Below, in pieces: positions 1 through 64,000 of a stretch of DNA of 64,000 nt (positions are counted from its first letter, which is position 1; each line of letters begins with the position of its first letter). The stretch covers positions 124,001-188,000 of the forward strand of contig CT868059.1 of NCBI GenBank assembly GCA_000165425.1. The letters are read 5' to 3'. The stretch is from Paramecium tetraurelia. Lineage: Eukaryota. Under the pieces are notes generated by a model. The model searched no databases. It saw only the letters and a list, made by a program, of their open reading frames with translations, and was not told the DNA's origin. The position numbers and the translations under genes are program-made.

Positions 1-1244
1 TCTGCTGGGGGTGAGATGTTTTATCATCTCTAAAATTACCGTTTTACAGATGATGAAGCTCGAGCTTACATTTGCGAGGTCATTTGTGCCCTGGAGGAAC
101 TCCATTAGCATCGTGTCTTATACAGAGACCTGAAAGTAATTAGTAAATTTCAATGTCTAGCCAGAGAACATACTCATAGATCTTAGAGGTCACATCCAAC
201 TCACTGATTTTGGGTTGTCTAAATTGGATTTGAGTGAAGAACAACTAACCAACAGTTTCTGCGGGTCTCCTGAGTATATGCCTCCAGAGATAGTCAATCG
301 ATAAGGGTACTCATATCCTGCTGATTTCTACACCTTAGGATGTTTATTGTATGAGTTGTTGTTAGGCTTGCCACCTCATTATTCTCAGAACACTGAAGAA
401 ATATTCCATAAAATTTAGAATGAGGACATCTCATTCCCTGAAGATTTGAGTTCAGATGTAATGTCATTGTTGTAAAATCTTTTGAATAAGAATATTAAAG
501 AAAGAATACATGACTTTGCTACCTTGAAGAGGAATCCCTGGTTTGCTGATGTCGATTGGCAAGCTGTCAAATAGAAGAAATCTGCTTAGATGCCTATATT
601 CATTGATATCTATGAGACTCACATCCATCAGGAGTTCTTGAAGATAGATGTAAATGATCTCAATCAAAAGAATGAACATGGCGAGTTAAGTAGTTCTGAA
701 GATCTCTTTGATTTCTTCAATTATGTCAATGAGTCATACAAGGACATATTCTAGTTGAAATAGAAGATGCGAGTTCAAAGTGATCATCTCATTGATAAGA
801 AGCTGTTACAAATTAGTTAATCAAGTGCAAAAAAGAAGAATCTCTAATTAAACCTAAATGACATAGAGAAGCAATTTTCAAAAACTCAGACTCTTAAATA
901 ATCACTGACACCCTAGAGTGTGATGCCACTATCTTTGTTACGCAAATCATTTTAGTAGATGATGAAAGAGAAACCCAGAAAGAGTCAAGACAATCATCCC
1001 ACTTTAAGTACTGTGTTATCTGATAGGCCCATAATAGATCGCAATTATGTAGCCATTTCATTTTTAATAATTGTAGATTTAGAAGATGTTGCAAACTTTA
1101 ACAAGCAAGAAGAAACCACAGAGTCCTTCACATAACGGGTTGTCTTGGAGACCACCTCAAGTGAAAAGAGGGTCTAGTTCATCGACTCATTTAAAATCAT
1201 CGATTAGTCAAAGAGGATAGAGTTCAACAAGATAAATAAAATGA
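1..1244 (+). CDS. AGC-family Ser/Thr protein kinase, 5'-truncated by the window edge
   Basis: Table 6 reading GGEMFYHL...[25 protein letters not shown]...[12 protein letters not shown]...ADFYTLG...PWFADVDW. 25-nt intron at 136-160 and probable 28-nt intron at 1049-1076. TGA at 1242-1244. Confidence 0.9.
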
Positions 1245-1268
1245 TATACTACTTATTTATTAGAAATT

Positions 1269-4200
1269 TCATTCTACTCTACTTAAGTCAGCCTATGATT
1301 GATGGTCATATCCATATTGATCCACAAATACCTCAGGGTAGATCTTATTGTAGAAACGAGGGACGGACAGAATGGTTGGGTTGATGTCTGGAGATAGTGA
1401 GTCATTTTCGTCCTTTTCTCTAATGAAATATCTCTAAAATATCTTACTTATCACTCAATTCCAAAGGATTCATTTGATACAAATGGTCTCTCTTTCTGTT
1501 CTCGTTTCTTACGATGCCCATCAAATATTCTCTAATCATTCTAAATCTCTTCTTAATTCTAGCACGTTGTTCAGCTCTATTCGTGAATAGTTTCCTTGTC
1601 AACCAATTCTTGTTTGACAAATTTGGGAACTTCACATTAATCTTATTTCTTAGCTTATCCAAGGCTTCTTCTTAGCCATCCAATTAAGCCCACAAAATTT
1701 CCCATAGGATAATCGCAATGAAGACTCCATTGATGATTATCAAAAATATGTAGAAGGGCCAAATGATCTCCTGATTGGAAGTCTAGTTGGCTGAATATAG
1801 AGTCATTCCCAACACAATGGAGGTTCCACAAACTAATGTACTCATATCATCCAAATAATTTAAATAGGGTAACTTAAATGGCTTATATTTCTTAGTGAGC
1901 AGAGAATAAATGAACACAATGATGAAGATCAAGGCAGCCTTGATGATGATTAAATCTTCGTAGAATGTCAAAAACAATATGATGAAACTCTTCTAGAAAA
2001 TCTTCACTATTTCCCAAAAGTAAGCTTTGGGTTGATATTCATTGTATAGATAACCCCACTTCTTTCTATTTTCTCCGTCGTTCAAATCATTTTTAATCTT
2101 GTACATGCTCAGAAACATATAAGTGGGTATGATCAATCCAAGTGTAAATGCAGACGGAAATACAAAAGAAAGAACCCATTTCAAATGCTAGGCAGTATCG
2201 TATCTATAGGCCACATTCCCTTGAACCCAGAAGATATTCGATACTTGTCTGAATGACAGCAACGATACAAAGCCTCCTAGAAGAGTAGGTTGCAAATAAG
2301 TGAACAAGTATATGAAAGTAGTGGTGATGGCACTCTTACTGGCATCTGCTTGACGCAACAGGATAGCAATTCCATACAGAATAAAAAAGGTTAAAATGTA
2401 GATGATTGGCATGATCAAAGCCCATATCATTCTAAAGTACATGACATTGATATCTGAGATCTTGATCAAGAAACAATCCAAGGAGTAACTCATGGACTCT
2501 ACAGGTGATCCGACAGTCTTGAATGCACTTGTGAGAGCACTTGGTAAAGAAAGTTAGAATGTTTATACAGCTCCTATAATTTGGAGATAATTGGTGAGCA
2601 CTTTAATTAAGATACCTCCTTAACCAGCTTTAGTTTATTCAACAAAGTATTTCGAAAACTTATGACTGATGATCATGTTATTCACAGCCTCCATTGTACT
2701 CTTCACTGAAAGCATAATGGAAATCAAGGTCCTAAAATAGATAAGATATTATGTTACCAAGTACTAATAAGAGCCACCTTGATTGAATTGTCTCCCACAT
2801 CATTACAACTACCACATTTATACTATGCACTCACTGACCATTGTCCATTCCCCATAATATTGTAGATATCACATTATTCGCATAATGCCCCAATATGTCC
2901 TGAAAAACAGGAGGAGTCTCCTGGAGTCCAGCCTCCCTCACAATTGATCTGCATATTCAAACAATACTCAATCCTAGTACTATATGAGTACGGTCTCCAA
3001 TATCCAGGTCTGAGTTTGACACTGGCTGAAGTGACTGCCTCTGTTGAGATGGTATCTTTGACTTAGCAAGTCTCTCCTGCAATGACCGAATATTAATCTT
3101 GTTGTGAATCACAGACAAGACAAGTACCATCTTCATCTCTCTTCTGCTCTCCCACTTAGCAGTCGAATGATTGCACATTCACTCTCAATCTGTAATTTTC
3201 GATTTGATATTTCAATAAATATGGAGGTTCTGGATTGAACATGGGTATTCTAATCGAACTACACAAGAACTCAATTTACAACACAGCCTAGGAATTGGAT
3301 TTAGGATCAAAATAAACAATCATTTCATCCAAATTGTAATCTTGAGAGGTGGTGTTGAAGTTGACTTCTTGCATACTGGTGTATGGAGAGGTTTGGTTGC
3401 TGGTGACGTTTTCTATGTTTTGTGGATCTATATCAGTGATGTTTTTGAGGTTTATCTTCCTTGAAAAGATTGTACACTTGCTGCCATCCAGATTCTGTAT
3501 TTTATTGTCTTACTTATTGAGTGCTATGATTCTGAAGGTCAAATTGTACGATAAGTATTGTTGTGTTTCTTCGTCGAAGTATTTATAAGTATTGATGGCT
3601 TGTCCACTGGGAAGAGTGATGTAATCCTTCTATGTGTTGGAAACATTGTAAGGTTGAATGGTTATGACATCGATGATGGTTGTTAGGTTTGCAAAGAGTC
3701 TCTCCTTTTCTAGGTAATCGACTCCGCCATTCAATGACAGAGTCAACTAATTGGGATATTCTGCATAATTTTATCCAAACAACTGGGCTTTATTATTTCT
3801 CAATTACAGATTCAATATGCTTGGTGAATTTAGAGTGTAATTTTATAAAAAGAAGGCTCCTCCGACAGCAGCCTAATTTCCATTGATTTCTGAATCATAG
3901 ATATTCAAAGTGGCTTGTTTGGAAATGAAATAGATGGCTCCTCCTGATTCAGAGGCTATGTTGGATTGGAATTTGCAATCATCGAATAGGATGTTAATGT
4001 CATTGACATGAAAGACTCCTCCGTTGGTACCAAAGTTATTGCTAAAGATGCTTTAACGCACAGTGACAGTATAGATGAGGGAGTTTTTGGCAGAATCATC
4101 AACTAACAATCTCAATCGATTTTGGTTGAATTATTGTTGAAGAACAATACAGCTCAATTGTCCACATTGAGACGATTACAATTGAAATTTCTCAAAGGAG

Positions 4201-7200
4201 ATTATGTTATTGCCTAGTTTGAAGTAGTTCAAAAATTGGAATTAGATTAATCCTTCAGAGCATTTCTGACAAATGATTTCCTAGAACTTTGTGTCTTGAA
4301 TCACGATTGAATGATCTGCATCGATATTCATTACAGATATCAAGGATGTCGGATAGTTTTGAGCCAATTGGACATTTTTGAGATTCAAAATAGAATAGTA
4401 ATCTATTATGGTTTGATTCATGTCAATTTCTATAAATGTAGGTGCTATTTGAGAGTAATCACAAGTTAAGGCTAGAGCAGTGTAGGACACTTCACATTCA
4501 GGTACGATATTATCATTTAGACTGTAAACTGAGATGTTTAGGAATTACACATTCTGCATAATGATCACAGAAATACTTGACAATGAAATGAGTGGTTAAC
4601 TGCCTGTAATATAATTACTTACTATAACATTCTTCATGATTAGTTCTCCATTGGATATTTCAATTAACCCATTCATGTAATCAGTGAAGCTGGAATTCTA
4701 CAGAGTTATTTTGCCTTTGATTGAAAAGATATAATTCAAGTGGTAATCACTTATTTCTGATTAAGATAGTTGATAGAGTTATCCCAAATATTACTTGAAT
4801 CCTTAATAGGAATTCTGGAGAGTCAGATTTTGAGCATCTAAATTCAAAAGATTTGATCCAAAGGTCTTAATGAAAGAGTAGTAGATGGAATAAGAATCCT
4901 GAATTAATACGTCTTCTAGGTACATGTTGTTCTCACTGCTTGATGGAATCACGTAGATGACTCCTCCTTCTCTTCTGCTATAACTATTCAAGAATGTGCA
5001 ATTCGAAATGGTCATCTAGATTTGAGAAGAGGATGCATCAATAAAGATTGTACCTCCTTGAGCATTAGAAACTTGTTCCAAAGATGCTCTGCATTCCTGG
5101 AATAAAATGTCTTAAAATTTCACAACGCCATCAGATTGTGGTTATAGATAGATAGCTCCTCCAAGCAATGAAATCGAACCAATTATATTGACATCTTTGA
5201 TTGTCGTGGTGTTTGCAGATAAATAAGCACTTCCACCGAAAGTCTTGATTGGAAACGCTTAGTAGAATTCTTCTTGTTTCGGAATGGTAAAGCTTTCCAG
5301 ACCCCAAACGATGTTCTCGTGTATCACGTTGAAATACAATTGATTAGAATAGAGGAAACTACAAGTCGTTATTGTGATGCTGTTGCACTTCAATACTAAG
5401 TTTGAATTCTATCCATTTGTAGCTATATTCTTTTCAAAGTTGTTTCTGTTCAGTATGACACTTGAATTTGGACTGGAAAACAACAATGTTGAAGAGGATA
5501 CAAATGATAAATCTGATATGTAACTATGTTGGAAATTATACAAAAATTTTGAGTCCTCTACAAGAAAATCCTGATTCTACTCGGATATGATTGATATAAT
5601 TGCTTACAACTCACTGATCTTACTCAGAATTAGGAGATTCTCACTGAAGATACTATTCCTTATTCTGATGGACTCCTTTTATCTAATTTTCAATCTATCT
5701 GATGATTTAATGGAAATTAAAGGTTGATTGATACTTTTGATTTTATAGAGAGTGATGTGATTCATGTCGATCTCCTTAATGTTATATAAGTACAAAATAG
5801 TTGTATAAATTTGAGGTATTGCATTGGCTGAAACACAAGATAATCTATTGTTAAGCAATTTTAAGATATCAGAGTTTCTGGTGACATCCATGTTGTCTAT
5901 TTACACTTTATTACTATTTAAAATGGCCATTTCTGGAAATGTTTTACCTCTCACAATTTTGGTATTGGTTAGAGTCAACTCATAACTATCAAAATATAAA
6001 GTTGAATTTTCTGATGCTATGTATTTTTGTTACAATTTGGTTAGTGTGTATAATTCATTCTAATCAATAAGCAAGTCATCAATTGTGATTTTCAATCCAA
6101 CAAATGTTGTTTAATAGATTTCCATGAATGCCTTATTACCCAAGTATTTGTTTAACTCAAATTTTATTGTTTGCATATCTATAGTATTTCCATCATTGGC
6201 ATCAGAATATTGCACTGATGCTTTATTGGATATCAATATTACATCGTCTGTACTCAAGATGTTGTTCTTTACTTGCAGATCAGTCATTGAGAATAATGGT
6301 AGAATCAGCCATCTACTTTTTGCACTCAATTTGGACTATTACAGCGCAATCTAATTGATATTCACTCTTTTCACTCCTTCAAAACTAGCAAATGTAGATT
6401 CAATTAATTCATCCGATGTCTAAGTAAACTAGGTGATATCGACTACGGCCATTCTTACGTTAAGAGGGAAGTCTGTTCTAAAAGCTTAGGATCCTAATCT
6501 GAATACATTGGATGTAAAGACTGCAGATTAGATTGATATTTTGAGATTGTTGTAGTTTTCAGATAATTTGAACAAAAAGATCTTTGAATTAGTGAATTAA
6601 CTATTTTTTATATCGATGTTCGTTAATTACAGGGTCACATCATCTTTCTTTAGACTTCCAAAACATTGTACGATACCAATTGAATTGATTATTCTACTAT
6701 CTTGAATAGCAAATTGATCAATAGTAATGGAGGTGGCATTCTCAACAACGATAGAAAAGGAAATATCGACAACTTTCAAGGTGATGCTATTTAAGATCAA
6801 CTCGAATTGGAATTGATCATAGATGTATAGAGTTTGATTTTTCGATGTACTTGCCAAAGTGAAATCTTTCAACAATACTTAGTTGAATCCAGTAATGATG
6901 AAGTTTTCATTGAAAATCACATTTGTTGTACCATAGAACTCAAGATTAATAGTTTTCAAAGTAAATACATTCTTCCTTAAATCCGAAATGATTTGGAAAT
7001 TGTCAGGCAATTTGCATGATAAAGTACTATCATCATTAATTAATCGCATCTTAATAGTTATCTCTTTAAGAACTTTCTGATTGAACACAATGGTATGACT
7101 ATCGGATTCGTATTTAGGTGAAGTGAATTCAGTCAAATCTTAATCATATCCATTCAAGACAGTTAAAGACTTCTTGTTGCAATAAAGTTTCAAGTCTATC

Positions 7201-10200
7201 AATGCCTTCTACTTGCATGTGGATGCACTTGAACATTCAACGAAATTTTCCAAATCAAAATCATAATTCAGATTCACAGTTGGGATGGTAAAACTTTTGA
7301 GGCAGATGTAGCTGAATTTGATGAAATCTGCCTTTGTTGGATCAAAATATGGATTGACTGTTGAAAGAGACTTCGCATCCCTTTATTAACATAATGCACA
7401 ATTGTATGGACATTCAATACATTCTCCATTACTCAAAGTCAACCTTTGGCCATTCCAGTTTTCTGTACATTATATACATATAGCTTGCTCATTAATAATC
7501 TGACACACCTTGCAATTGGAATCACAAGATTTAATGCATTTCCCATTTAAGTAATCATAACCCTTCAAACAAGTAACGCATTTGATATCCCCATCATTAG
7601 TCTTTAGTACTAAATCAAGAAAGTCTTAGCCATAATTAGTATTATAGAATGATGTGATATCAATTTTCCAAGAATCCTAATAGAACCTATCTTCCAACAC
7701 ACAACTCTTGCAATTGCGATCACTATCACACATTGAAGTAGTGTTTGTTTAATTGGTTAATTAATACGATCCTTAAGGGAGGTTGGTTGCACTTAATTGA
7801 ACATTTTAACCATTCTGTTCTAGATATCTTGATGATACAGGTAAATTAAAATCAATCACACAAGAAGTCAATTTGTTGATACTTTGTGTAACGCATAAAG
7901 CACACTTAACAACTACATCATCTTTCCTTTACACAATAGGATAGTCTTTGAGCAAAGAGATGGCTGAAGAGTTGCTCACACTTTCTTCATAAGCAATCAA
8001 GCAATTAGTGATTTTGTTCTCATAGCAATTTTAGCCGTCTAATGAGATATAATACTAACTATAATTCACACACTTGAAGCATCTTTATGCATCGCATATT
8101 AAGCAATTCCAACCACATTGGGTGCATTTACCTCCTGACAAATAGAATCCAATAGGACAACTTGTGCATTAAGGCATATCTCCAATAAAAGTGCATTCAG
8201 TACAACTATCTGGACATTACCTGCAGAACTAGTTACTAACCAATTTAAATCCATTTTAGCAACTCTAACACACGTAATGCGAATCACATTAATCGCAATT
8301 TTCATTTTAATCAACACATTAGTTATTTACTGATTTGCTACAACTCTTACATAGAATAGTTGATCTAACTCCTAGATGATATTGGGTTATTAATTTATTA
8401 GAATCCAATTGCGAGGTGTCTGTCACTATTTTCAAACACTAAGGACATAATTCAAGATTCAAATCGCCCGATATTGTAAATAATTAATATGCACTTTCCA
8501 TTCTTTCTATAAATTTGAAGGCATTATTTGGATTGGAATTGAATGCCTAATAATCAAATGTGCAAATCGGGTTTAAATACCACTCTTAACTATTTATGTA
8601 ACAGTCTCCACATTGTATTGAGATGTCACTCATTTGAGTTGGACAACTTAGACATTATTAAGTGTTCCCATTCTTAATTAGAAATTACCCCTATTAACAT
8701 GTGTTGACTTGACTGGCCTCTTAAAAGATATTGGAGCCAACTCTGTCAGTAAAACCTAATAAATGTAGAGGGATCAATACTTTGGCATACGACTAAGGTT
8801 TTATCGGTATTTTCAACGTAGTTCCTTTTACACAGACATTAATTGTCTGTTAATACTCTGAATTGAGAGGCTTGACAAGATGTACATTGATTCACTTCAG
8901 GACCTACGCATTCTTTACAAAGAACATTGCAATCTAGAGATTATAATTAATGTCATACCTTTCACCATCGTAAAGGTATTGCCGAAACAATATTCTAGTT
9001 TCAGAAATGCCATTTATCCTTTCATTAAGGACTCGGCATATTTATCTCTACCTGCTATCAGTACTAATTGCTGAGTGGAGAAATGGTTCTTCTTCTCCAC
9101 GTAATAATCTGTGATCTCAAAATCCTTGAATTGGAAATAGATCTTTGTGTTGCCGTATCCAGTTTCAGCTTCCACAAAAGACCCATGTTAAAATGAAAAG
9201 TAATGCCATTGAGTGACCTGATCCTCATATTTAAGACCTTGGATACTCCATTTGTCATCTTCCTTTGTTTGATAGAAGGTCAATTGAGCAAAAATAAATG
9301 AGAAAGTATGCACTGATATTTTTGTATTTTCAGGGAACTCGTAATCCTATTAGTAATTCAACCATAATTGTCTGTCTCCTTACAAATAATCGTCTGCATA
9401 AAAATCAAATATTGCCAATCGTAAGGCTGTATATGAGGATTTATTTTGATCCAAATTCAACTAATCCAGTTTAATCCAGGCAGAAATAACGTAGTTCCCT
9501 TCTGCATAGAATAAGTCATCCATCTTGGCCCCCAATTAACCGAAATTATAGATATTGTTAAACATATATGTTACCTACTTACCTATGGAACACACATCTG
9601 GAAAACTGCAAGCCACACTCAACGCTGTGTTGAAATCAGTGATGGTGTCGTAGAATTCGTCCTTAAACAGTATTTCACTCTTTTGACCAAAATACAAATA
9701 TCCTGGTGTTTCTTCTGGGATTATAGTTATATACCCGGCAGAAAACCCAGATTTTCTTCTGTTGATCCTGTCGTTCTCAATCCCAGAGATGACGTATGTC
9801 TGATCGTAATTACTATCGATCAACAATTTATAATAAAATCTAAAATCCCCTGCAGCTATGTTTTAACAATAATAAAGATAAGCCCATCTCCCTTCAATCA
9901 TAATATTATCCAAAGCGATTTGGTTTTTGAGAGTGTAACTTCCAAATTACTCTAGAACGATGTAAAATGATTGCGTGTCAAGTGCATTAATCATATAAAT
10001 CTTGGAGTACATGGCTGTTTTCAAAGTATCAAATTCATAAATCAATTATAAATAAGGAAGAGTGGTTTTTTTAAGTTCTGTCGTATTCTACATGGGTATC
10101 CATCTATGCCACATTCCATACCCTATGATATTCTTGCTTGTGTAATCCCTCTCTATCACGTCGTTTAAGACTGGTTTAACTGAGGTTGACATCTTATCGA

Positions 10201-10286
10201 AATTAAAACACGGAGCTGCTTAAATGCAAAATCTAAATAGCTTATAAGCCTTACCCAAAGAAAGCGCTAATCAGAAAACCTATCAT
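1269..10286 (-). CDS. Giant (~2960 aa) cell-surface protein: signal peptide, LamG/ConA-like region, furin-like Cys repeats, pectin-lyase/PMP-like beta-helix with GGxI motifs, C-terminal multi-TM domain
   Basis: Starts MIGFLISAFFG. Five GT..AG introns (22, 25, 25, 26, 28 nt) reconcile the frames of the in-frame minus-strand ORF-track fragments. Motifs CNVLCKECVGPEVNQCTSC, LLGGAIY, REGGVIY, ESGGAIY, GYWRPYSY, and TM segments with WGYLYNEYQPKAYFWEIVK. TGA at 1269-1271. Confidence 0.85.
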
Positions 10287-10711
10287 TTGATTAGAGAGTT
10301 AATATTAATAATAATTTCATATAGTCAACTTCCTTAAATTCGACCAAAATATTAATACAAATCAAAAAACCAATCAGAAATCCAGTTTCAGACAACGTTA
10401 TTCATCTGTCTCTCGCTAAGCAAAAAGGAAAAGCATATTTAAAATATAATCCTTTAAAATTTCATATAACTCATTAATTTTATAAAACCAATACAATAGG
10501 GTTTTTAATTAATATGTACTTTATTGTTCGAAGTTGTTTTTTCAATATTATATCTAAATCTCCATATATATTTCTGTTTTTGATTCCAAAAGTATAACTT
10601 TTATTTAAATACTTATCTCATTTTCTTGGTTAGGTAATCATTAGAAAATTAGTGTAATAAAAGATGTTCCTATTATTAATCAATTTTATAATTATACATA
10701 ATATAAGACAT

Positions 10712-12271
<1,560 letters not shown>

Positions 12272-13195
12272 AATATTTAGACTAATTTCATCTTTATAAT
12301 AAATGTTCTAACATTGTCTTATCTTACATGATATTCCTTACTACCAATATGTATTAAAATATTGTTTATTAACCTATTTCATATTAACTGCTGTCAAAGT
12401 GCAAACATACTGCATCCTTCGTTTTAATATTATGATTGTTCTTTACCTTAATTTCAGTATTTGCAGAAATTTAAATGTTGTTTCATAAGAATTGATGTGA
12501 ATGTGTAGAAGAAAAGCATTTTTCAAATAAATTAAAGATCTATTCAAATTAATCGCACTTAGATATTATTAGAAATTCTGATTAACAATCATTTTTAAAA
12601 TTAATGTTTAGCTTGGTTCTATTTTTATACTTGATTGTTGTTTTTCTAAAATAACTTATCATTAATCCTATAAATTTAATTTCTCATTATTCACATCCAT
12701 TCAAGGAACTACGCATTAAATTTAAACTAATATTTCAAAGGCTTTTATAGATGGTTTATTACTCATTAGTTACTAATACTACGTATCTCAAATTTTATCA
12801 ATTTTTATTAAAATAGATAAATACTTAAATTATAATAACCCATTCAGTTTGATCTTGGCTTATCTCTATTAGACCATACAATGAGTTTCCTATTCTTATA
12901 AATGCTAAAATATATTAATAACTAGCTTCTTCAAAATTTGATTTTTATAATGAGATTATTCATAACTATATTATATTTAAACCAATAATAAAAGATACTC
13001 TATCGAATTCATAATGTTCCATCAAATAACAATTTTCCATTTATTTTTGTGCCTCGTACCTTATTAAATTACATTAATATATTGATATTTAATTAAATAA
13101 TGAAACTATATAGATATTTAACTATATCCAAGAAAATAGTTTACAAATATTAAAATTTGCCAAAATATGAAAAAATCTTATACAAATTATTTGAT

Positions 13196-14378
13196 TCATT
13201 GTTAATGCATCTCTTTCCAAAACTACATTACTTTCCCTGACATAATTTAATCCACCAAATTTATGAACTCTTATTCAGGACTATTGGCTGGGAATTTATA
13301 ATTCTCAACTCCTTAAAATAAATTTTATTTATTTGGAGCATATAATTAAGTAGAAAAGTCTGGTAATAATAAATTCAGATGTTTGCAATCATCTGAAGTA
13401 AATTTTGGAATTGCAGGGGGGAATACCTATATATTACATATTTTAGCTTACTTTTAATTTGTCTAAGTTTTCTTTTTATTTCTTATGATAATTTTTGAGG
13501 AAAATAGCTGCCATCTTCTTAAAGCTTTCCTTGTCTCCTCCAGTTTAGAGATATGTCTGATAAAGCATTTAACCCACATGAGTTTAAAATTCCATTTTAG
13601 ATCCGACTAGAGTGTTCTATGTCTGTTGGTTGGGAGTATCATTTGCAAGTTAATCGGCTTCATTTACCTTCTTTTATTTCTCTTTTTATTATTTCAATTT
13701 CCTTTCTTCTTCCTCTCTTTAGAGTTGTTGCCTTTTGTGTAAAGCCAATTGCATTTTTTTCTTAAAACTGAAATAAGTTATATCTTATTCTTCTTCTAAT
13801 TTCTACTCCTCATTCTCATTTCTATTTGGGTTCTCTGATTGTGATCTTGGTGGTTATTTAGTGTCCTATTTAACTTAAACTTGTTCTTCTTATTTCTATT
13901 ATTGCTATTAAGTTTCTCTTTACAAAATTTCCAAATAATCTACCTTGTCAACCTTTTATTTGAAGATGTTAAGCCTATGATTAATGGTTTCCAATGTAGG
14001 CAGAGTTTGACCCCCTTAACTATTTCTTATAACATCTTTGCCTAGCAATTTCCAACCATGTACAAATTGTTGTTACTCTGATTTAGAAATTAAAGTTTGC
14101 CTATAAATAGATTAATTGTGTTACTTATGTTTGTTTTATTCAGTCTTTTCAGTATTTTCTTCTTTTTCTTCCTATTCGAATTTGATGGCTTCTTGTAATC
14201 CTGGGTTTTCGGTGAAAAATTGTGCCATTTGTTCTTTAAGATGGAAAATAGTATTTGTGTCTGCCTCTGCTTCTTCCTCTTCGATGCTGGAATTGAATGA
14301 ATTGTCACTGTTCATTGAATCATCAGAGGAAAAAACAATGGCTTCCTTTTATATTTGGATTTATGATGCTCTTTTCAT
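13196..14378 (-). CDS. Hypothetical Q/E-rich coiled-coil protein
   Basis: Open in table 6 from MKRASQIQIQ to FWKEMHQQ-TGA, with two putative 24-nt introns. Confidence 0.7.
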
Positions 14379-14435
14379 AAATATTATGCAAATTATATTA
14401 TATAATATTAGAATCAAAATAAAAATGATTTACGT

Positions 14436-15689
14436 TCAGAAGAAAGTTTTATTTGATTCATCTTTAGAATTTCTTAATTAAGTTATTGTACTTTCTATAA
14501 TTACTTGATTCTTTTTACAAATTTTTTCTTAATCGTTTGATAGAATCTAAGATTATATTTGATCACTTGCTTTATACAAATTATCAATATTTATTTCCAG
14601 AATTGAATTTAGGGAAGAATCATTTGTCATACTTGCTGAACGAGAGGTTAATTACTTTTTAAAGTTTTTGAAATAATGTTTGGATTCTTTGACTCTTTTA
14701 GTGAGAGGCAATGTTTTTTAATTGATTTCATTAAATTACATTTTTTCTTTTGGTTTAACAAATAAATACGCATAAAGCTTGACATCTTTGTTTAATGGAT
14801 CATTCAAAACATATTTCTCTTGTTCGTATTCTTTGAATTATGTATTTTTCATTAGCATTCTCCTCTTAGCCTTACTCAATAGCTTTTATTCCTATTATTC
14901 CCTTTCGTCTATAAATCCCCTTAATTTTTGATCTATTATATCCCTGACTTTTTATTTATTAAAAAAATCTTAATCATTTTTGGATTCTTTATTTTTTTTT
15001 AATTACTCATCATCCCGCTTAACTCTGAGATACCTATGAGTGAAATAATTAACATTTTCGTATTCTCGTTGTCCATCTGTCCTCTCTGTTATCAGATCCT
15101 TTTACTTAAACTTAGATTTATTGTTTTCACTAACCTCATAGAGTTGTCTAAAAAGTTACACATCTTTGAGATTAGTATCTTCAATGAGTTTAGTTTCTTG
15201 ATTTTTTTGAATTAATTTCTTTATTTTTTCGAATCTTTATAAAACTTTGACTTTCTTTTCGATCTCTTAATCAGTCAACCCTTATTGATGTAGAGATCTG
15301 TATTTGTTTGTTACTTGTAATTGATTGGCAAACATGTTAGCTCGTTTTACAAGTTTAAATCTATTTTTGAGTTTGGTTTCCTTCCTGTTCAAATGATTGC
15401 ATTCATTCACTAAATTCAAAGCAGAAAGCTCTCCATTCAAATATTAACGAAACCCTTATCTAAGTTTCTCATTGAATTAAATGGGATTTGGTTAGTTCAA
15501 TGGGGATGAATAGAAGATGGGATCATTCCCATTTTTTTGAGATTTATTTATCTGATTTTTCTATTTTAAGGTGCTTTAGAAATTTCCAAACATTTGATCC
15601 CAGAGCAACACATTTTATCCAGTACCATGTACAATTGATTATCTACTACTGAACAATGTCATGCGTCTTTTTGAGTTCACATTCAGCAT
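14436..15689 (-). CDS. Hypothetical K/Q-rich protein (~417 aa)
   Basis: ATG at 15689 (MLNVNSKRRMTLFSS). Ends ESNKTFF-TGA. Both ends read open in table 6. Confidence 0.7.
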
Positions 15690-15743
15690 TTTTGATATAA
15701 ACTGTGGAAATTAATTTGCCAAATATAATTAAATACATATATA

Positions 15744-16634
15744 TCATAATCCTTTAATTTGTTTCAATATCTTCAAAGTGTCCTTTTCAAAAATATTAGC
15801 AGCCGATACACAAACGATCAAATTAGTCAATGAAGTATTGCGAAAAGCATTTTTTAATACCTTTGTAACCAGATGTGTATTGCATAATAGTAATCTCTAA
15901 GCCTCATCATTTGTATTCAAAATACTTTAAATCTAGCCTAATGCTTTATTATTAAAAGTAACTACGATATTGATTCAAATAATACTTTCTTTAATAGCTT
16001 TTGGTGAACAATAAATAGCCTTTTGAGAACCAACTAAATCAACAAATTGAATAGCAAAATTTCCGAAATCCAATTTAACTATCATGGGATATCTTGTAGA
16101 AATGTTATTGAGCATACAATCGCCCTAAGTTCTATTCTTATAACCTGATTTAATAATTTATAAGTATTGATCCATATTCTATATTGGGACTTTTTTTAAA
16201 TTCAAGCAATTAAAACTCTAGTTTGAAGTGATCAATTTCACCTCCTATTAAGTGAATAAATCAATTAACTTAGTTTCTCTTATCTCAATCATACTAAGTG
16301 AAACATCCTATTGTTTTTAGTTGTCTATGTAAATCTACCCGATTTGTTGAATAACTCCATCTTCTCTGAACATTGCAGTTGTCTTCCCAGACTACAATAA
16401 ACAACATAACTATACTGCACATTCCCCATAAGTTATAAACCATTGATCTTATTCTTAAATTTGATTATTAAATTGCAATTGCTAATCTTTGACTACTTAG
16501 CAAAATTTGACATCATAGTTCATTAATTTTATTCGATTTTCATTTATTACAAGAGAGTCAATTGCTCCTGTATATATATCGATTTGTCTTAAACCAATTA
16601 CTCTACAATATACTTTTAAATTATTTTAATTCAT
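15744..16634 (-). CDS. Divergent kinesin motor-domain-only protein (~280 aa)
   Basis: LKVYCRV; P-loop TYGECA|SGKT; VSLSMIEIRETKLIDL; switch I NNISTRYP; switch II FVDLVGSQ; LVTKVLKNAF..TNLIVCVS. 24-nt introns at 16392-16415 and 15962-15985. TGA at 15744-15746. Confidence 0.8.
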
Positions 16635-16753
16635 TAATAAATCATGTCGATAAAATAATTATTTAATTAAGGATTTTTTTTTATTGCAGAATGATCTATA
16701 TTAGAAGAGATATAAATTCGATGATAAAATAAAGTAACACAAAAAGCTTCGAT

Positions 16754-18037
16754 TCAAATTTTGAAAATCTATTTCAATTATTGTTTTGTCTCTTGGGAAC
16801 AATTTAATGATTCTATTTACTCCTTCTGTTCAAGACAATTCATTTTCTGAAAATTTTGATTGTTTTTTGAGAATGTGCTGTGCCTTTTTTGATCTAAGTA
16901 ATTGATAAATTTAATTTAATCTTCAACCATCATTTGATACTCTTTGACCACACTTCTTACGCGTTTGGCTTGACTTCCATTTATAAACACTAAAATTATC
17001 AAATAATTTACTTTACTATTTCTACTATAAATTCTTAATTACAATTTACCCATTAATTTCACCTTTTAATTAGAGAATATAACTTAACCATAAATTTAAA
17101 ATTATTAATATTTATTCAATATCACTCTCTTAATTACTAATCAAGGAATTAAATATTTATAATTAATAGATTTTGTCCTCAAAATATATCCTCATATTGA
17201 ATTCTTCTAAGATTCTGGGAGAATATACTAACATCTCATTATCATTGCTCTACCCAACCAAAGGATGCTGAAATATTTGTACCCAACTTATCCTATCATC
17301 CTCGGAATATCTAAGCATCTATTTTATCAAAGTTACAACAGATGGCATGTCATTTTCAGGAAATGGCACTCTATTGTATTTGATATCCTAGTGGAAACGT
17401 TTTACATCGCTAATTTGGGTATTTGATTGATGTGGTGAGAATCCATACACCATTTTATAGAGGATCAAGCCGAAAGACCATACATCGCATTTGGAAGAGA
17501 AATACGCTTCAAACAGTTAAGGAGAAGCATAAAATGGTGAGCATTTGACTGATAGTTCCCATTTAATCTCAGGATTCGGAACAAATCTTGCAAATCCGAA
17601 ATCAGCGATTTTGGCTTAATTCATTTTAAACACAATATTGTCTGGCTTGATATCTCGGTGAATTATATTGTTTCTATACAACTCCTTGTAGCCATTGCAA
17701 AATTGTTAAATAAATTTTATTATAGAATTTTTGTCGAATTTTTTATTTTTGCATATGCTCTGTCAAATTACCGCCTTCACAATATTCATAAACCTCATAT
17801 GAATTTTCTTAGTGACTAAAAACTTCGATAAATTAAACTAAATTCTCATTCTCCCCTATGTTAGTGTAAACTTCCAAATTCACTTTGAACATTGGTTTTA
17901 TCTATTTCAAAGCAAAAAGTTATTTTTCGCATTCAACCTTATACACCTTTCCTTCACTTCCTTAACCAATTATTTCCAATATCTTGTATTTTCCAATCTT
18001 TTTTTGCTACTTTTTTGAAGCTATATTGAGAATCCAT
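16754..18037 (-). pseudogene. ULK/ATG1-like ciliate Ser/Thr kinase with two +1 frameshifts (pseudogene, sequencing error or recoding)
   Basis: KIGKYKILEIIGQGSEGKVYK, FALK, EYCEGGNL, HRDIKPDN, ADFG, SPFYASPQ, CDVWSFG, RISWVQIFQHPL. Frame breaks in A-runs at about 17998-18016 and 17739-17750. Confidence 0.7.
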
Positions 18038-18440
18038 ATTGCAAATTATAATAAAAATTATTAAAATAAAATTGTAAAAATAAATTAATTTCCAACATTT
18101 ACATTGTGAATCTTATTCGGAATATGTTGAAAACAAATATGTATATATAATTAAGAGATGACTATTTGATTTTCAATTAACTCTATTTTACTAAAAAATT
18201 ATTTATACATATAGATTACATATAGGCTATAATAAATAAATTTTTATTGTCAATAGACTGATGTCTTCAAAACAACAATCAGTTTTTTATAGGAATTTCA
18301 ACTATGAATTAATGATGATTTATAATGGTATGAAGTAACTTTTAATCAATTAAAATATAATTTAAATAAGCATAATTATGATGTTTCATTTGCTTTATAA
18401 ATCAAAGATTAATTAGTAAAAACATTAATTTTAATATAAA

Positions 18441-18632
18441 ATGAATATGACTACTCAGTTTAATGGTGGATGCCCAACGGAAGCTCAAATTAGAATCTCT
18501 AATAGCAATAGTGAAGTGTTAGAAAAGATTTTATTTTCTATTGTCAAAAACCCAATAGTGCAAAGAAGAGTGAAAAATTCGAATAGAATGACCATTGAAG
18601 GGGCTTTTATAAGTCGCAATACTTACTAATGA
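18441..18632 (+). CDS. Candidate 63-aa small protein
   Basis: ATG after AT-rich AATATAAA, higher GC than the flanks, ends TAC TAA TGA. No recognised homology. Confidence 0.4.
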
Positions 18633-18738
18633 TTTATAATAATATATCGTATTAAACTAGATGGATATAAAACCTAGAGTTTTTTCATAGTATTACTGTT
18701 CGAATTTATTATAATATTCGGATATATATATATTATAA

Positions 18739-19683
18739 TCAATTATAAATAAAATCCTCATCTTCTTGTAAGATGACTTTCTTCTTAATGCATGATCTGT
18801 AAAGAGTGAAAGCTAAAGCAAATAATATCGCCCACCCCCATGCAAACAATACGTATTGCCAATCAAACCCATAAAAGACACCTATTTATGAAATAACCTA
18901 GAACCTGGTTCTTAATACAAGATTTTCTCAGCATCACAGGAGTCTTCACAGGTATTACAACCACAAGGCTGTTTGATTTCGAATTTGTAAGGGTCATAAA
19001 ATTTTCCATCTTTGGCCTTTTCGAAAGTTTAATTGCAATTATTGATGTCAGACATGAACAAAGAGTTTTATTCAGAAAACTCAATGGTGATTAATTAAAG
19101 AGATGAAGATCTAATGAATTGCATCATATCATACACTCCTTATTCGGCTTAGAAATTAAAGAATCCACCTGGGGTTGCCATGGCACTGACTTGAGAAGCG
19201 AAATTTGTTCGTTGGCAAGAAGAAAACACATCCTTATCATAATGATTTTATTTACACAGGCCACTGAAGGATGAATACGTAAGGTTACAGTCTATACATC
19301 AATAGTTCTGTTGGGGTTTCTAGGGTCAGTGACATTGGCTCTGCCAGTGATTTGAAGAAATTCCCCCTATCTTGGATCACAAGAGTAAACACACCAGAAT
19401 CTTTTCATGTTTGCTGCACAACTAGTATTTGATTTGATTCTTACATGTCGCATCCATCACCATCACTACCAAAGGTGGCATCCAAAGAGCTAAAATCACT
19501 GGCAATTCCTTCATCTTATGCCTGAGTGCAGCAAACAGGACTATTCTCATAGAATTAACATTAGCTCATTGATTCACTCATCCAGGGCTCCTTATCTGTT
19601 TCAATGGGTATTCTATTTTCATCTATTGTGTATGCGCAAGGTATTCCATAAGTGAGATGAATTAATGTTAAAATCCAGAACAT
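18739..19683 (-). CDS. Stand-alone Niemann-Pick C1 N-terminal (sterol-binding) domain protein with signal peptide and one C-terminal TM (~285-290 aa)
   Basis: MFWILTLIHLTYG-IPC..; PVCCTQAQD; GCDICAANMKRFWCVYSCDPRQGEFL; ACDVFSSC; PCGCNTCEDSC; TM WQYVLFAWGWAILFALAFTLY. The Cys pattern matches the NPC1 NTD. Three or four tiny introns. Confidence 0.8.
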
Positions 19684-20112
19684 ATTTATTTTATAATTAA
19701 ATAAATTCCTTAATCAAATTAACCACTTAAACAACAGTTTGGCAATCTATGGAATATTTATCTTGAGTTAGAAAAACATAAATCCCTAAAAATTAATTTT
19801 ATTAGAAATTTAAAATATTACTGCGAAGTTTACATAGTAAAATCAGCTTTGGAAAATGTGACCTCTTTAATTCAAACAAAAATTAATTAATATTTACAAT
19901 TGAATAGAACCTAACCCATAGGATTGAGGGGTGTATTTGTCTTTAAACAAAGGAAAAGGAGAATAGAATACTTTGAAATGGCATAACAGAAATTGGTGCA
20001 AATATAGTTATTTGATGATTGAATAGGATGAAAGATTCATCGAATGATTTATTTTGTTGAATTTACCTCATTAATAAAATATATTGAAAAACTTGACTGT
20101 TAATTAAATTTA

Positions 20113-22695
20113 ATGTAAAATAACTCACCAATTAAAGGTCGACGCATTTCAAACCAGATTAAGTTGACGGGCAAACTTCTTAAAAAGAAGACAGCATCAG
20201 AGGTGGAGATCTTAGGTCCTTCTGGAAGAGACATGGATACGAGTGTGGTTGAGCAAATTTAAATAATGTAGTACGAGAACCTGAAATCACATATGCAATA
20301 ATGTCAAAGTGAACTTAAAGTTGCCAAGAGCACGGAGAAGATAAAAAAAAAAAAGTCCCTTGATCGCACTGCTGCCATTAAAAAGAGTTAGCAGTTATAT
20401 AAAAAGAAAAAGAAATCCACAAAAATAAAAAAAAGTGTTAGTGCAGAAAGAGTTAAGAGCCAAACCTTAGAGTTCTCATCTCCAGAGTGTGTGCGTCGTA
20501 AAAAAGCAGCCACTTTTTTTAATGAAAAACCAAACACTCTTCAAGATCATCGTCAACAATTAGGACTCAGTTTCTTAAACAAAATTGGCACTAAACGAAT
20601 TGATTAAATTTTAGAGCGTATTTAAGTGATTCTATAGCCTTAGGAAACAGGATGTCCTCAATAGAACATTCACATCATCCTCCTCTCACTCCTGAGAAAC
20701 ATCGCTTTCCTCATGAATTAAAGCATTACATCAAGGAAAAGAAGAAGTTCTATTCGCAATTAGAATCCATAAAGCAATAATCCATGTTAGAAAAGAAAAA
20801 ACATATTGATGAGAATCTGCGTTCGTTGGCCGAAATTGCCAAAAGAAATTCTCTTTCAAATAGTAGATCCCCTCCTAGAGATAGTGCTAATAAAGTGAGT
20901 GCAAAACCACTTATGCTAAGTTATGTGGCTAATCGTAAAAGTACTTCTCGCAAATCAGGAGTCCCAAAATCGTTAAAGGAACAATTCAAGTAATTGGAAG
21001 CTAGATACAAAACTTTAAAGAGTAATAGTGATGTTATATCATTGAGAGAGTCTAGAAACTATGAACATGAAATGAAAGAATAAGCAGCTAAATGCATTTA
21101 GAGATGGTTTAAAGGGTTCAAAGCAAGAAAACTTTGGTAGAAGAAAAAAGAAAAAAAACTACTCAAAATATAGTAATTCTAATTATTGAAAGATACTGAA
21201 ATGGCAAGGTGGGATAATTTAAAATCATTCCTCTAAAATCTTCAAGTCAAACAAGAAATTGTTGTAATGGCAGATCTAATTGAAAGCCTCATTAAATATG
21301 CAGATTTTAACAAAGAAAATGTACTTTAAAATCATATTGAATAACCTCAAATCAAACTGAAACCATAGAAGCTTATTATTGAAAAAACTGAGGTGTTTCC
21401 TCCATAAATTGGTCAAATCCTTCAGCTCCGAGGAGAATTGATAAAGGAGAGAGAGAAAAAAGAGAAGCAAATCTTGAAAGATCTTCTGGTTCAAGAGAGG
21501 ATTTCTCCTCGCTCTTTTGGTTTGAAAGAGTAAGAAATAGTAAAGTGGGGGGAAAAAGAATTAGAAGCTCTAGAAGGCAGTAAATAAGCAATTAAAGATG
21601 GATGGTTTAAAGCCTATGAAACAATATAAAAGACTCAAAAGGACTTGAGATTCGTTTAGAAATTGGGTGATGATCATTTTAATAAGATGATGCCTGTAAG
21701 TGTTAGTCAAAGTAATCTACTGAAGAATTAACTGCATGATTTGAAAATTAATGTAATTATCATGAGTGATTCTTAGTTATTAAGGGCTAGCTATTCTGAG
21801 GAAAGTCTCATAGATCAGAAAAAGAAGCCACTTCAACATTCAGAGTAATTGGACATTTAAGAGTAGCAATTAGCATCATATAACTCGAATTAATCAAATA
21901 AGACACTTTCATCATACATATAAGGTCTAGAAGTAATATATTACCTAAGTAAGGGATGTTCCATTAGATATGGAAGAATAGGGACAAGTTGAGAATCTGC
22001 AGTATGTGTAGACTCATGTTGGCTATGTTAGGCAATATTTAGAAGACATCAAAATTAATAGTTAAAAATCAATATCAGAATTAATTCTTACAAATAATTA
22101 ACTTGAGTATTGGTCCATCTCCCTTTGAAATCTTAAGATTCTTTAGGCTGACAGAAGAAATGTTAGAGTAATCCTTGGATGGGGGATTCATTCACTAAGC
22201 TGTTCTAAGTTTGGAGATATTTTCAATGAAAGAGAAGGTGGGAGCAGAAGATGTCTGTGTCAATGAAATGGAAAGAATACATAACAAGGCAATCTTTGAT
22301 GCCTTTAATGAAGCATTGGATTATCATCGACCTTTTGGTATTAAGGGTAGACCTTTGCCTTGGAGGAAGAATGTGATGTGTCGGTAGGTGAATTCGGTCG
22401 AAGAGACTCTTGAGAAATCTTCAATAAGGGTTGTGCTTTGGGCTGAAACTTTAAGTGGTATACTATTGCCATAAGGTAGTTAAATGGATAATGACATTTT
22501 ACCTTAAGTGAGAGAAGAAAGGTTGGATAAGATGTTAAAGTAGGAAGTAAATAAGTTATTCAATATATGTAGATATTCGAAACCGATGATAGATGGTAGG
22601 AGTTTGATGAGGAGCATACTGAAGTAGCATTGGAGTTGAGTGAATTAATTTTCACTCATCTCATTACTGAAGTAATCACTGAATTAAGAATTTGA
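20113..22695 (+). CDS. IQ-motif coiled-coil protein with C-terminal DUF4378/CEP350-like domain
   Basis: AAKCIQRWFKGFKARK (IQ motif). C-terminal HNKAIFDAFNEALDYHRPFG..PLPW...REERLDKMLKQE..DDRWQEFDEEHTEVALELSELIFTHLITEV. Introns include a 20-nt one near 20618-20637. Confidence 0.75.
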
Positions 22696-22771
22696 TATTT
22701 TATTTTTATTTAAATTATATCTCATTAAAATTAAATTAAAGCATATATAAGAATTAATTAAACGTGATTCA

Positions 22772-24614
22772 TCAATATGGATAATTACTATTTTTATTAT
22801 TCTCAGTAATCATAAATAATTTGGGTGTTACAAAAGTACCCTAACTGACAGGGAGTTTAAAGGTCTTCCTCAAAGTGTCCTACTTTAAAATAGCTCTTTA
22901 TTGCGGTTTTAAGCTAGCTAATCTAATGTTTCTGATAGTATCATCAGCTAAAAGAGTCGTTGAATGTTCTTTTTTTAACATTCTTTTTATCCCTTGGGAT
23001 TTTTCACTTTTTAGTCTAACAATTTCTGTTCTTTATTCTGAGATTTTAGATTCCGATCTATATTCTTAGGCTCTTAAAGTGCATTCTGATTTTATTTCAG
23101 GTTTTTCAATTCTTTTAAATGACTGTTGTTATTGTTATTGTTATTGTTATTGTTATTATTGTTGTTATTGTTGTTGTTATTGAATTTTTTTGATATCTAA
23201 TTATATTTTATAGTCTTACTTGCTCCTGTAGATTCTTAATATAATAAACCTGCATGTTCTATAAACTTATCATAATCTTCATCATATTATTCTAAAGGAT
23301 AGACTTTTTCAAAATTTCCGATATTCTAATTTTCATACTAATCCCTAATCTCTTAGCATTGTTTTATTAGTTTTTATTTCTCCTCCAATGTCAATTTAAT
23401 TGGTTTAGTTGTCAACATTCTTTACTGAAGCATTTACTTTTCTTAATTGATACTTTCCTATTTAGCCTTCTGAGTGCAATTCATCAAAATTAAGGACTAT
23501 GAAATCAATTATCTTTTTATAGCAGCATCCAAAGGAGTATCAGTTGTAAAACTAGGAGAATGATTAACCTCCAATAAATATGGCTTTAGCTTGTGATCCA
23601 AGATTACATCCATTCCTAAGACTTCAAAACACATATTATTCATATGATTATTTGGTTGACAAGATTTATATTAATGAGCTAAAATAGGTTATACAGCACA
23701 GAATGTTTTAATCATCATTTTTTTGATTGTATTCCATAACAAATCAACATTCTCACCTCTACTTCTGAGTAATTCAAAAACACTAGTCATACTTCTCTTA
23801 TGACCAACATCCATTTGTTTATCACTCTGATTAAATATGAAGTTTTCATTATCCTTATTCACAGCATAATTTGTGAGATGCATACAAATATTATCCAAAT
23901 TGTCTTTACCAGGTTTCTTGTATTACTCAGTTGCAAATCTAGCAAGACCTTCTTTAAAGATATAGATTCTTAAGGGATCACAGCCAGCCAATAATACATA
24001 AATTCTAAGATCGAATTTTAAACCGTCAATCAAATAAGGTTTACTCAAATATCTCTAAGCTACATAATGCTCATGAATCGAAAGACCTTCAGCGTCTTTC
24101 ACCAACATTATCCCCTTACCTTGGCATGATGCTTCTGGTTTGATGATAAAAGTTCTGTTTTTGCCAATATTCGCTCTAAAATCACTTAATTCTGCTGGCA
24201 ATAGCCAAGTGTAAGGGAAGTAATTATATGCTTAAGGAAACTATTTATGCATCTTCATAAGGTTCCTTCCCAAATGGTTTTTACGAGCTAAGCTGTACAT
24301 TCCTGGGAAATGATTCACCTTTTGATGAGCTAATTATTGGATTAATCAATTACAGCTCATTCTCCCTAAGAGATCAGAAAAGACAGCCCCATCAGTCCAC
24401 CATACATCCCAATTAGTTGCATTCTCGTCCTTCTAAATTTTCCAATTTAAGATCTTTTTACCAACATGTCTTATCACCGGGTATTGGGAGCCTAAAATGA
24501 GATATGCAGATCATTTTTACTGGAAACATTTACTATTAATTGTTCTTTGCTTTTTTTGACTTTGGTTTTGGGTTTGGTCACCTCCTTTGAAGTTTAACTA
24601 TCATCTTATTACAT
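22772..24614 (-). CDS. TTLL6: Tubulin polyglutamylase, TTLL6/TTLL13 type
   Basis: [99 protein letters not shown]. Confidence 0.9.
23123..23182 (-). repeat. Poly-Gln tract (20 Q) encoded by mixed CAA/TAA/CAG in the TTLL tail
   Basis: (TTG/TTA)n on the plus strand, in frame with the TTLL CDS. Confidence 0.9.
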
Positions 24615-24640
24615 AGTATATAAAAATCAATAAAAAAAAT

Positions 24641-27600
24641 TCATAATAATTATTAATAAGTAGAAACCAAAAGCCTGTTTTTGAAACTCTGATATATTCT
24701 TTTACCTAATTCCTGATGCAATCCTAAATTAAGTAAACTAATTGCACTAGGAATGCATTGCTAAATTTCCTTTAGAGAGTATTTTATTGTGACATTCTTA
24801 CAATTTTTCATACTCTAGAAATACAAATGAAACTTTTTTCGCTTTTCTTAGTAAAAAATTGAAACATAGATCTGAGTTGGTCTCATTGTAAATATCATTC
24901 TCTTCAATAATACGTATTAATATTACTATGATAACAAAAATAGACGTACTTTAAATGCAGCATATTGCTTATAATTAGCATTGACTTTGATTAGCTAAGG
25001 GCATTTTTCATCTCCTAAAACATCTTGAACAATGAATGTGCTTGGATTCAATTTCAATTGTTTTTTCAATTTATTCAACATGTAAACTGAACACTTTTGA
25101 ATATCCGATTAAATGAATTCATATGAGTCAACAAAATTATCCTTCAGTTTAAGATTTTATAGATTTCTTCTCTCATCATAATAATAACTAAACAGAACTT
25201 TGCGCAACATGAGCTTAAAATTAACTACCTTAGGTTCTTCGAATAAAGTAATTCTTTGATAAAGTTAAAAGTTTTAGCTTTCATTCAATCTGATGGGAAC
25301 ACACACTTTAAACATGTCTAGTGGTTTACGTACATTCTCAACAAACACTTCAAATAAAGCGTTAACTTCATTACCCAAATAAACTACTTGAGTGTACAGA
25401 TTTTCTCTTAAGACTCCTTAGAATGAATCAAGATTGAAAATAAAATGATTTTGAGAATTTTTAGTAATTGTTATCTTATTCATAAGAGTTTCCCAAATCT
25501 TAATTTCGAATGTAGAAATCATATCAAGATTATTCTTCCTAACAAGTATTTGATTGAAGAATAGATCTTTATCACTTTGATAGTAATTTTCCATGCTCCC
25601 TTGGTTTGAGATTCGTGGACTATGTTTGAAAAATAGACTCTTATCTGCACGAGGGATATTCTATTATTATTAGGTTGGCAAGGACAAACGCATAGGATTT
25701 AGATTTCCAATTGAATTTTACACACTATATTGTTTGGCAATCTATTTCTTCAAGAAAATAGGAGGTTGAGTAGAGGATCTCACATTCTACCTACTTTAAT
25801 CGCTAAAAGATTCAAGTAATTTAGGCATGTCATCATAAGGTTTTTCTAGTAATTCATCTTCATTGTTAATTGATACTTTGCTTTCTGTTAATTTCTATAA
25901 TTCCAACTGCGGAATGGCTCTTGCTTAACTTCTCATCTCACTATAAAAATCTTCAAATTCATCTGGATGGTTGACAGCAATCTAATAAATCTTGCTCATT
26001 TCTGAGAATTTCCATCTATTTATATAAAATTAGTCAATAGTTTCTTTGGTGACCAAACAAGATGGGAAGATAGATTCTAGAAATTCAGGATTCATTTATT
26101 GGAAATCACTTTATTAAATATAACAACTAAAATTCCTGCAGGTTTGTGGAATATACAATCCAATTTAAAATTTGTTCATAGACAAATACGAGACAGTAAT
26201 AATGACATACATTGAATTTACAACTTTAGTAGTTTTATATATAAATTTTTATCCTCTAAATACTGGTGTCAACATAGAAGTATTCTTTAAAATTCTACTG
26301 GCTTCAGCTGGCAATTATAAATTTTCAATTTAAACATCCATCATTTGTGTTTGTGATTTTTTACGAAAATTATTATCATTCAATATTAAAGATAGTTTAG
26401 GTTAAGAGGATCTAACATTCTATTGCTCTTCTAAGATATTGCTTCCATAAGTAACTTCTGTAAATGTATTATGAAGATCATATTTCGATTGATTTATGAT
26501 ATAAGATAATGGAATCTTAATTCCATGATAAGTGTTAGTTCTGTAACAAATTAAGTAGGCTGTCAAAATTTTGAGTACATCATGTAACACCTTATCATTA
26601 AAACAATTATTAAGAGCAACTTTTGGACAAATACTTTTGATATCTGCTAGATCCAAAACTAATTTGAATACTTTGGTTCTGCTTTCCTAAGGAGTAATCT
26701 AAAAATAAAAGTAAGTGTGCTCTCCGTTTTCCTAATCAAAATAAAACTTATTGAATTTATAGACTTCACATTCTACGAACACTTTCCCAATATTGCTGAC
26801 TCTGCTCTATGCATTGAATGTTTTCCTAAGGAAATAAGTATTCATAAAATATCTCAATCGACTTGATGAAATTAAAGTTAATTTTAATTGTTATTTGAAA
26901 TAATAAAAGAGGATTGTTTGTTTCAGCAGTCTTTGATTTTCATTGCTAATAAACTATGAAGGATCGGAGATGTACATTAATAAGAATTAATCTAAAGCAC
27001 TGTATTTATCTCTATTTCTCTCTTCCAAACTAATTTAATGCCTTTTGAATTGTAATGCTTTTCCTATTAATCGATGTTAAATTTTAGATTGGGATCTAAT
27101 TTGATAACCGATCATTTAAGGTTTATTGAAAATGTGTAATATTTTTTCAACATCTTGAAGTTGATGTACTGTTCTATAATATGTTAATCTTTGATTCGGA
27201 TAATACAGTCTAATTTTAATTTATAACTTTTTTAGTCCAATAAATTCATGCATATTCTTCTTCAGAATAATCAAATCTTGTTTGGCTTATTGATCACTTA
27301 GATATAATAATTTAGTATCAAACACCTTAATTTCTTTAAAACAAACCTCAACCCTGAAATAGGAATTGAAGTCTTTGAAATAGAATTTATTCTTAATAAT
27401 GCTGAATTTACTTCTATAATTTTTAAATGATTTCCCATCTAACACTTTCTCATCATAATTTTCTTAATTAGGCTCACTTACAATAGAGAGGCGAGAACCT
27501 TCTTCAGCCTCTGTTTGATACACTTTTTAATCTATTACTAAAGAGGCCATCTTCTCTGAATAAATTAAACTATGTATATCTGTCAAAGGTAATAATTGGC

Positions 27601-30600
27601 TAGCTTATAATTCTTAATATATCTCATTATATATGAATTCGTCATAATGATTAATTCTTTTTACATATCTATCCAATAAAATCAATGTATGTCTGTAATC
27701 ATATTTTAGCAGTTCTTAAATTAAGGATAATTTCTGTTATTTTTCTGCATAAGTTAACTTATTGATTATCTCTAACTTCTATCTTCTATTAGGTAATCGT
27801 AAACCAAAATCAAAGTGTATTTCTTTTTTGCTTATACTGCCATCTTAATTGTTTATAACAAGGAAGGCCTTGGATTCTTATATTAAAACATATCCAATAA
27901 ATATAGTGTTTTCTTGCTTAAAGATAAGATTAAGTGCAACATAATTATCTGGATATTCATTAATATATTCTTCTGGTTCTGGTTAGATGATAATACCTTT
28001 GGGGGGAAAGTAAGGTTCCATATTCACATTAGTATTAAGTTTAATGACAGGGCCTTCCTTTGGTTAATAGTTTTAGTAGTCATCCAAATTTGCCAATTGA
28101 AATTCAGAGAAGTACTCTTGAACCAATTGAATTTCAGTTTATGATCTATCCTTATATTCTTATGGATCTTCTAAACTTTTTTTAGATTAAGGTGGTTCGA
28201 AGGCTTCCTTTTATTATTATTATCTTCTTGCAAATTCAGATAGGTGATTACCCACTTTAGGAGCCATACTATTTCTGATTAATGCTTAAGATGAAACGAT
28301 GGGTGCATTTCTAGGACTAATCATTGTGTTTCTATTATTGATGGTTGTATTTTATTTTTTGGGATGTCTTAAAGGAATTTCCTTTACTTAATCTCTTTCG
28401 GAACTATTTTCATTTGATTTCAAATTGATAGAAGGTCGTTTTTAATCTGATTCAGATATATTTTATTGCGAGGCTTCAGATTTGTTATCATCAGATTCTT
28501 AAATGACAATGCTTTATTCATGTATAAATTCATCAGCATAGACTTATTGTCTTCGTTATGTAGACTAAATGACAACTGGTTGTTCTTATTGATGATGTTC
28601 GATTAATTTAATAGGTTCATTTTTAAATTGTTTGAGAATCATGATTCTCTTTATTTCCTTTTCTATCTTCTTATTCCTATAACACTTGGTACTGTCTATT
28701 ATTTAATTGAGCAATTTCTTATTGATTGCATCTTTCATGGACACTAATTTATATCCAACCACTGATCTTATAAGATAGTAATGATTCTTTAGAGCGTACA
28801 TTAATTTGCCAATGATCTGTTGAGCAAAATCACTTTTTAAGAAGACTATAGTTTTACAATTGTTAGGTTCATATAGATTCTATTACTTACAGTATATACT
28901 GAGGAGACCATTAAAATTTTCTAAACGATCTTTGGAAAACCATCTCTGATATTCATCTAGATAACTAACAAAATTATTGATTTTGAAATTCACATTAAAT
29001 TACTATTCGTCATTTTGCAATTAGAAGTAGACTATCAATTGCAATGCAATAATAGATTGTTAGTCAGTAAAGATATTCATTATATGTTGTAGTTGATGTC
29101 CTATGATAAAAAGGATGAAAATACTTAATTGTGAAGGAGTGTTGGGAAATGATATCTGTTCATCCTCATCAGTTTAAGTGTTTGCATATCCACTGTCACT
29201 AAATGCACATATTGATATGTTCGACAATTTCCATATTTTGATCTCATCATCGAAGAATAGTTTACCTAAGAAGTACATTTCTTATTCTGGGAGATTATAA
29301 AAATCAACAATTATTTAAACTAACTAATAATTTAAATGATATGTTACTGTTTTAGCTTTGTTTGTACTAATTTATTCAGCCTCATTATTTTTGATCTCTC
29401 TAACAATCTAATCGAATCTTCCTCCCTTCCTGATAGAATTCTTGAGTTCCTTTACTGAGACTTTCATAGTGGTTCTATTGCTTTGATTGCTCTCTAATTT
29501 ATCATTGCAAGCTGTTTGACTTTGTGGTTTTTATGTTGCCATAGGAGTTAACTCAATAGTTTGAGTAGTTTTAATTTTCCTAATTGTGGATTTGTACTTT
29601 CTAAAATATTGTTAAATGATTTTAGCAGCCAAATTCAATTATTCCATCGAATATTTATTCAATAGGTCATAGAAAAGGGTCTCGCTTTGCTCTGTGATTT
29701 CTGTTTACACATGCTATAACTGAGGGATCATAACCTATTATGAAGGAGATTATTGTTATTGGGCCAACACAGATTCAGTAGTGGGCACTCTCATTTCATC
29801 CAATTACTGTTGCATATTCAAATCTTGAACTGTTTACAATTTGGGTAATTTCTGCTCACTCTATTAAGTATCAGATTTGTTATGTAACATTTGTGTATTC
29901 TATTTGTTTAGCATTCTGGGTATAAGTCTACTAGATTTTATTTTCTTCTTATTTGAGGTCATCTATTCATTTTGGTCTCCCTATTTGTTGTTGGTCTTCT
30001 TCTTTAACTGAAGATGTTCTGACTTAAATTGTGGTCTCATAAGCATCATCTCATCAATAGGTTCTGTCTTGAGCTAAGCTTCCTGCAATTGTACTCTACA
30101 TTTGAAATACACTATACTTCAATTTATCCATATAATTCTCATTCATTAGACTAGTTCTTTGAGAATGAGCAGCCAAGGACAACCTAGGAGAAAACAATTT
30201 ATCCTGAGGGAGTAAGGACTAGTTCATATAGGTTGATGCTGCTCTGGATGAGAGTTTCTTATTCTTGATTTGAAATGTCTTCTCTTGCTACTATTAATAT
30301 TCGTCAATCTATTATTAATTAGAAATAGTCTTCAGTTTCTCTTCATATTCTTATCTGACTTTCTTTACATACTCAGGCAATTGATATTTGGTGGAATGTG
30401 ACGACAACTATCTCACTATTTATTGATAGGATTTCACTTGTGTCTACATATGATGCTATTAATATGTTAGGTATGTAATACATCAAAATTTTTGTTTGGT
30501 TTTAGCGTTACTACTTTGCGTAGCAACTCTTAACCAACATCCTTTTAGAGATCAGCTTTGAATTGCTGGAAGTCTACCTTCTCTTATCCCATAATCATTT

Positions 30601-31400
30601 CGAATTCCATCTTTTAACTTAGTTTTTCATATTTGTCTCTAGCTTTCATAGTGGCTGGAGCATCAGGTCCAAATATCAATTCCTATATTTACCAAGCCTT
30701 GTATAGATTTCTCAGTGACTCTCTTTCAAATCCTACCTTGAATTGAGATTTCCCTATATAATAGAATGCTCTAGCCAACATCACAAACCATTTTTTATAT
30801 TCTTAATGAAACTCCTCTTTTGTCAAAGTTCGCAAAGAATCAAATGTAATTCCCAATCTTTACAAAATGTCAACCAATTTATTACATTAATCTAACATGT
30901 CATCTTTGCGATGCATCATTCTACAAACTTCACTGCCATGATAAAGTAATTATGAATACAACTTTAATACTTACTTATCATCTTCACTTATATTGACTCG
31001 TTTCGTATATGAGAACTTCTCCATGAAAGGCAAGACTTCTCTTAGATTCATCCAAGCCTTTTAATATTGTCCCTATTATTCAAATAATTAAGAGATCTAA
31101 AGGATTGCATGGCCTCTTGACTTCACAAAAGTATTTGTGTAAAATATCCCGCTTGTTATTGAGATTGGCGTGGTGATCTACAGAGTCTAATCGTACCAAT
31201 ACCTCTTTTGCTCTATTAAAAAACATTTCTGCCTAAGTACTATTTCCCTATTTCAAAAGCAGTCTTCCATCTTTGATCAATGTATTGGCAAACTCAACAG
31301 CTGCATTAACCACAAGTGGAGACTCCCAACCATTCTAAGACAGTGTCTGCAAATAAGACCGTTCTAATCTCTACAGATTCAACAATTATCCTGATTACAT
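24641..31400 (-). CDS. Giant (~2200 aa) protein with N-terminal TPR-like helices and IQ motif(s)
   Basis: MQSGQLLNLQRLE..; LARAFYYIGKSQFK..LYKAWQIQELIFGPDAPAT (TPR/KLC-like); LAAKIIQQYFRKYK (IQ, near 29600). Several tiny introns, TGA at 24641-24643. Internal continuity only spot-checked. Confidence 0.6.
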
Positions 31401-31445
31401 ATTTAATTAAATGAGAAACTCATCAAATTTGATTATAATTATATA

Positions 31446-32405
31446 TCAATTTTCCTATTTCAGTTTCTTAAATACTATTCTAATATTTGATTTTTTTTAA
31501 TCCCCCAAAAGTTGTGGATTTTCCTCCTATGATTCCTATTCCTATTCATTCTATTACATAATTTATACCTTCCCAGTTTCCTCTGCCTACAATTGTTTAT
31601 TCAAATCATTTTATTATTACAATCCCAAACCCTTTAAGTGACTCAATCTTATCCCAATCAAAAACTTCTGGTAATCCTTATTTTTTGTTAATTTGGCTAA
31701 TTTCTTGCAACACTGCTGTATCTGGTATCTTAAATAAGTGCATTTATTCCTTGATTTCCAATCCATTATGCTTTTATTCGATCCCAAATTCTTTTGTAGG
31801 AACTACTACAAAAATTCTGGCATCCTCTATTTGTTAATTGAATAAGATGGCTAGCTCTATTTGTTTTATTGAATAACAAAACAAGTTCCTTACTCACTTA
31901 TTTTTGAAAAATTCAATTCATATATCATGTTGATCTTGCATTACGTTTCACTCAATAAAGCAACTACTAGGGATAGATTACTGTGACCAATTAAATTTAA
32001 ATCCTCCACTAATTTACTTACAAATTATTAATGTGATTTAATAAATTGTCCAATTGTACTATCTCTACTTTTATTTAAACTACCCTTCTCAGATTGTTTC
32101 TTCATACTTTACTAAGAAAATGACTTCTATTTGATATCTGATTTGACTTCGCGGCGTCTATGATTAGATTCCGATTTTATTTTATTCCTCAAGAACTCTT
32201 TCTATAAGATATGAACATGCTGATCGTCATATAAATGCTTGTATGCTTCCTTCTCTAATACAAGCATTTTGCAGGATTTACATAAAATATGCTTTGTATC
32301 GATATGGTATATTTTAAATAAAGGATTGTAAGTTTATTTCAATATTCTTGAATCATTAGCACCAGAGCTCTTTGATAGATGTGAGGAGTCTAGTTTTGAC
32401 TTCAT
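31446..32405 (-). CDS. Hypothetical protein (319 aa) with possible C2H2/matrin-like zinc finger
   Basis: Intronless ORF MKSKLDSS..KLKQEN-TGA containing ILCKSCKMLVLEKEAYKHLYDDQH. Confidence 0.7.
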
Positions 32406-32525
32406 AGTATTTTAAAGAATGGTTAAATTTTATAAATAAAGTTTAACAAATAATCATTCAAATAATAGACGATTACAAAATTACTTTTTAAATATAATTT
32501 TTAACCAATAAATTATTATCATATA

Positions 32526-34742
32526 TCACTACAAGTCTATCCTTAATTGTCTAATCTTCTTAATTTCATTCGATGACAATTCAGATATGGCACTGCTGCT
32601 CAGAAACTCTTCCATCTCCTTATACGATTCCAACAGTAAAGTGCTGCAAATCAATTATAATCTAGCAAAGGCCTGTTTATTGTTGGGATTGGTCATCCTA
32701 ATGAATATTGGATAAACAATACATAATCAGATAATTGATACTTGTTCTGACTTCCTTCTCAAGAATGACAGCTCCTGTTTGATGGAATTTCTTATTCATA
32801 ATGATCAGCTCTAGTTATTTGGCTATCGAATAACAGAGATGCAAGGACATTTATTCGTAATTTTCCTATGTAAATTAAGTCTTCCATTGATTCAACCCCT
32901 TAAAAGCATTCTTTATTTAATTGGAGAAGTATTTCTGATACTCCCTCTCTTGTTCCAACATGACCACATCCTTCTAATCAAAATGCAATTATTTAATCTC
33001 CTCGAATACTTCCTTTACTGTGCTCTTCAGATTCTCTGCCAACACCTTCAATTTCTCCTCGATTAATTTCTAAAACTTTTTGGTGTTAACTTCAATCATC
33101 TCTTCTACTGCCCCCACAATCATTTATGATTATGGGCCTTTAGGTAATTCACTATAGATCTGTGACTTGAGTGTTTTCAGATACATAGGTATATTACTTA
33201 GAATGTTGAACAACAAAATAATGAATGAATTATTGACTGTTTGATCTTGTGCAATTCCTATGGCTTAGGGAGAAAAGTATTCTTTCTTCAAATATCGATG
33301 GAATAGTTGAAGAGTGATTTGATGTAAATCATCAGAGATGACTTGGAATCCAATGAAATTGATTAGTGCACTTGCAATGATTTGATTTTCAGTGGAAATC
33401 GCTCTTTGGATCTATTATTTGATCAAATAGAATATCTCTTCTAGCCATTCGTGATATCCATTGCTTAATAGTACATTCTGACACTCTAACAACTTGGTAA
33501 ATTTGCCCTTATCGAAATTCCACAAATCTTTTAGAGGTTCTGATTTCTAAACAAAGAACACTATTTGCTGTTGTAATTCGATTTAAGAGAATTCTAAATA
33601 CTTACTCAAATATTCTGTAATAGTGTCACCGATAGCCAAATTTGTAATATCCTTATCTAATTCTGCTGTCTGTTTGAGATGTTACAAAAATCCATTGTAT
33701 TCACTGGAGATTGCTGAAATCTCATCACAATAATAGGAAACCTTCTCTAATTGTTTTTGATCCAAATTAATCTTTTTGGAAATAGATTGCAATAATTGAT
33801 TATCATAACTTTAGACAGATTTGGCATTTTTAACCATTTTCTCGATTTCAAAAAAGGAGTTCAATTGTTTTAAGACACCAACCAAATAGGGATGTGAGAT
33901 CTTAGAAACTAGATAATCAATCAATTCCAAGACTCCTTCAACCCCATAGTATTGTTAAACATTCTTGGAGAATTTTTCTGGTTTGATCAATTCTAAAATG
34001 CCAACAAAATAATTCAGGAATGGGTAGTGATACTTATTGTTGGCAATATCTTAGAAGGATAGAGGCAGATGCTATTATTCATTCTATTCTAAAGTTCTTA
34101 GATCCTTGAGTAATTCTTCGCCATAAATGTTCTTAACTTTGTCAAGCGATTACTCTAAATGCAACACTCTAGCCAAGCCTGAACACAGATTAATTTTTTC
34201 GAGTTCATTATTTTTGACTGCTAATTCAAATTGTTATTTTTGGAATGGTATCAATTGGTTTATAATTAGATTTTCCACAAATTGATAATCGGATTGGCAA
34301 AATTCTTTCAATAGATTGGGAAGGATCTCATAGTAGACTTGACCGAATTTAATGCATGAGGCAATGTCTTATTATTCAATGGCAATCGGTAATTGATTCT
34401 TGATTCGACTCAATTCTAGAAAGCAATTCAATGTGTTTAGTAGCAACTCTACGTTTTTCTTTTGATTTCTTGCCATACTTGATATTCTTACTTCAAAGCC
34501 TCAAAACTCTTGATAGTGACATGAGCATTTTATTGAATTTGATGCACTTGATTGTCCATAACAATGGCATCTTACCTTAAGTTTGATACTTTGGAAATGC
34601 TACTTTTGATTGAATCATCAAGAGTATCGCTTTCATTTGAGTTGAGCAATTTGTTGGCTTCCAGGATGAGTTTCTGTTTCCTCATGCTGTAAAGTACTTC
34701 TTCTTACTCAATGAGTGGATAGATATCTTTTAATGAGTTCAT
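32526..34742 (-). CDS. COG4: Conserved oligomeric Golgi complex subunit 4-like
   Basis: Helical protein. C-terminus KKFHQTGAVILEKEVR...AFARLQLICSTLLLES...LSSNEIKKIRQLRIDL resembles the COG4 C-terminal domain. A 23-nt intron near 34469-34491 restores the frame. Confidence 0.7.
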
Positions 34743-34824
34743 TATAATATCTATATATATATATAGTGTATATTAATGTATCACACAATTCAATCATTTG
34801 CATATTTCATAATTTAAAATAACA

Positions 34825-37800
34825 ATGAAGAGACTCGGACAAGCTCTGATCTTGATTTATTGGTTAACTCTACTTTAAAATACATCTGCAGCCTCGAACT
34901 CTCTGAGTGTTTCGAATGCTGCTTGTTCATGCACATAACTTCTAACTGAGAAAGAATGCAGAGAACGTAAATGCTATTGGAACAACAAAAAATGCTCTGT
35001 TTTAACAATAAACACTACCAATTATTGCGATTCGATAGGGATAGATGTCTGTAAGAGTACACCTGGTTGTGCCAATGTCTCAGAGAAGTGTGTTTCTTTT
35101 TCGGGATGCAGTGCCTACTAATACACAACCAATGAGACTTGCTAAAATATCTCAATCAATTGTACAACTGATGGAGAACAGTGTATAGAATTAGATAAGT
35201 GCAGTAGTTACACAAATCAGGTGAGTTGCGTAAAGGATGAAAACGGGAAGTTTTGTTATTGGAGTACTGAAAAAAGTGTATGTCAATTGCCAACAACTTG
35301 TGATCTGTTGCCAATTACTTTGAACTCCGATTTATTATGTAGAGCTCAGATTAGTAGTTGTACCATGAAAGAAGGAGGTGGATGTGAAGCAAGTGGGGAG
35401 AAATGCGAAAATCAAAAATTGGAAGGAGCATGTGTCACAAGTTTAGATCAAAAAAAGAATTGCATTTGGGATACAAATCAATGCAAAGAGAAAACATGTG
35501 TAAATGCCCCTATAACCAATATTACTCATGAATTATGCACTACCTATCTATCTACATGTACAGTAAATGATGCATTAAATGGATGCCAAGACAGACCAGT
35601 TACATGTTCAGCAGCAAAGATTCAAAATAATTGTGTAATCAATAGTGCTGGTTAAAATTGCTATTGGAATAAAAACAATTCTAAATGTGAAGACAAAAAT
35701 TGTGATAATGCCCCCGATGATTATACCACTCACGATAGGTGTTAGTAGTGGTTGAGTACTTGCACTCTTAAAACAGGAGGAGTAGGTTGTTAGACTAAAT
35801 TGACTGATTGTACAAAATACACCACATCCAATCAATGTGCAAAGACCTTAGCTGGAGACGATTGTTTTTGGTATGAAACTAAATGTCTATTGAAATCTTG
35901 TACCAATGCTCCATCAACAAATATTAATCATGATATGTGCTCGTCATTTTTACCTTCTTGTACTGTTCAAATTGACTTAACTGGTTGTGAGACCAAAAAG
36001 GCCACGTGTTCTCTATACACAAAAGAAGACCAATGTGTATCCTAATTGGATGGCAAGTTATGTATATTCTAGAATGATGCTTGCATAGAGAGAGTTTGCA
36101 CTAATGCTTCTGAAGACTTAACAAACGAATAGGATTGCAAGAGATTCTCTCCTACTTGTATGGTCAAATCTAATTACAAAGGCTGCATTTTACAAGAATG
36201 CAAAAATATTGATACAAAGGATCGTTGTTCATTAGATTATCAAAACAAATAATGCTATTTTGGATTGCAATGTTAATTAAGAAGTTGTGCTAATGCTCCA
36301 ACTACATATAAAACAGATGCGGAATGTCGATCTTTTCTCAATGAATGCACAGTCAATGAAGAACTCAAAGGATGCATTGAGAGACCCTCCTCATGTGATA
36401 AATTGAAGGAATAATAATGTACTAAATTAACTGATAATGTGACAAAATGCAGTTGGAATGATGATGATGAGAACAATAAAGTATGTAGAAACTTGAATTG
36501 TTCAGATATTACTCCAGGAGCTTAAACAAATGCTACTTGTAGTGCCTTTGATCCATCTTGTACAGTTGCTGACAATCCCAGTCTATGTATGGCTAAACCA
36601 TTGGGTTGTTCATTGATGGTCAATAGAGAACATTGTTTTGGAGTAATACTGGTAGATATGAAATCAACCTGCAGTTGGGATAAGGATCAAGAACTATGCA
36701 GAGATCGTTAATGTTCAGATGCTGATTCAACCCTAAAGACAGAAGCTGAATGTAGAAATTACTTAGCCACTTGCACTCTCAATTCTACTGGCAATGGCTG
36801 TGCAGATGAACCAGCCACATGCAAAGGATACAAGACAAAAGAAGTATGCTAGAGTTTAGTATCCAATCCAAGCAATATTGTGTTATGTGGTTGGAATGGA
36901 TGTGAAAGTAGAACTTGTTCAAATGCACCCATTTTGGCTTCAGGATAACTGTACACTCATGTATCATGCAGTTCATATTTAAATACATGTACATTGAATG
37001 AAGATTAGACTGGATGTGTTGCCAAATTTACATCCTGTACTGATGTTAAGAGTTAAGTGTAATGTGGAGAAACAATCTTAGTCACTGGAACCAGATGTTA
37101 TTTTGATGTTTCAACTGATAACTACTTCTGTAGAGACTTCAAATGTACTGATGAAACCTCCTCATTAATGACCCATGCCAAGTGCTAGAATCTAAGTAAT
37201 TAATGTACTCTTGCTGAAAGTGGAAATGGTTGTGTTGATCTCTTAAGTGCTTGTTCAGACATTAAAGAGTCCTAATAATGTGAAGGAATTGTTTTAAGTG
37301 GAAATCGTTTATGTAGTTGGGATACAAATCCTACTCCTGACTCTGATACTCAAATCCCAGTTTGCAAAGATAGAGCTTGCAAATTCAGTCCTCTAAAAGA
37401 CACCTCAACTAATTGCGAGAAATACTTATCAACCTGCACTCTAGGTGATCCAGATTTGGGATGCATTGACAAACCTGCATCTTGCAGTGGTCTAAATCAA
37501 AAACAATGCAGCAATGTCAAATTAATCAATGGAACATATTGTTCATTTGATAGTACCATAGTAGATGAAACTTAATAATGTCATGCTAGAATTTGTGCTG
37601 ATGCTCCAACTAAGTATCAGACTGATGCTGATTGCAGAACTTGGCTACCAAATTGTACAGTTAAATCTGATGAATCTGGATGTGTCGATGAACCTAGTGA
37701 TTGTTCTTTAATGATGAAATTATAATGCTATAAACTATCTGTCAAATCTGTTACTTGCTTCTGGAATGCCAATGCCAATCCTGCCAGTTGCAGAGTAGCA

Positions 37801-40716
37801 CTCTGTACTGATGCAAGTACAAGTTTATACACAAGTGATGCTCTATGTAAAACCTATAGATCTGATTGTACTGTTGCTAAGGCCAATGGTTGTATTACAC
37901 AACCAACCTCCTGTGCATCTCTGGATCAAGATCATTGTCCCAAAGTAACTATCAATGCAGCAAGCAAAGAGGCAAGTGAAAATAAGTGCAGTTGGAGTGC
38001 CTCATCTACAGCCTGTCAAGATAGAGTATGCACTGATGCTCCCACCACCATTATAACAGAAGAAGGCTGTAGAAGTTGGCTCAAGACTTGCACTCTTGGA
38101 CTAACCAATTAAGGATGCATCACTGAGTAGACCACATGCGATTTAGTCTAAACATAGAATTAATGTTAAGTGTTATCCAATGGTACTAAGTGTGGATGGA
38201 ATACAGGCTGTGTAAATAGAACATGTTCCAATGCTCCAGACACTTACATCAATGATGAATAATGCAGAACCTATCTTTCTACATGTACTGTCTAAGCAGA
38301 TGGAACTGGCTGTGTTATTAGAGCATCCAAATGCACTGATATATTAGTAGATAAATAATGCATTAAAATAAGTGATAGTAAATTATGCCAATGGAATACA
38401 GTTAAATTGAAGTGTGAAGATAGAGCCTGTACTAATGCTCCGACTACTCTAATAAATCATGCTATGTGTTTAGATTTCCTGTCTACTTGCACTGTCAAAG
38501 CAAGTGGAACTGGTTGTTAAACACTGCTTGATAAATGTTCTGCATACACAGTCATCAAGCATTGTGTATAAACATCAAGCGGTTCTGGTTGTCAATGGAT
38601 TCTGATCTCAGGAACAGGATCATGCGTTGATGTTTATGAGAGCTGCTCATCCTATACTATAGAAGCATCTTGCACTGCATAAAGGGATAAATCCAAATGT
38701 ATTTGGTTGAATGGATCCTGTTATAATCGAGAATGCCAACATGCACCCAAATCCTATTCAACTCATGAACAATGTCAAGAGTATGGAAATTGTACAACTA
38801 ATGGGCAAGGATGTATAAATTATATCCCATGTGATCAATATAAATATTCGGCTTCTTGTGTAAAAGGTCTCAATGGAAGTTGTATACTAGTTAACTAATG
38901 TCAAAATATTGGTTGTGATTTAGCTCCGACCACCTACAAGACTCACTCAGATTGCCAGGCTTTTCTTTCCACTTGTACTACGAATGGAAATGGTTGCATT
39001 GAAATCAAGAGATGCCAAGATGCCTATGTGGAAGAAGCCTGCAAGGTCAATGCAAGTCAGAAAGAATGCGCTTGGGTGAATGGAATTTGCTATGATAAAA
39101 GTTGTGATACTGCAGATGCAACTATCCAATCAGAAAAAGGATGTAGTGATTATTATCCTTAAGGCAATTGCACAACCAAAAAGGGAGGAGGTTGTGTTAC
39201 AAAAGGTAAGTGTAAGGATGCACAAGTAGAAGCTGCATGCATTTCCTAATATGATGGATAGAAGTGTTCATGGCAAAATGGAACTTGTTAATTGAGATCA
39301 TGCACAGACTTAATGGGTTATGATCATCAGACATGTAATACAGCCTAGGCTGACTGCACTACAGATGGATTTCAATGTACAATGATGAAAACATGTTCGA
39401 ATACTTTGATTCAATAAGCATGCATAAAGGGAACTGATGGACCATGTAGATGGAGTGAAGACAAATGTCTTAAATACACAAAATGTTCTGATCTCATTTA
39501 TTCTACCCATGTGGAATGCAACTCTATCCATCCTTAATGTACTACTAATGGAATTAATTGTGTTGCCATAACTAAATGTTCTAAAACACCTAAAATTGCT
39601 TGTTTTATTGGTACAACCAATAATTCAATTGGAAAATGTATATGGACACCAATGACTGTGAAAGCATCAGCTCCATACTAATGTATTGACTTCACTGATT
39701 GTACAAATGCTCTATATCTAAATCACAATGATTGCTATAATTATTCTCTTGGTTAGTGTACAAGTGATGGTGTCAATGGTTGTATTAAATTGGATAACTG
39801 TGCAAAATATACTGTTTAATCTTCTTGCTTCATTGATAAAGCAGGACAGTCAGTAAATTCAGCCGGAGCCATTACAGCAACAGGTAAATGCAAATGGTCA
39901 ACTGATAAATGCGTTGCTTAAGGTTGTTCTGATATTGTTGGATCTAGTCATAGAGATTGCAATGGTTAATTGAGTACATGTACTTATAATGGAAAGAATT
40001 GCGTTGTGTAAGGTACATGTAGTGGTTATACTACAAATGATTCATGTACAGTTGCCACAGGAACAGATGGAAAATGCATTTGGGATAATAGTGCTTGTTC
40101 AGCCATGAAATGCGAAGATTACCCAGTCACTTTATGTTCACTCTATTCATCCACTTGCATTCAAGATGGATCAACTTGTGTTTCACTTAAGGATTGCACT
40201 TCATACAAAACTCAAACAGCTTGTGATTATGGTAGTCCAACTAGTGTTTGTGCTTGGATTGTTACTACCACTAATAACAAAGGTAAATGTGTCGAAGTTA
40301 CTACTTGTACCATTGCGACTGTCTATGAAAAGGCATGCAAGAAATTGTCTGATAGATGCTATTGGTAAACTATTACTGTTGCCAACTCAACAGAACATAT
40401 CTGTGCTCCTAAAACTTGTGAGATACAAACTGGTACCACTTGTACTGGGTTCTATGATTGGTCACTTAAAACTTATACTGTCTGTTAATTCAGTGCTCAA
40501 GGAAAGTGTGTTTCTACTGATCCCACTAGTTTGTATTAGAATGATTGTCCACTGGCTACCTTATATTAATACACCTGGAATCCGACTACAAATAAATGCA
40601 CTATTTGCAATGCAGTTCAAACCAACAATTCTACACAATAGAACCAATCAAATACAACTGAAGATAGTTCAGCAGTCATCTTATCAATTGTAATTCTTCT
40701 TGGATTTGTAATTTGA
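34825..40716 (+). CDS. Paramecium surface-antigen-like (PSA-repeat) GPI-anchored protein, 1963 aa, intronless
   Basis: Signal peptide MKRLGQALILIYWLTLL. Periodic Cys repeats of the form C..W....C..KTC.NAP....HE.C..YLSTCTV....GC. Hydrophobic C-terminus SSAVILSIVILLGFVI-TGA. 5892 nt is a multiple of 3. Confidence 0.9.
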
Positions 40717-40743
40717 TTATCCATATTAATATAAATATATTTA

Positions 40744-41539
40744 TCATTTATAATAAGTAGGCTGCATAAACTATGATGGCTATTTCTGCATTATTAATCT
40801 GCTGTCCATTGGCAATATGCGACTCTGAGGAAGCATCTAAGTCTGAGGAATAGCCTGTTGTCTAACCATCTTAAAAATGCTTTTCGGTTTAGCTTATGAT
40901 TATTAATATTGTTGTTGTTGTTATTATTATTATTATTGCTGTTATTATTATTGTTGTGATTATTAAAGTAATTTCTCATAGTTTAGTAGCTATTTCAAGA
41001 ATCCTGTATTTGGATTCACCTGTCTTCTCTTGGATTTCAATTTCCACAACGCCTTCTCCATATTCAAATTGTATTTCCTCATCAAATAAGCTACCACTAT
41101 AGTGGGAGATCTGCTGATTCCCAGAAAACAATGAACCAGGATATTGGTGTGTTTCCTATGACGCTCAATAAAGTCGAATGTCTAATCTGCAAATTGCAAT
41201 ATATTATAATCATCCTTATCATGTGCTTCTACTACATGATGAAATTAAACCACCAAATCACTATATTGAACTGCTGTCTCCTGACTTGCCGTTAATACAG
41301 CCCTAATCTTTAATCTCTTAAGCATGTCAACATCCTTTGCTCCCTCATAACCTCCTACATATATTCCCCCCTCCTCATGGGCTATTAAAATATCTAAACC
41401 AAATTATACTAGGCTCGACGATGCAGGTGATTGGATCAGGATCAACTATTTATGGTACTGAATAAACGAACTTCAAATCTTCTAAAGGTATGGTTGTTAA
41501 CACTATGCTTCTAGAGAAAGCATCTAAAGTTTGGGACAT
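40744..41539 (-). CDS. Dual-specificity protein phosphatase with poly-Q tail
   Basis: GGIYVGGYEGAKD; ILVHCFLGISRSPTIVVAYLM (HCX5R); VNPNTGFLKQL. One 28-nt intron. Confidence 0.92.
40909..40956 (-). repeat. Poly-Gln tract (16 Q) encoded by CAA/TAA/CAG
   Basis: In frame with the DSP CDS. The ORF track misreads it as poly-N in another frame. Confidence 0.85.
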
Positions 41540-41904
41540 TTATAAGGATTTTTAATTGATATATTATATAATATAATTCTCTTGAGATTTCAGAAACATT
41601 ATTACAGAATTGTGTAGCATTTTGAATTTGAAATTGTTAAAATTTAAATCTTCTGTGAATATTGGATTTCTTTCAAATAAAGATTTCTTGTATATTAAAG
41701 TGTGGTTGATATTGAACTACTTAGTATGGATTGAATTACTCAATATTAGAGATAGCTATAGATAGTAATTTAAGTGATCTTTTGACTGTAAGAGATAGGA
41801 CGACTTAAAATGATCCTCACACAAATCGATAATCAACTACTTTAATATTAATTTTGAATTTCAGACTGAATATAGAATTTTATTCATTAAATAAATACAA
41901 TAAA

Positions 41905-43005
41905 ATGGGGAATGTATGTTTATCAGAAAGTGAAGAGGTTTGGGAATGGAAACATGAAATAAGTGAGTTATGTAAGAATTATTCCTTATTCCCTTGGTCA
42001 CAGCAGATATAATTTTAAATTAGAAATATTGAAGCGGTTAGAGAGATTCAGCTTAGAGACATCTATTTAATGAATGCCTTATTTTTGAATAACAAAATTG
42101 AAAATTCAGAATCAGAACATGCAACTATTAGTTAGAAGAACATGAAAAAATTCATCAGAAGAAGCGGACTATCAGAGCAGCAACTTGAATAGAATGATAT
42201 CTCTTTTTCTGGTAGTCTCTTATCGGATACTCAATCCTACATATATCACGAAAAGGCATGTCAGGTGAGTGAGGTAAGTATAAGGAGTATGGACTATTTT
42301 GCTCATTTCACAGACATAATTAAGTATCAAATCAAAACAAATGAGATCAGCCATCTCATTAGGTTTTTCAAATAATCCTATTAGACAGATGAAACTTATT
42401 TGGATTCCTTCAAGGCATTTATAGATTTTCTTTATCAAAGTGTTGTCTCATATTATAAAATATTGAACTTCAAGTAAGAATTACCTCGATATTCTGGATT
42501 AATCAACAAAGACACTTTAATTAATTTCATTACAAATTGTCTACTTTAAGATAGGGAATTGTATGATAAAATATTTAACAAAATATCTGAGGAATTGTAA
42601 GATAAATGTTATATCACAAAGAAGATGATGATTGAAAATTAGAATCAATCAACACGTGAAATGGGAATCTCAAGAGAATTTTAATTTCTAGATGAACATC
42701 AGCCATATTTACAACCAATCAGAATACTATAAAAAGTATAACAGAAATAAGGACCTGCTAGTAAAGTCAAAGTTATATTGAAAATGTCTTAAGTGATTAC
42801 ATTATGCATGTCAAAAGGCAGAGGCAAAAGTCTATTAATAGCCACTGATGACATGTTACCAGTCTTAAGATATGTTATCATCAAATCTTAAATCTACGAT
42901 ATTCATGTTCATATATTTATTTTATAGAATTTATTAACCCAAAATGTTCTTTCGAGTAACTTAGGGTTCTTTATAACAAGTTTGTAAGCTAGTATAGAAT
43001 AATGA
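41905..43005 (+). CDS. VPS9-domain Rab5-family GEF with N-terminal MGNVC acylation motif (366 aa)
   Basis: Intronless ORF. C-terminal GPASKVKVILK...IATDDMLPVLRYVIIKS...LGFFITSLQASIE matches the VPS9 consensus (ADDLLP; GYYLTTL). Confidence 0.8.
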
Positions 43006-43186
43006 TTATCAATTTTTATTATGTTATATTGATATCTCATTATCTTGTTCAATAAAAAATATCGACATTAATAAACAATTTATTTTGAATGTAACAGTTG
43101 TAACTGTAATTAATTCTTTTTATGAGCAAACAGAAGGATTTGATAGCAATCCATGTATTAGAGATGTTAATAATTTATAGTTAAAT

Positions 43187-43850
43187 TCATATTTATTTTT
43201 TCAATTGATACAACACACTATCATATGTAAGAATGCATGTTGTATTTTAATCAAAAGTCTAATATTATTATATAACAGGACATTGAATTTTGAGTAGGAA
43301 TTGTCTAAACACTAAGATGACCAATTCATTTAAGTAGATAGCTCCAACACAAATGAATTTCTCGTCGTATCTACTTTTAATGGTATTTTCTATATTTTCT
43401 TCGATGTCCAAACCTGGAAAATAATATTTAAATACATTACATTTCCTGGACTGAAACTTAAGCTGCTAAACCTTGCAATATTCGTAACACCAGATAACAG
43501 ATGCTATCGATTGTCACTGCTCCAACAAAATAATTAGAAGATTGCCTTAATTAAATTAAAGAATACTATAATTATTTGTGAATTTCTAAATACATTGCAT
43601 TTCCATCCCCTCCAATTTCAATTACCTTATAATTAAAAGAACACACGCTTGGCTTCTTAAGTATAATGCATTTATTATCAATCTAAGTGATTTGCAATAT
43701 CTCCCAATTTTTGATATTCTCCACTTCTCTTACGTCTTCCATTTCATCCATTAAATTAGATGTTTCAGAACCCTGAGACAGTTGATAATAAACCTGGACA
43801 TTTTCTTTCTATTTGTTATTGCTGTTCTTTCTAAATAGACACCCTCCCAT
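43187..43850 (-). CDS. Hypothetical protein with MGGC N-terminal acylation motif; 3' end uncertain (43187 or about 43030)
   Basis: MGGCLFRKNSNN.. open frame with two intron-like GT..AG segments. Splice model not fully resolved. Confidence 0.5.
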
Positions 43851-44208
43851 TTTATATTGATTTTATATTAATAAAGTGTACTAATCAAAATCTTGAATGA
43901 TATCAAATAATAAGTGAAGAAGATAACGTTTATCAATGCTATTGATATATCTCTTAAATCTTAGCTTGACAATTCCATCTGATTTAATTATTCCTCAGCG
44001 AAAAACCATTTTAACAAAGTTCAGAATGAGAAAGTAAAAGAAGATTCAGATTAAGTAATAAAGGATTCCTTATATACATGCAATTCATATGAATTTTAAA
44101 TGGTTGTGATAAGATGAAGAAATTATTTCTTAGATACAATCCTATATTTCTACTGTTGTAAGTTTGACTGTCAGGTGTGAATAACAAATTCTTTAAATTA
44201 TTTTTTAT

Positions 44209-45841
44209 ATGTAAAATAAATCAAATACTTGTGCAGTGTGTTCACTCAAAACAACTTTTGGCTGTTCATAATGTAAATCAGTCTTTTATTGTTCTGTTGA
44301 ACATCAACGACAACATTGGAGTGTTCATCAATAGTCTTGTCAATCAATGAAAAACTAAGATAATAAATAAATAGATGATACTATAAGCAAGAGTCCTGCA
44401 TCAAAGCCATTGAAATTTGAGATCTAACAAACTGTTCAACCTAAATCAGATAAGAAATTGATTATGAATGAAAGAGACATATTAATAGAGGATCATGATC
44501 GTTACAGATAGATTTCCATAAGATTGCTCTCCTAAAGGGATTATCAGGATGCAATCTAATAAATAAAGAAAACAATTGAATTTGCTTAAAAATTAGAGTT
44601 GATTGGTGGTAAAGAAGACACTTATGAGAAAATTGCAGATCAAATGCTATTGGTTAGAGGTATGTATAATGAGCATAGATTGTAGCTTAAATCAAATTGC
44701 TTGAATTAGAAACAGCCAGAAAAACACTTATCTCTATATTTGAGTAAGTGAAATTATTGACACAAACATCACAAAAGAATGATTAAGTGAAGGTCTCCAA
44801 TATATTAAAAGTAATGGCATAATTGTTCTATGAAACTGGAGATCAAAGATAATGCGAGTTGGCCTATGTTGAATATACTTTAATGATTGAGAAATGTCAT
44901 GGTGAAGATGTAAAAAATAATTATAATTCTAGAGCAATTCAACGGGCAATGCTTATTTTTTGGTTGGGACATTCTACTTGTAACACAAACATTACACATA
45001 AGCCCTAGCCTGTTTTAAAAGAGCCTTGAATATTCGGTCGAATATCAATCCTAATGTGGAGAGTGTGAGTGATTGTTGGTATAACATGGGTGTAATCTAC
45101 AAACAGTAAAATAAGAAAGATCAAGCCATCGACTTTTTAGAAAAAGCTTTAAAATTAAGGAGATAGATAATTGGTTAGAATTCCCTCTAAGCAGCAGTCT
45201 GTTTAGAAACTCTAGGGAGATTGCATATCTAATATAATGAATATCAAAATGCCTACAGTAGACTGTAGGAATGCTTTAATATAAGGAAGCAACTTCTGAA
45301 GAATCCTCAACATTAAGATATTGAGAGAGTCTCTAAACTGATTTAGATTCTCTATCAGAAATTGCAGGATCAGAATTACAATAAATAAAATTCAACCTTA
45401 CAATAAACTATTCTAGAAAACAATTTCAATAGGGTTTTGGAGATGGAGGAATCAGAGAAATAGGAGAAGAGCAATTCGTCTCCTTCAAGAAAGAGATCTT
45501 AACTTAAAACTGATTAGAAATTATCACAATTATTGAACATTTCTAGTAATCTTTTGGAATCTTTCAGCATTGATTAATTGATACAGTTGAAATTATTGCA
45601 ATAAGAATTAGTCAAATACAAGAATAGATAGGAACAACAATAAATAATTATTGATAGTTAGTTCATGAATACTTTATCGTCAATCCAATATAATTTGTTG
45701 AGAGAGCAGAATCCTCAAGTGTTTTAACAATTGCAAATTATCAAACCAGATGAATAATAGAGTGAATATGAAAGTGAAAGCAAACCATCCATCGATTAGA
45801 AAATGTATGCTTCAAATCAAGGTAAAATATAATTGAGATGA
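44209..45841 (+). CDS. MYND zinc finger plus TPR protein (ZMYND12-like); C-terminus may extend to about 45910-46017
   Basis: CAVCSLKTTFGCSQCKSVFYCSVEHQRQHWSVHQQSC (MYND). TPR/KLC-like repeats GNAYFLVGTFY..ALACFKRALNIR and SDCWYNMGVIY. First in-frame TGA at 45839-45841. Confidence 0.8.
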
Positions 45842-46048
45842 TTATATATTTAATAGAGCATTCACAAAAGATTGTCCAACGTCTAGGAAGCTTTCGGAAA
45901 TTATTAAACTGAAGTCTACAACAATCAAACTGTATTGCTATTCCATTATTTTAGGATGTGAAGGAAAGAAGTGACTCCAGAAAGAAGACTTTTACTTTTT
46001 ATCTAACTAAATAATGAATATTGTTAGTTATAAATTATTTATATTACA

Positions 46049-48746
46049 ATGAGTCTTTAACCTAGATTAAGTCCGAAGAACTACAAGAAGTACAGCATTT
46101 TCAATGATACAATCAATATAAGGACATCTCGCAACACAAGCTTTGATTATGAATTTTAGAAGAGAAGGAATTCCAACATTAGGTTCAAAAATTCAGGCAG
46201 TGTTCTTAGAGGATCCAAAGCAGGGGACTTTATGGGCAACATCACAATTCATTTCTAATATGTACATATCCATTCCCAACCGTAGGGTTAAAATGCATTC
46301 AGAGATAAGAATTTGATTGAAGCTATTAAATACTATAACGAATGCACATTAATAGATTCTCTGCATATACCAAGTAGATATATGTTGGGAGTTTGTTATT
46401 TCTCCCAAAATCAATATGAAAAATGCATTAAAGAACTCAAATTTGTTAAAGAACAATAGCCAAATTACAATAAGAATGTTTTTATCTTGCTTGCTCTTGG
46501 TTACAAAAAACTGATGCAATTAGATTGGTCAATTAAAACTGTATTAATTCTATTGTCATAATAGTTAGATGAATGCTTGTAGTTTTATCCTCAGTGCTAT
46601 GATGCCTTGATATTCAAAGGCAAATTGGAACTTAAGTTGAGGAGATTCTAAGATTGTGAGTCAACATTGAGGTCAGCCATAAAAATTAATTCAAAAAGAT
46701 AAACCGGATATCATTATCTTGGAGATTGTTAGAGACTTCAGAATAATTTCGATTAAGCAATTAAAAATTATTAAATAGCTTTATAATTTGACACAAGTGA
46801 TAAATCTAAATTGAACATTCTCAAAATGTCAACATGTCTTTATGAAATGTCAAATTATCAATAAGCTTTATAGATGATTGATTAGGTATTATCTTCTATT
46901 AATTAGTATTTAAGTCAAGATGAATAATCATCTGAAGCAAACAAATTGAAGGGACAAATATTTTAAAGGCTTGGCTAAAAGTTAGAAAGTTAGTTATATT
47001 ATGAACAAGCCATTTAAAACAATAATTCTAGAATTGCAGTCTCTAAGGCCATTATAGAAATTAGCAAATTCAAAATAGAATCTAAGGATTTTTATTCCTT
47101 ATATCATACACTCCTGAGAGTTGAATATTTGGATGTTGATAAATAATAATTACAACCCTACATCCAATTCTCTGAAGCAGTGGTCTATTTATTGAAAAAG
47201 AACTACGCTTAAGCAGATGAGGCATTCAAAAATTTGCAACAATTGGATATCCCACCTATTATTTAGGAGATCTGTCCTTCCTATGTAGGATATTTGAATA
47301 TGATGCTTAACAATTTCGAGTAGGCTCTGAAGGACTTTAGACAGAATAAATCGTTACCTTACAATTAAGTCATATGTGAAGGGATTATCAACTTCAATTC
47401 ATTTGATATTGCTTATTCCAAATTTGATTAGGCCTTAAGTTACAATTAGGTTGATCCCAATATGTATAAGGCAATCTTATTAATTAAAGAAGGATTCAAA
47501 TCAGAGAATTCTGACTATATCAATGACTCATTGTAATGTTTAAGTAGAGCCCAACAATACAATCAGAATAATTCTTAATTGATGTATCTAAAATCATTAA
47601 CCTATATGTTGATGGACAATGTTGAAGATGCATACAAAGAAATACTAACAACCATAGAAAAGGCAGATGAAAATTTAGCCGATCATTATTATTTGAAGGG
47701 ATTACTTCTGGCTTAGAATGGAGATGTCTTAAATGCAGTCCAGGACTTCTCAGTATGTCTAGGAATTGATGATTAATATCAAAAAGCCTATTTATAGAGA
47801 TCAAAATGCTATTCATATTTGGGAGAAATTCAATAGGCTTTTGATGACATGAACTGTTACATCTAGTTTGTAGATGACTTTTTGAGTGCTGGTAATCTGT
47901 TATACAATAGTAAAATGTATGAAGAGGCATATAAAACATATAAATAAGAAATAAACCTAACGATTTAACATAGATAGCAGATGGCAGTTTGTCTCTTTTA
48001 GCTAGAATAATTTGATGGAGAAGAACTTTAAGAGTTTATCAGAGACAAATAATTTGATCAAAATATGATATTGGCTTATTAGCAAATTATTAAATACGAA
48101 TATGATTCAGCCATTTTAACACTACAAAAAAAGATTGATCCCTAATCCTCCTTTTTGTTTAATAAATAATATCTACATCTTTATAAGGGCATTTGCTATT
48201 TGTATTTATAGAAATATCAAGAGGCAATCCAAGAATTTGAAAGGTGTATTTAATTGACTAAATCAGAAACTCTCATTTACATAACAAATTATAATATTAT
48301 GTTTTGTTGGATGATGTTGAAGAAATTTAAATATTCTCATACTCAATTAGAATAACTAATCAAACTATCGGAACAGAAGCACGTATTACTAACCATTCGG
48401 AATCTTTTGATAGATTAAACTGAATTTACTTTGTCAGAAAATCCATTAGGAATAGAAATTATGTTGGCAGATACAATAAAATTATAACCTTTTATCTCAA
48501 CATAATATACTATTTATCCATACTTTTCACTTCCAATGGCATAACCAAAAGACATCTCTCCTTAGTTTGATTTCAAAATCATCACATCTTTAGATGTATA
48601 TAATTTTAAAATCCATTTAGGCTTAATCAATTGAATGTAGACCTGAAGCTCCATGGATTAGAAGAAATTAGACTGGAGTGTTATTTACAGATAATTTGTA
48701 GTAATGTGAATTAAGTTAAACAGAGAATAGCTCTCCAGAGAACTGA
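46049..48746 (+). CDS. Multi-TPR repeat protein
   Basis: EAIKYYNEC..SRYMLGVCYF, YDALIFKGKL, GYHYLGDC.RLQNNFDQAIKNY, HYYLKGL..AVQDFS. Four tiny introns. Ends SSPEN-TGA. Confidence 0.8.
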
Positions 48747-49412
48747 ATTTATTATAATATTACTATATAATTAATTGATCATTAATAAGATACTTATTTT
48801 CATTAGAGATGATTGTATGAATTGATATTTAATAATAATAAATTTAGAATCTATAAATCATATTTACTTTATGTTTTTAATCACTCTGCTAATTGATTAT
48901 TTGTTAAGAAGACGATGCAATCTACATTTTTAACAAACTAGTGACTCTATTATATAGATTATTTGTATTACACCATTACTTATTTAATTGAAAGTTATTT
49001 AATTAATAAATTACCAAAAAACCATAATATATTTTTCAAACAATATTGATATTCTAAATTTAATATAAATACACAGAATTTTCAAATAGTTCAACTTTAC
49101 ATGATCAAGACATAATCAAGTTGCTCATTATGAATATTTTTGATTAAAATATATATTAATTAAATAATATAGATCATCTTTAACTTGAAAAGTTAAATTA
49201 TAATAAAAATAATTTAGAGTGATGCCTATAGAATTAAAAGCATATAATAGACATAAATTGACCATCTGTAATAAAAATTTACATTTTTATAAGTTATTTA
49301 ATTAATCCTTAAAACAGCGGAAAATAAAATTACTATGTCAACAAAATGACGAATTATGAGTTTAAATATGAAATTTAAGAAAAATGAAAGGATTTAGTTC
49401 TGATTAAATAAA

Positions 49413-50346
49413 ATGAGTTAAATTTTAGCACCTGTAGTTGAATAAACAACAGTACCAGATGGATTCATTTTAGAGTAAAATTCAAAAACCCTCATGGTGA
49501 CCATAAACAGACCAAATTAGGCAAATAGCTTCACTTTGGGAATGTATTTGCAATTGATAGAAATTCTAAAAAAAGCAGCAGAAGATGATACCGTACAATA
49601 ATATTATATAATTAAGGTTGATATAGTTTTAGTAAAGGGAAATGGAAAAATGTTTAGTTCAGGTAATGACATGAAGAATTTTTCATTATTCACTTTATCA
49701 ACTGAAGAGGTATTCGATATATAATATTGTTTTAGTAAAGAATTCAATTCGCCACAGAATTAGTGGAATTAATCCGAGAATTAAATAATTCCATTTTGCA
49801 TTTTCCTAAGACTTTGATAGCCTGTTGTCATAATGGTGTATTTGGGTTTTTATTTCCAATGTTGGCTCTATTCGATTAAGTGTTTGTGACAGAAGATTGC
49901 TATTTTGTAGCTCCAATGATACAACTTGGTTAGGTACCCAATATGTCGATAATTAAAGGGTCATGAGATGTTTTCATCCTATACTTTCCCCAGACTCTTC
50001 GGACATAGCAAATCATATAGTTTGATGGTTAATGGAGAGAGGTTGTTGGCTAAAGATGCAATAGAATGCGGATTCGCTTAAAAGATGTTCAAGACAAAGG
50101 AGGAGATGTATAGCCATGCTTAAAAGATGTGCTAATCAATAGAGTAGATGGATAGGAATAGTGTGATGAATGGAAAGTTGTTGATGAGAGAAGCATTGAT
50201 GAGTGTATGATTGTGCATTTGATTATGAATAGGAATTGAGCAAGGCTGGAGAGAGAGAATTGAAGGTAAACTTCAAGATCTGGTCTCAAGAGAATTTGCT
50301 TGAGAACGTTATGAAACACATGATGAGAATGAGATCAAGATTGTGA
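49413..50346 (+). CDS. ECI2: Peroxisomal delta3,delta2-enoyl-CoA isomerase (crotonase fold) with PTS1
   Basis: VTINRPNQANSFT, GNGKMFSSGNDM, FPKTLIACCHNG, LGQ|GHEMFSSYTFPRLFG. C-terminal -SRL followed by TGA. Confidence 0.85.
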
Positions 50347-50372
50347 GATGATTTTTATATATAACAAATTGA

Positions 50373-52586
50373 ATGCAGAATTTAATCAATATGTATTCGT
50401 AATTTATTTTAAGTGTGATAGGATGCTTCTTAATTCTCTTCTCTACATTTTGGTTCAGAACTCCAATAAGAGACATTAATGACATTGTTGCATTCAGAAA
50501 ACCAATGTACGATTAAATTGTTCTATTCTTTTTGGATGCAACAGGATATCGATACATAATCAATGAGAGTAGTGAACATGAAATATTCCAAACCATTACT
50601 ATATTGAAGGATTTGAGTCAAAACTACCCACTCCATTCATTCCTTAAGAAAACCAAGGCTGTTCCACCTTCGACAGACTTTACTATTTTGAGTATAATCA
50701 ATGGAATCAAATAAATGCAAAATAATCTAGATGTGACTTTCAAGTCTAATCCAGCACCTTACGAAGATTCAATCCTGAGAAAACAATTCAAATCAGCACT
50801 CTATTCAAGTAAGAAGCACGATTGGTTAAGAATGACCTCAGGAGAGTTTACATTCGTTGAAAATCCTTAATTTTTTAATTTAGACAACATTTAAATAGCG
50901 GATCTTTCATCTTACTAATTCTTTAAATAGTCTTTCTTATAAGATCAACCAGATTACTAATTTTATGTAGTTCATATGATGGGATTCGATGCACTAGGAC
51001 ATGCCTTATAACATCAAGATTATGATCAAGGAATACAATTGTTTAGGATGTTTAATGCTATCTTAGAAGGAGTGGTTAATAGTCTCAAAGAAAACTAACT
51101 ATTGATAGTGATTGGTGATCATGATCAAAGTAAAAGAGGAAAACATTATCAATGTTCTGAAGAATCAACAGAATGTTAAGGCTTTATTTTTGCATTTTCT
51201 ATCGATGGACTCTTACAAGAAAATCAAACCTATGACTTTTATGAACCCTCAGACATATCAGCCACTATAACTTCCCTCTTAGGCTATTCATCAACCAGTT
51301 AAAATCTTGGGAAAATTATCCCCTAATTTTATCCTAGACAAACAGATAAATCAGAAATCTAAAATGATTAAGAAAGAGTTAAAAATCAAGTGCTTAAATA
51401 TCTCTAGACCTAAGGATTCAAAATATCACCCACTTTCATTGAAGAATTAAAATAGTTAGCTGCTGATCAAGTTGTTGTTGAAGTTCAGAGAAATATATAA
51501 ATAGGATTACCAAGAAAAGACACCTTTTTTTTTGGAATACTATTAATGTTGTTTAGCATTTACTTAATGAGAAATCTTTTGGGATTACAGGAGAGTGTAA
51601 TTATTGTTTTAACCGGATTCTTTAATGCCTAAATTATGACCATAGGATTATTAGTGTTAGTAGTTTTGAGGAGAGAATCTAATCTAAAATTAATCCTGAA
51701 GATATTAGCTTTGCTTATGTTTATTTAGCTTAACTATATGGGATATATTCCAGATATACTCTTATCTATTGAGATTCAATTTTTGCTCCTATTAGCGATC
51801 AAATATTAGAATTATATAAACTCAGGATAGAATTTTGCTAAATGGAAGATATCATTTTTGTTTACGTTGGTGATGATTTCATAGTTTGTTGCATCTGTAT
51901 TTTTCTTATTAGACTAAAATAATTTTGAATTAAGGAAATCTCTCTTGTAAAGTTTGATAATTGTTATCATCCTATTTTTTGTTATTGATCCAAGATATTT
52001 TAATAAGGGAAGAGTGAAGGCATTGTATCTATCAATACTGTTTATATTGTCAGATGTTGCTGTGATATTCTAACTCAATTACTCCAAGAATTTCATATAA
52101 TTCATCTTATAATTTATGTTAATGCAATATATAGATGTTGGATAGAACGTACTTATTTCTAAGATCCTATATAATGCAATCAACCCTATTAAAATAGACC
52201 ATCAAGTGTTCAAAGGGTATAAATAACTGAATATGAACTCAATGATCTTACTCACTAAAGAGTTCGACATTGGACCTTCCTTATTTTCAGTATTCATTGG
52301 TAGTTTTGGATGTCAAATAATAGGAATTGCTTCTTTATTTTTTAATTAACTTAAATTAGATAGACATAAAATTGTCGGAGCCATGATAATATCATCAATC
52401 TTTAATTTGATCTTAGATTCTTGGTAGATTCTTAACTATAATTAATCTATTCTTAACACAAATCAAATGATCGAAGAATAGATAGTATTGTTAAACAGTC
52501 TGCCAATGAAATTATTGGAATTGATCCTTTATAGTTTTGCCTTTAGTATTTTTGCAAGATAGACAAAGAAGTAGAGGGAGATGTGA
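50373..52586 (+). CDS. GPI ethanolamine-phosphate transferase (PIG-O/PIG-G family), divergent, 737 aa
   Basis: N-terminal TM; IVLFFLDA; AVPPST; HMMGFDALGH; LIVIGDH...GKH; PSDISATITSLLG...NLGKIIP; multi-TM C-terminal half. Intronless. Confidence 0.75.
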
Positions 52587-52604
52587 GAAATATATATTAT
52601 TTAA

Positions 52605-53474
52605 TCAAAAGTATAATTTCTTATAAATTAATTAATTTTAAAACTGCTGTTGCATCAATTAGAACTGCATATCAAATTGAATTGGTTACATGAAACCTGT
52701 TTTGGAATGTACACTATATCCTTTGAATTAACATACTGGTTATTGTGGAAATTGCTAATACTAAATTTAATTAAATTATTTTTTACATAGAAGTATTATT
52801 ATTGACCAACCCTCATATCATTAGGAGTTTGAGGAGTGCTGATTTCGGAGCTTTTCTCATAAACTGTATTTATTGTAATGCAATCCTTTTTGAATTAATT
52901 CACGGCTTCTGAAATTTAGCTTAATAAGCCTGTTCTTTCAGCAAAACAAACTCTATTTAATTTTGGCATTTCCCTTAAAGTGTCAACCACTATGATATAA
53001 ATTATTTATAGTTTTACATTTAATATTTTCTCTTTGTACCTTAGCTTCTATATCTACATTTCTTGAAATTTTATTTTAAGTATTTGCATTGAACTTTGTA
53101 GTAGGCTTAAGAAAGAAATTTTTATTGATTTCTACATTAGATCTAATAGTACCTATTTTCAATTATTAATATTTTTCAGCTGAACATGAACTTTAACTTT
53201 TGTCATCAGAATCTTTTTATGAACACACCGAAAGCGGATTGTAACCATGAGATGCTACTTTATTTAGAAGTGGTTCTGGTGATGTGTTGCATGAGGAATC
53301 ACTTTTCTTTAGTTCAGGGATTTGCTAAACAAAATCATACAAGTCAGAAGGTGTTTTTGAGTATAATTATTCTTTGAATGCTAAAACGATAGAATGTAAC
53401 TAATCAGGCAATAGTGGATTTAGTTTGTTTATGAATTCAAGGAAGGCTATTTTCAATGTATCTATCGTATCCAT
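52605..53474 (-). CDS. Hypothetical protein
   Basis: MDTIDTLKIAFLEFINKL.. open frame. Internal intron/frame model only partly resolved. Confidence 0.5.
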
Positions 53475-53544
53475 TTGATAAAAAAAAGATTGAATGTAAA
53501 TTTTTATAGAATAAGTTAATAATATCATAATAAATATTATTAAA

Positions 53545-54612
53545 ATGGAATTAAAGGAGTCTTATTCTAGTTTCAAAGACTTTGACGATGATGGGAGTGA
53601 TATTTTTAAATCTCTGATAGACGATGACTCAGATCATTTGAATAGAAATCAATGTACGATACAAATTAACAATTAATTACAAAAAAGCGCAGTTTAAGAT
53701 AGTTCTTCCATATTTAGAGGAAGTGATAAATCAATAGAATCTGATCAATCACCAATTATGGAATAACCACTATTAATTAAGTAACAATATAGTAGGCAAT
53801 TCCAAAATCGTTTGGGATTTATTCTGTAGCGAACTAGACCCAAAAGAAAGCAGGAAAGATAAAGATGCAGTTTGGATACCTCAGCTATCCTAATTAAATT
53901 GTTGAACTCCAAAAGACTCTATAGATTGGCATTTAACTTCTATATATTCTTGAGCATTGTATTTCGAGGGATGTGCCTAGGAGTAACATTAATATAGACT
54001 ATAGTATACAGTTTGGATCGACAATGGTCTTGCTGGTGGTCAATAGGAGGTTTTGTGTTATCAAGAATAATGTTTGGGTTATCAATTTATAAGTTATTAA
54101 ATACAGGTGAATAGACAAAAGATAAATCTGTAAAAATGGTTTATGAAACCTATTTAAAGTGGTTTGAAGACATTTAAGTTAAGATTAGATAATTGGAAAG
54201 AGAAACTAGTTCACTCATTAGAAGGAATTAAGTTGATGAAGATCAATTTTTAAAGTAAACCAAAGAAATCAATCGGTTATAAAAGTGGTTATTATTTTAA
54301 AAGACTTATTAAATATTTATTCCACCAGAATTGTCATTTCTATAATTTAGGAAATAGAGTAATGGATTTTTTTAAGTGCAAAACTTTATTATGAAGAGCA
54401 TTGAGCTGTTTTTCTTTATGCCTGCCTTTCTCCATTTCATTATAGTATTCAATGTAAGAGAAATAGAAAGGATTTTTATTTTAGATTTCACAGAAAATTA
54501 AATATAACATATTTTTAGTATTCTAGTAATCATAGATATTGGAGTGTTTATCTTTATATCCTTGACTTTGCTTTACTTAGGAAATAAAAAATAGAAAGTG
54601 AAGCCAAAATGA
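53545..54612 (+). CDS. Hypothetical multi-pass membrane protein (355 aa)
   Basis: Intronless ORF with an acidic N-terminus and about 4 hydrophobic segments (FYIFLSIVF.., WWSIGGFVL.., LFFFMPAFLHFIIVF, FSILVIIDIGVFIFISLTLLYL). Confidence 0.75.
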
Positions 54613-55385
54613 ATTACTTATTTTATATTTAATAAATAATTAAACTAGAAAATTATTAAATAACCTATGTTTTCTAAATCGTAAACCCATAAGAAACTAG
54701 GTACAGAACCTATACTTCATATATATCTATGTCTTAAATTCATAATCTATATCAGAATCAAATAATATTAAATACTGTTTATTGTATAATCACCTAGTCT
54801 TTTTCTTTATGAATTGATCTGTAATGGATGTCTCTAAATTTTATAATCCTTAAAGTCAACTTAGCAACCTTTTATTATTATAATCTAAGCTAGCATTAAG
54901 TAGGAATTATTAAAAAAATTAAATTATGATTTTGTACAGTATAATAAGTTGATTTCAATATGATACATATATTAAATATCTTTATATCAATACATATTTT
55001 CATCACTTATGCCATTTTAGCTTCACCTCAGATTTATAGTATCCTTAAGTCATGAAAATATTAAGATTTATATGAATTACAGAAAATATTAGTGTGATGA
55101 TATCTATCTAATTAATTTAAGTCTTTCACCTTTGACAACTATAAATCAAAATTATTTAATTCTCTGGATAATACTATATTAGCAAACAATAGATTTATTT
55201 TCATCAGTATCATTTTAATTATATATATATATTGTATTATATTAAAACAACTAAATTTTAGTTGAATTCTAATGAATAGTGTCATAAAAACTGATTTGTA
55301 TATTGTAAAATGATATTCTGCTTCCATTAATATATCTAAGGGTTGATAATTGGTAATTAAAAATTATATAATTAATTTCAAAAGT

Positions 55386-56843
55386 ATGCAATAAAATTTA
55401 ATAAATTATAGGAAAAGAATAAATCAAATAGTTTCACCAGCTTTCTTTAAAGAACGAAAGGTTTCAGAAGTAGTGGAGTTATAACCTCTCATTCTTAATA
55501 ATCGCATAAAATCTCTACATCTACCTGAAGGTTAATAATTATTTTTGGATAATTCTATTGAATTAGATTTTAGTGGTTTTAAAACTGCCTAGATTAATCT
55601 TTCCCATAACATTACGGTTTTTTAAAGTCCTGGATAATTTGATGGTGGTTAAGCAATGAAGAGATCTATAATTTTATCAAGAAACTCTTCACCAAAAAAT
55701 AGGAAGTTATAAAGAAGAGGCACTCTTTTTCTAATAGATGAAAACGAATAAAAGAAATATGAATAATGGGTTAGTAGGTTAAGAAAAAGAACAACTGATT
55801 ATTTTATTAATATCATTTTGAATCACTATGTCGAACTATTTGCTTCGATGCAAATGAAACATTATAGCCATTTGGTTGATATTTATAACGATATAGGAGA
55901 ACAATTATTGTAAAGTCCAATTACTTTGATTCGATTTACTTTAGTTATTGGATCATACTTTTTAGAAATGAAAGATTTTAATAAAAGTAGTTTCTTATCT
56001 AAATAGTTGTTCATAATAAGCAAGATGTTGTCTCTATATAAAGAAAGAGCAAGGATAATGCTATTTATTTCTAAAATTTGTTAATAAGGATAACTATATG
56101 AATTATCCTTATAAATTTTAGAAGACGGATTAGTATACAGTTGGTTGAGTGATGGATAAGAAGAAGAGGCTTAGATCTATGAGTCAATGGGATTTTCCTT
56201 GTTTTATATGTAACAATAAAAGAAAGCTAGAGTATTTCATTTTAAATATGTGAACGGACATTTAGAACCTCATAATTCTTAATTAAGAATCTCCATCATA
56301 TAATAATTATAATTATCAGAAAGACTATTATAAGAGAAAGGAGAAAAATAAGAAACTATGAATGATGTTGTATTGAATAGATTACAATTTCCATTTTTGA
56401 AAAGAGAGAAAAATAAAATAATCAAAAAAATGGACATATCATAATTTGAGGAAAATGTTAAGTAAGTGATTAGTGAGTAGAGTTAAGTAATAAAATACGA
56501 AAGCATATTGTTAAGAGATAGTTAGATACAACAATCAAAGATGAAATTAAGGGATTTAGGAACAATAACTCATAAATATTTGGAAATGAAGAGGAAAAGT
56601 ATTAGATTATAATGGAAATAAAGGGAGAGAATTAACAACTTTACTTTGGATAAGAACCTAAATGAATATATTAAATAGAGAAATAAGTAAATCATAGATT
56701 GTTCAGTACTATTTTAAAGGATACATGACAATGTTGCACATAAAAAGGATAAAGAACTAGAACCAATTCTAATTAATTAGAGCCAAAAGAAACCATTGAT
56801 TTTGTATATAAGAAAAGTATTTGAATAATAATTATTTGATTGA
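55386..56843 (+). CDS. Hypothetical protein with TPR-like helices (485 aa)
   Basis: Intronless ORF MQQNLINY.. containing LEDGLVYSW...EAQIYESMGFSLFYM..KKARVFH. TGA at 56841-56843. Confidence 0.75.
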
Positions 56844-59800
56844 TGAATGTCTTAGAATAAGTCGAAGCCAATATCAAGACCTATTGTTATGCAATTATGA
56901 AGGAGACAATGTCTTAATTCATCTGTTCTGGACTAGTCTACAAATTATTTGTGTTTGTTGAAATGATGCAAAATGTATTTATTATTGACTCTAAGTAGAT
57001 CTATTTTGTAATGCACCCTATTTTATAGTTTGAACTTGACATTGTATTTGTTCAATATTTTAGATAAGTGATTCAATATTCTTAATTGACTTACATTTTA
57101 GATGCTATGGATTAAAATTAATCCATCATCTTACTTTACACAGCTTTTGGTTTATAAATCACCTTGCTTTTTTTAATAGGACTTAGTGTGAATTTTGTCA
57201 AACAGAAGGTATCTAACCAATTATAAAGTAGAAAAAAATAACAACAGTCACCTCTTATTCTTTCAAAGCAATTAGTTTTTATGCATTAATTCTAAATACA
57301 TTTTTGCATGTTTGCTTCATCAACATTTTCTTAGTGTTTCTGATTTGTTACCCAGATTCCCAATATAGTTTAGGTGTTGAATGCTATTCAGGGGTTTATA
57401 TACTTCACACAGTGATGGCTGCATTAGGATTATTTTTATACGTTGTGATTCAGTACTACTTTTCAACATTTTATATTGATTTGAAGTAATAAAAATAATT
57501 AACATCTAAGACCTTTTTCTGATGTACCATTTGCATAACCTTAGAGTAGATTTGATTATATAAAGCTCTTATTCAAATTTGCAATACTATTGTTTATCAC
57601 AATTGATTATAAGGCTGAAAATCCTTATACTTATATAATATTTGTCCTAATATTATATTTTGTATTACTTATGCTTAGAATTTATGAGCCTTAACATTTT
57701 CAACTTGATATTTATAACTTTTTGATTGCTTGTGACGTCATTCAATTTAGTCTGGCTTTTGCATACACACTTCACAAATTTTTAGATAATGGATCTTCTG
57801 ATACAGTGGGATTTTACTTTATCTTAGCAGCGATCCCTTTTGTGTATTACTGTGCTATTTAGATTGGTCATAAAAAGAATAATTACTTTTAAGTTAAAGG
57901 CATTAAAAAATTAAGTGATCCTAATTAACATGAATAATTGTATAATTAACTCATCTACATCATAGATAGAAGAGATAATCTCTAGAATTATTTATTATTA
58001 GAAGGAATTTTAGTACAGCACATGGAAACATGCCAAAATTAAAATTGTTAATGTTAATATTTAAGTGAATCTAAAACAAAAGACTAAGATGAATTAGTAT
58101 GGTACAAGTTTATTATTTAAATGATCGATCTATCAATTGCTAAATTCCCAAAAAGTTGTAAATTGCATCTGCTTCAATCATATATTTAGAATAGCAAACT
58201 AAACAACAAATTCAAAAGTTATTATTCTCTTTAACATATTAAATAATTAGAAACCTCTTTGAGGGAAGAATTTTAAGCATATAGAGATTTACATACACTT
58301 GAGGAGATGATGTAAGAAGAAGATTAGAAAGCTGAAATTATTATTGATGTTCTTCAAGTTGTTAAGTTTTAAAAATATTATGGATAATTCTAAAATCTCT
58401 TAGAAGAATCTGTTAAAAGACATTATGAATTTTGGTGTGAGTTATAAGAAAATAATCCAGACATTTAAAAGCTATTTAATTTAGGGGGTCAAATCACTTA
58501 ATCAGTTGAAGATGTAAAGGATCTATATGACAAATTGATGGAAATTAACCCTAATCATATTAATACTTTGAGAATCTTTGGTCAATTTTAAAATGAAGTA
58601 ATTAATGCAGATAGTTTGGGTATAAGAATCTTGGAAAAAGCAACTCAAATAGAAAATGCGTAATAAGCATATTCAAATGAAACATAAACCGAAAAATATG
58701 GTGAGAACAGTAATACTTGTATTATGACATGTTCAGCTGAGACTAAATCTTTGGGATTGATCCAGAGTTGTAACAAAGAAATTGAGAAGTTAGGATATCA
58801 CAAATATGAATTAATTAACTAATTCATTACTCGGGTGATGCCTAAATGTTATGCAGATAATCATGATAAATTTATGTCGAAGTATTTGGAAACAAATGAA
58901 AGTAAAATTGTTGGAAAGGAGAGAACAGTATATTGTCAACATAAAAACGGATCCATTATTCCATGTTTATTGATGTTCAAAATTCTACCATAATTGAAAA
59001 AAGGGTTAAGAATGGTGAGTTTCTTTAAGGTATTAGAGAACTTTGACTCAAATCATTATATCTTATTTAATCCAACAACTTTCTTGATTTATGGTTTGAG
59101 CCAGAATTGCTAAGATTCATTTGGCATACCAGTCAATTTCTCTTATGGCAATAATGCTCATTCCAATGATTTTACAATGGAAATCTTGATTCTTGATTTT
59201 AATCATTTGGTTGAGAAATTAAAGGTGTCACAAGATAACATTCAAACAGCATTTCCTCTGTAATTGGATACAACAAAATTATAAAAATAATTTTTTATGG
59301 AGGATTCAGTTGATAGATTATCTTTAATGGAAGAGGGGGAAATAAATAATAATAATAATTAATTGAATTAGAAAGGAACATCAGAATAGCTGAAATGCTT
59401 CAGTAAAAAAAGAATGCCTTATTGCAAAGCTGCTAGCAAAATTAGTTTGTAGCAGTTGAGCAAACAAGCAAATACACTGTAGCTTAGCAAGTAGGCTATT
59501 TTAACAGTTTACAGAAGCTACTGCATTTTAAGAAGCCTCAAAGAGTGGCAACTATTATTAGAGTGAAATCAAATTGAAATCAAAATAAACCAAGTATTCT
59601 GTCTTCTGCTACAAGAAAACGAAAGTTGATTAATAAGTCAATGATGATTATTTAAATGAGGACAGATCATCAGTTAATTCAGTTTCAATCTATGTTTGAA
59701 TGATGATATGCGAGTAGATTAAACATGCATTTTAAGTTGCTTTGATGAGTGAGAAGAAGGTGCCTAGAAAGTATATAGAACAATTTAAATTACTATGTTA

Positions 59801-61908
59801 TCTTTAACATTAATATTGAGTTAACAGTTTCAATTGTTGATTTAGCATTAAAGGGAATATAAAATAGTTCATTTAAATATGTCTATCCTATGATTTTGTC
59901 AGATGTTTACTGGAGAACTAATCAAATGTCCACTATTACTTTTCATTCTAGAATATTGGAAATGCTGGGGAAAGGGGAGTATAATAATAGGGACGGATTT
60001 ACAGCATCAACATTGAGAGAAGATGTAAGTGTAATAAATTAATAATTAGTTATTAAGCAGATTGAAAATTGTATAATAAATGCAGTTTGATACTCTGAAA
60101 GTAAAGAATGATTTAGAGAAATCTAATGTAGAAGTGCCAACTTAATACCATTACAATTTTACATCCCTTTTGATTGGTAATAAATATCAAGATATTGAAT
60201 TGACATTGATCGATTCAATAAGGGAGGTGCTTAGTCATGTTATAATTTTGATTGGAACAGACTTACAGAGTTTTAAGATAGATGATTACATAACTCCAGC
60301 TCAATAATCTTCCTTTTTCATTAATTACAATGGATTAAGAAATATAAGATTAGGATTACAAGAGAGAACAGATTAATTTTACAATTTTTTTTAAGATCTA
60401 ATTTCCAATAAATTTAGTACATTCTTAGCGTTGATGATTGTAAGTATCATAATTCTGATTATTACTCATGCTATCGTAATACCTATTTTATTAAAAGTGG
60501 ATAAAGCAAATAATAAGGTATTGAGTATGTTTGGATTAGTAATATATTTATTTATGCTATTAGATTCCGCCAATAGAGATCAAGGAGTTATCAGATAAAT
60601 GTGAAAAGTTCTTAAAGGACTACATCGAAGATTTCAATGAGAAAAAGGAACTTGAGAATAGAATTAATAATAAAAACCAGGATGAGAGCAAAAAGTAATA
60701 ACAATTACAAGATAAAAATTATATTGAAATGAACAATGAAGAACACATTGATGAAAAATAGAAAGAGCAAATTGAAAGGTAAAAGGAGTTATAGAGATTG
60801 GAAGATGAAGAGAAGGAAAGGTTGAGATTGGAAAAGTTAGAAGAAGAAAAAAGAAAGTAATAGGAAGAGGACAATAAATAAAAAAGGCATATGAGACACA
60901 AAAAGAAAAAGAAGCACAAATATAATATTTAAGAAATAGAATTGACCGAAGATGAAAGAACTCGTATAGAAAAACTAGAAAGATCTAATGAAAAGAATGA
61001 CTCTTCAGCTCTTATCAAATTCATGTTGTTCTTTATTTTATTTACTGGCTTCTTTGTAACTTAATTAGTACTTGAAGCGACCTATTTAAATAACGTTAAA
61101 TTTTTATTTGAACATCTTAAATTATCTCATTAAAGATATTACATTATGATGTACAGAGTAGTTTATGGAGTGGAGGATATAATCTAAGAGTAACCTATTA
61201 AAATTGACAATGTTTGGATGCAACAATTATATCATACTCTTATTTATGATGCAGAGAGAGAGGTGTTTGAATCTTATAAATCGGTAATAAATAATCATTG
61301 AAATTATTTAGTTTCCATTGACAGGCTTCGAAACATATAAATAATATTATGATTGGTTCAACTTTAATGATATGTGTTCTAATATTACATTAATGTCAAA
61401 TTTGGGTATTACTCTCACAGAAGAAGGTTGTCGCTAAGTTTAGAATGGTATATTAGAAAAAGGATTGAGAACATCAGTAATCAATCTTGCACCTATTCAA
61501 ATGATACTTTAAGGATATCTGGTAATAATACAAAATCTAGTATAACTNNNNNNNNNNNNNNNNNNNNNNNNNNNNNNNNNNNNNNNNNNNNNNNNNNNNN
61601 NNNNNNNNNNNNNNNNNNNNNNNNNNNNNNNNNNNNNNNNNNNNNNNNNNNNNNNNNNNNNNNNNNNNNNNNNNNNNNNNNNNNNNNNNNNNNNNNNNNN
61701 NNNNNNNNNNNNNNNNNNNNNNNNNNNNNNNNNNNNNNNNNNNNNNNNNNCTTGTTTTTATAATATGGATGCCTATTTGACTAAATTGAGTATTTAGATT
61801 TGGATGACTAAAGGAATGCTGAATATGATCCCTATGTCTATTATTTAAAAGAATGAAAAACTCAAATTCAGATTCTTATAAGATAATATTATGACTATGG
61901 TACAATGA
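56843..61908 (+). CDS. PAS-domain multi-TM protein (TmcB/TmcC-like); spans an N gap and a garbled segment
   Basis: N-terminal TM bundle, helical region (HYEFWCELQENNPDIQKL), PAS (GLIQSCNKEIEKLGYHKYELINQFITRVMPKCYADNHDKFMSKYLETNESKIVG), later TMs, and terminal IWMTKGMLNMIP..IMTMVQ-TGA. Confidence 0.8.
61548..61750. other. Assembly gap (N run)
   Basis: Run of n. Confidence 1.
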
Positions 61909-62399
61909 ATGTTAATATATTAAATACTCACTTTAGTTAATATAATAAAAATAAAAATGATATTATTAGTCATCTTTGCTTCGTGGCTTCTATTTTTCAT
62001 CTCTGTGCTCTTTATCGTTAACCATAGATATGGCAATCAATACAAATGCACATGAAACTGATAAAAAGAATGTAGCTCATCCATTAAACATTGAATATAC
62101 TTACATATTTTAAAATCTTATCTGTATTTTCTAAAATATATTTACTAAATAATTTCTATGTCTCTATTTTAGCAAATGCCAACTAAATCAAGATCTCTTA
62201 TAATATGATAATGTACTAACAAATTATATTTTATATACGCTTTAAGTTAGCGCACTTTTGTAGGGAGACTCAGATTTTATTTTAACTGGCCCCATTCATA
62301 TTCTAGAACATATTATTAATTTAGTTTATTGTTCAGTTTCTAGGATCACATATGTCAAATTTTAATTGATCTCCACAGCTAATATTTTGCCAACAAAAA

Positions 62400-63150
62400 C
62401 GCATAAATGTAATTTATTAGATAATTAATTGCTTAAAATTGGTCTAATTATATCTGCAAAGCAAGAGGAGGAAAGAAACAAATAGTCACCCAAAAGATTT
62501 CTAATCGGTAACAATCTGCTGAGAGCCAAAGAGTCGAAGGCTTATCAAGATAATTGAGAAAGTAGTAGAGGAGAAGATGTCAGATTAAGAATCACTAAAG
62601 TGGCAAATTCAATTTTGGAAAATATAATAGATCTATAAAATGATATAATTTTCAAAAAGGAAAAGTGATTTGGAAAGCGAACAGAGATAGATAGATCATA
62701 TTGAAACTTCCTCATACTTACTCAAATCTTAATTGAAGGAGAACATAAGTAAATCGACCTTGTATAAGACAATATTTACGAAATGGTTGAACAATTTGTG
62801 ACATGGTTATTTATAAGAACATCATACAATTAAAAAGAGCTAGATTATATGACTAAAGGATATCAATTCTCACTGATAAATTGAAGAATATTATCTAAGG
62901 ATGTAAGATTTAATGAATTAAACAATTATAGTTTAGAATACTGGAAGACAAAATAAAAGGACTCCTATATAAATTCTTGGATGTGTAGTTCCACTAAAAA
63001 AAAATAATAATATTTTTGACAATATAATCCTTAAAGAAGATTAAAGAGAATATGATGAATGAGTTTTAAAATAGTCTATATTCATAGTTGTTAAACTTAA
63101 GAAGATGATTCCCAATAAATGCATCTTTTGGGGTAGAAAGGTAATCAAAC
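62400..63150 (+). pseudogene. Coding-like but interrupted sequence (decayed gene or low-quality sequence)
   Basis: Purine-rich coding-like composition with long Q/K/E-rich stretches broken by several in-frame TGA codons. Confidence 0.35.
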
Positions 63151-63553
63151 AATATAATATCATTTATAATCATGAATATAGACTTTAAGATTTGTTTCCT
63201 TTTTTTTTGTAAAATAAAATACTAAAATTATAGTTTGTTAATGTATTACTTAAATTTAATATTTGGTAAAAAATTCCTAAAATTTTCTTATAAAAAAATT
63301 AAATTAATAAAAATTGTTTTTATATTTCTATTATAAAATACTCAAATTATGCTTTATTTTCAAATCTAAAAAACATTATTTATTAGAAAATCAAATTACT
63401 AAGTGTTTGTTAATAAATTCTATTTATATTTTTTTAAAATTTAATATTATGACTAATAAATTCATATATTTATTTAAGTTATCAAGTATTCTAATAAATA
63501 TTTAGTATTGAAATTATCAATAATAATTTGGGTTTTTAATAAATTCTATTTTC

Positions 63554-63703
63554 NNNNNNNNNNNNNNNNNNNNNNNNNNNNNNNNNNNNNNNNNNNNNNN
63601 NNNNNNNNNNNNNNNNNNNNNNNNNNNNNNNNNNNNNNNNNNNNNNNNNNNNNNNNNNNNNNNNNNNNNNNNNNNNNNNNNNNNNNNNNNNNNNNNNNNN
63701 NNN
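63554..63703. other. Assembly gap (N run)
   Basis: Run of n within extremely AT-rich sequence. Confidence 1.
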
Positions 63704-64000
63704 AAACCAAGCACTAATATAATATAAATATTTCTTATTTGTATCAATTCTTTAGCAAAAATAATTAATTTTCAATTTAATTAATTAATATTAAATTTTA
63801 TTATTCTAATTAGAGATTTTATGAGAAAACAGAAGATCAAGATAAATTATAGGTATATGATTTGTTTTAACTAAGTAATTTGTTTCTTTTTGATATTATT
63901 TGAGTTTTATTAAGGTTAAGAATGGATGTGAAAATTTGTCGTTATTAATGTGTATCTAAGGAAAGTGAAAATAGGGATATGGCATTTTTATTTTTAAAGG

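What the first reader, a model, noticed from the sequence alone, without database searches (positions are those of the whole stretch)
15744..16634. Tail-less kinesin with rewritten switch I/II: candidate non-motile pseudo-kinesin
The gene encodes only a ~280-aa motor fold and stops right after the last helix, with no neck or stalk. The P-loop is retained (GECASGKT), but switch I NxxSSRSH reads NNISTRYP and switch II DLAGSE reads DLVGSQ. The switch II Glu pairs with the switch I Arg and is needed for ATP hydrolysis in kinesins, so E->Q predicts an ATP-binding, hydrolysis-dead head. The ORF and both introns are intact, which argues against simple decay. It could be a static microtubule binder or a regulator analogous to Vik1/Smy1/Costal2 (inference).
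Basis: partly seen in the sequence, partly recalled or inferred. Interest (0 to 1): 0.72.

Follow-up and report, generated by a model that had tools for sequence, protein, structure and literature searches.

The report
Tail-less pseudo-kinesin of Paramecium
Paramecium keeps and transcribes a gene for a bare kinesin head that has lost the residues needed to burn ATP and has no stalk to walk with, so it is probably not a motor but a static, nucleotide-holding binding protein.

Summary
Window 15744-16634 (- strand, code 6, two 24-nt introns) encodes a 280-aa kinesin fold with no stalk at either end. It is P. tetraurelia GSPATT00037171001/A0CC70, so far annotated only as a kinesin motor domain. 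It is transcribed and intron 1 is spliced. No read links it to the downstream ORF, which is a separate gene. Four other P. aurelia species have orthologs ending at the same residue. Identity of 71-89% is far above neutral simulation (18-63%); rough dN/dS is 0.15-0.25. Switch II Glu is Gln in all five, whereas 119 of 120 other kinesin loci I examined in this genome keep Glu. Mg/phosphate ligands are kept, but adenine-pocket and loop-12 microtubule residues are replaced. Non-motor is likely (about 0.85); nucleotide and microtubule binding are inferred, not shown. Degenerate kinesins are known (Vik1, KIF26A, TbPH1, KinesinWW); a stand-alone head with an intact P-loop is a new variant, found only in Paramecium among named records.

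The parts
16416..16634 (-). exon 1 (Met1 to Ala73): strand beta1 with RVIG in place of RxRP (16604-16593), first half of the P-loop
   Evidence: three orthologs and fragment P0023 start at the same Met; the public P. tetraurelia model lacks the first 37 aa
16392..16415 (-). intron 1, 24 nt, in frame, no stop, splits the P-loop
   Evidence: 4 reads in run X20 join 16391 to exon-1 letters
15986..16391 (-). exon 2: SGKT, central sheet, switch I, switch II, shortened loop 11
   Evidence: RNA depth in three runs
16380..16427 (-). P-loop GECASGKT (spans intron 1); Gly, Lys, Thr kept; T87 equivalent is Cys
   Evidence: lies in a near-invariant block of the family
16086..16109 (-). degenerate switch I, NNISTRYP; only Thr172 and Pro175 are invariant in all six sequences, Arg173 is not
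16023..16040 (-). switch II DLVGSQ; Asp and Gly kept, catalytic Glu is Gln in all relatives
15962..15985 (-). intron 2, 24 nt, contains an in-frame TGA
   Evidence: depth dip; spliced in five database proteins; no junction read listed
15744..15961 (-). exon 3: helix 4 (Asn213 kept), rewritten loop 12 (15893-15864), basic helix 5 (15863-15837), helix 6, stop TGA
   Evidence: RNA depth falls from about 6 to 0-0.6 below 15756
14436..15689 (-). NOT part of the gene: downstream ORF in the same frame, an independent gene
   Evidence: paralogs at G000:C62 and C15 begin at their own Met after a stop with no kinesin upstream; annotated separately in P. octaurelia; zero depth at 15210-15482 in three runs

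Best explanation
A functional pseudo-kinesin: a single, stalk-less kinesin head kept by selection in the P. aurelia complex. Shown: fold, expression, constraint, loss of the switch I Arg / switch II Glu pair, no neck or stalk. Inferred from kinesin-1 mechanism: it cannot activate water for ATP hydrolysis and cannot step (about 0.85). Inferred more weakly: it still holds Mg-nucleotide through the kept Lys76, Thr77, Thr172, Asp191 and Gly194, exchanges it freely because the T87-E236 latch is gone, and so sits in the strong-binding shape. In that state it decorates or marks a subset of non-ciliary microtubules like a natural rigor head, using helix 4, loop 11 and a basic helix 5 rather than loop 12. 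The confidence given is for the whole chain including microtubule binding.
For: Fold: Atlas model of ortholog P0008, pTM 0.86, TM 0.89 to kinesin motors over 276-279 of 281 residues; full-length alignment to kinesin-1 chains. Constraint: identity 88.6/78.6/70.7% against neutral means of 62/30/18%, maximum 68/37/25% in 300 runs each; substitutions conservative, 0-2 of 500 neutral runs reach the observed score in each of six settings. Of 58 columns at least 70% conserved in 100 canonical hits, 25 are kept in all five orthologs, 6 in some and 27 in none; 20 of the 27 carry a new invariant residue. The R203-E236 bridge is required for hydrolysis and E236-T87 holds ADP; T87A and E236A release ADP about 80 and 40 times faster, and apo-T87A takes the tubulin-bound shape (PMC5307337, passages). 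The same Glu-to-Gln change in KIF3B gives a microtubule-decorating rigor motor (PMC11043552, passages). K237, E250 and N255 equivalents are invariant, R284 is Lys, helix 5 has charge +3 against a canonical mean of +1.3.
Against: No biochemical or localisation data. Loop 12 has lost the R278 and K281 equivalents and helix 4 carries -2 in 4 of 5 orthologs against a canonical mean of +0.1; the whole helix4-loop12-helix5 charge is +1 to +2 against a mean of +2.8, within the canonical range. Adenine-pocket residues are replaced. The KIF3B result is one change in an otherwise normal motor. Not in the ciliary proteome or the reciliation set (PMC7093003 S2 table). Expression is low and the gene evolves faster than its neighbour (88.6% against 97% to P. 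octaurelia). dN/dS uses genome-wide median dS, not this gene's.
Confidence: 0.45

Rival explanations
1. Pseudo-kinesin that has left the microtubule: the fold is kept as a scaffold or adaptor, a nucleotide is a structural cofactor, and the new invariant surface residues bind another protein, possibly an active kinesin or a kinase.
For: Loop 12 and helix 4 charge altered; 20 canonical positions replaced by new invariant residues; not a ciliary protein in the one table found; KIF26A is a non-motor kinesin acting in signalling (PMC10585591, summary); TbPH1 binds active kinesins (bioRxiv 2021.09.29.462327, passages).
Against: No partner is known and there is no coiled coil to pair with a motor; several tubulin-facing residues of loop 11, helix 4 and helix 5 are invariant.
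Confidence: 0.3
2. A slow or rewired NTP switch, not a dead enzyme: the switch I Thr binds Mg, the invariant Gln helps place the water, and a partner supplies the missing Arg, as a GAP does for a G protein. The changed base pocket may alter nucleotide choice.
For: Lys76, Thr77, Thr172, Asp191, Gly194, Ser195 and Gln196 are invariant wherever covered, including the distant fragment P0021 for 172-196; Gln is fixed rather than drifting; KIF7 shows that a non-motile kinesin can need weak turnover.
Against: The Gln lies two places after the switch II Gly, not one as in Ras (recalled); switch I varies freely (NITTIYP, NLSTTYP, NISTIYP); no activator is known.
Confidence: 0.15
3. A decaying kinesin copy with no function.
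For: Low expression; single copy, its sister lost with both neighbours in the recent duplication; long branch of 1.92; the kinase gene upstream looks frameshifted.
Against: Open frame, length and end point kept in 5 of 5 species over synonymous distances up to 1.0; neutral runs give 18% identity and at most 4% without a stop at that distance; spliced, and its level changes 7-fold on TMEM216 RNAi.
Confidence: 0.04
4. The head of a longer kinesin whose tail comes from the downstream ORF by read-through or splicing, or a fusion with the upstream kinase.
For: The downstream ORF is in frame with exon 3 and starts 54 nt after the stop; a 32-nt GT..AG at 16800-16769 would join the kinase in frame (read by eye).
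Against: No GT lies before the TGA to remove it; depth 0-0.6 across both gaps; the ORF's paralogs stand alone; orthologs end at the same residue; no longer form scored (weak evidence by the tool's own note).
Confidence: 0.04

Closest known systems
Kinesin-1 E236A / T87A and KIF3B E250Q mutants
   Same: Same catalytic Glu and P-loop latch residue changed; these mutants lose hydrolysis or ADP retention and take the strong-binding state (PMC5307337, PMC11043552; passages read).
   Different: They are single changes in intact motors with normal switch I, loop 12 and stalk; here the changes are natural, multiple and fixed.
Yeast Vik1 / Cik1 motor-homology domains
   Same: Non-catalytic kinesin fold kept by selection (PMC4338441, passages read).
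   Different: They pair with Kar3 through a long coiled coil; this protein has none. Vik1 lacks a nucleotide pocket (recalled), whereas the P-loop here is among the best-conserved parts.
Trypanosome TbPH1 and diplonemid KinesinWW
   Same: Lineage-restricted protist proteins with a degenerate kinesin domain, found at microtubule structures (bioRxiv 2021.09.29.462327 and 10.64898/2026.03.30.714256, passages read).
   Different: Both have a broken P-loop and an extra domain (PH, WW); this one keeps GKT and has no second domain.
Costal2 / KIF7 and KIF26A
   Same: Non-motile kinesins used as scaffolds.
   Different: Long multi-domain animal proteins (lengths recalled); KIF7 keeps weak ATPase that it needs.
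Kinesin-13
   Same: Weak hint of origin: two of four structural neighbours are named as kinesin-13 and the tree puts the family next to the KEC clade with support 0.56.
   Different: No KVD or KEC motif; a profile of 36 KEC kinesins scores four orthologs below, and the fifth within, six random non-KEC profiles. Placement unresolved.

Membership tests
Kinesin superfamily (fold) | Pfam PF00225 above the curated cut-off | tested here: met
   5 of 5 orthologs match; P0004 67.8 bits, cut-off 29.3; below the score 100 used to admit sequences to the tree in PMC2867816, an older model
Kinesin superfamily (fold) | Kinesin motor fold over the whole domain | tested here: met
   Atlas model of ortholog P0008, TM 0.89 over 276-279 residues; predicted models on both sides; no model of my own was obtained
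Active kinesin motors | P-loop GxxxxGK[TS] | tested here: met
   GEC[AS]SGKT in 5 of 5, but Cys at the T87 position in 0 of 100 canonical hits
Active kinesin motors | Switch I NxxSSRSH | tested here: not met
   0 of 6 relatives; Arg in 2 of 6, His in 0 of 6
Active kinesin motors | Switch II DLAGSE | tested here: not met
   Gln in 6 of 6 relatives; Glu in 99 of 100 canonical hits and 119 of 120 other loci of this genome
Active kinesin motors | Loop 12 microtubule motif PYRxSKLT | tested here: not met
   LCN[ATG][HN]L[VI][TS] in 5 of 5
Active kinesin motors | Neck or stalk on either side of the motor | tested here: not met
   About 4 residues before strand 1 and 6 after Leu274
Active kinesin motors | Microtubule-stimulated ATPase and motility | not testable with these tools
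   needs purified protein
Kinesin-13 | KVD loop-2 finger and KEC helix-4 motif; clade membership | tested here: not met
   motifs absent (motif names recalled); tree support 0.56 on a long branch, profile score not higher than controls
Vik1/Cik1-type partner subunit | Coiled coil for heterodimer with an active motor | tested here: not met
   no sequence outside the motor fold
Vik1/Cik1-type partner subunit | Nucleotide-independent microtubule binding | not testable with these tools
   needs co-sedimentation
TbPH1 / KinesinWW-type degenerate kinesins | Broken P-loop plus an added interaction domain | tested here: not met
   P-loop intact; Pfam finds no second domain above cut-off; features of those proteins

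The most novel reading that the evidence does not exclude
A kinesin head that has stopped being a motor and become a stand-alone, G-protein-like nucleotide switch: Mg and phosphate ligands fixed, Glu replaced by a fixed Gln, own Arg dispensable because a partner supplies it, base pocket remodelled, stalk discarded.
Probability: 0.08. Interest if true: 0.85.

Novelty: new variant of a known kind. Interest (0 to 1): 0.45.

Why it matters
The non-motor kinesins I could compare carry a stalk or a second domain that explains their job. This one is only the head, so whatever selection keeps must lie in the fold itself. It offers a natural, stable version of the rigor mutations studied in kinesin-1 and KIF3B and a small, single-copy, RNAi-tractable test of what a kinesin head can do without hydrolysis. 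Its reach is limited: it is known from one genus, has no phenotype yet, and ciliates have many odd kinesins.

Tried and rejected
Close paralogs in the own genome: none; the three other matches are canonical kinesins. Sister regions of the genome duplications hold no kinesin remnant, best 5.4 bits. Relatives outside Paramecium: the profile search of 1.84 billion representatives gave the family itself, two short fragments from unnamed sources (P0021, P0023) and then generic kinesins at 70.6 bits or less; 130 of the 147 non-family hits have all three canonical motifs by pattern and one plant protein has DLAGSQ. Longer forms: none scored (weak). Shorter forms: only P0023. Metagenome contigs: nothing in two scans. 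Atlas feature search of unnamed clusters: under 0.9, leads only. Subfamily placement: unresolved. No structure of my own was obtained, so pocket geometry is read from alignments. No complex prediction was sent: a kinesin-tubulin pair would pass or fail uninformatively. No run on record as an RNA holder was listed; raw RNA runs were laid instead. Earlier findings of the scan: none. Papers: gene ids not in any main text (one irrelevant hit); 0 papers with kinesin + Paramecium + motor domain + switch II; listings showed no study of this protein. Supplements of PMC3091696, PMC5485702 and PMC2869310 held no row for it, two files unreadable, so life-cycle expression is unknown to me. Most subscription journals are outside the library.

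Full report
1. What is there. The window reads in the ciliate code. On the - strand an ATG at 16634 opens a frame with two 24-nt GTA..TAG introns (16415-16392, 15985-15962) and ends at TGA 15746-15744. The spliced CDS gives 280 aa; the named record P0005 (P. tetraurelia GSPATT00037171001, A0CC70) is its last 243 residues, so the public model misses strand beta1. Three oligo-dT RNA runs cover the gene on one strand at low depth (bins 0-20). Four reads in X20 show intron 1 spliced. Depth falls from about 6 to 0-0.6 below 15756 and is zero at 15210-15482. Reads were 58 nt and only a third to two fifths of each run was read; intron 2 has no listed junction read.

2. It is tail-less. Orthologs in P. 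octaurelia, primaurelia, sonneborni and pentaurelia end at the same residue. Six residues follow Leu274, against a median of 155 in the 100 of 147 non-family hits that I chose for alignment (shorter proteins with mostly N-terminal motors); 1 of 100 has 15 or fewer. There is no N-terminal stalk either. The downstream ORF is in frame but independent: its paralogs on C62 and C15 start at their own Met after a stop and have no kinesin upstream, and a contig run holds its spliced 3' part without the kinesin gene (X11; RNA is a guess).

3. It is a kinesin fold with the engine rewired. All five orthologs match PF00225, align end to end with kinesin-1 chains, and the Atlas model of P0008 matches kinesin motors at TM 0.89. 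Of 58 columns conserved in at least 70% of the 100 canonical hits, 25 are kept in all five orthologs, 6 in some and 27 in none, and 20 of those 27 have a new invariant residue. In kinesin-1 numbering read: K91, T92, D231, G234, S235, E250 and N255 are kept, S202 becomes an invariant Thr; E236 is Gln in all; R203 is Arg in P. tetraurelia and in the distant fragment P0021 but Ile or Thr in four species; S204-H205 become Tyr/Phe-Pro; T87 is Cys, P17 Gly, H93 Thr; R278 and K281 of loop 12 are Asn and Leu. That T92, S202 and D231 serve Mg and P17/H93 the adenine is established knowledge, partly recalled. In this genome, 119 of 120 other kinesin loci examined keep the switch II Glu, 116 of 120 match switch I, and 107 of 108 P-loops found have Thr at position 87. 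That sample leans canonical: the family search scored 122 of 237 candidates and did not list this gene.

4. It is under selection. Identities to P. tetraurelia are 88.6, 78.6 and 70.7%. At the published median synonymous distances of 0.214, 0.609 and 1.007 (PMC8354472 S6 table) neutral simulation gives 62-63, 30-31 and 18% and never more than 68, 37 and 25% in 300 runs each. The nucleotide change needed for the observed identities is 0.053, 0.105 and about 0.15, a rough dN/dS of 0.25, 0.17 and 0.15; gene-specific dS was not available. Substitutions are conservative (mean BLOSUM +0.56 to +0.62 against -0.4 to -0.5 neutral). Columns conserved in canonical kinesins are more often invariant in the family (45 of 58 against 132 of 222, Fisher p = 0.014). 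Against strong constraint: the neighbouring ORF is 97% identical to its P. octaurelia ortholog. The gene is single-copy; its sister region on C336 lacks it and both neighbours. A published table lists it as 7-fold down on TMEM216 RNAi (fold change 0.146, p = 5e-5; one of 4,295 changed genes), outside the ciliary proteome and reciliation set (PMC7093003).

5. How it most likely works. [quoted passage not shown] Glu-to-Gln at this site makes KIF3B a microtubule-decorating rigor motor (PMC11043552 passages). With both bridge partners usually gone, no neck and no stalk, stepping and normal hydrolysis are very unlikely (about 0.85, inference). The kept Mg/phosphate ligands suggest a nucleotide is still held. 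Microtubule binding is a toss-up: loop 11, helix 4 and helix 5 keep K237, E250, N255 and a Lys for R284, and helix 5 is more basic than usual, but loop 12 is rewritten and helix 4 is acidic in four of five. I put a static microtubule decorator at 0.45, an off-microtubule scaffold at 0.30, a slow or partner-activated switch at 0.15, and decay or a hidden tail at 0.04 each.

6. Comparison with what is known. Non-motor kinesin folds are an established kind: Vik1/Cik1 (PMC4338441, passages), KIF26A (PMC10585591, summary), Cos2 (PMC2867816, passage), KIF7 (bioRxiv 10.64898/2026.02.06.704517, passages), TbPH1 and KinesinWW (bioRxiv passages). This protein works, on my reading, like them but is a member of none: no stalk, no second domain, P-loop intact. 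Its parent subfamily is unresolved; structure neighbours and a weak tree node hint at kinesin-13, motifs and profile scores do not. No named relative was found outside Paramecium; the 62-aa fragment P0021, 50-57% identical, shows the Gln and what looks like the same intron-2 position in a more distant lineage of unknown identity. I found no paper on the protein in ten searches of the library.

7. Verdict. Real, expressed, conserved, and unusual in its own genome; a new variant of a known kind. Interest 0.45: the anatomy is clean and testable, but function is inferred from sequence alone and the range is one genus.

Noticed in passing
window 16754-18037, - strand: The upstream protein-kinase gene shows two apparent frame changes in A-runs (near 18005 and near 17750) with no GT-AG intron to explain them: pseudogene or assembly error. 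Probably GSPATG00037172001, 3-fold down in the same RNAi table (identity inferred from numbering and annotation).
   Followed up: no
L091 (G000:C696:255200-257700): A kinesin with switch I missing and switch II reading DLGWVE, P-loop GASGSGKS, loop 12 normal, and at least 160 open codons after the motor: a second candidate non-motor kinesin, with a tail.
   Followed up: partly
L089 (G000:C28:43600-46100) and L108 (G000:C19:48700-51200): A pair of kinesins whose switch I reads FGQKCH while DLAGSE is kept; L089 has 151 open codons after the motor.
   Followed up: partly
L128 (G000:C11:125400-127900): A very divergent kinesin (longest branch of the tree, 2.27) with switch I VSNKST and altered loop 12, DLAGSE kept, 241 open codons after the motor.
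   Followed up: partly
window 14436-15689, - strand: Uncharacterised 417-aa Lys/Gln-rich ORF without a Pfam match, 97% identical in P. octaurelia, with paralogs on C62 and C15; a contig shows a 23-nt intron at about 14747 that changes its C-terminus from the database model.
   Followed up: partly
G000:C336:385137-385526 (L047 about 3638-4027): The sister region of the last genome duplication has only about 390 bases where the window has 4.3 kb with three genes.
   Followed up: yes
window 16635-16829, - strand: The kinesin frame stays open 65 codons upstream of the ATG without another Met; a 32-nt GT..AG at 16800-16769 would join the kinase to it in frame. No read support; probably chance.
   Followed up: partly

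Follow-up and report, generated by a model that had tools for sequence, protein, structure and literature searches.

A gene for an NPC1-type N-terminal domain on a single membrane anchor in Paramecium tetraurelia

A gene in Paramecium tetraurelia appears to code for the head of the sterol transporter NPC1 with the rest of the transporter left out: relative to NPC1, NPC1L1 and NCR1 (PDB 3GKH/3GKI, 3QNT, 9F40), its product lacks the middle lumenal domain, the sterol-sensing domain (SSD), the C-terminal lumenal domain and transmembrane helices (TM) 2–13. This raises the questions of whether the gene is complete as it stands, whether its N-terminal domain (NTD) is of the NPC1 type rather than a related Cys-rich fold, whether such an arrangement is new, and what a head without a transporter might do. 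We address these questions using the 64-kb stretch of DNA that contains the gene (64,000 nucleotides; hereinafter the window), comparisons with other proteins, a structural model and RNA reads. All coordinates below are those of the window.

Structure of the gene and its downstream end

The gene lies on the minus strand (19683–18739) and reads from start to stop under the ciliate code (table 6); the window as a whole reads TAA and TAG as Gln and has 23-nt introns. An earlier note on this DNA had placed the gene at 18739–19683, which is exactly the interval from the stop to the start codon. Its features are as follows.

19445..19683, minus strand: exon 1; the ATG at 19683–19681 is the first after an in-frame stop, and the N-terminus aligns with those of the orthologs
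19422..19444, minus strand: intron 1, 23 nt, GTAAG..CTAG; the frame requires its removal, and the sequence spanning it is ..GCDICAANMKRFWC.. in the orthologs P0003 and P0004
19256..19421, minus strand: exon 2, with the core NPC1_N motif CAANMKRFWCVYSCDPRQGEF; PF16414 matches the exon alone at E 5.8e-5
19233..19255, minus strand: intron 2, 23 nt, GTAAA..TAAG; from in silico splicing and ortholog alignment
18905..19232, minus strand: exon 3, the remaining lumenal domain through the CGCNTCEDSC cluster and then a linker; from ortholog alignment
19111..19134, minus strand: candidate intron 4, 24 nt, GTATG..TTAG, inside exon 3; from ortholog alignment
18882..18904, minus strand: intron 3, 23 nt, GTTCT..ATAG; from ortholog alignment, with a contig of sequencing run X3 ending at this border (18883)
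18739..18881, minus strand: exon 4, with GVFYGFD, the TM helix, the tail and the stop TGA (18741–18739)
about 18861–18799, minus strand: TM helix W244–Y264; from hydropathy and alignment to TM1 of NCR1, NPC1 and NPC1L1
18798–18742, minus strand: predicted cytosolic tail R265–N283; from the translation of exon 4
18705..18738, minus strand: probable short 3′ UTR, 34 nt; from the end of the run-X3 contig, which is weak evidence

Placed end to end, the translations of the four exons tile annotated orthologs in P. octaurelia (P0002), P. pentaurelia (P0003) and P. sonneborni (P0004), starting at Met1 and finishing with ..FIYN; the identity of the 283-aa model to them amounts to 95%, 84% and 81%, respectively. 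The sibling-species proteins already carry the public label “Niemann-Pick C1 N-terminal domain-containing protein”. Exon 1 supplies the signal peptide (about residues 1–13) and the beginning of the NPC1-type domain with its CCxxxQ motif (C51 C52 .. Q56).

An uncertain element of the model is the 24-nt stretch at 19134–19111 within exon 3. It begins with GTA, ends with TAG, is a multiple of three and holds no in-frame TGA, so that its retention would add eight residues without breaking the frame. These residues (YDMMQFIR) are missing from all four aligned Paramecium proteins; hence, we treat the stretch as a candidate intron, as the orthologs imply. The coding sequence measures 876 nt (291 aa) if it is kept and 852 nt (283 aa) if it is spliced out. 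In the runs mapped, the gene has too few RNA reads for any intron to be confirmed, and the candidate intron is uncovered: a single read pair falls on the gene, in exon 1, in one of the three oligo-dT RNA runs, in which the neighboring gene is well covered.

The question of completeness turns on the downstream end. The stop TGA at 18741–18739 lies only 106 nt from the stop codon (18630–18632) of a convergent open reading frame on the plus strand (18261–18632), which has reads in all three oligo-dT runs and is covered by a 260-nt contig (18407–18666) at depth 62. As this expressed gene ends 106 nt downstream, there is no space for SSD or RND exons. The next gene on the minus strand encodes a protein kinase; a scan of 16 long open reading frames in the 64-kb window recovered no Patched, SSD or RND domain, and within the gene itself the NTD is not succeeded by a middle lumenal, SSD or RND part. 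Moreover, the annotated orthologs of the three sibling species stop at the same residue. A run-X3 contig (18705–18883, depth 3.7) covers exon 4 and a further 34 nt, which is weak evidence for a 3′ UTR because the RNA nature of this run is a guess. The gene thus encodes only an NPC1 sterol-binding-type head on a single anchor. The absence of the middle lumenal domain, the SSD and the RND core, which the earlier note had read from the letters, is borne out by the stop, the convergent gene, the kinase neighbor and the ends of the orthologs alike, and nothing points to a transcript running into further TM exons.

The convergent open reading frame at 18261–18632 is itself a small, well-expressed gene without a Pfam family.

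Identity of the domain, its anchor and its tail

The protein consists of a signal peptide, a Cys-rich NPC1-type NTD, one TM helix and a 19-residue tail ending at the TGA; the earlier description of it as a signal peptide, an NPC1-type Cys-rich NTD, one TM, a short acidic tail and a stop is accurate to the residue. Hydropathy analysis reveals an N-terminal hydrophobic stretch (residues 2–20) and a single TM segment at about W244–Y264 (Kyte–Doolittle score 1.79). There are 16 Cys in total, 15 of them in the ectodomain, along with three lumenal N-glycosylation sequons (N-x-S/T). The human NPC1 NTD has 18 Cys, and the ectodomain thus has fewer.

Sequence profiles and predicted fold concur on the family. 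The Pfam model NPC1_N (PF16414; gathering cut-off 27 bits) matches all four whole Paramecium proteins examined with 45.5–58.3 bits, the range into which the orthologs with 81–95% identity fall. Exon 2 is the sole exon of the window gene to match individually (E 5.8e-5), its 23.3 bits being below the cut-off. In an alignment of 26 full-length family members, every member matches NPC1_N and none matches a Patched or SSD model. When the profile built from these 26 members was compared with the sequences of the PDB, it retrieved NCR1 (2.2e-24), NPC1L1 (4.2e-23) and NPC1 (8.5e-22), with no other significant match. At the level of structure, an AlphaFold2 model of the P. sonneborni ortholog P0004 (81% identical; computed from the 26-sequence alignment) has a pLDDT of 86 and a pTM of 0.74 and displays the NPC1-NTD fold, with a helix at 244–283. 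All 12 Foldseek matches of this model at E<=1e-3 are to NPC1, NCR1 or NPC1L1. The expectation of a free-standing NPC1-type NTD therefore holds by Pfam, by PDB profile and by Foldseek, and on these profile and model comparisons the domain is assigned to the NPC1 type and not to the folate-receptor type, the folate- and riboflavin-binding folds matching far worse (see below).

The alignment of the family profile to the PDB sequences takes in the signal peptide, the NTD and TM1 (profile 6–284 versus NCR1 6–287). Since it spans the first TM helix, the C-terminal helix is a homolog of NPC1 TM1 and not a generic anchor.

The tail (R265–N283) begins with a basic segment (RSCIKKK) and closes with an acidic-hydrophobic one (QEDEDFIYN; C-terminal letters VILQEDEDFIYN). 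This polarity is shared across the family: the first eight residues of the tail have a net charge of +1 to +5 in 26 of 26 members, and the remainder is mostly acidic. We considered a conserved strict acidic-dileucine sorting signal ([DE]xxx[LIMF][LIMVF]) and rejected it, as the pattern occurs in just 3 of the 26 tails; by eye, the window tail matches it only if Phe is taken as its first hydrophobic residue. A looser pattern, acidic residues followed by two hydrophobic ones, is found in 15 of the 26 tails as compared to 9.1 ± 2.1 in shuffled tails, with 0.65% of shuffles reaching 15. This enrichment is suggestive only, as the pattern was picked post hoc from tails that had already been inspected.

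Relationship to the published split form of NPC1

In the account of Adebali, Reznik, Ory and Zhulin (2016, Genet Med 18:1029, PMC4990510), Naegleria and most chromalveolates are described as having an NPC1 without the NTD and with 12 TMs, and all such organisms as having a separate NTD homolog of about 300 aa that bears a signal peptide as well as a C-terminal TM. The short 12-TM NPC1 and the separate NTD protein are said there to coexist exclusively, and since the two joined end to end resemble human NPC1, their products are regarded as probably interacting. On this account, an organism with the split form would be expected to have no full-length NTD-bearing NPC1, with oomycetes as the exception (PMC4990510). 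Paramecium, Tetrahymena and other ciliate names do not appear in the main and supplementary text of that paper, and its Figure S4 may list them. That a detached head can work in trans was reported for human cells by Trinh et al. (2018, eLife 7:e38564, PMC6062155), in which the human NTD-TM1 bearing a lysosomal signal restores cholesterol export together with an NTD-less NPC1.

The window protein has every sequence feature of Adebali et al.'s standalone cholesterol-binding protein, namely a length of about 300 aa, a signal peptide, the NTD, a TM and a stop. Its HMM family, moreover, includes an oomycete member. It departs from that description in coming from a genus with at least three paralog lineages, of which the window lineage has lost one Cys pair. 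No short NTD-less NPC1 core is found among the 16 long reading frames scanned in the 64-kb window. With the engineered human NTD-TM1 it has in common the signal sequence, the NTD and TM1, followed by a short tail for targeting on the cytosolic side; the human molecule, however, is an artificial construct made from a fused protein, whereas the Paramecium tail, with its putative sorting role, is natural, and the two proteins are about 16% identical in structure alignments.

The free-standing head is thus real here, and the split layout has been known since 2016. The earlier note had entertained this layout as a distinct arrangement, and on this point it does not stand, because Adebali et al. described the arrangement and Trinh et al. 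its function in trans (PMC4990510, PMC6062155). The window copy is an ordinary member of the published family. It carries little weight as a discovery, the layout, the likely mechanism and the taxonomic pattern having been in print in 2016 and function in trans in human cells in 2018. In the literature searched, we found no experimental study of a free-standing NTD protein in any ciliate.

The breadth of the family can be gauged by running a profile against 1.84 billion representative proteins: 363 clusters match at E<=1e-3, of which 170 reach E<=1e-10. Among the 150 of the 363 clusters that were listed, all are 52–475 aa long and none reaches NPC1 length. All 26 full-length members that were aligned have a C-terminal TM followed by a tail of 12–63 aa. 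Among ciliates, the named members are those of Furgasonia, Blepharisma and Ichthyophthirius, and among oomycetes that of Lagenidium. For several members the contig is some 1 kb long, a size that short mRNAs would account for. The nearest cluster in the ESM Atlas, labeled “Niemann-Pick C1 N terminus domain-containing protein”, has 101 members, mostly from Ciliophora. As regards a fused long form, the exon 3 query found nothing longer than 284 aa and the family profile none at 784–2235 aa, which counts as weak evidence.

A metagenome search with a three-sequence alignment recovered a single 3.2-kb locus from an environmental protist (L001), in which the NPC1_N reading frame again stands alone and ends in a stop codon, with an unrelated reading frame upstream, a convergent gene with a CRAL/TRIO domain downstream and no Patched neighbor. 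The convergent gene, a fragment at 2762–3232 on the minus strand of L001, is of the Sec14-type lipid-binding class, and its pairing with another lipid-handling gene may well be due to chance. A further oddity is the 710-aa protein IMG5_112050 of Ichthyophthirius multifiliis (P0158), which is annotated with a cold-shock domain and has NPC1_N at its C-terminal end; it probably represents two adjacent genes merged in the gene model and not a real fusion.

A probable detached sterol-binding head and the alternatives to it

The statement of the earlier note that Paramecium needs dietary sterol agrees with the description of P. tetraurelia as a sterol auxotroph (PMC8172173). For the protein itself we favor, with a probability of roughly 0.7, the reading that it is a detached NPC1 NTD-TM1 head that passes dietary sterol to a separate NPC1 core in the food vacuole or lysosome. 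It would be a type I membrane protein whose signal peptide is cleaved off to leave a disulfide-rich, N-glycosylated NTD in the lumen, presumably that of food vacuoles or of a lysosome-like compartment. The TM1-homologous helix would act as the anchor, and the short tail, first basic and then acidic, would face the cytosol. The NTD might take up dietary sterol freed from digested prey, either directly or via an NPC2-like carrier, and hand it to a 12-TM NPC1 core encoded by another gene and equipped with a sterol-sensing domain, a presumed partner in Paramecium, which in turn would move the sterol into and across the vacuole membrane. The coexistence with a short NPC1 and the function in trans are posited here by analogy with the literature. 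Hand-off to a separate NTD-less transporter, which the earlier note had proposed, is how this protein family is generally understood. In Tetrahymena, the NPC1 inhibitor U18666A is reported to block the exit of sterol from phagolysosomes, and an NPC1-like protein is reported from phagosomes (PMC8079401).

The alternative that survives best, and which we nevertheless hold to be rather unlikely, is that the protein is a true member of the NTD-TM1 family that has diverged as a paralog and no longer donates sterol to an NPC1 core. It could then be a lipid receptor of the cell surface or oral apparatus, a binder specific for tetrahymanol-like lipids or phytosterols, or a weakly expressed spare from whole-genome duplication. 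There are indeed at least three paralog lineages in aurelia species (P. pentaurelia and P. octaurelia), namely the window type, a second lineage with P0005 and P0156 (51–54% identical to the window type) and a third with P0157 (43%). The gene also has hardly any reads in the three oligo-dT RNA runs. Further, the Cys pattern sets the window type apart: its clade has two Cys before the CC motif, as compared to four in most relatives, and among the Paramecium paralogs only the window type and P0005 are reduced in this way, while P0157 keeps four. The N-terminal loop of the window lineage has thus lost one Cys pair, and the loop (the region of human N41) is therefore rebuilt. The window copy is probably part of a derived paralog clade and so perhaps not the chief functional copy. 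Against this, the same reduction in Cys count is seen in other family members (P0056 and P0067), and siblings are 81–95% identical and share every remaining Cys, which speaks for continued selection.

The sterol pocket offers evidence on both sides. We take human N41, Q79 and L175/L176 to be pocket residues, with N41, in the N-terminal loop, as the ligand of the sterol hydroxyl. The window protein retains the Gln aligned to Q79 (CCTQAQ), which is a Gln in 17 of the 26 family members, and has Phe-Phe, likewise hydrophobic, aligned to L175/L176. The positions aligned to human P202/F203, which are reported to be needed for cholesterol binding (Trinh et al. 2018, PMC6062155), carry unlike and nonconserved residues, with the alignment there being of low confidence. 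Divergence at the latter positions would favor a head that has left sterol transfer; the retained Q79 equivalent and the confident, fully NTD-like fold model speak against it. We regard sterol binding by the window domain as putative.

Much less probable is that the domain belongs to a receptor of the folate-receptor/riboflavin-binding type, such as a folate chemoreceptor of Paramecium, and does not bind sterol. Members of the folate receptor family are GPI-anchored or secreted and are not known to have a TM1-like helix. In keeping with such a receptor, the Folate_rec model (PF03024) gives weak matches of 23.4 and 25.3 bits to two of the four Paramecium proteins, with none in the other two, and matches 3 of the 26 family members at E<=1e-3; published accounts also describe folate chemoreception in Paramecium with GPI-anchored receptors. 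However, both scores fall under the 29.8-bit gathering cut-off of Folate_rec, as against 45–58 bits for NPC1_N. Relative to the folate receptor, Juno and riboflavin-binding family, the window protein thus has a far weaker match and no sequence-level match in the PDB: the profile search found no folate receptor at E<=10, its next matches being noise (E 3 and 8.7); in Foldseek, the first folate receptors appear at E 1.5e-2. The helix, which aligns to NPC1 TM1 and is followed by a charged 19-residue tail, is also unlike a GPI signal.

Weakest of all, and close to refuted, is the notion that the gene is the 5′ part of a mis-modeled full-length NPC1 with SSD/RND exons further downstream, for which there is nothing positive beyond RNA coverage too thin to define the transcript directly, and against which stand the in-frame TGA (the only ciliate stop), the RNA-covered convergent reading frame, the kinase as the next gene on the strand with no Patched or SSD domain in the long reading frames scanned, the common end in three species, the length of at most 475 aa among the 150 listed relatives and the low-depth contig that ends 34 nt beyond the stop.

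The paralog lineages of Paramecium, at least three and old, invite a bolder reading, which we regard as a long shot: the different heads might be interchangeable modules for differing lipids or compartments, docking on a single short NPC1 core or on a few of them. Their cargoes could include phytosterols and bacterial hopanoid-like or tetrahymanol-like lipids, and the N-terminal disulfide apparently lost in the window lineage would adjoin the site of the sterol hydroxyl. Were this true, modular heads would permit a combinatorial sterol uptake that is beyond the reach of a fused NPC1. The practical value of the locus lies in providing a natural system for studying how a detached NTD finds and loads the NPC1 core and whether paralogs differ in cargo or compartment. 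Paramecium is convenient for such tests because it is a sterol auxotroph, is easily subjected to RNAi by feeding and has large food vacuoles.

Elsewhere in the window, a gene typical of variable surface antigens occupies 34552–40716 on the plus strand; its 2054-aa reading frame contains 25 copies of the Paramecium surface-antigen repeat (PF01508, 661 bits). The other neighbors with a Pfam family are ordinary: on the plus strand, 45962–48634 encodes a TPR-repeat protein, and on the minus strand there are a tubulin-tyrosine-ligase-family enzyme with a poly-Asn run (22870–24345) and a COG4-like Golgi complex subunit (32581–34500), along with two long reading frames of 2055 and 1825 aa (2724–8891 and 24641–30118, respectively) without a Pfam match at E<=1e-3. 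The first of these has a Cys-rich start and a repeat-like character and may code for a large surface or secreted protein.
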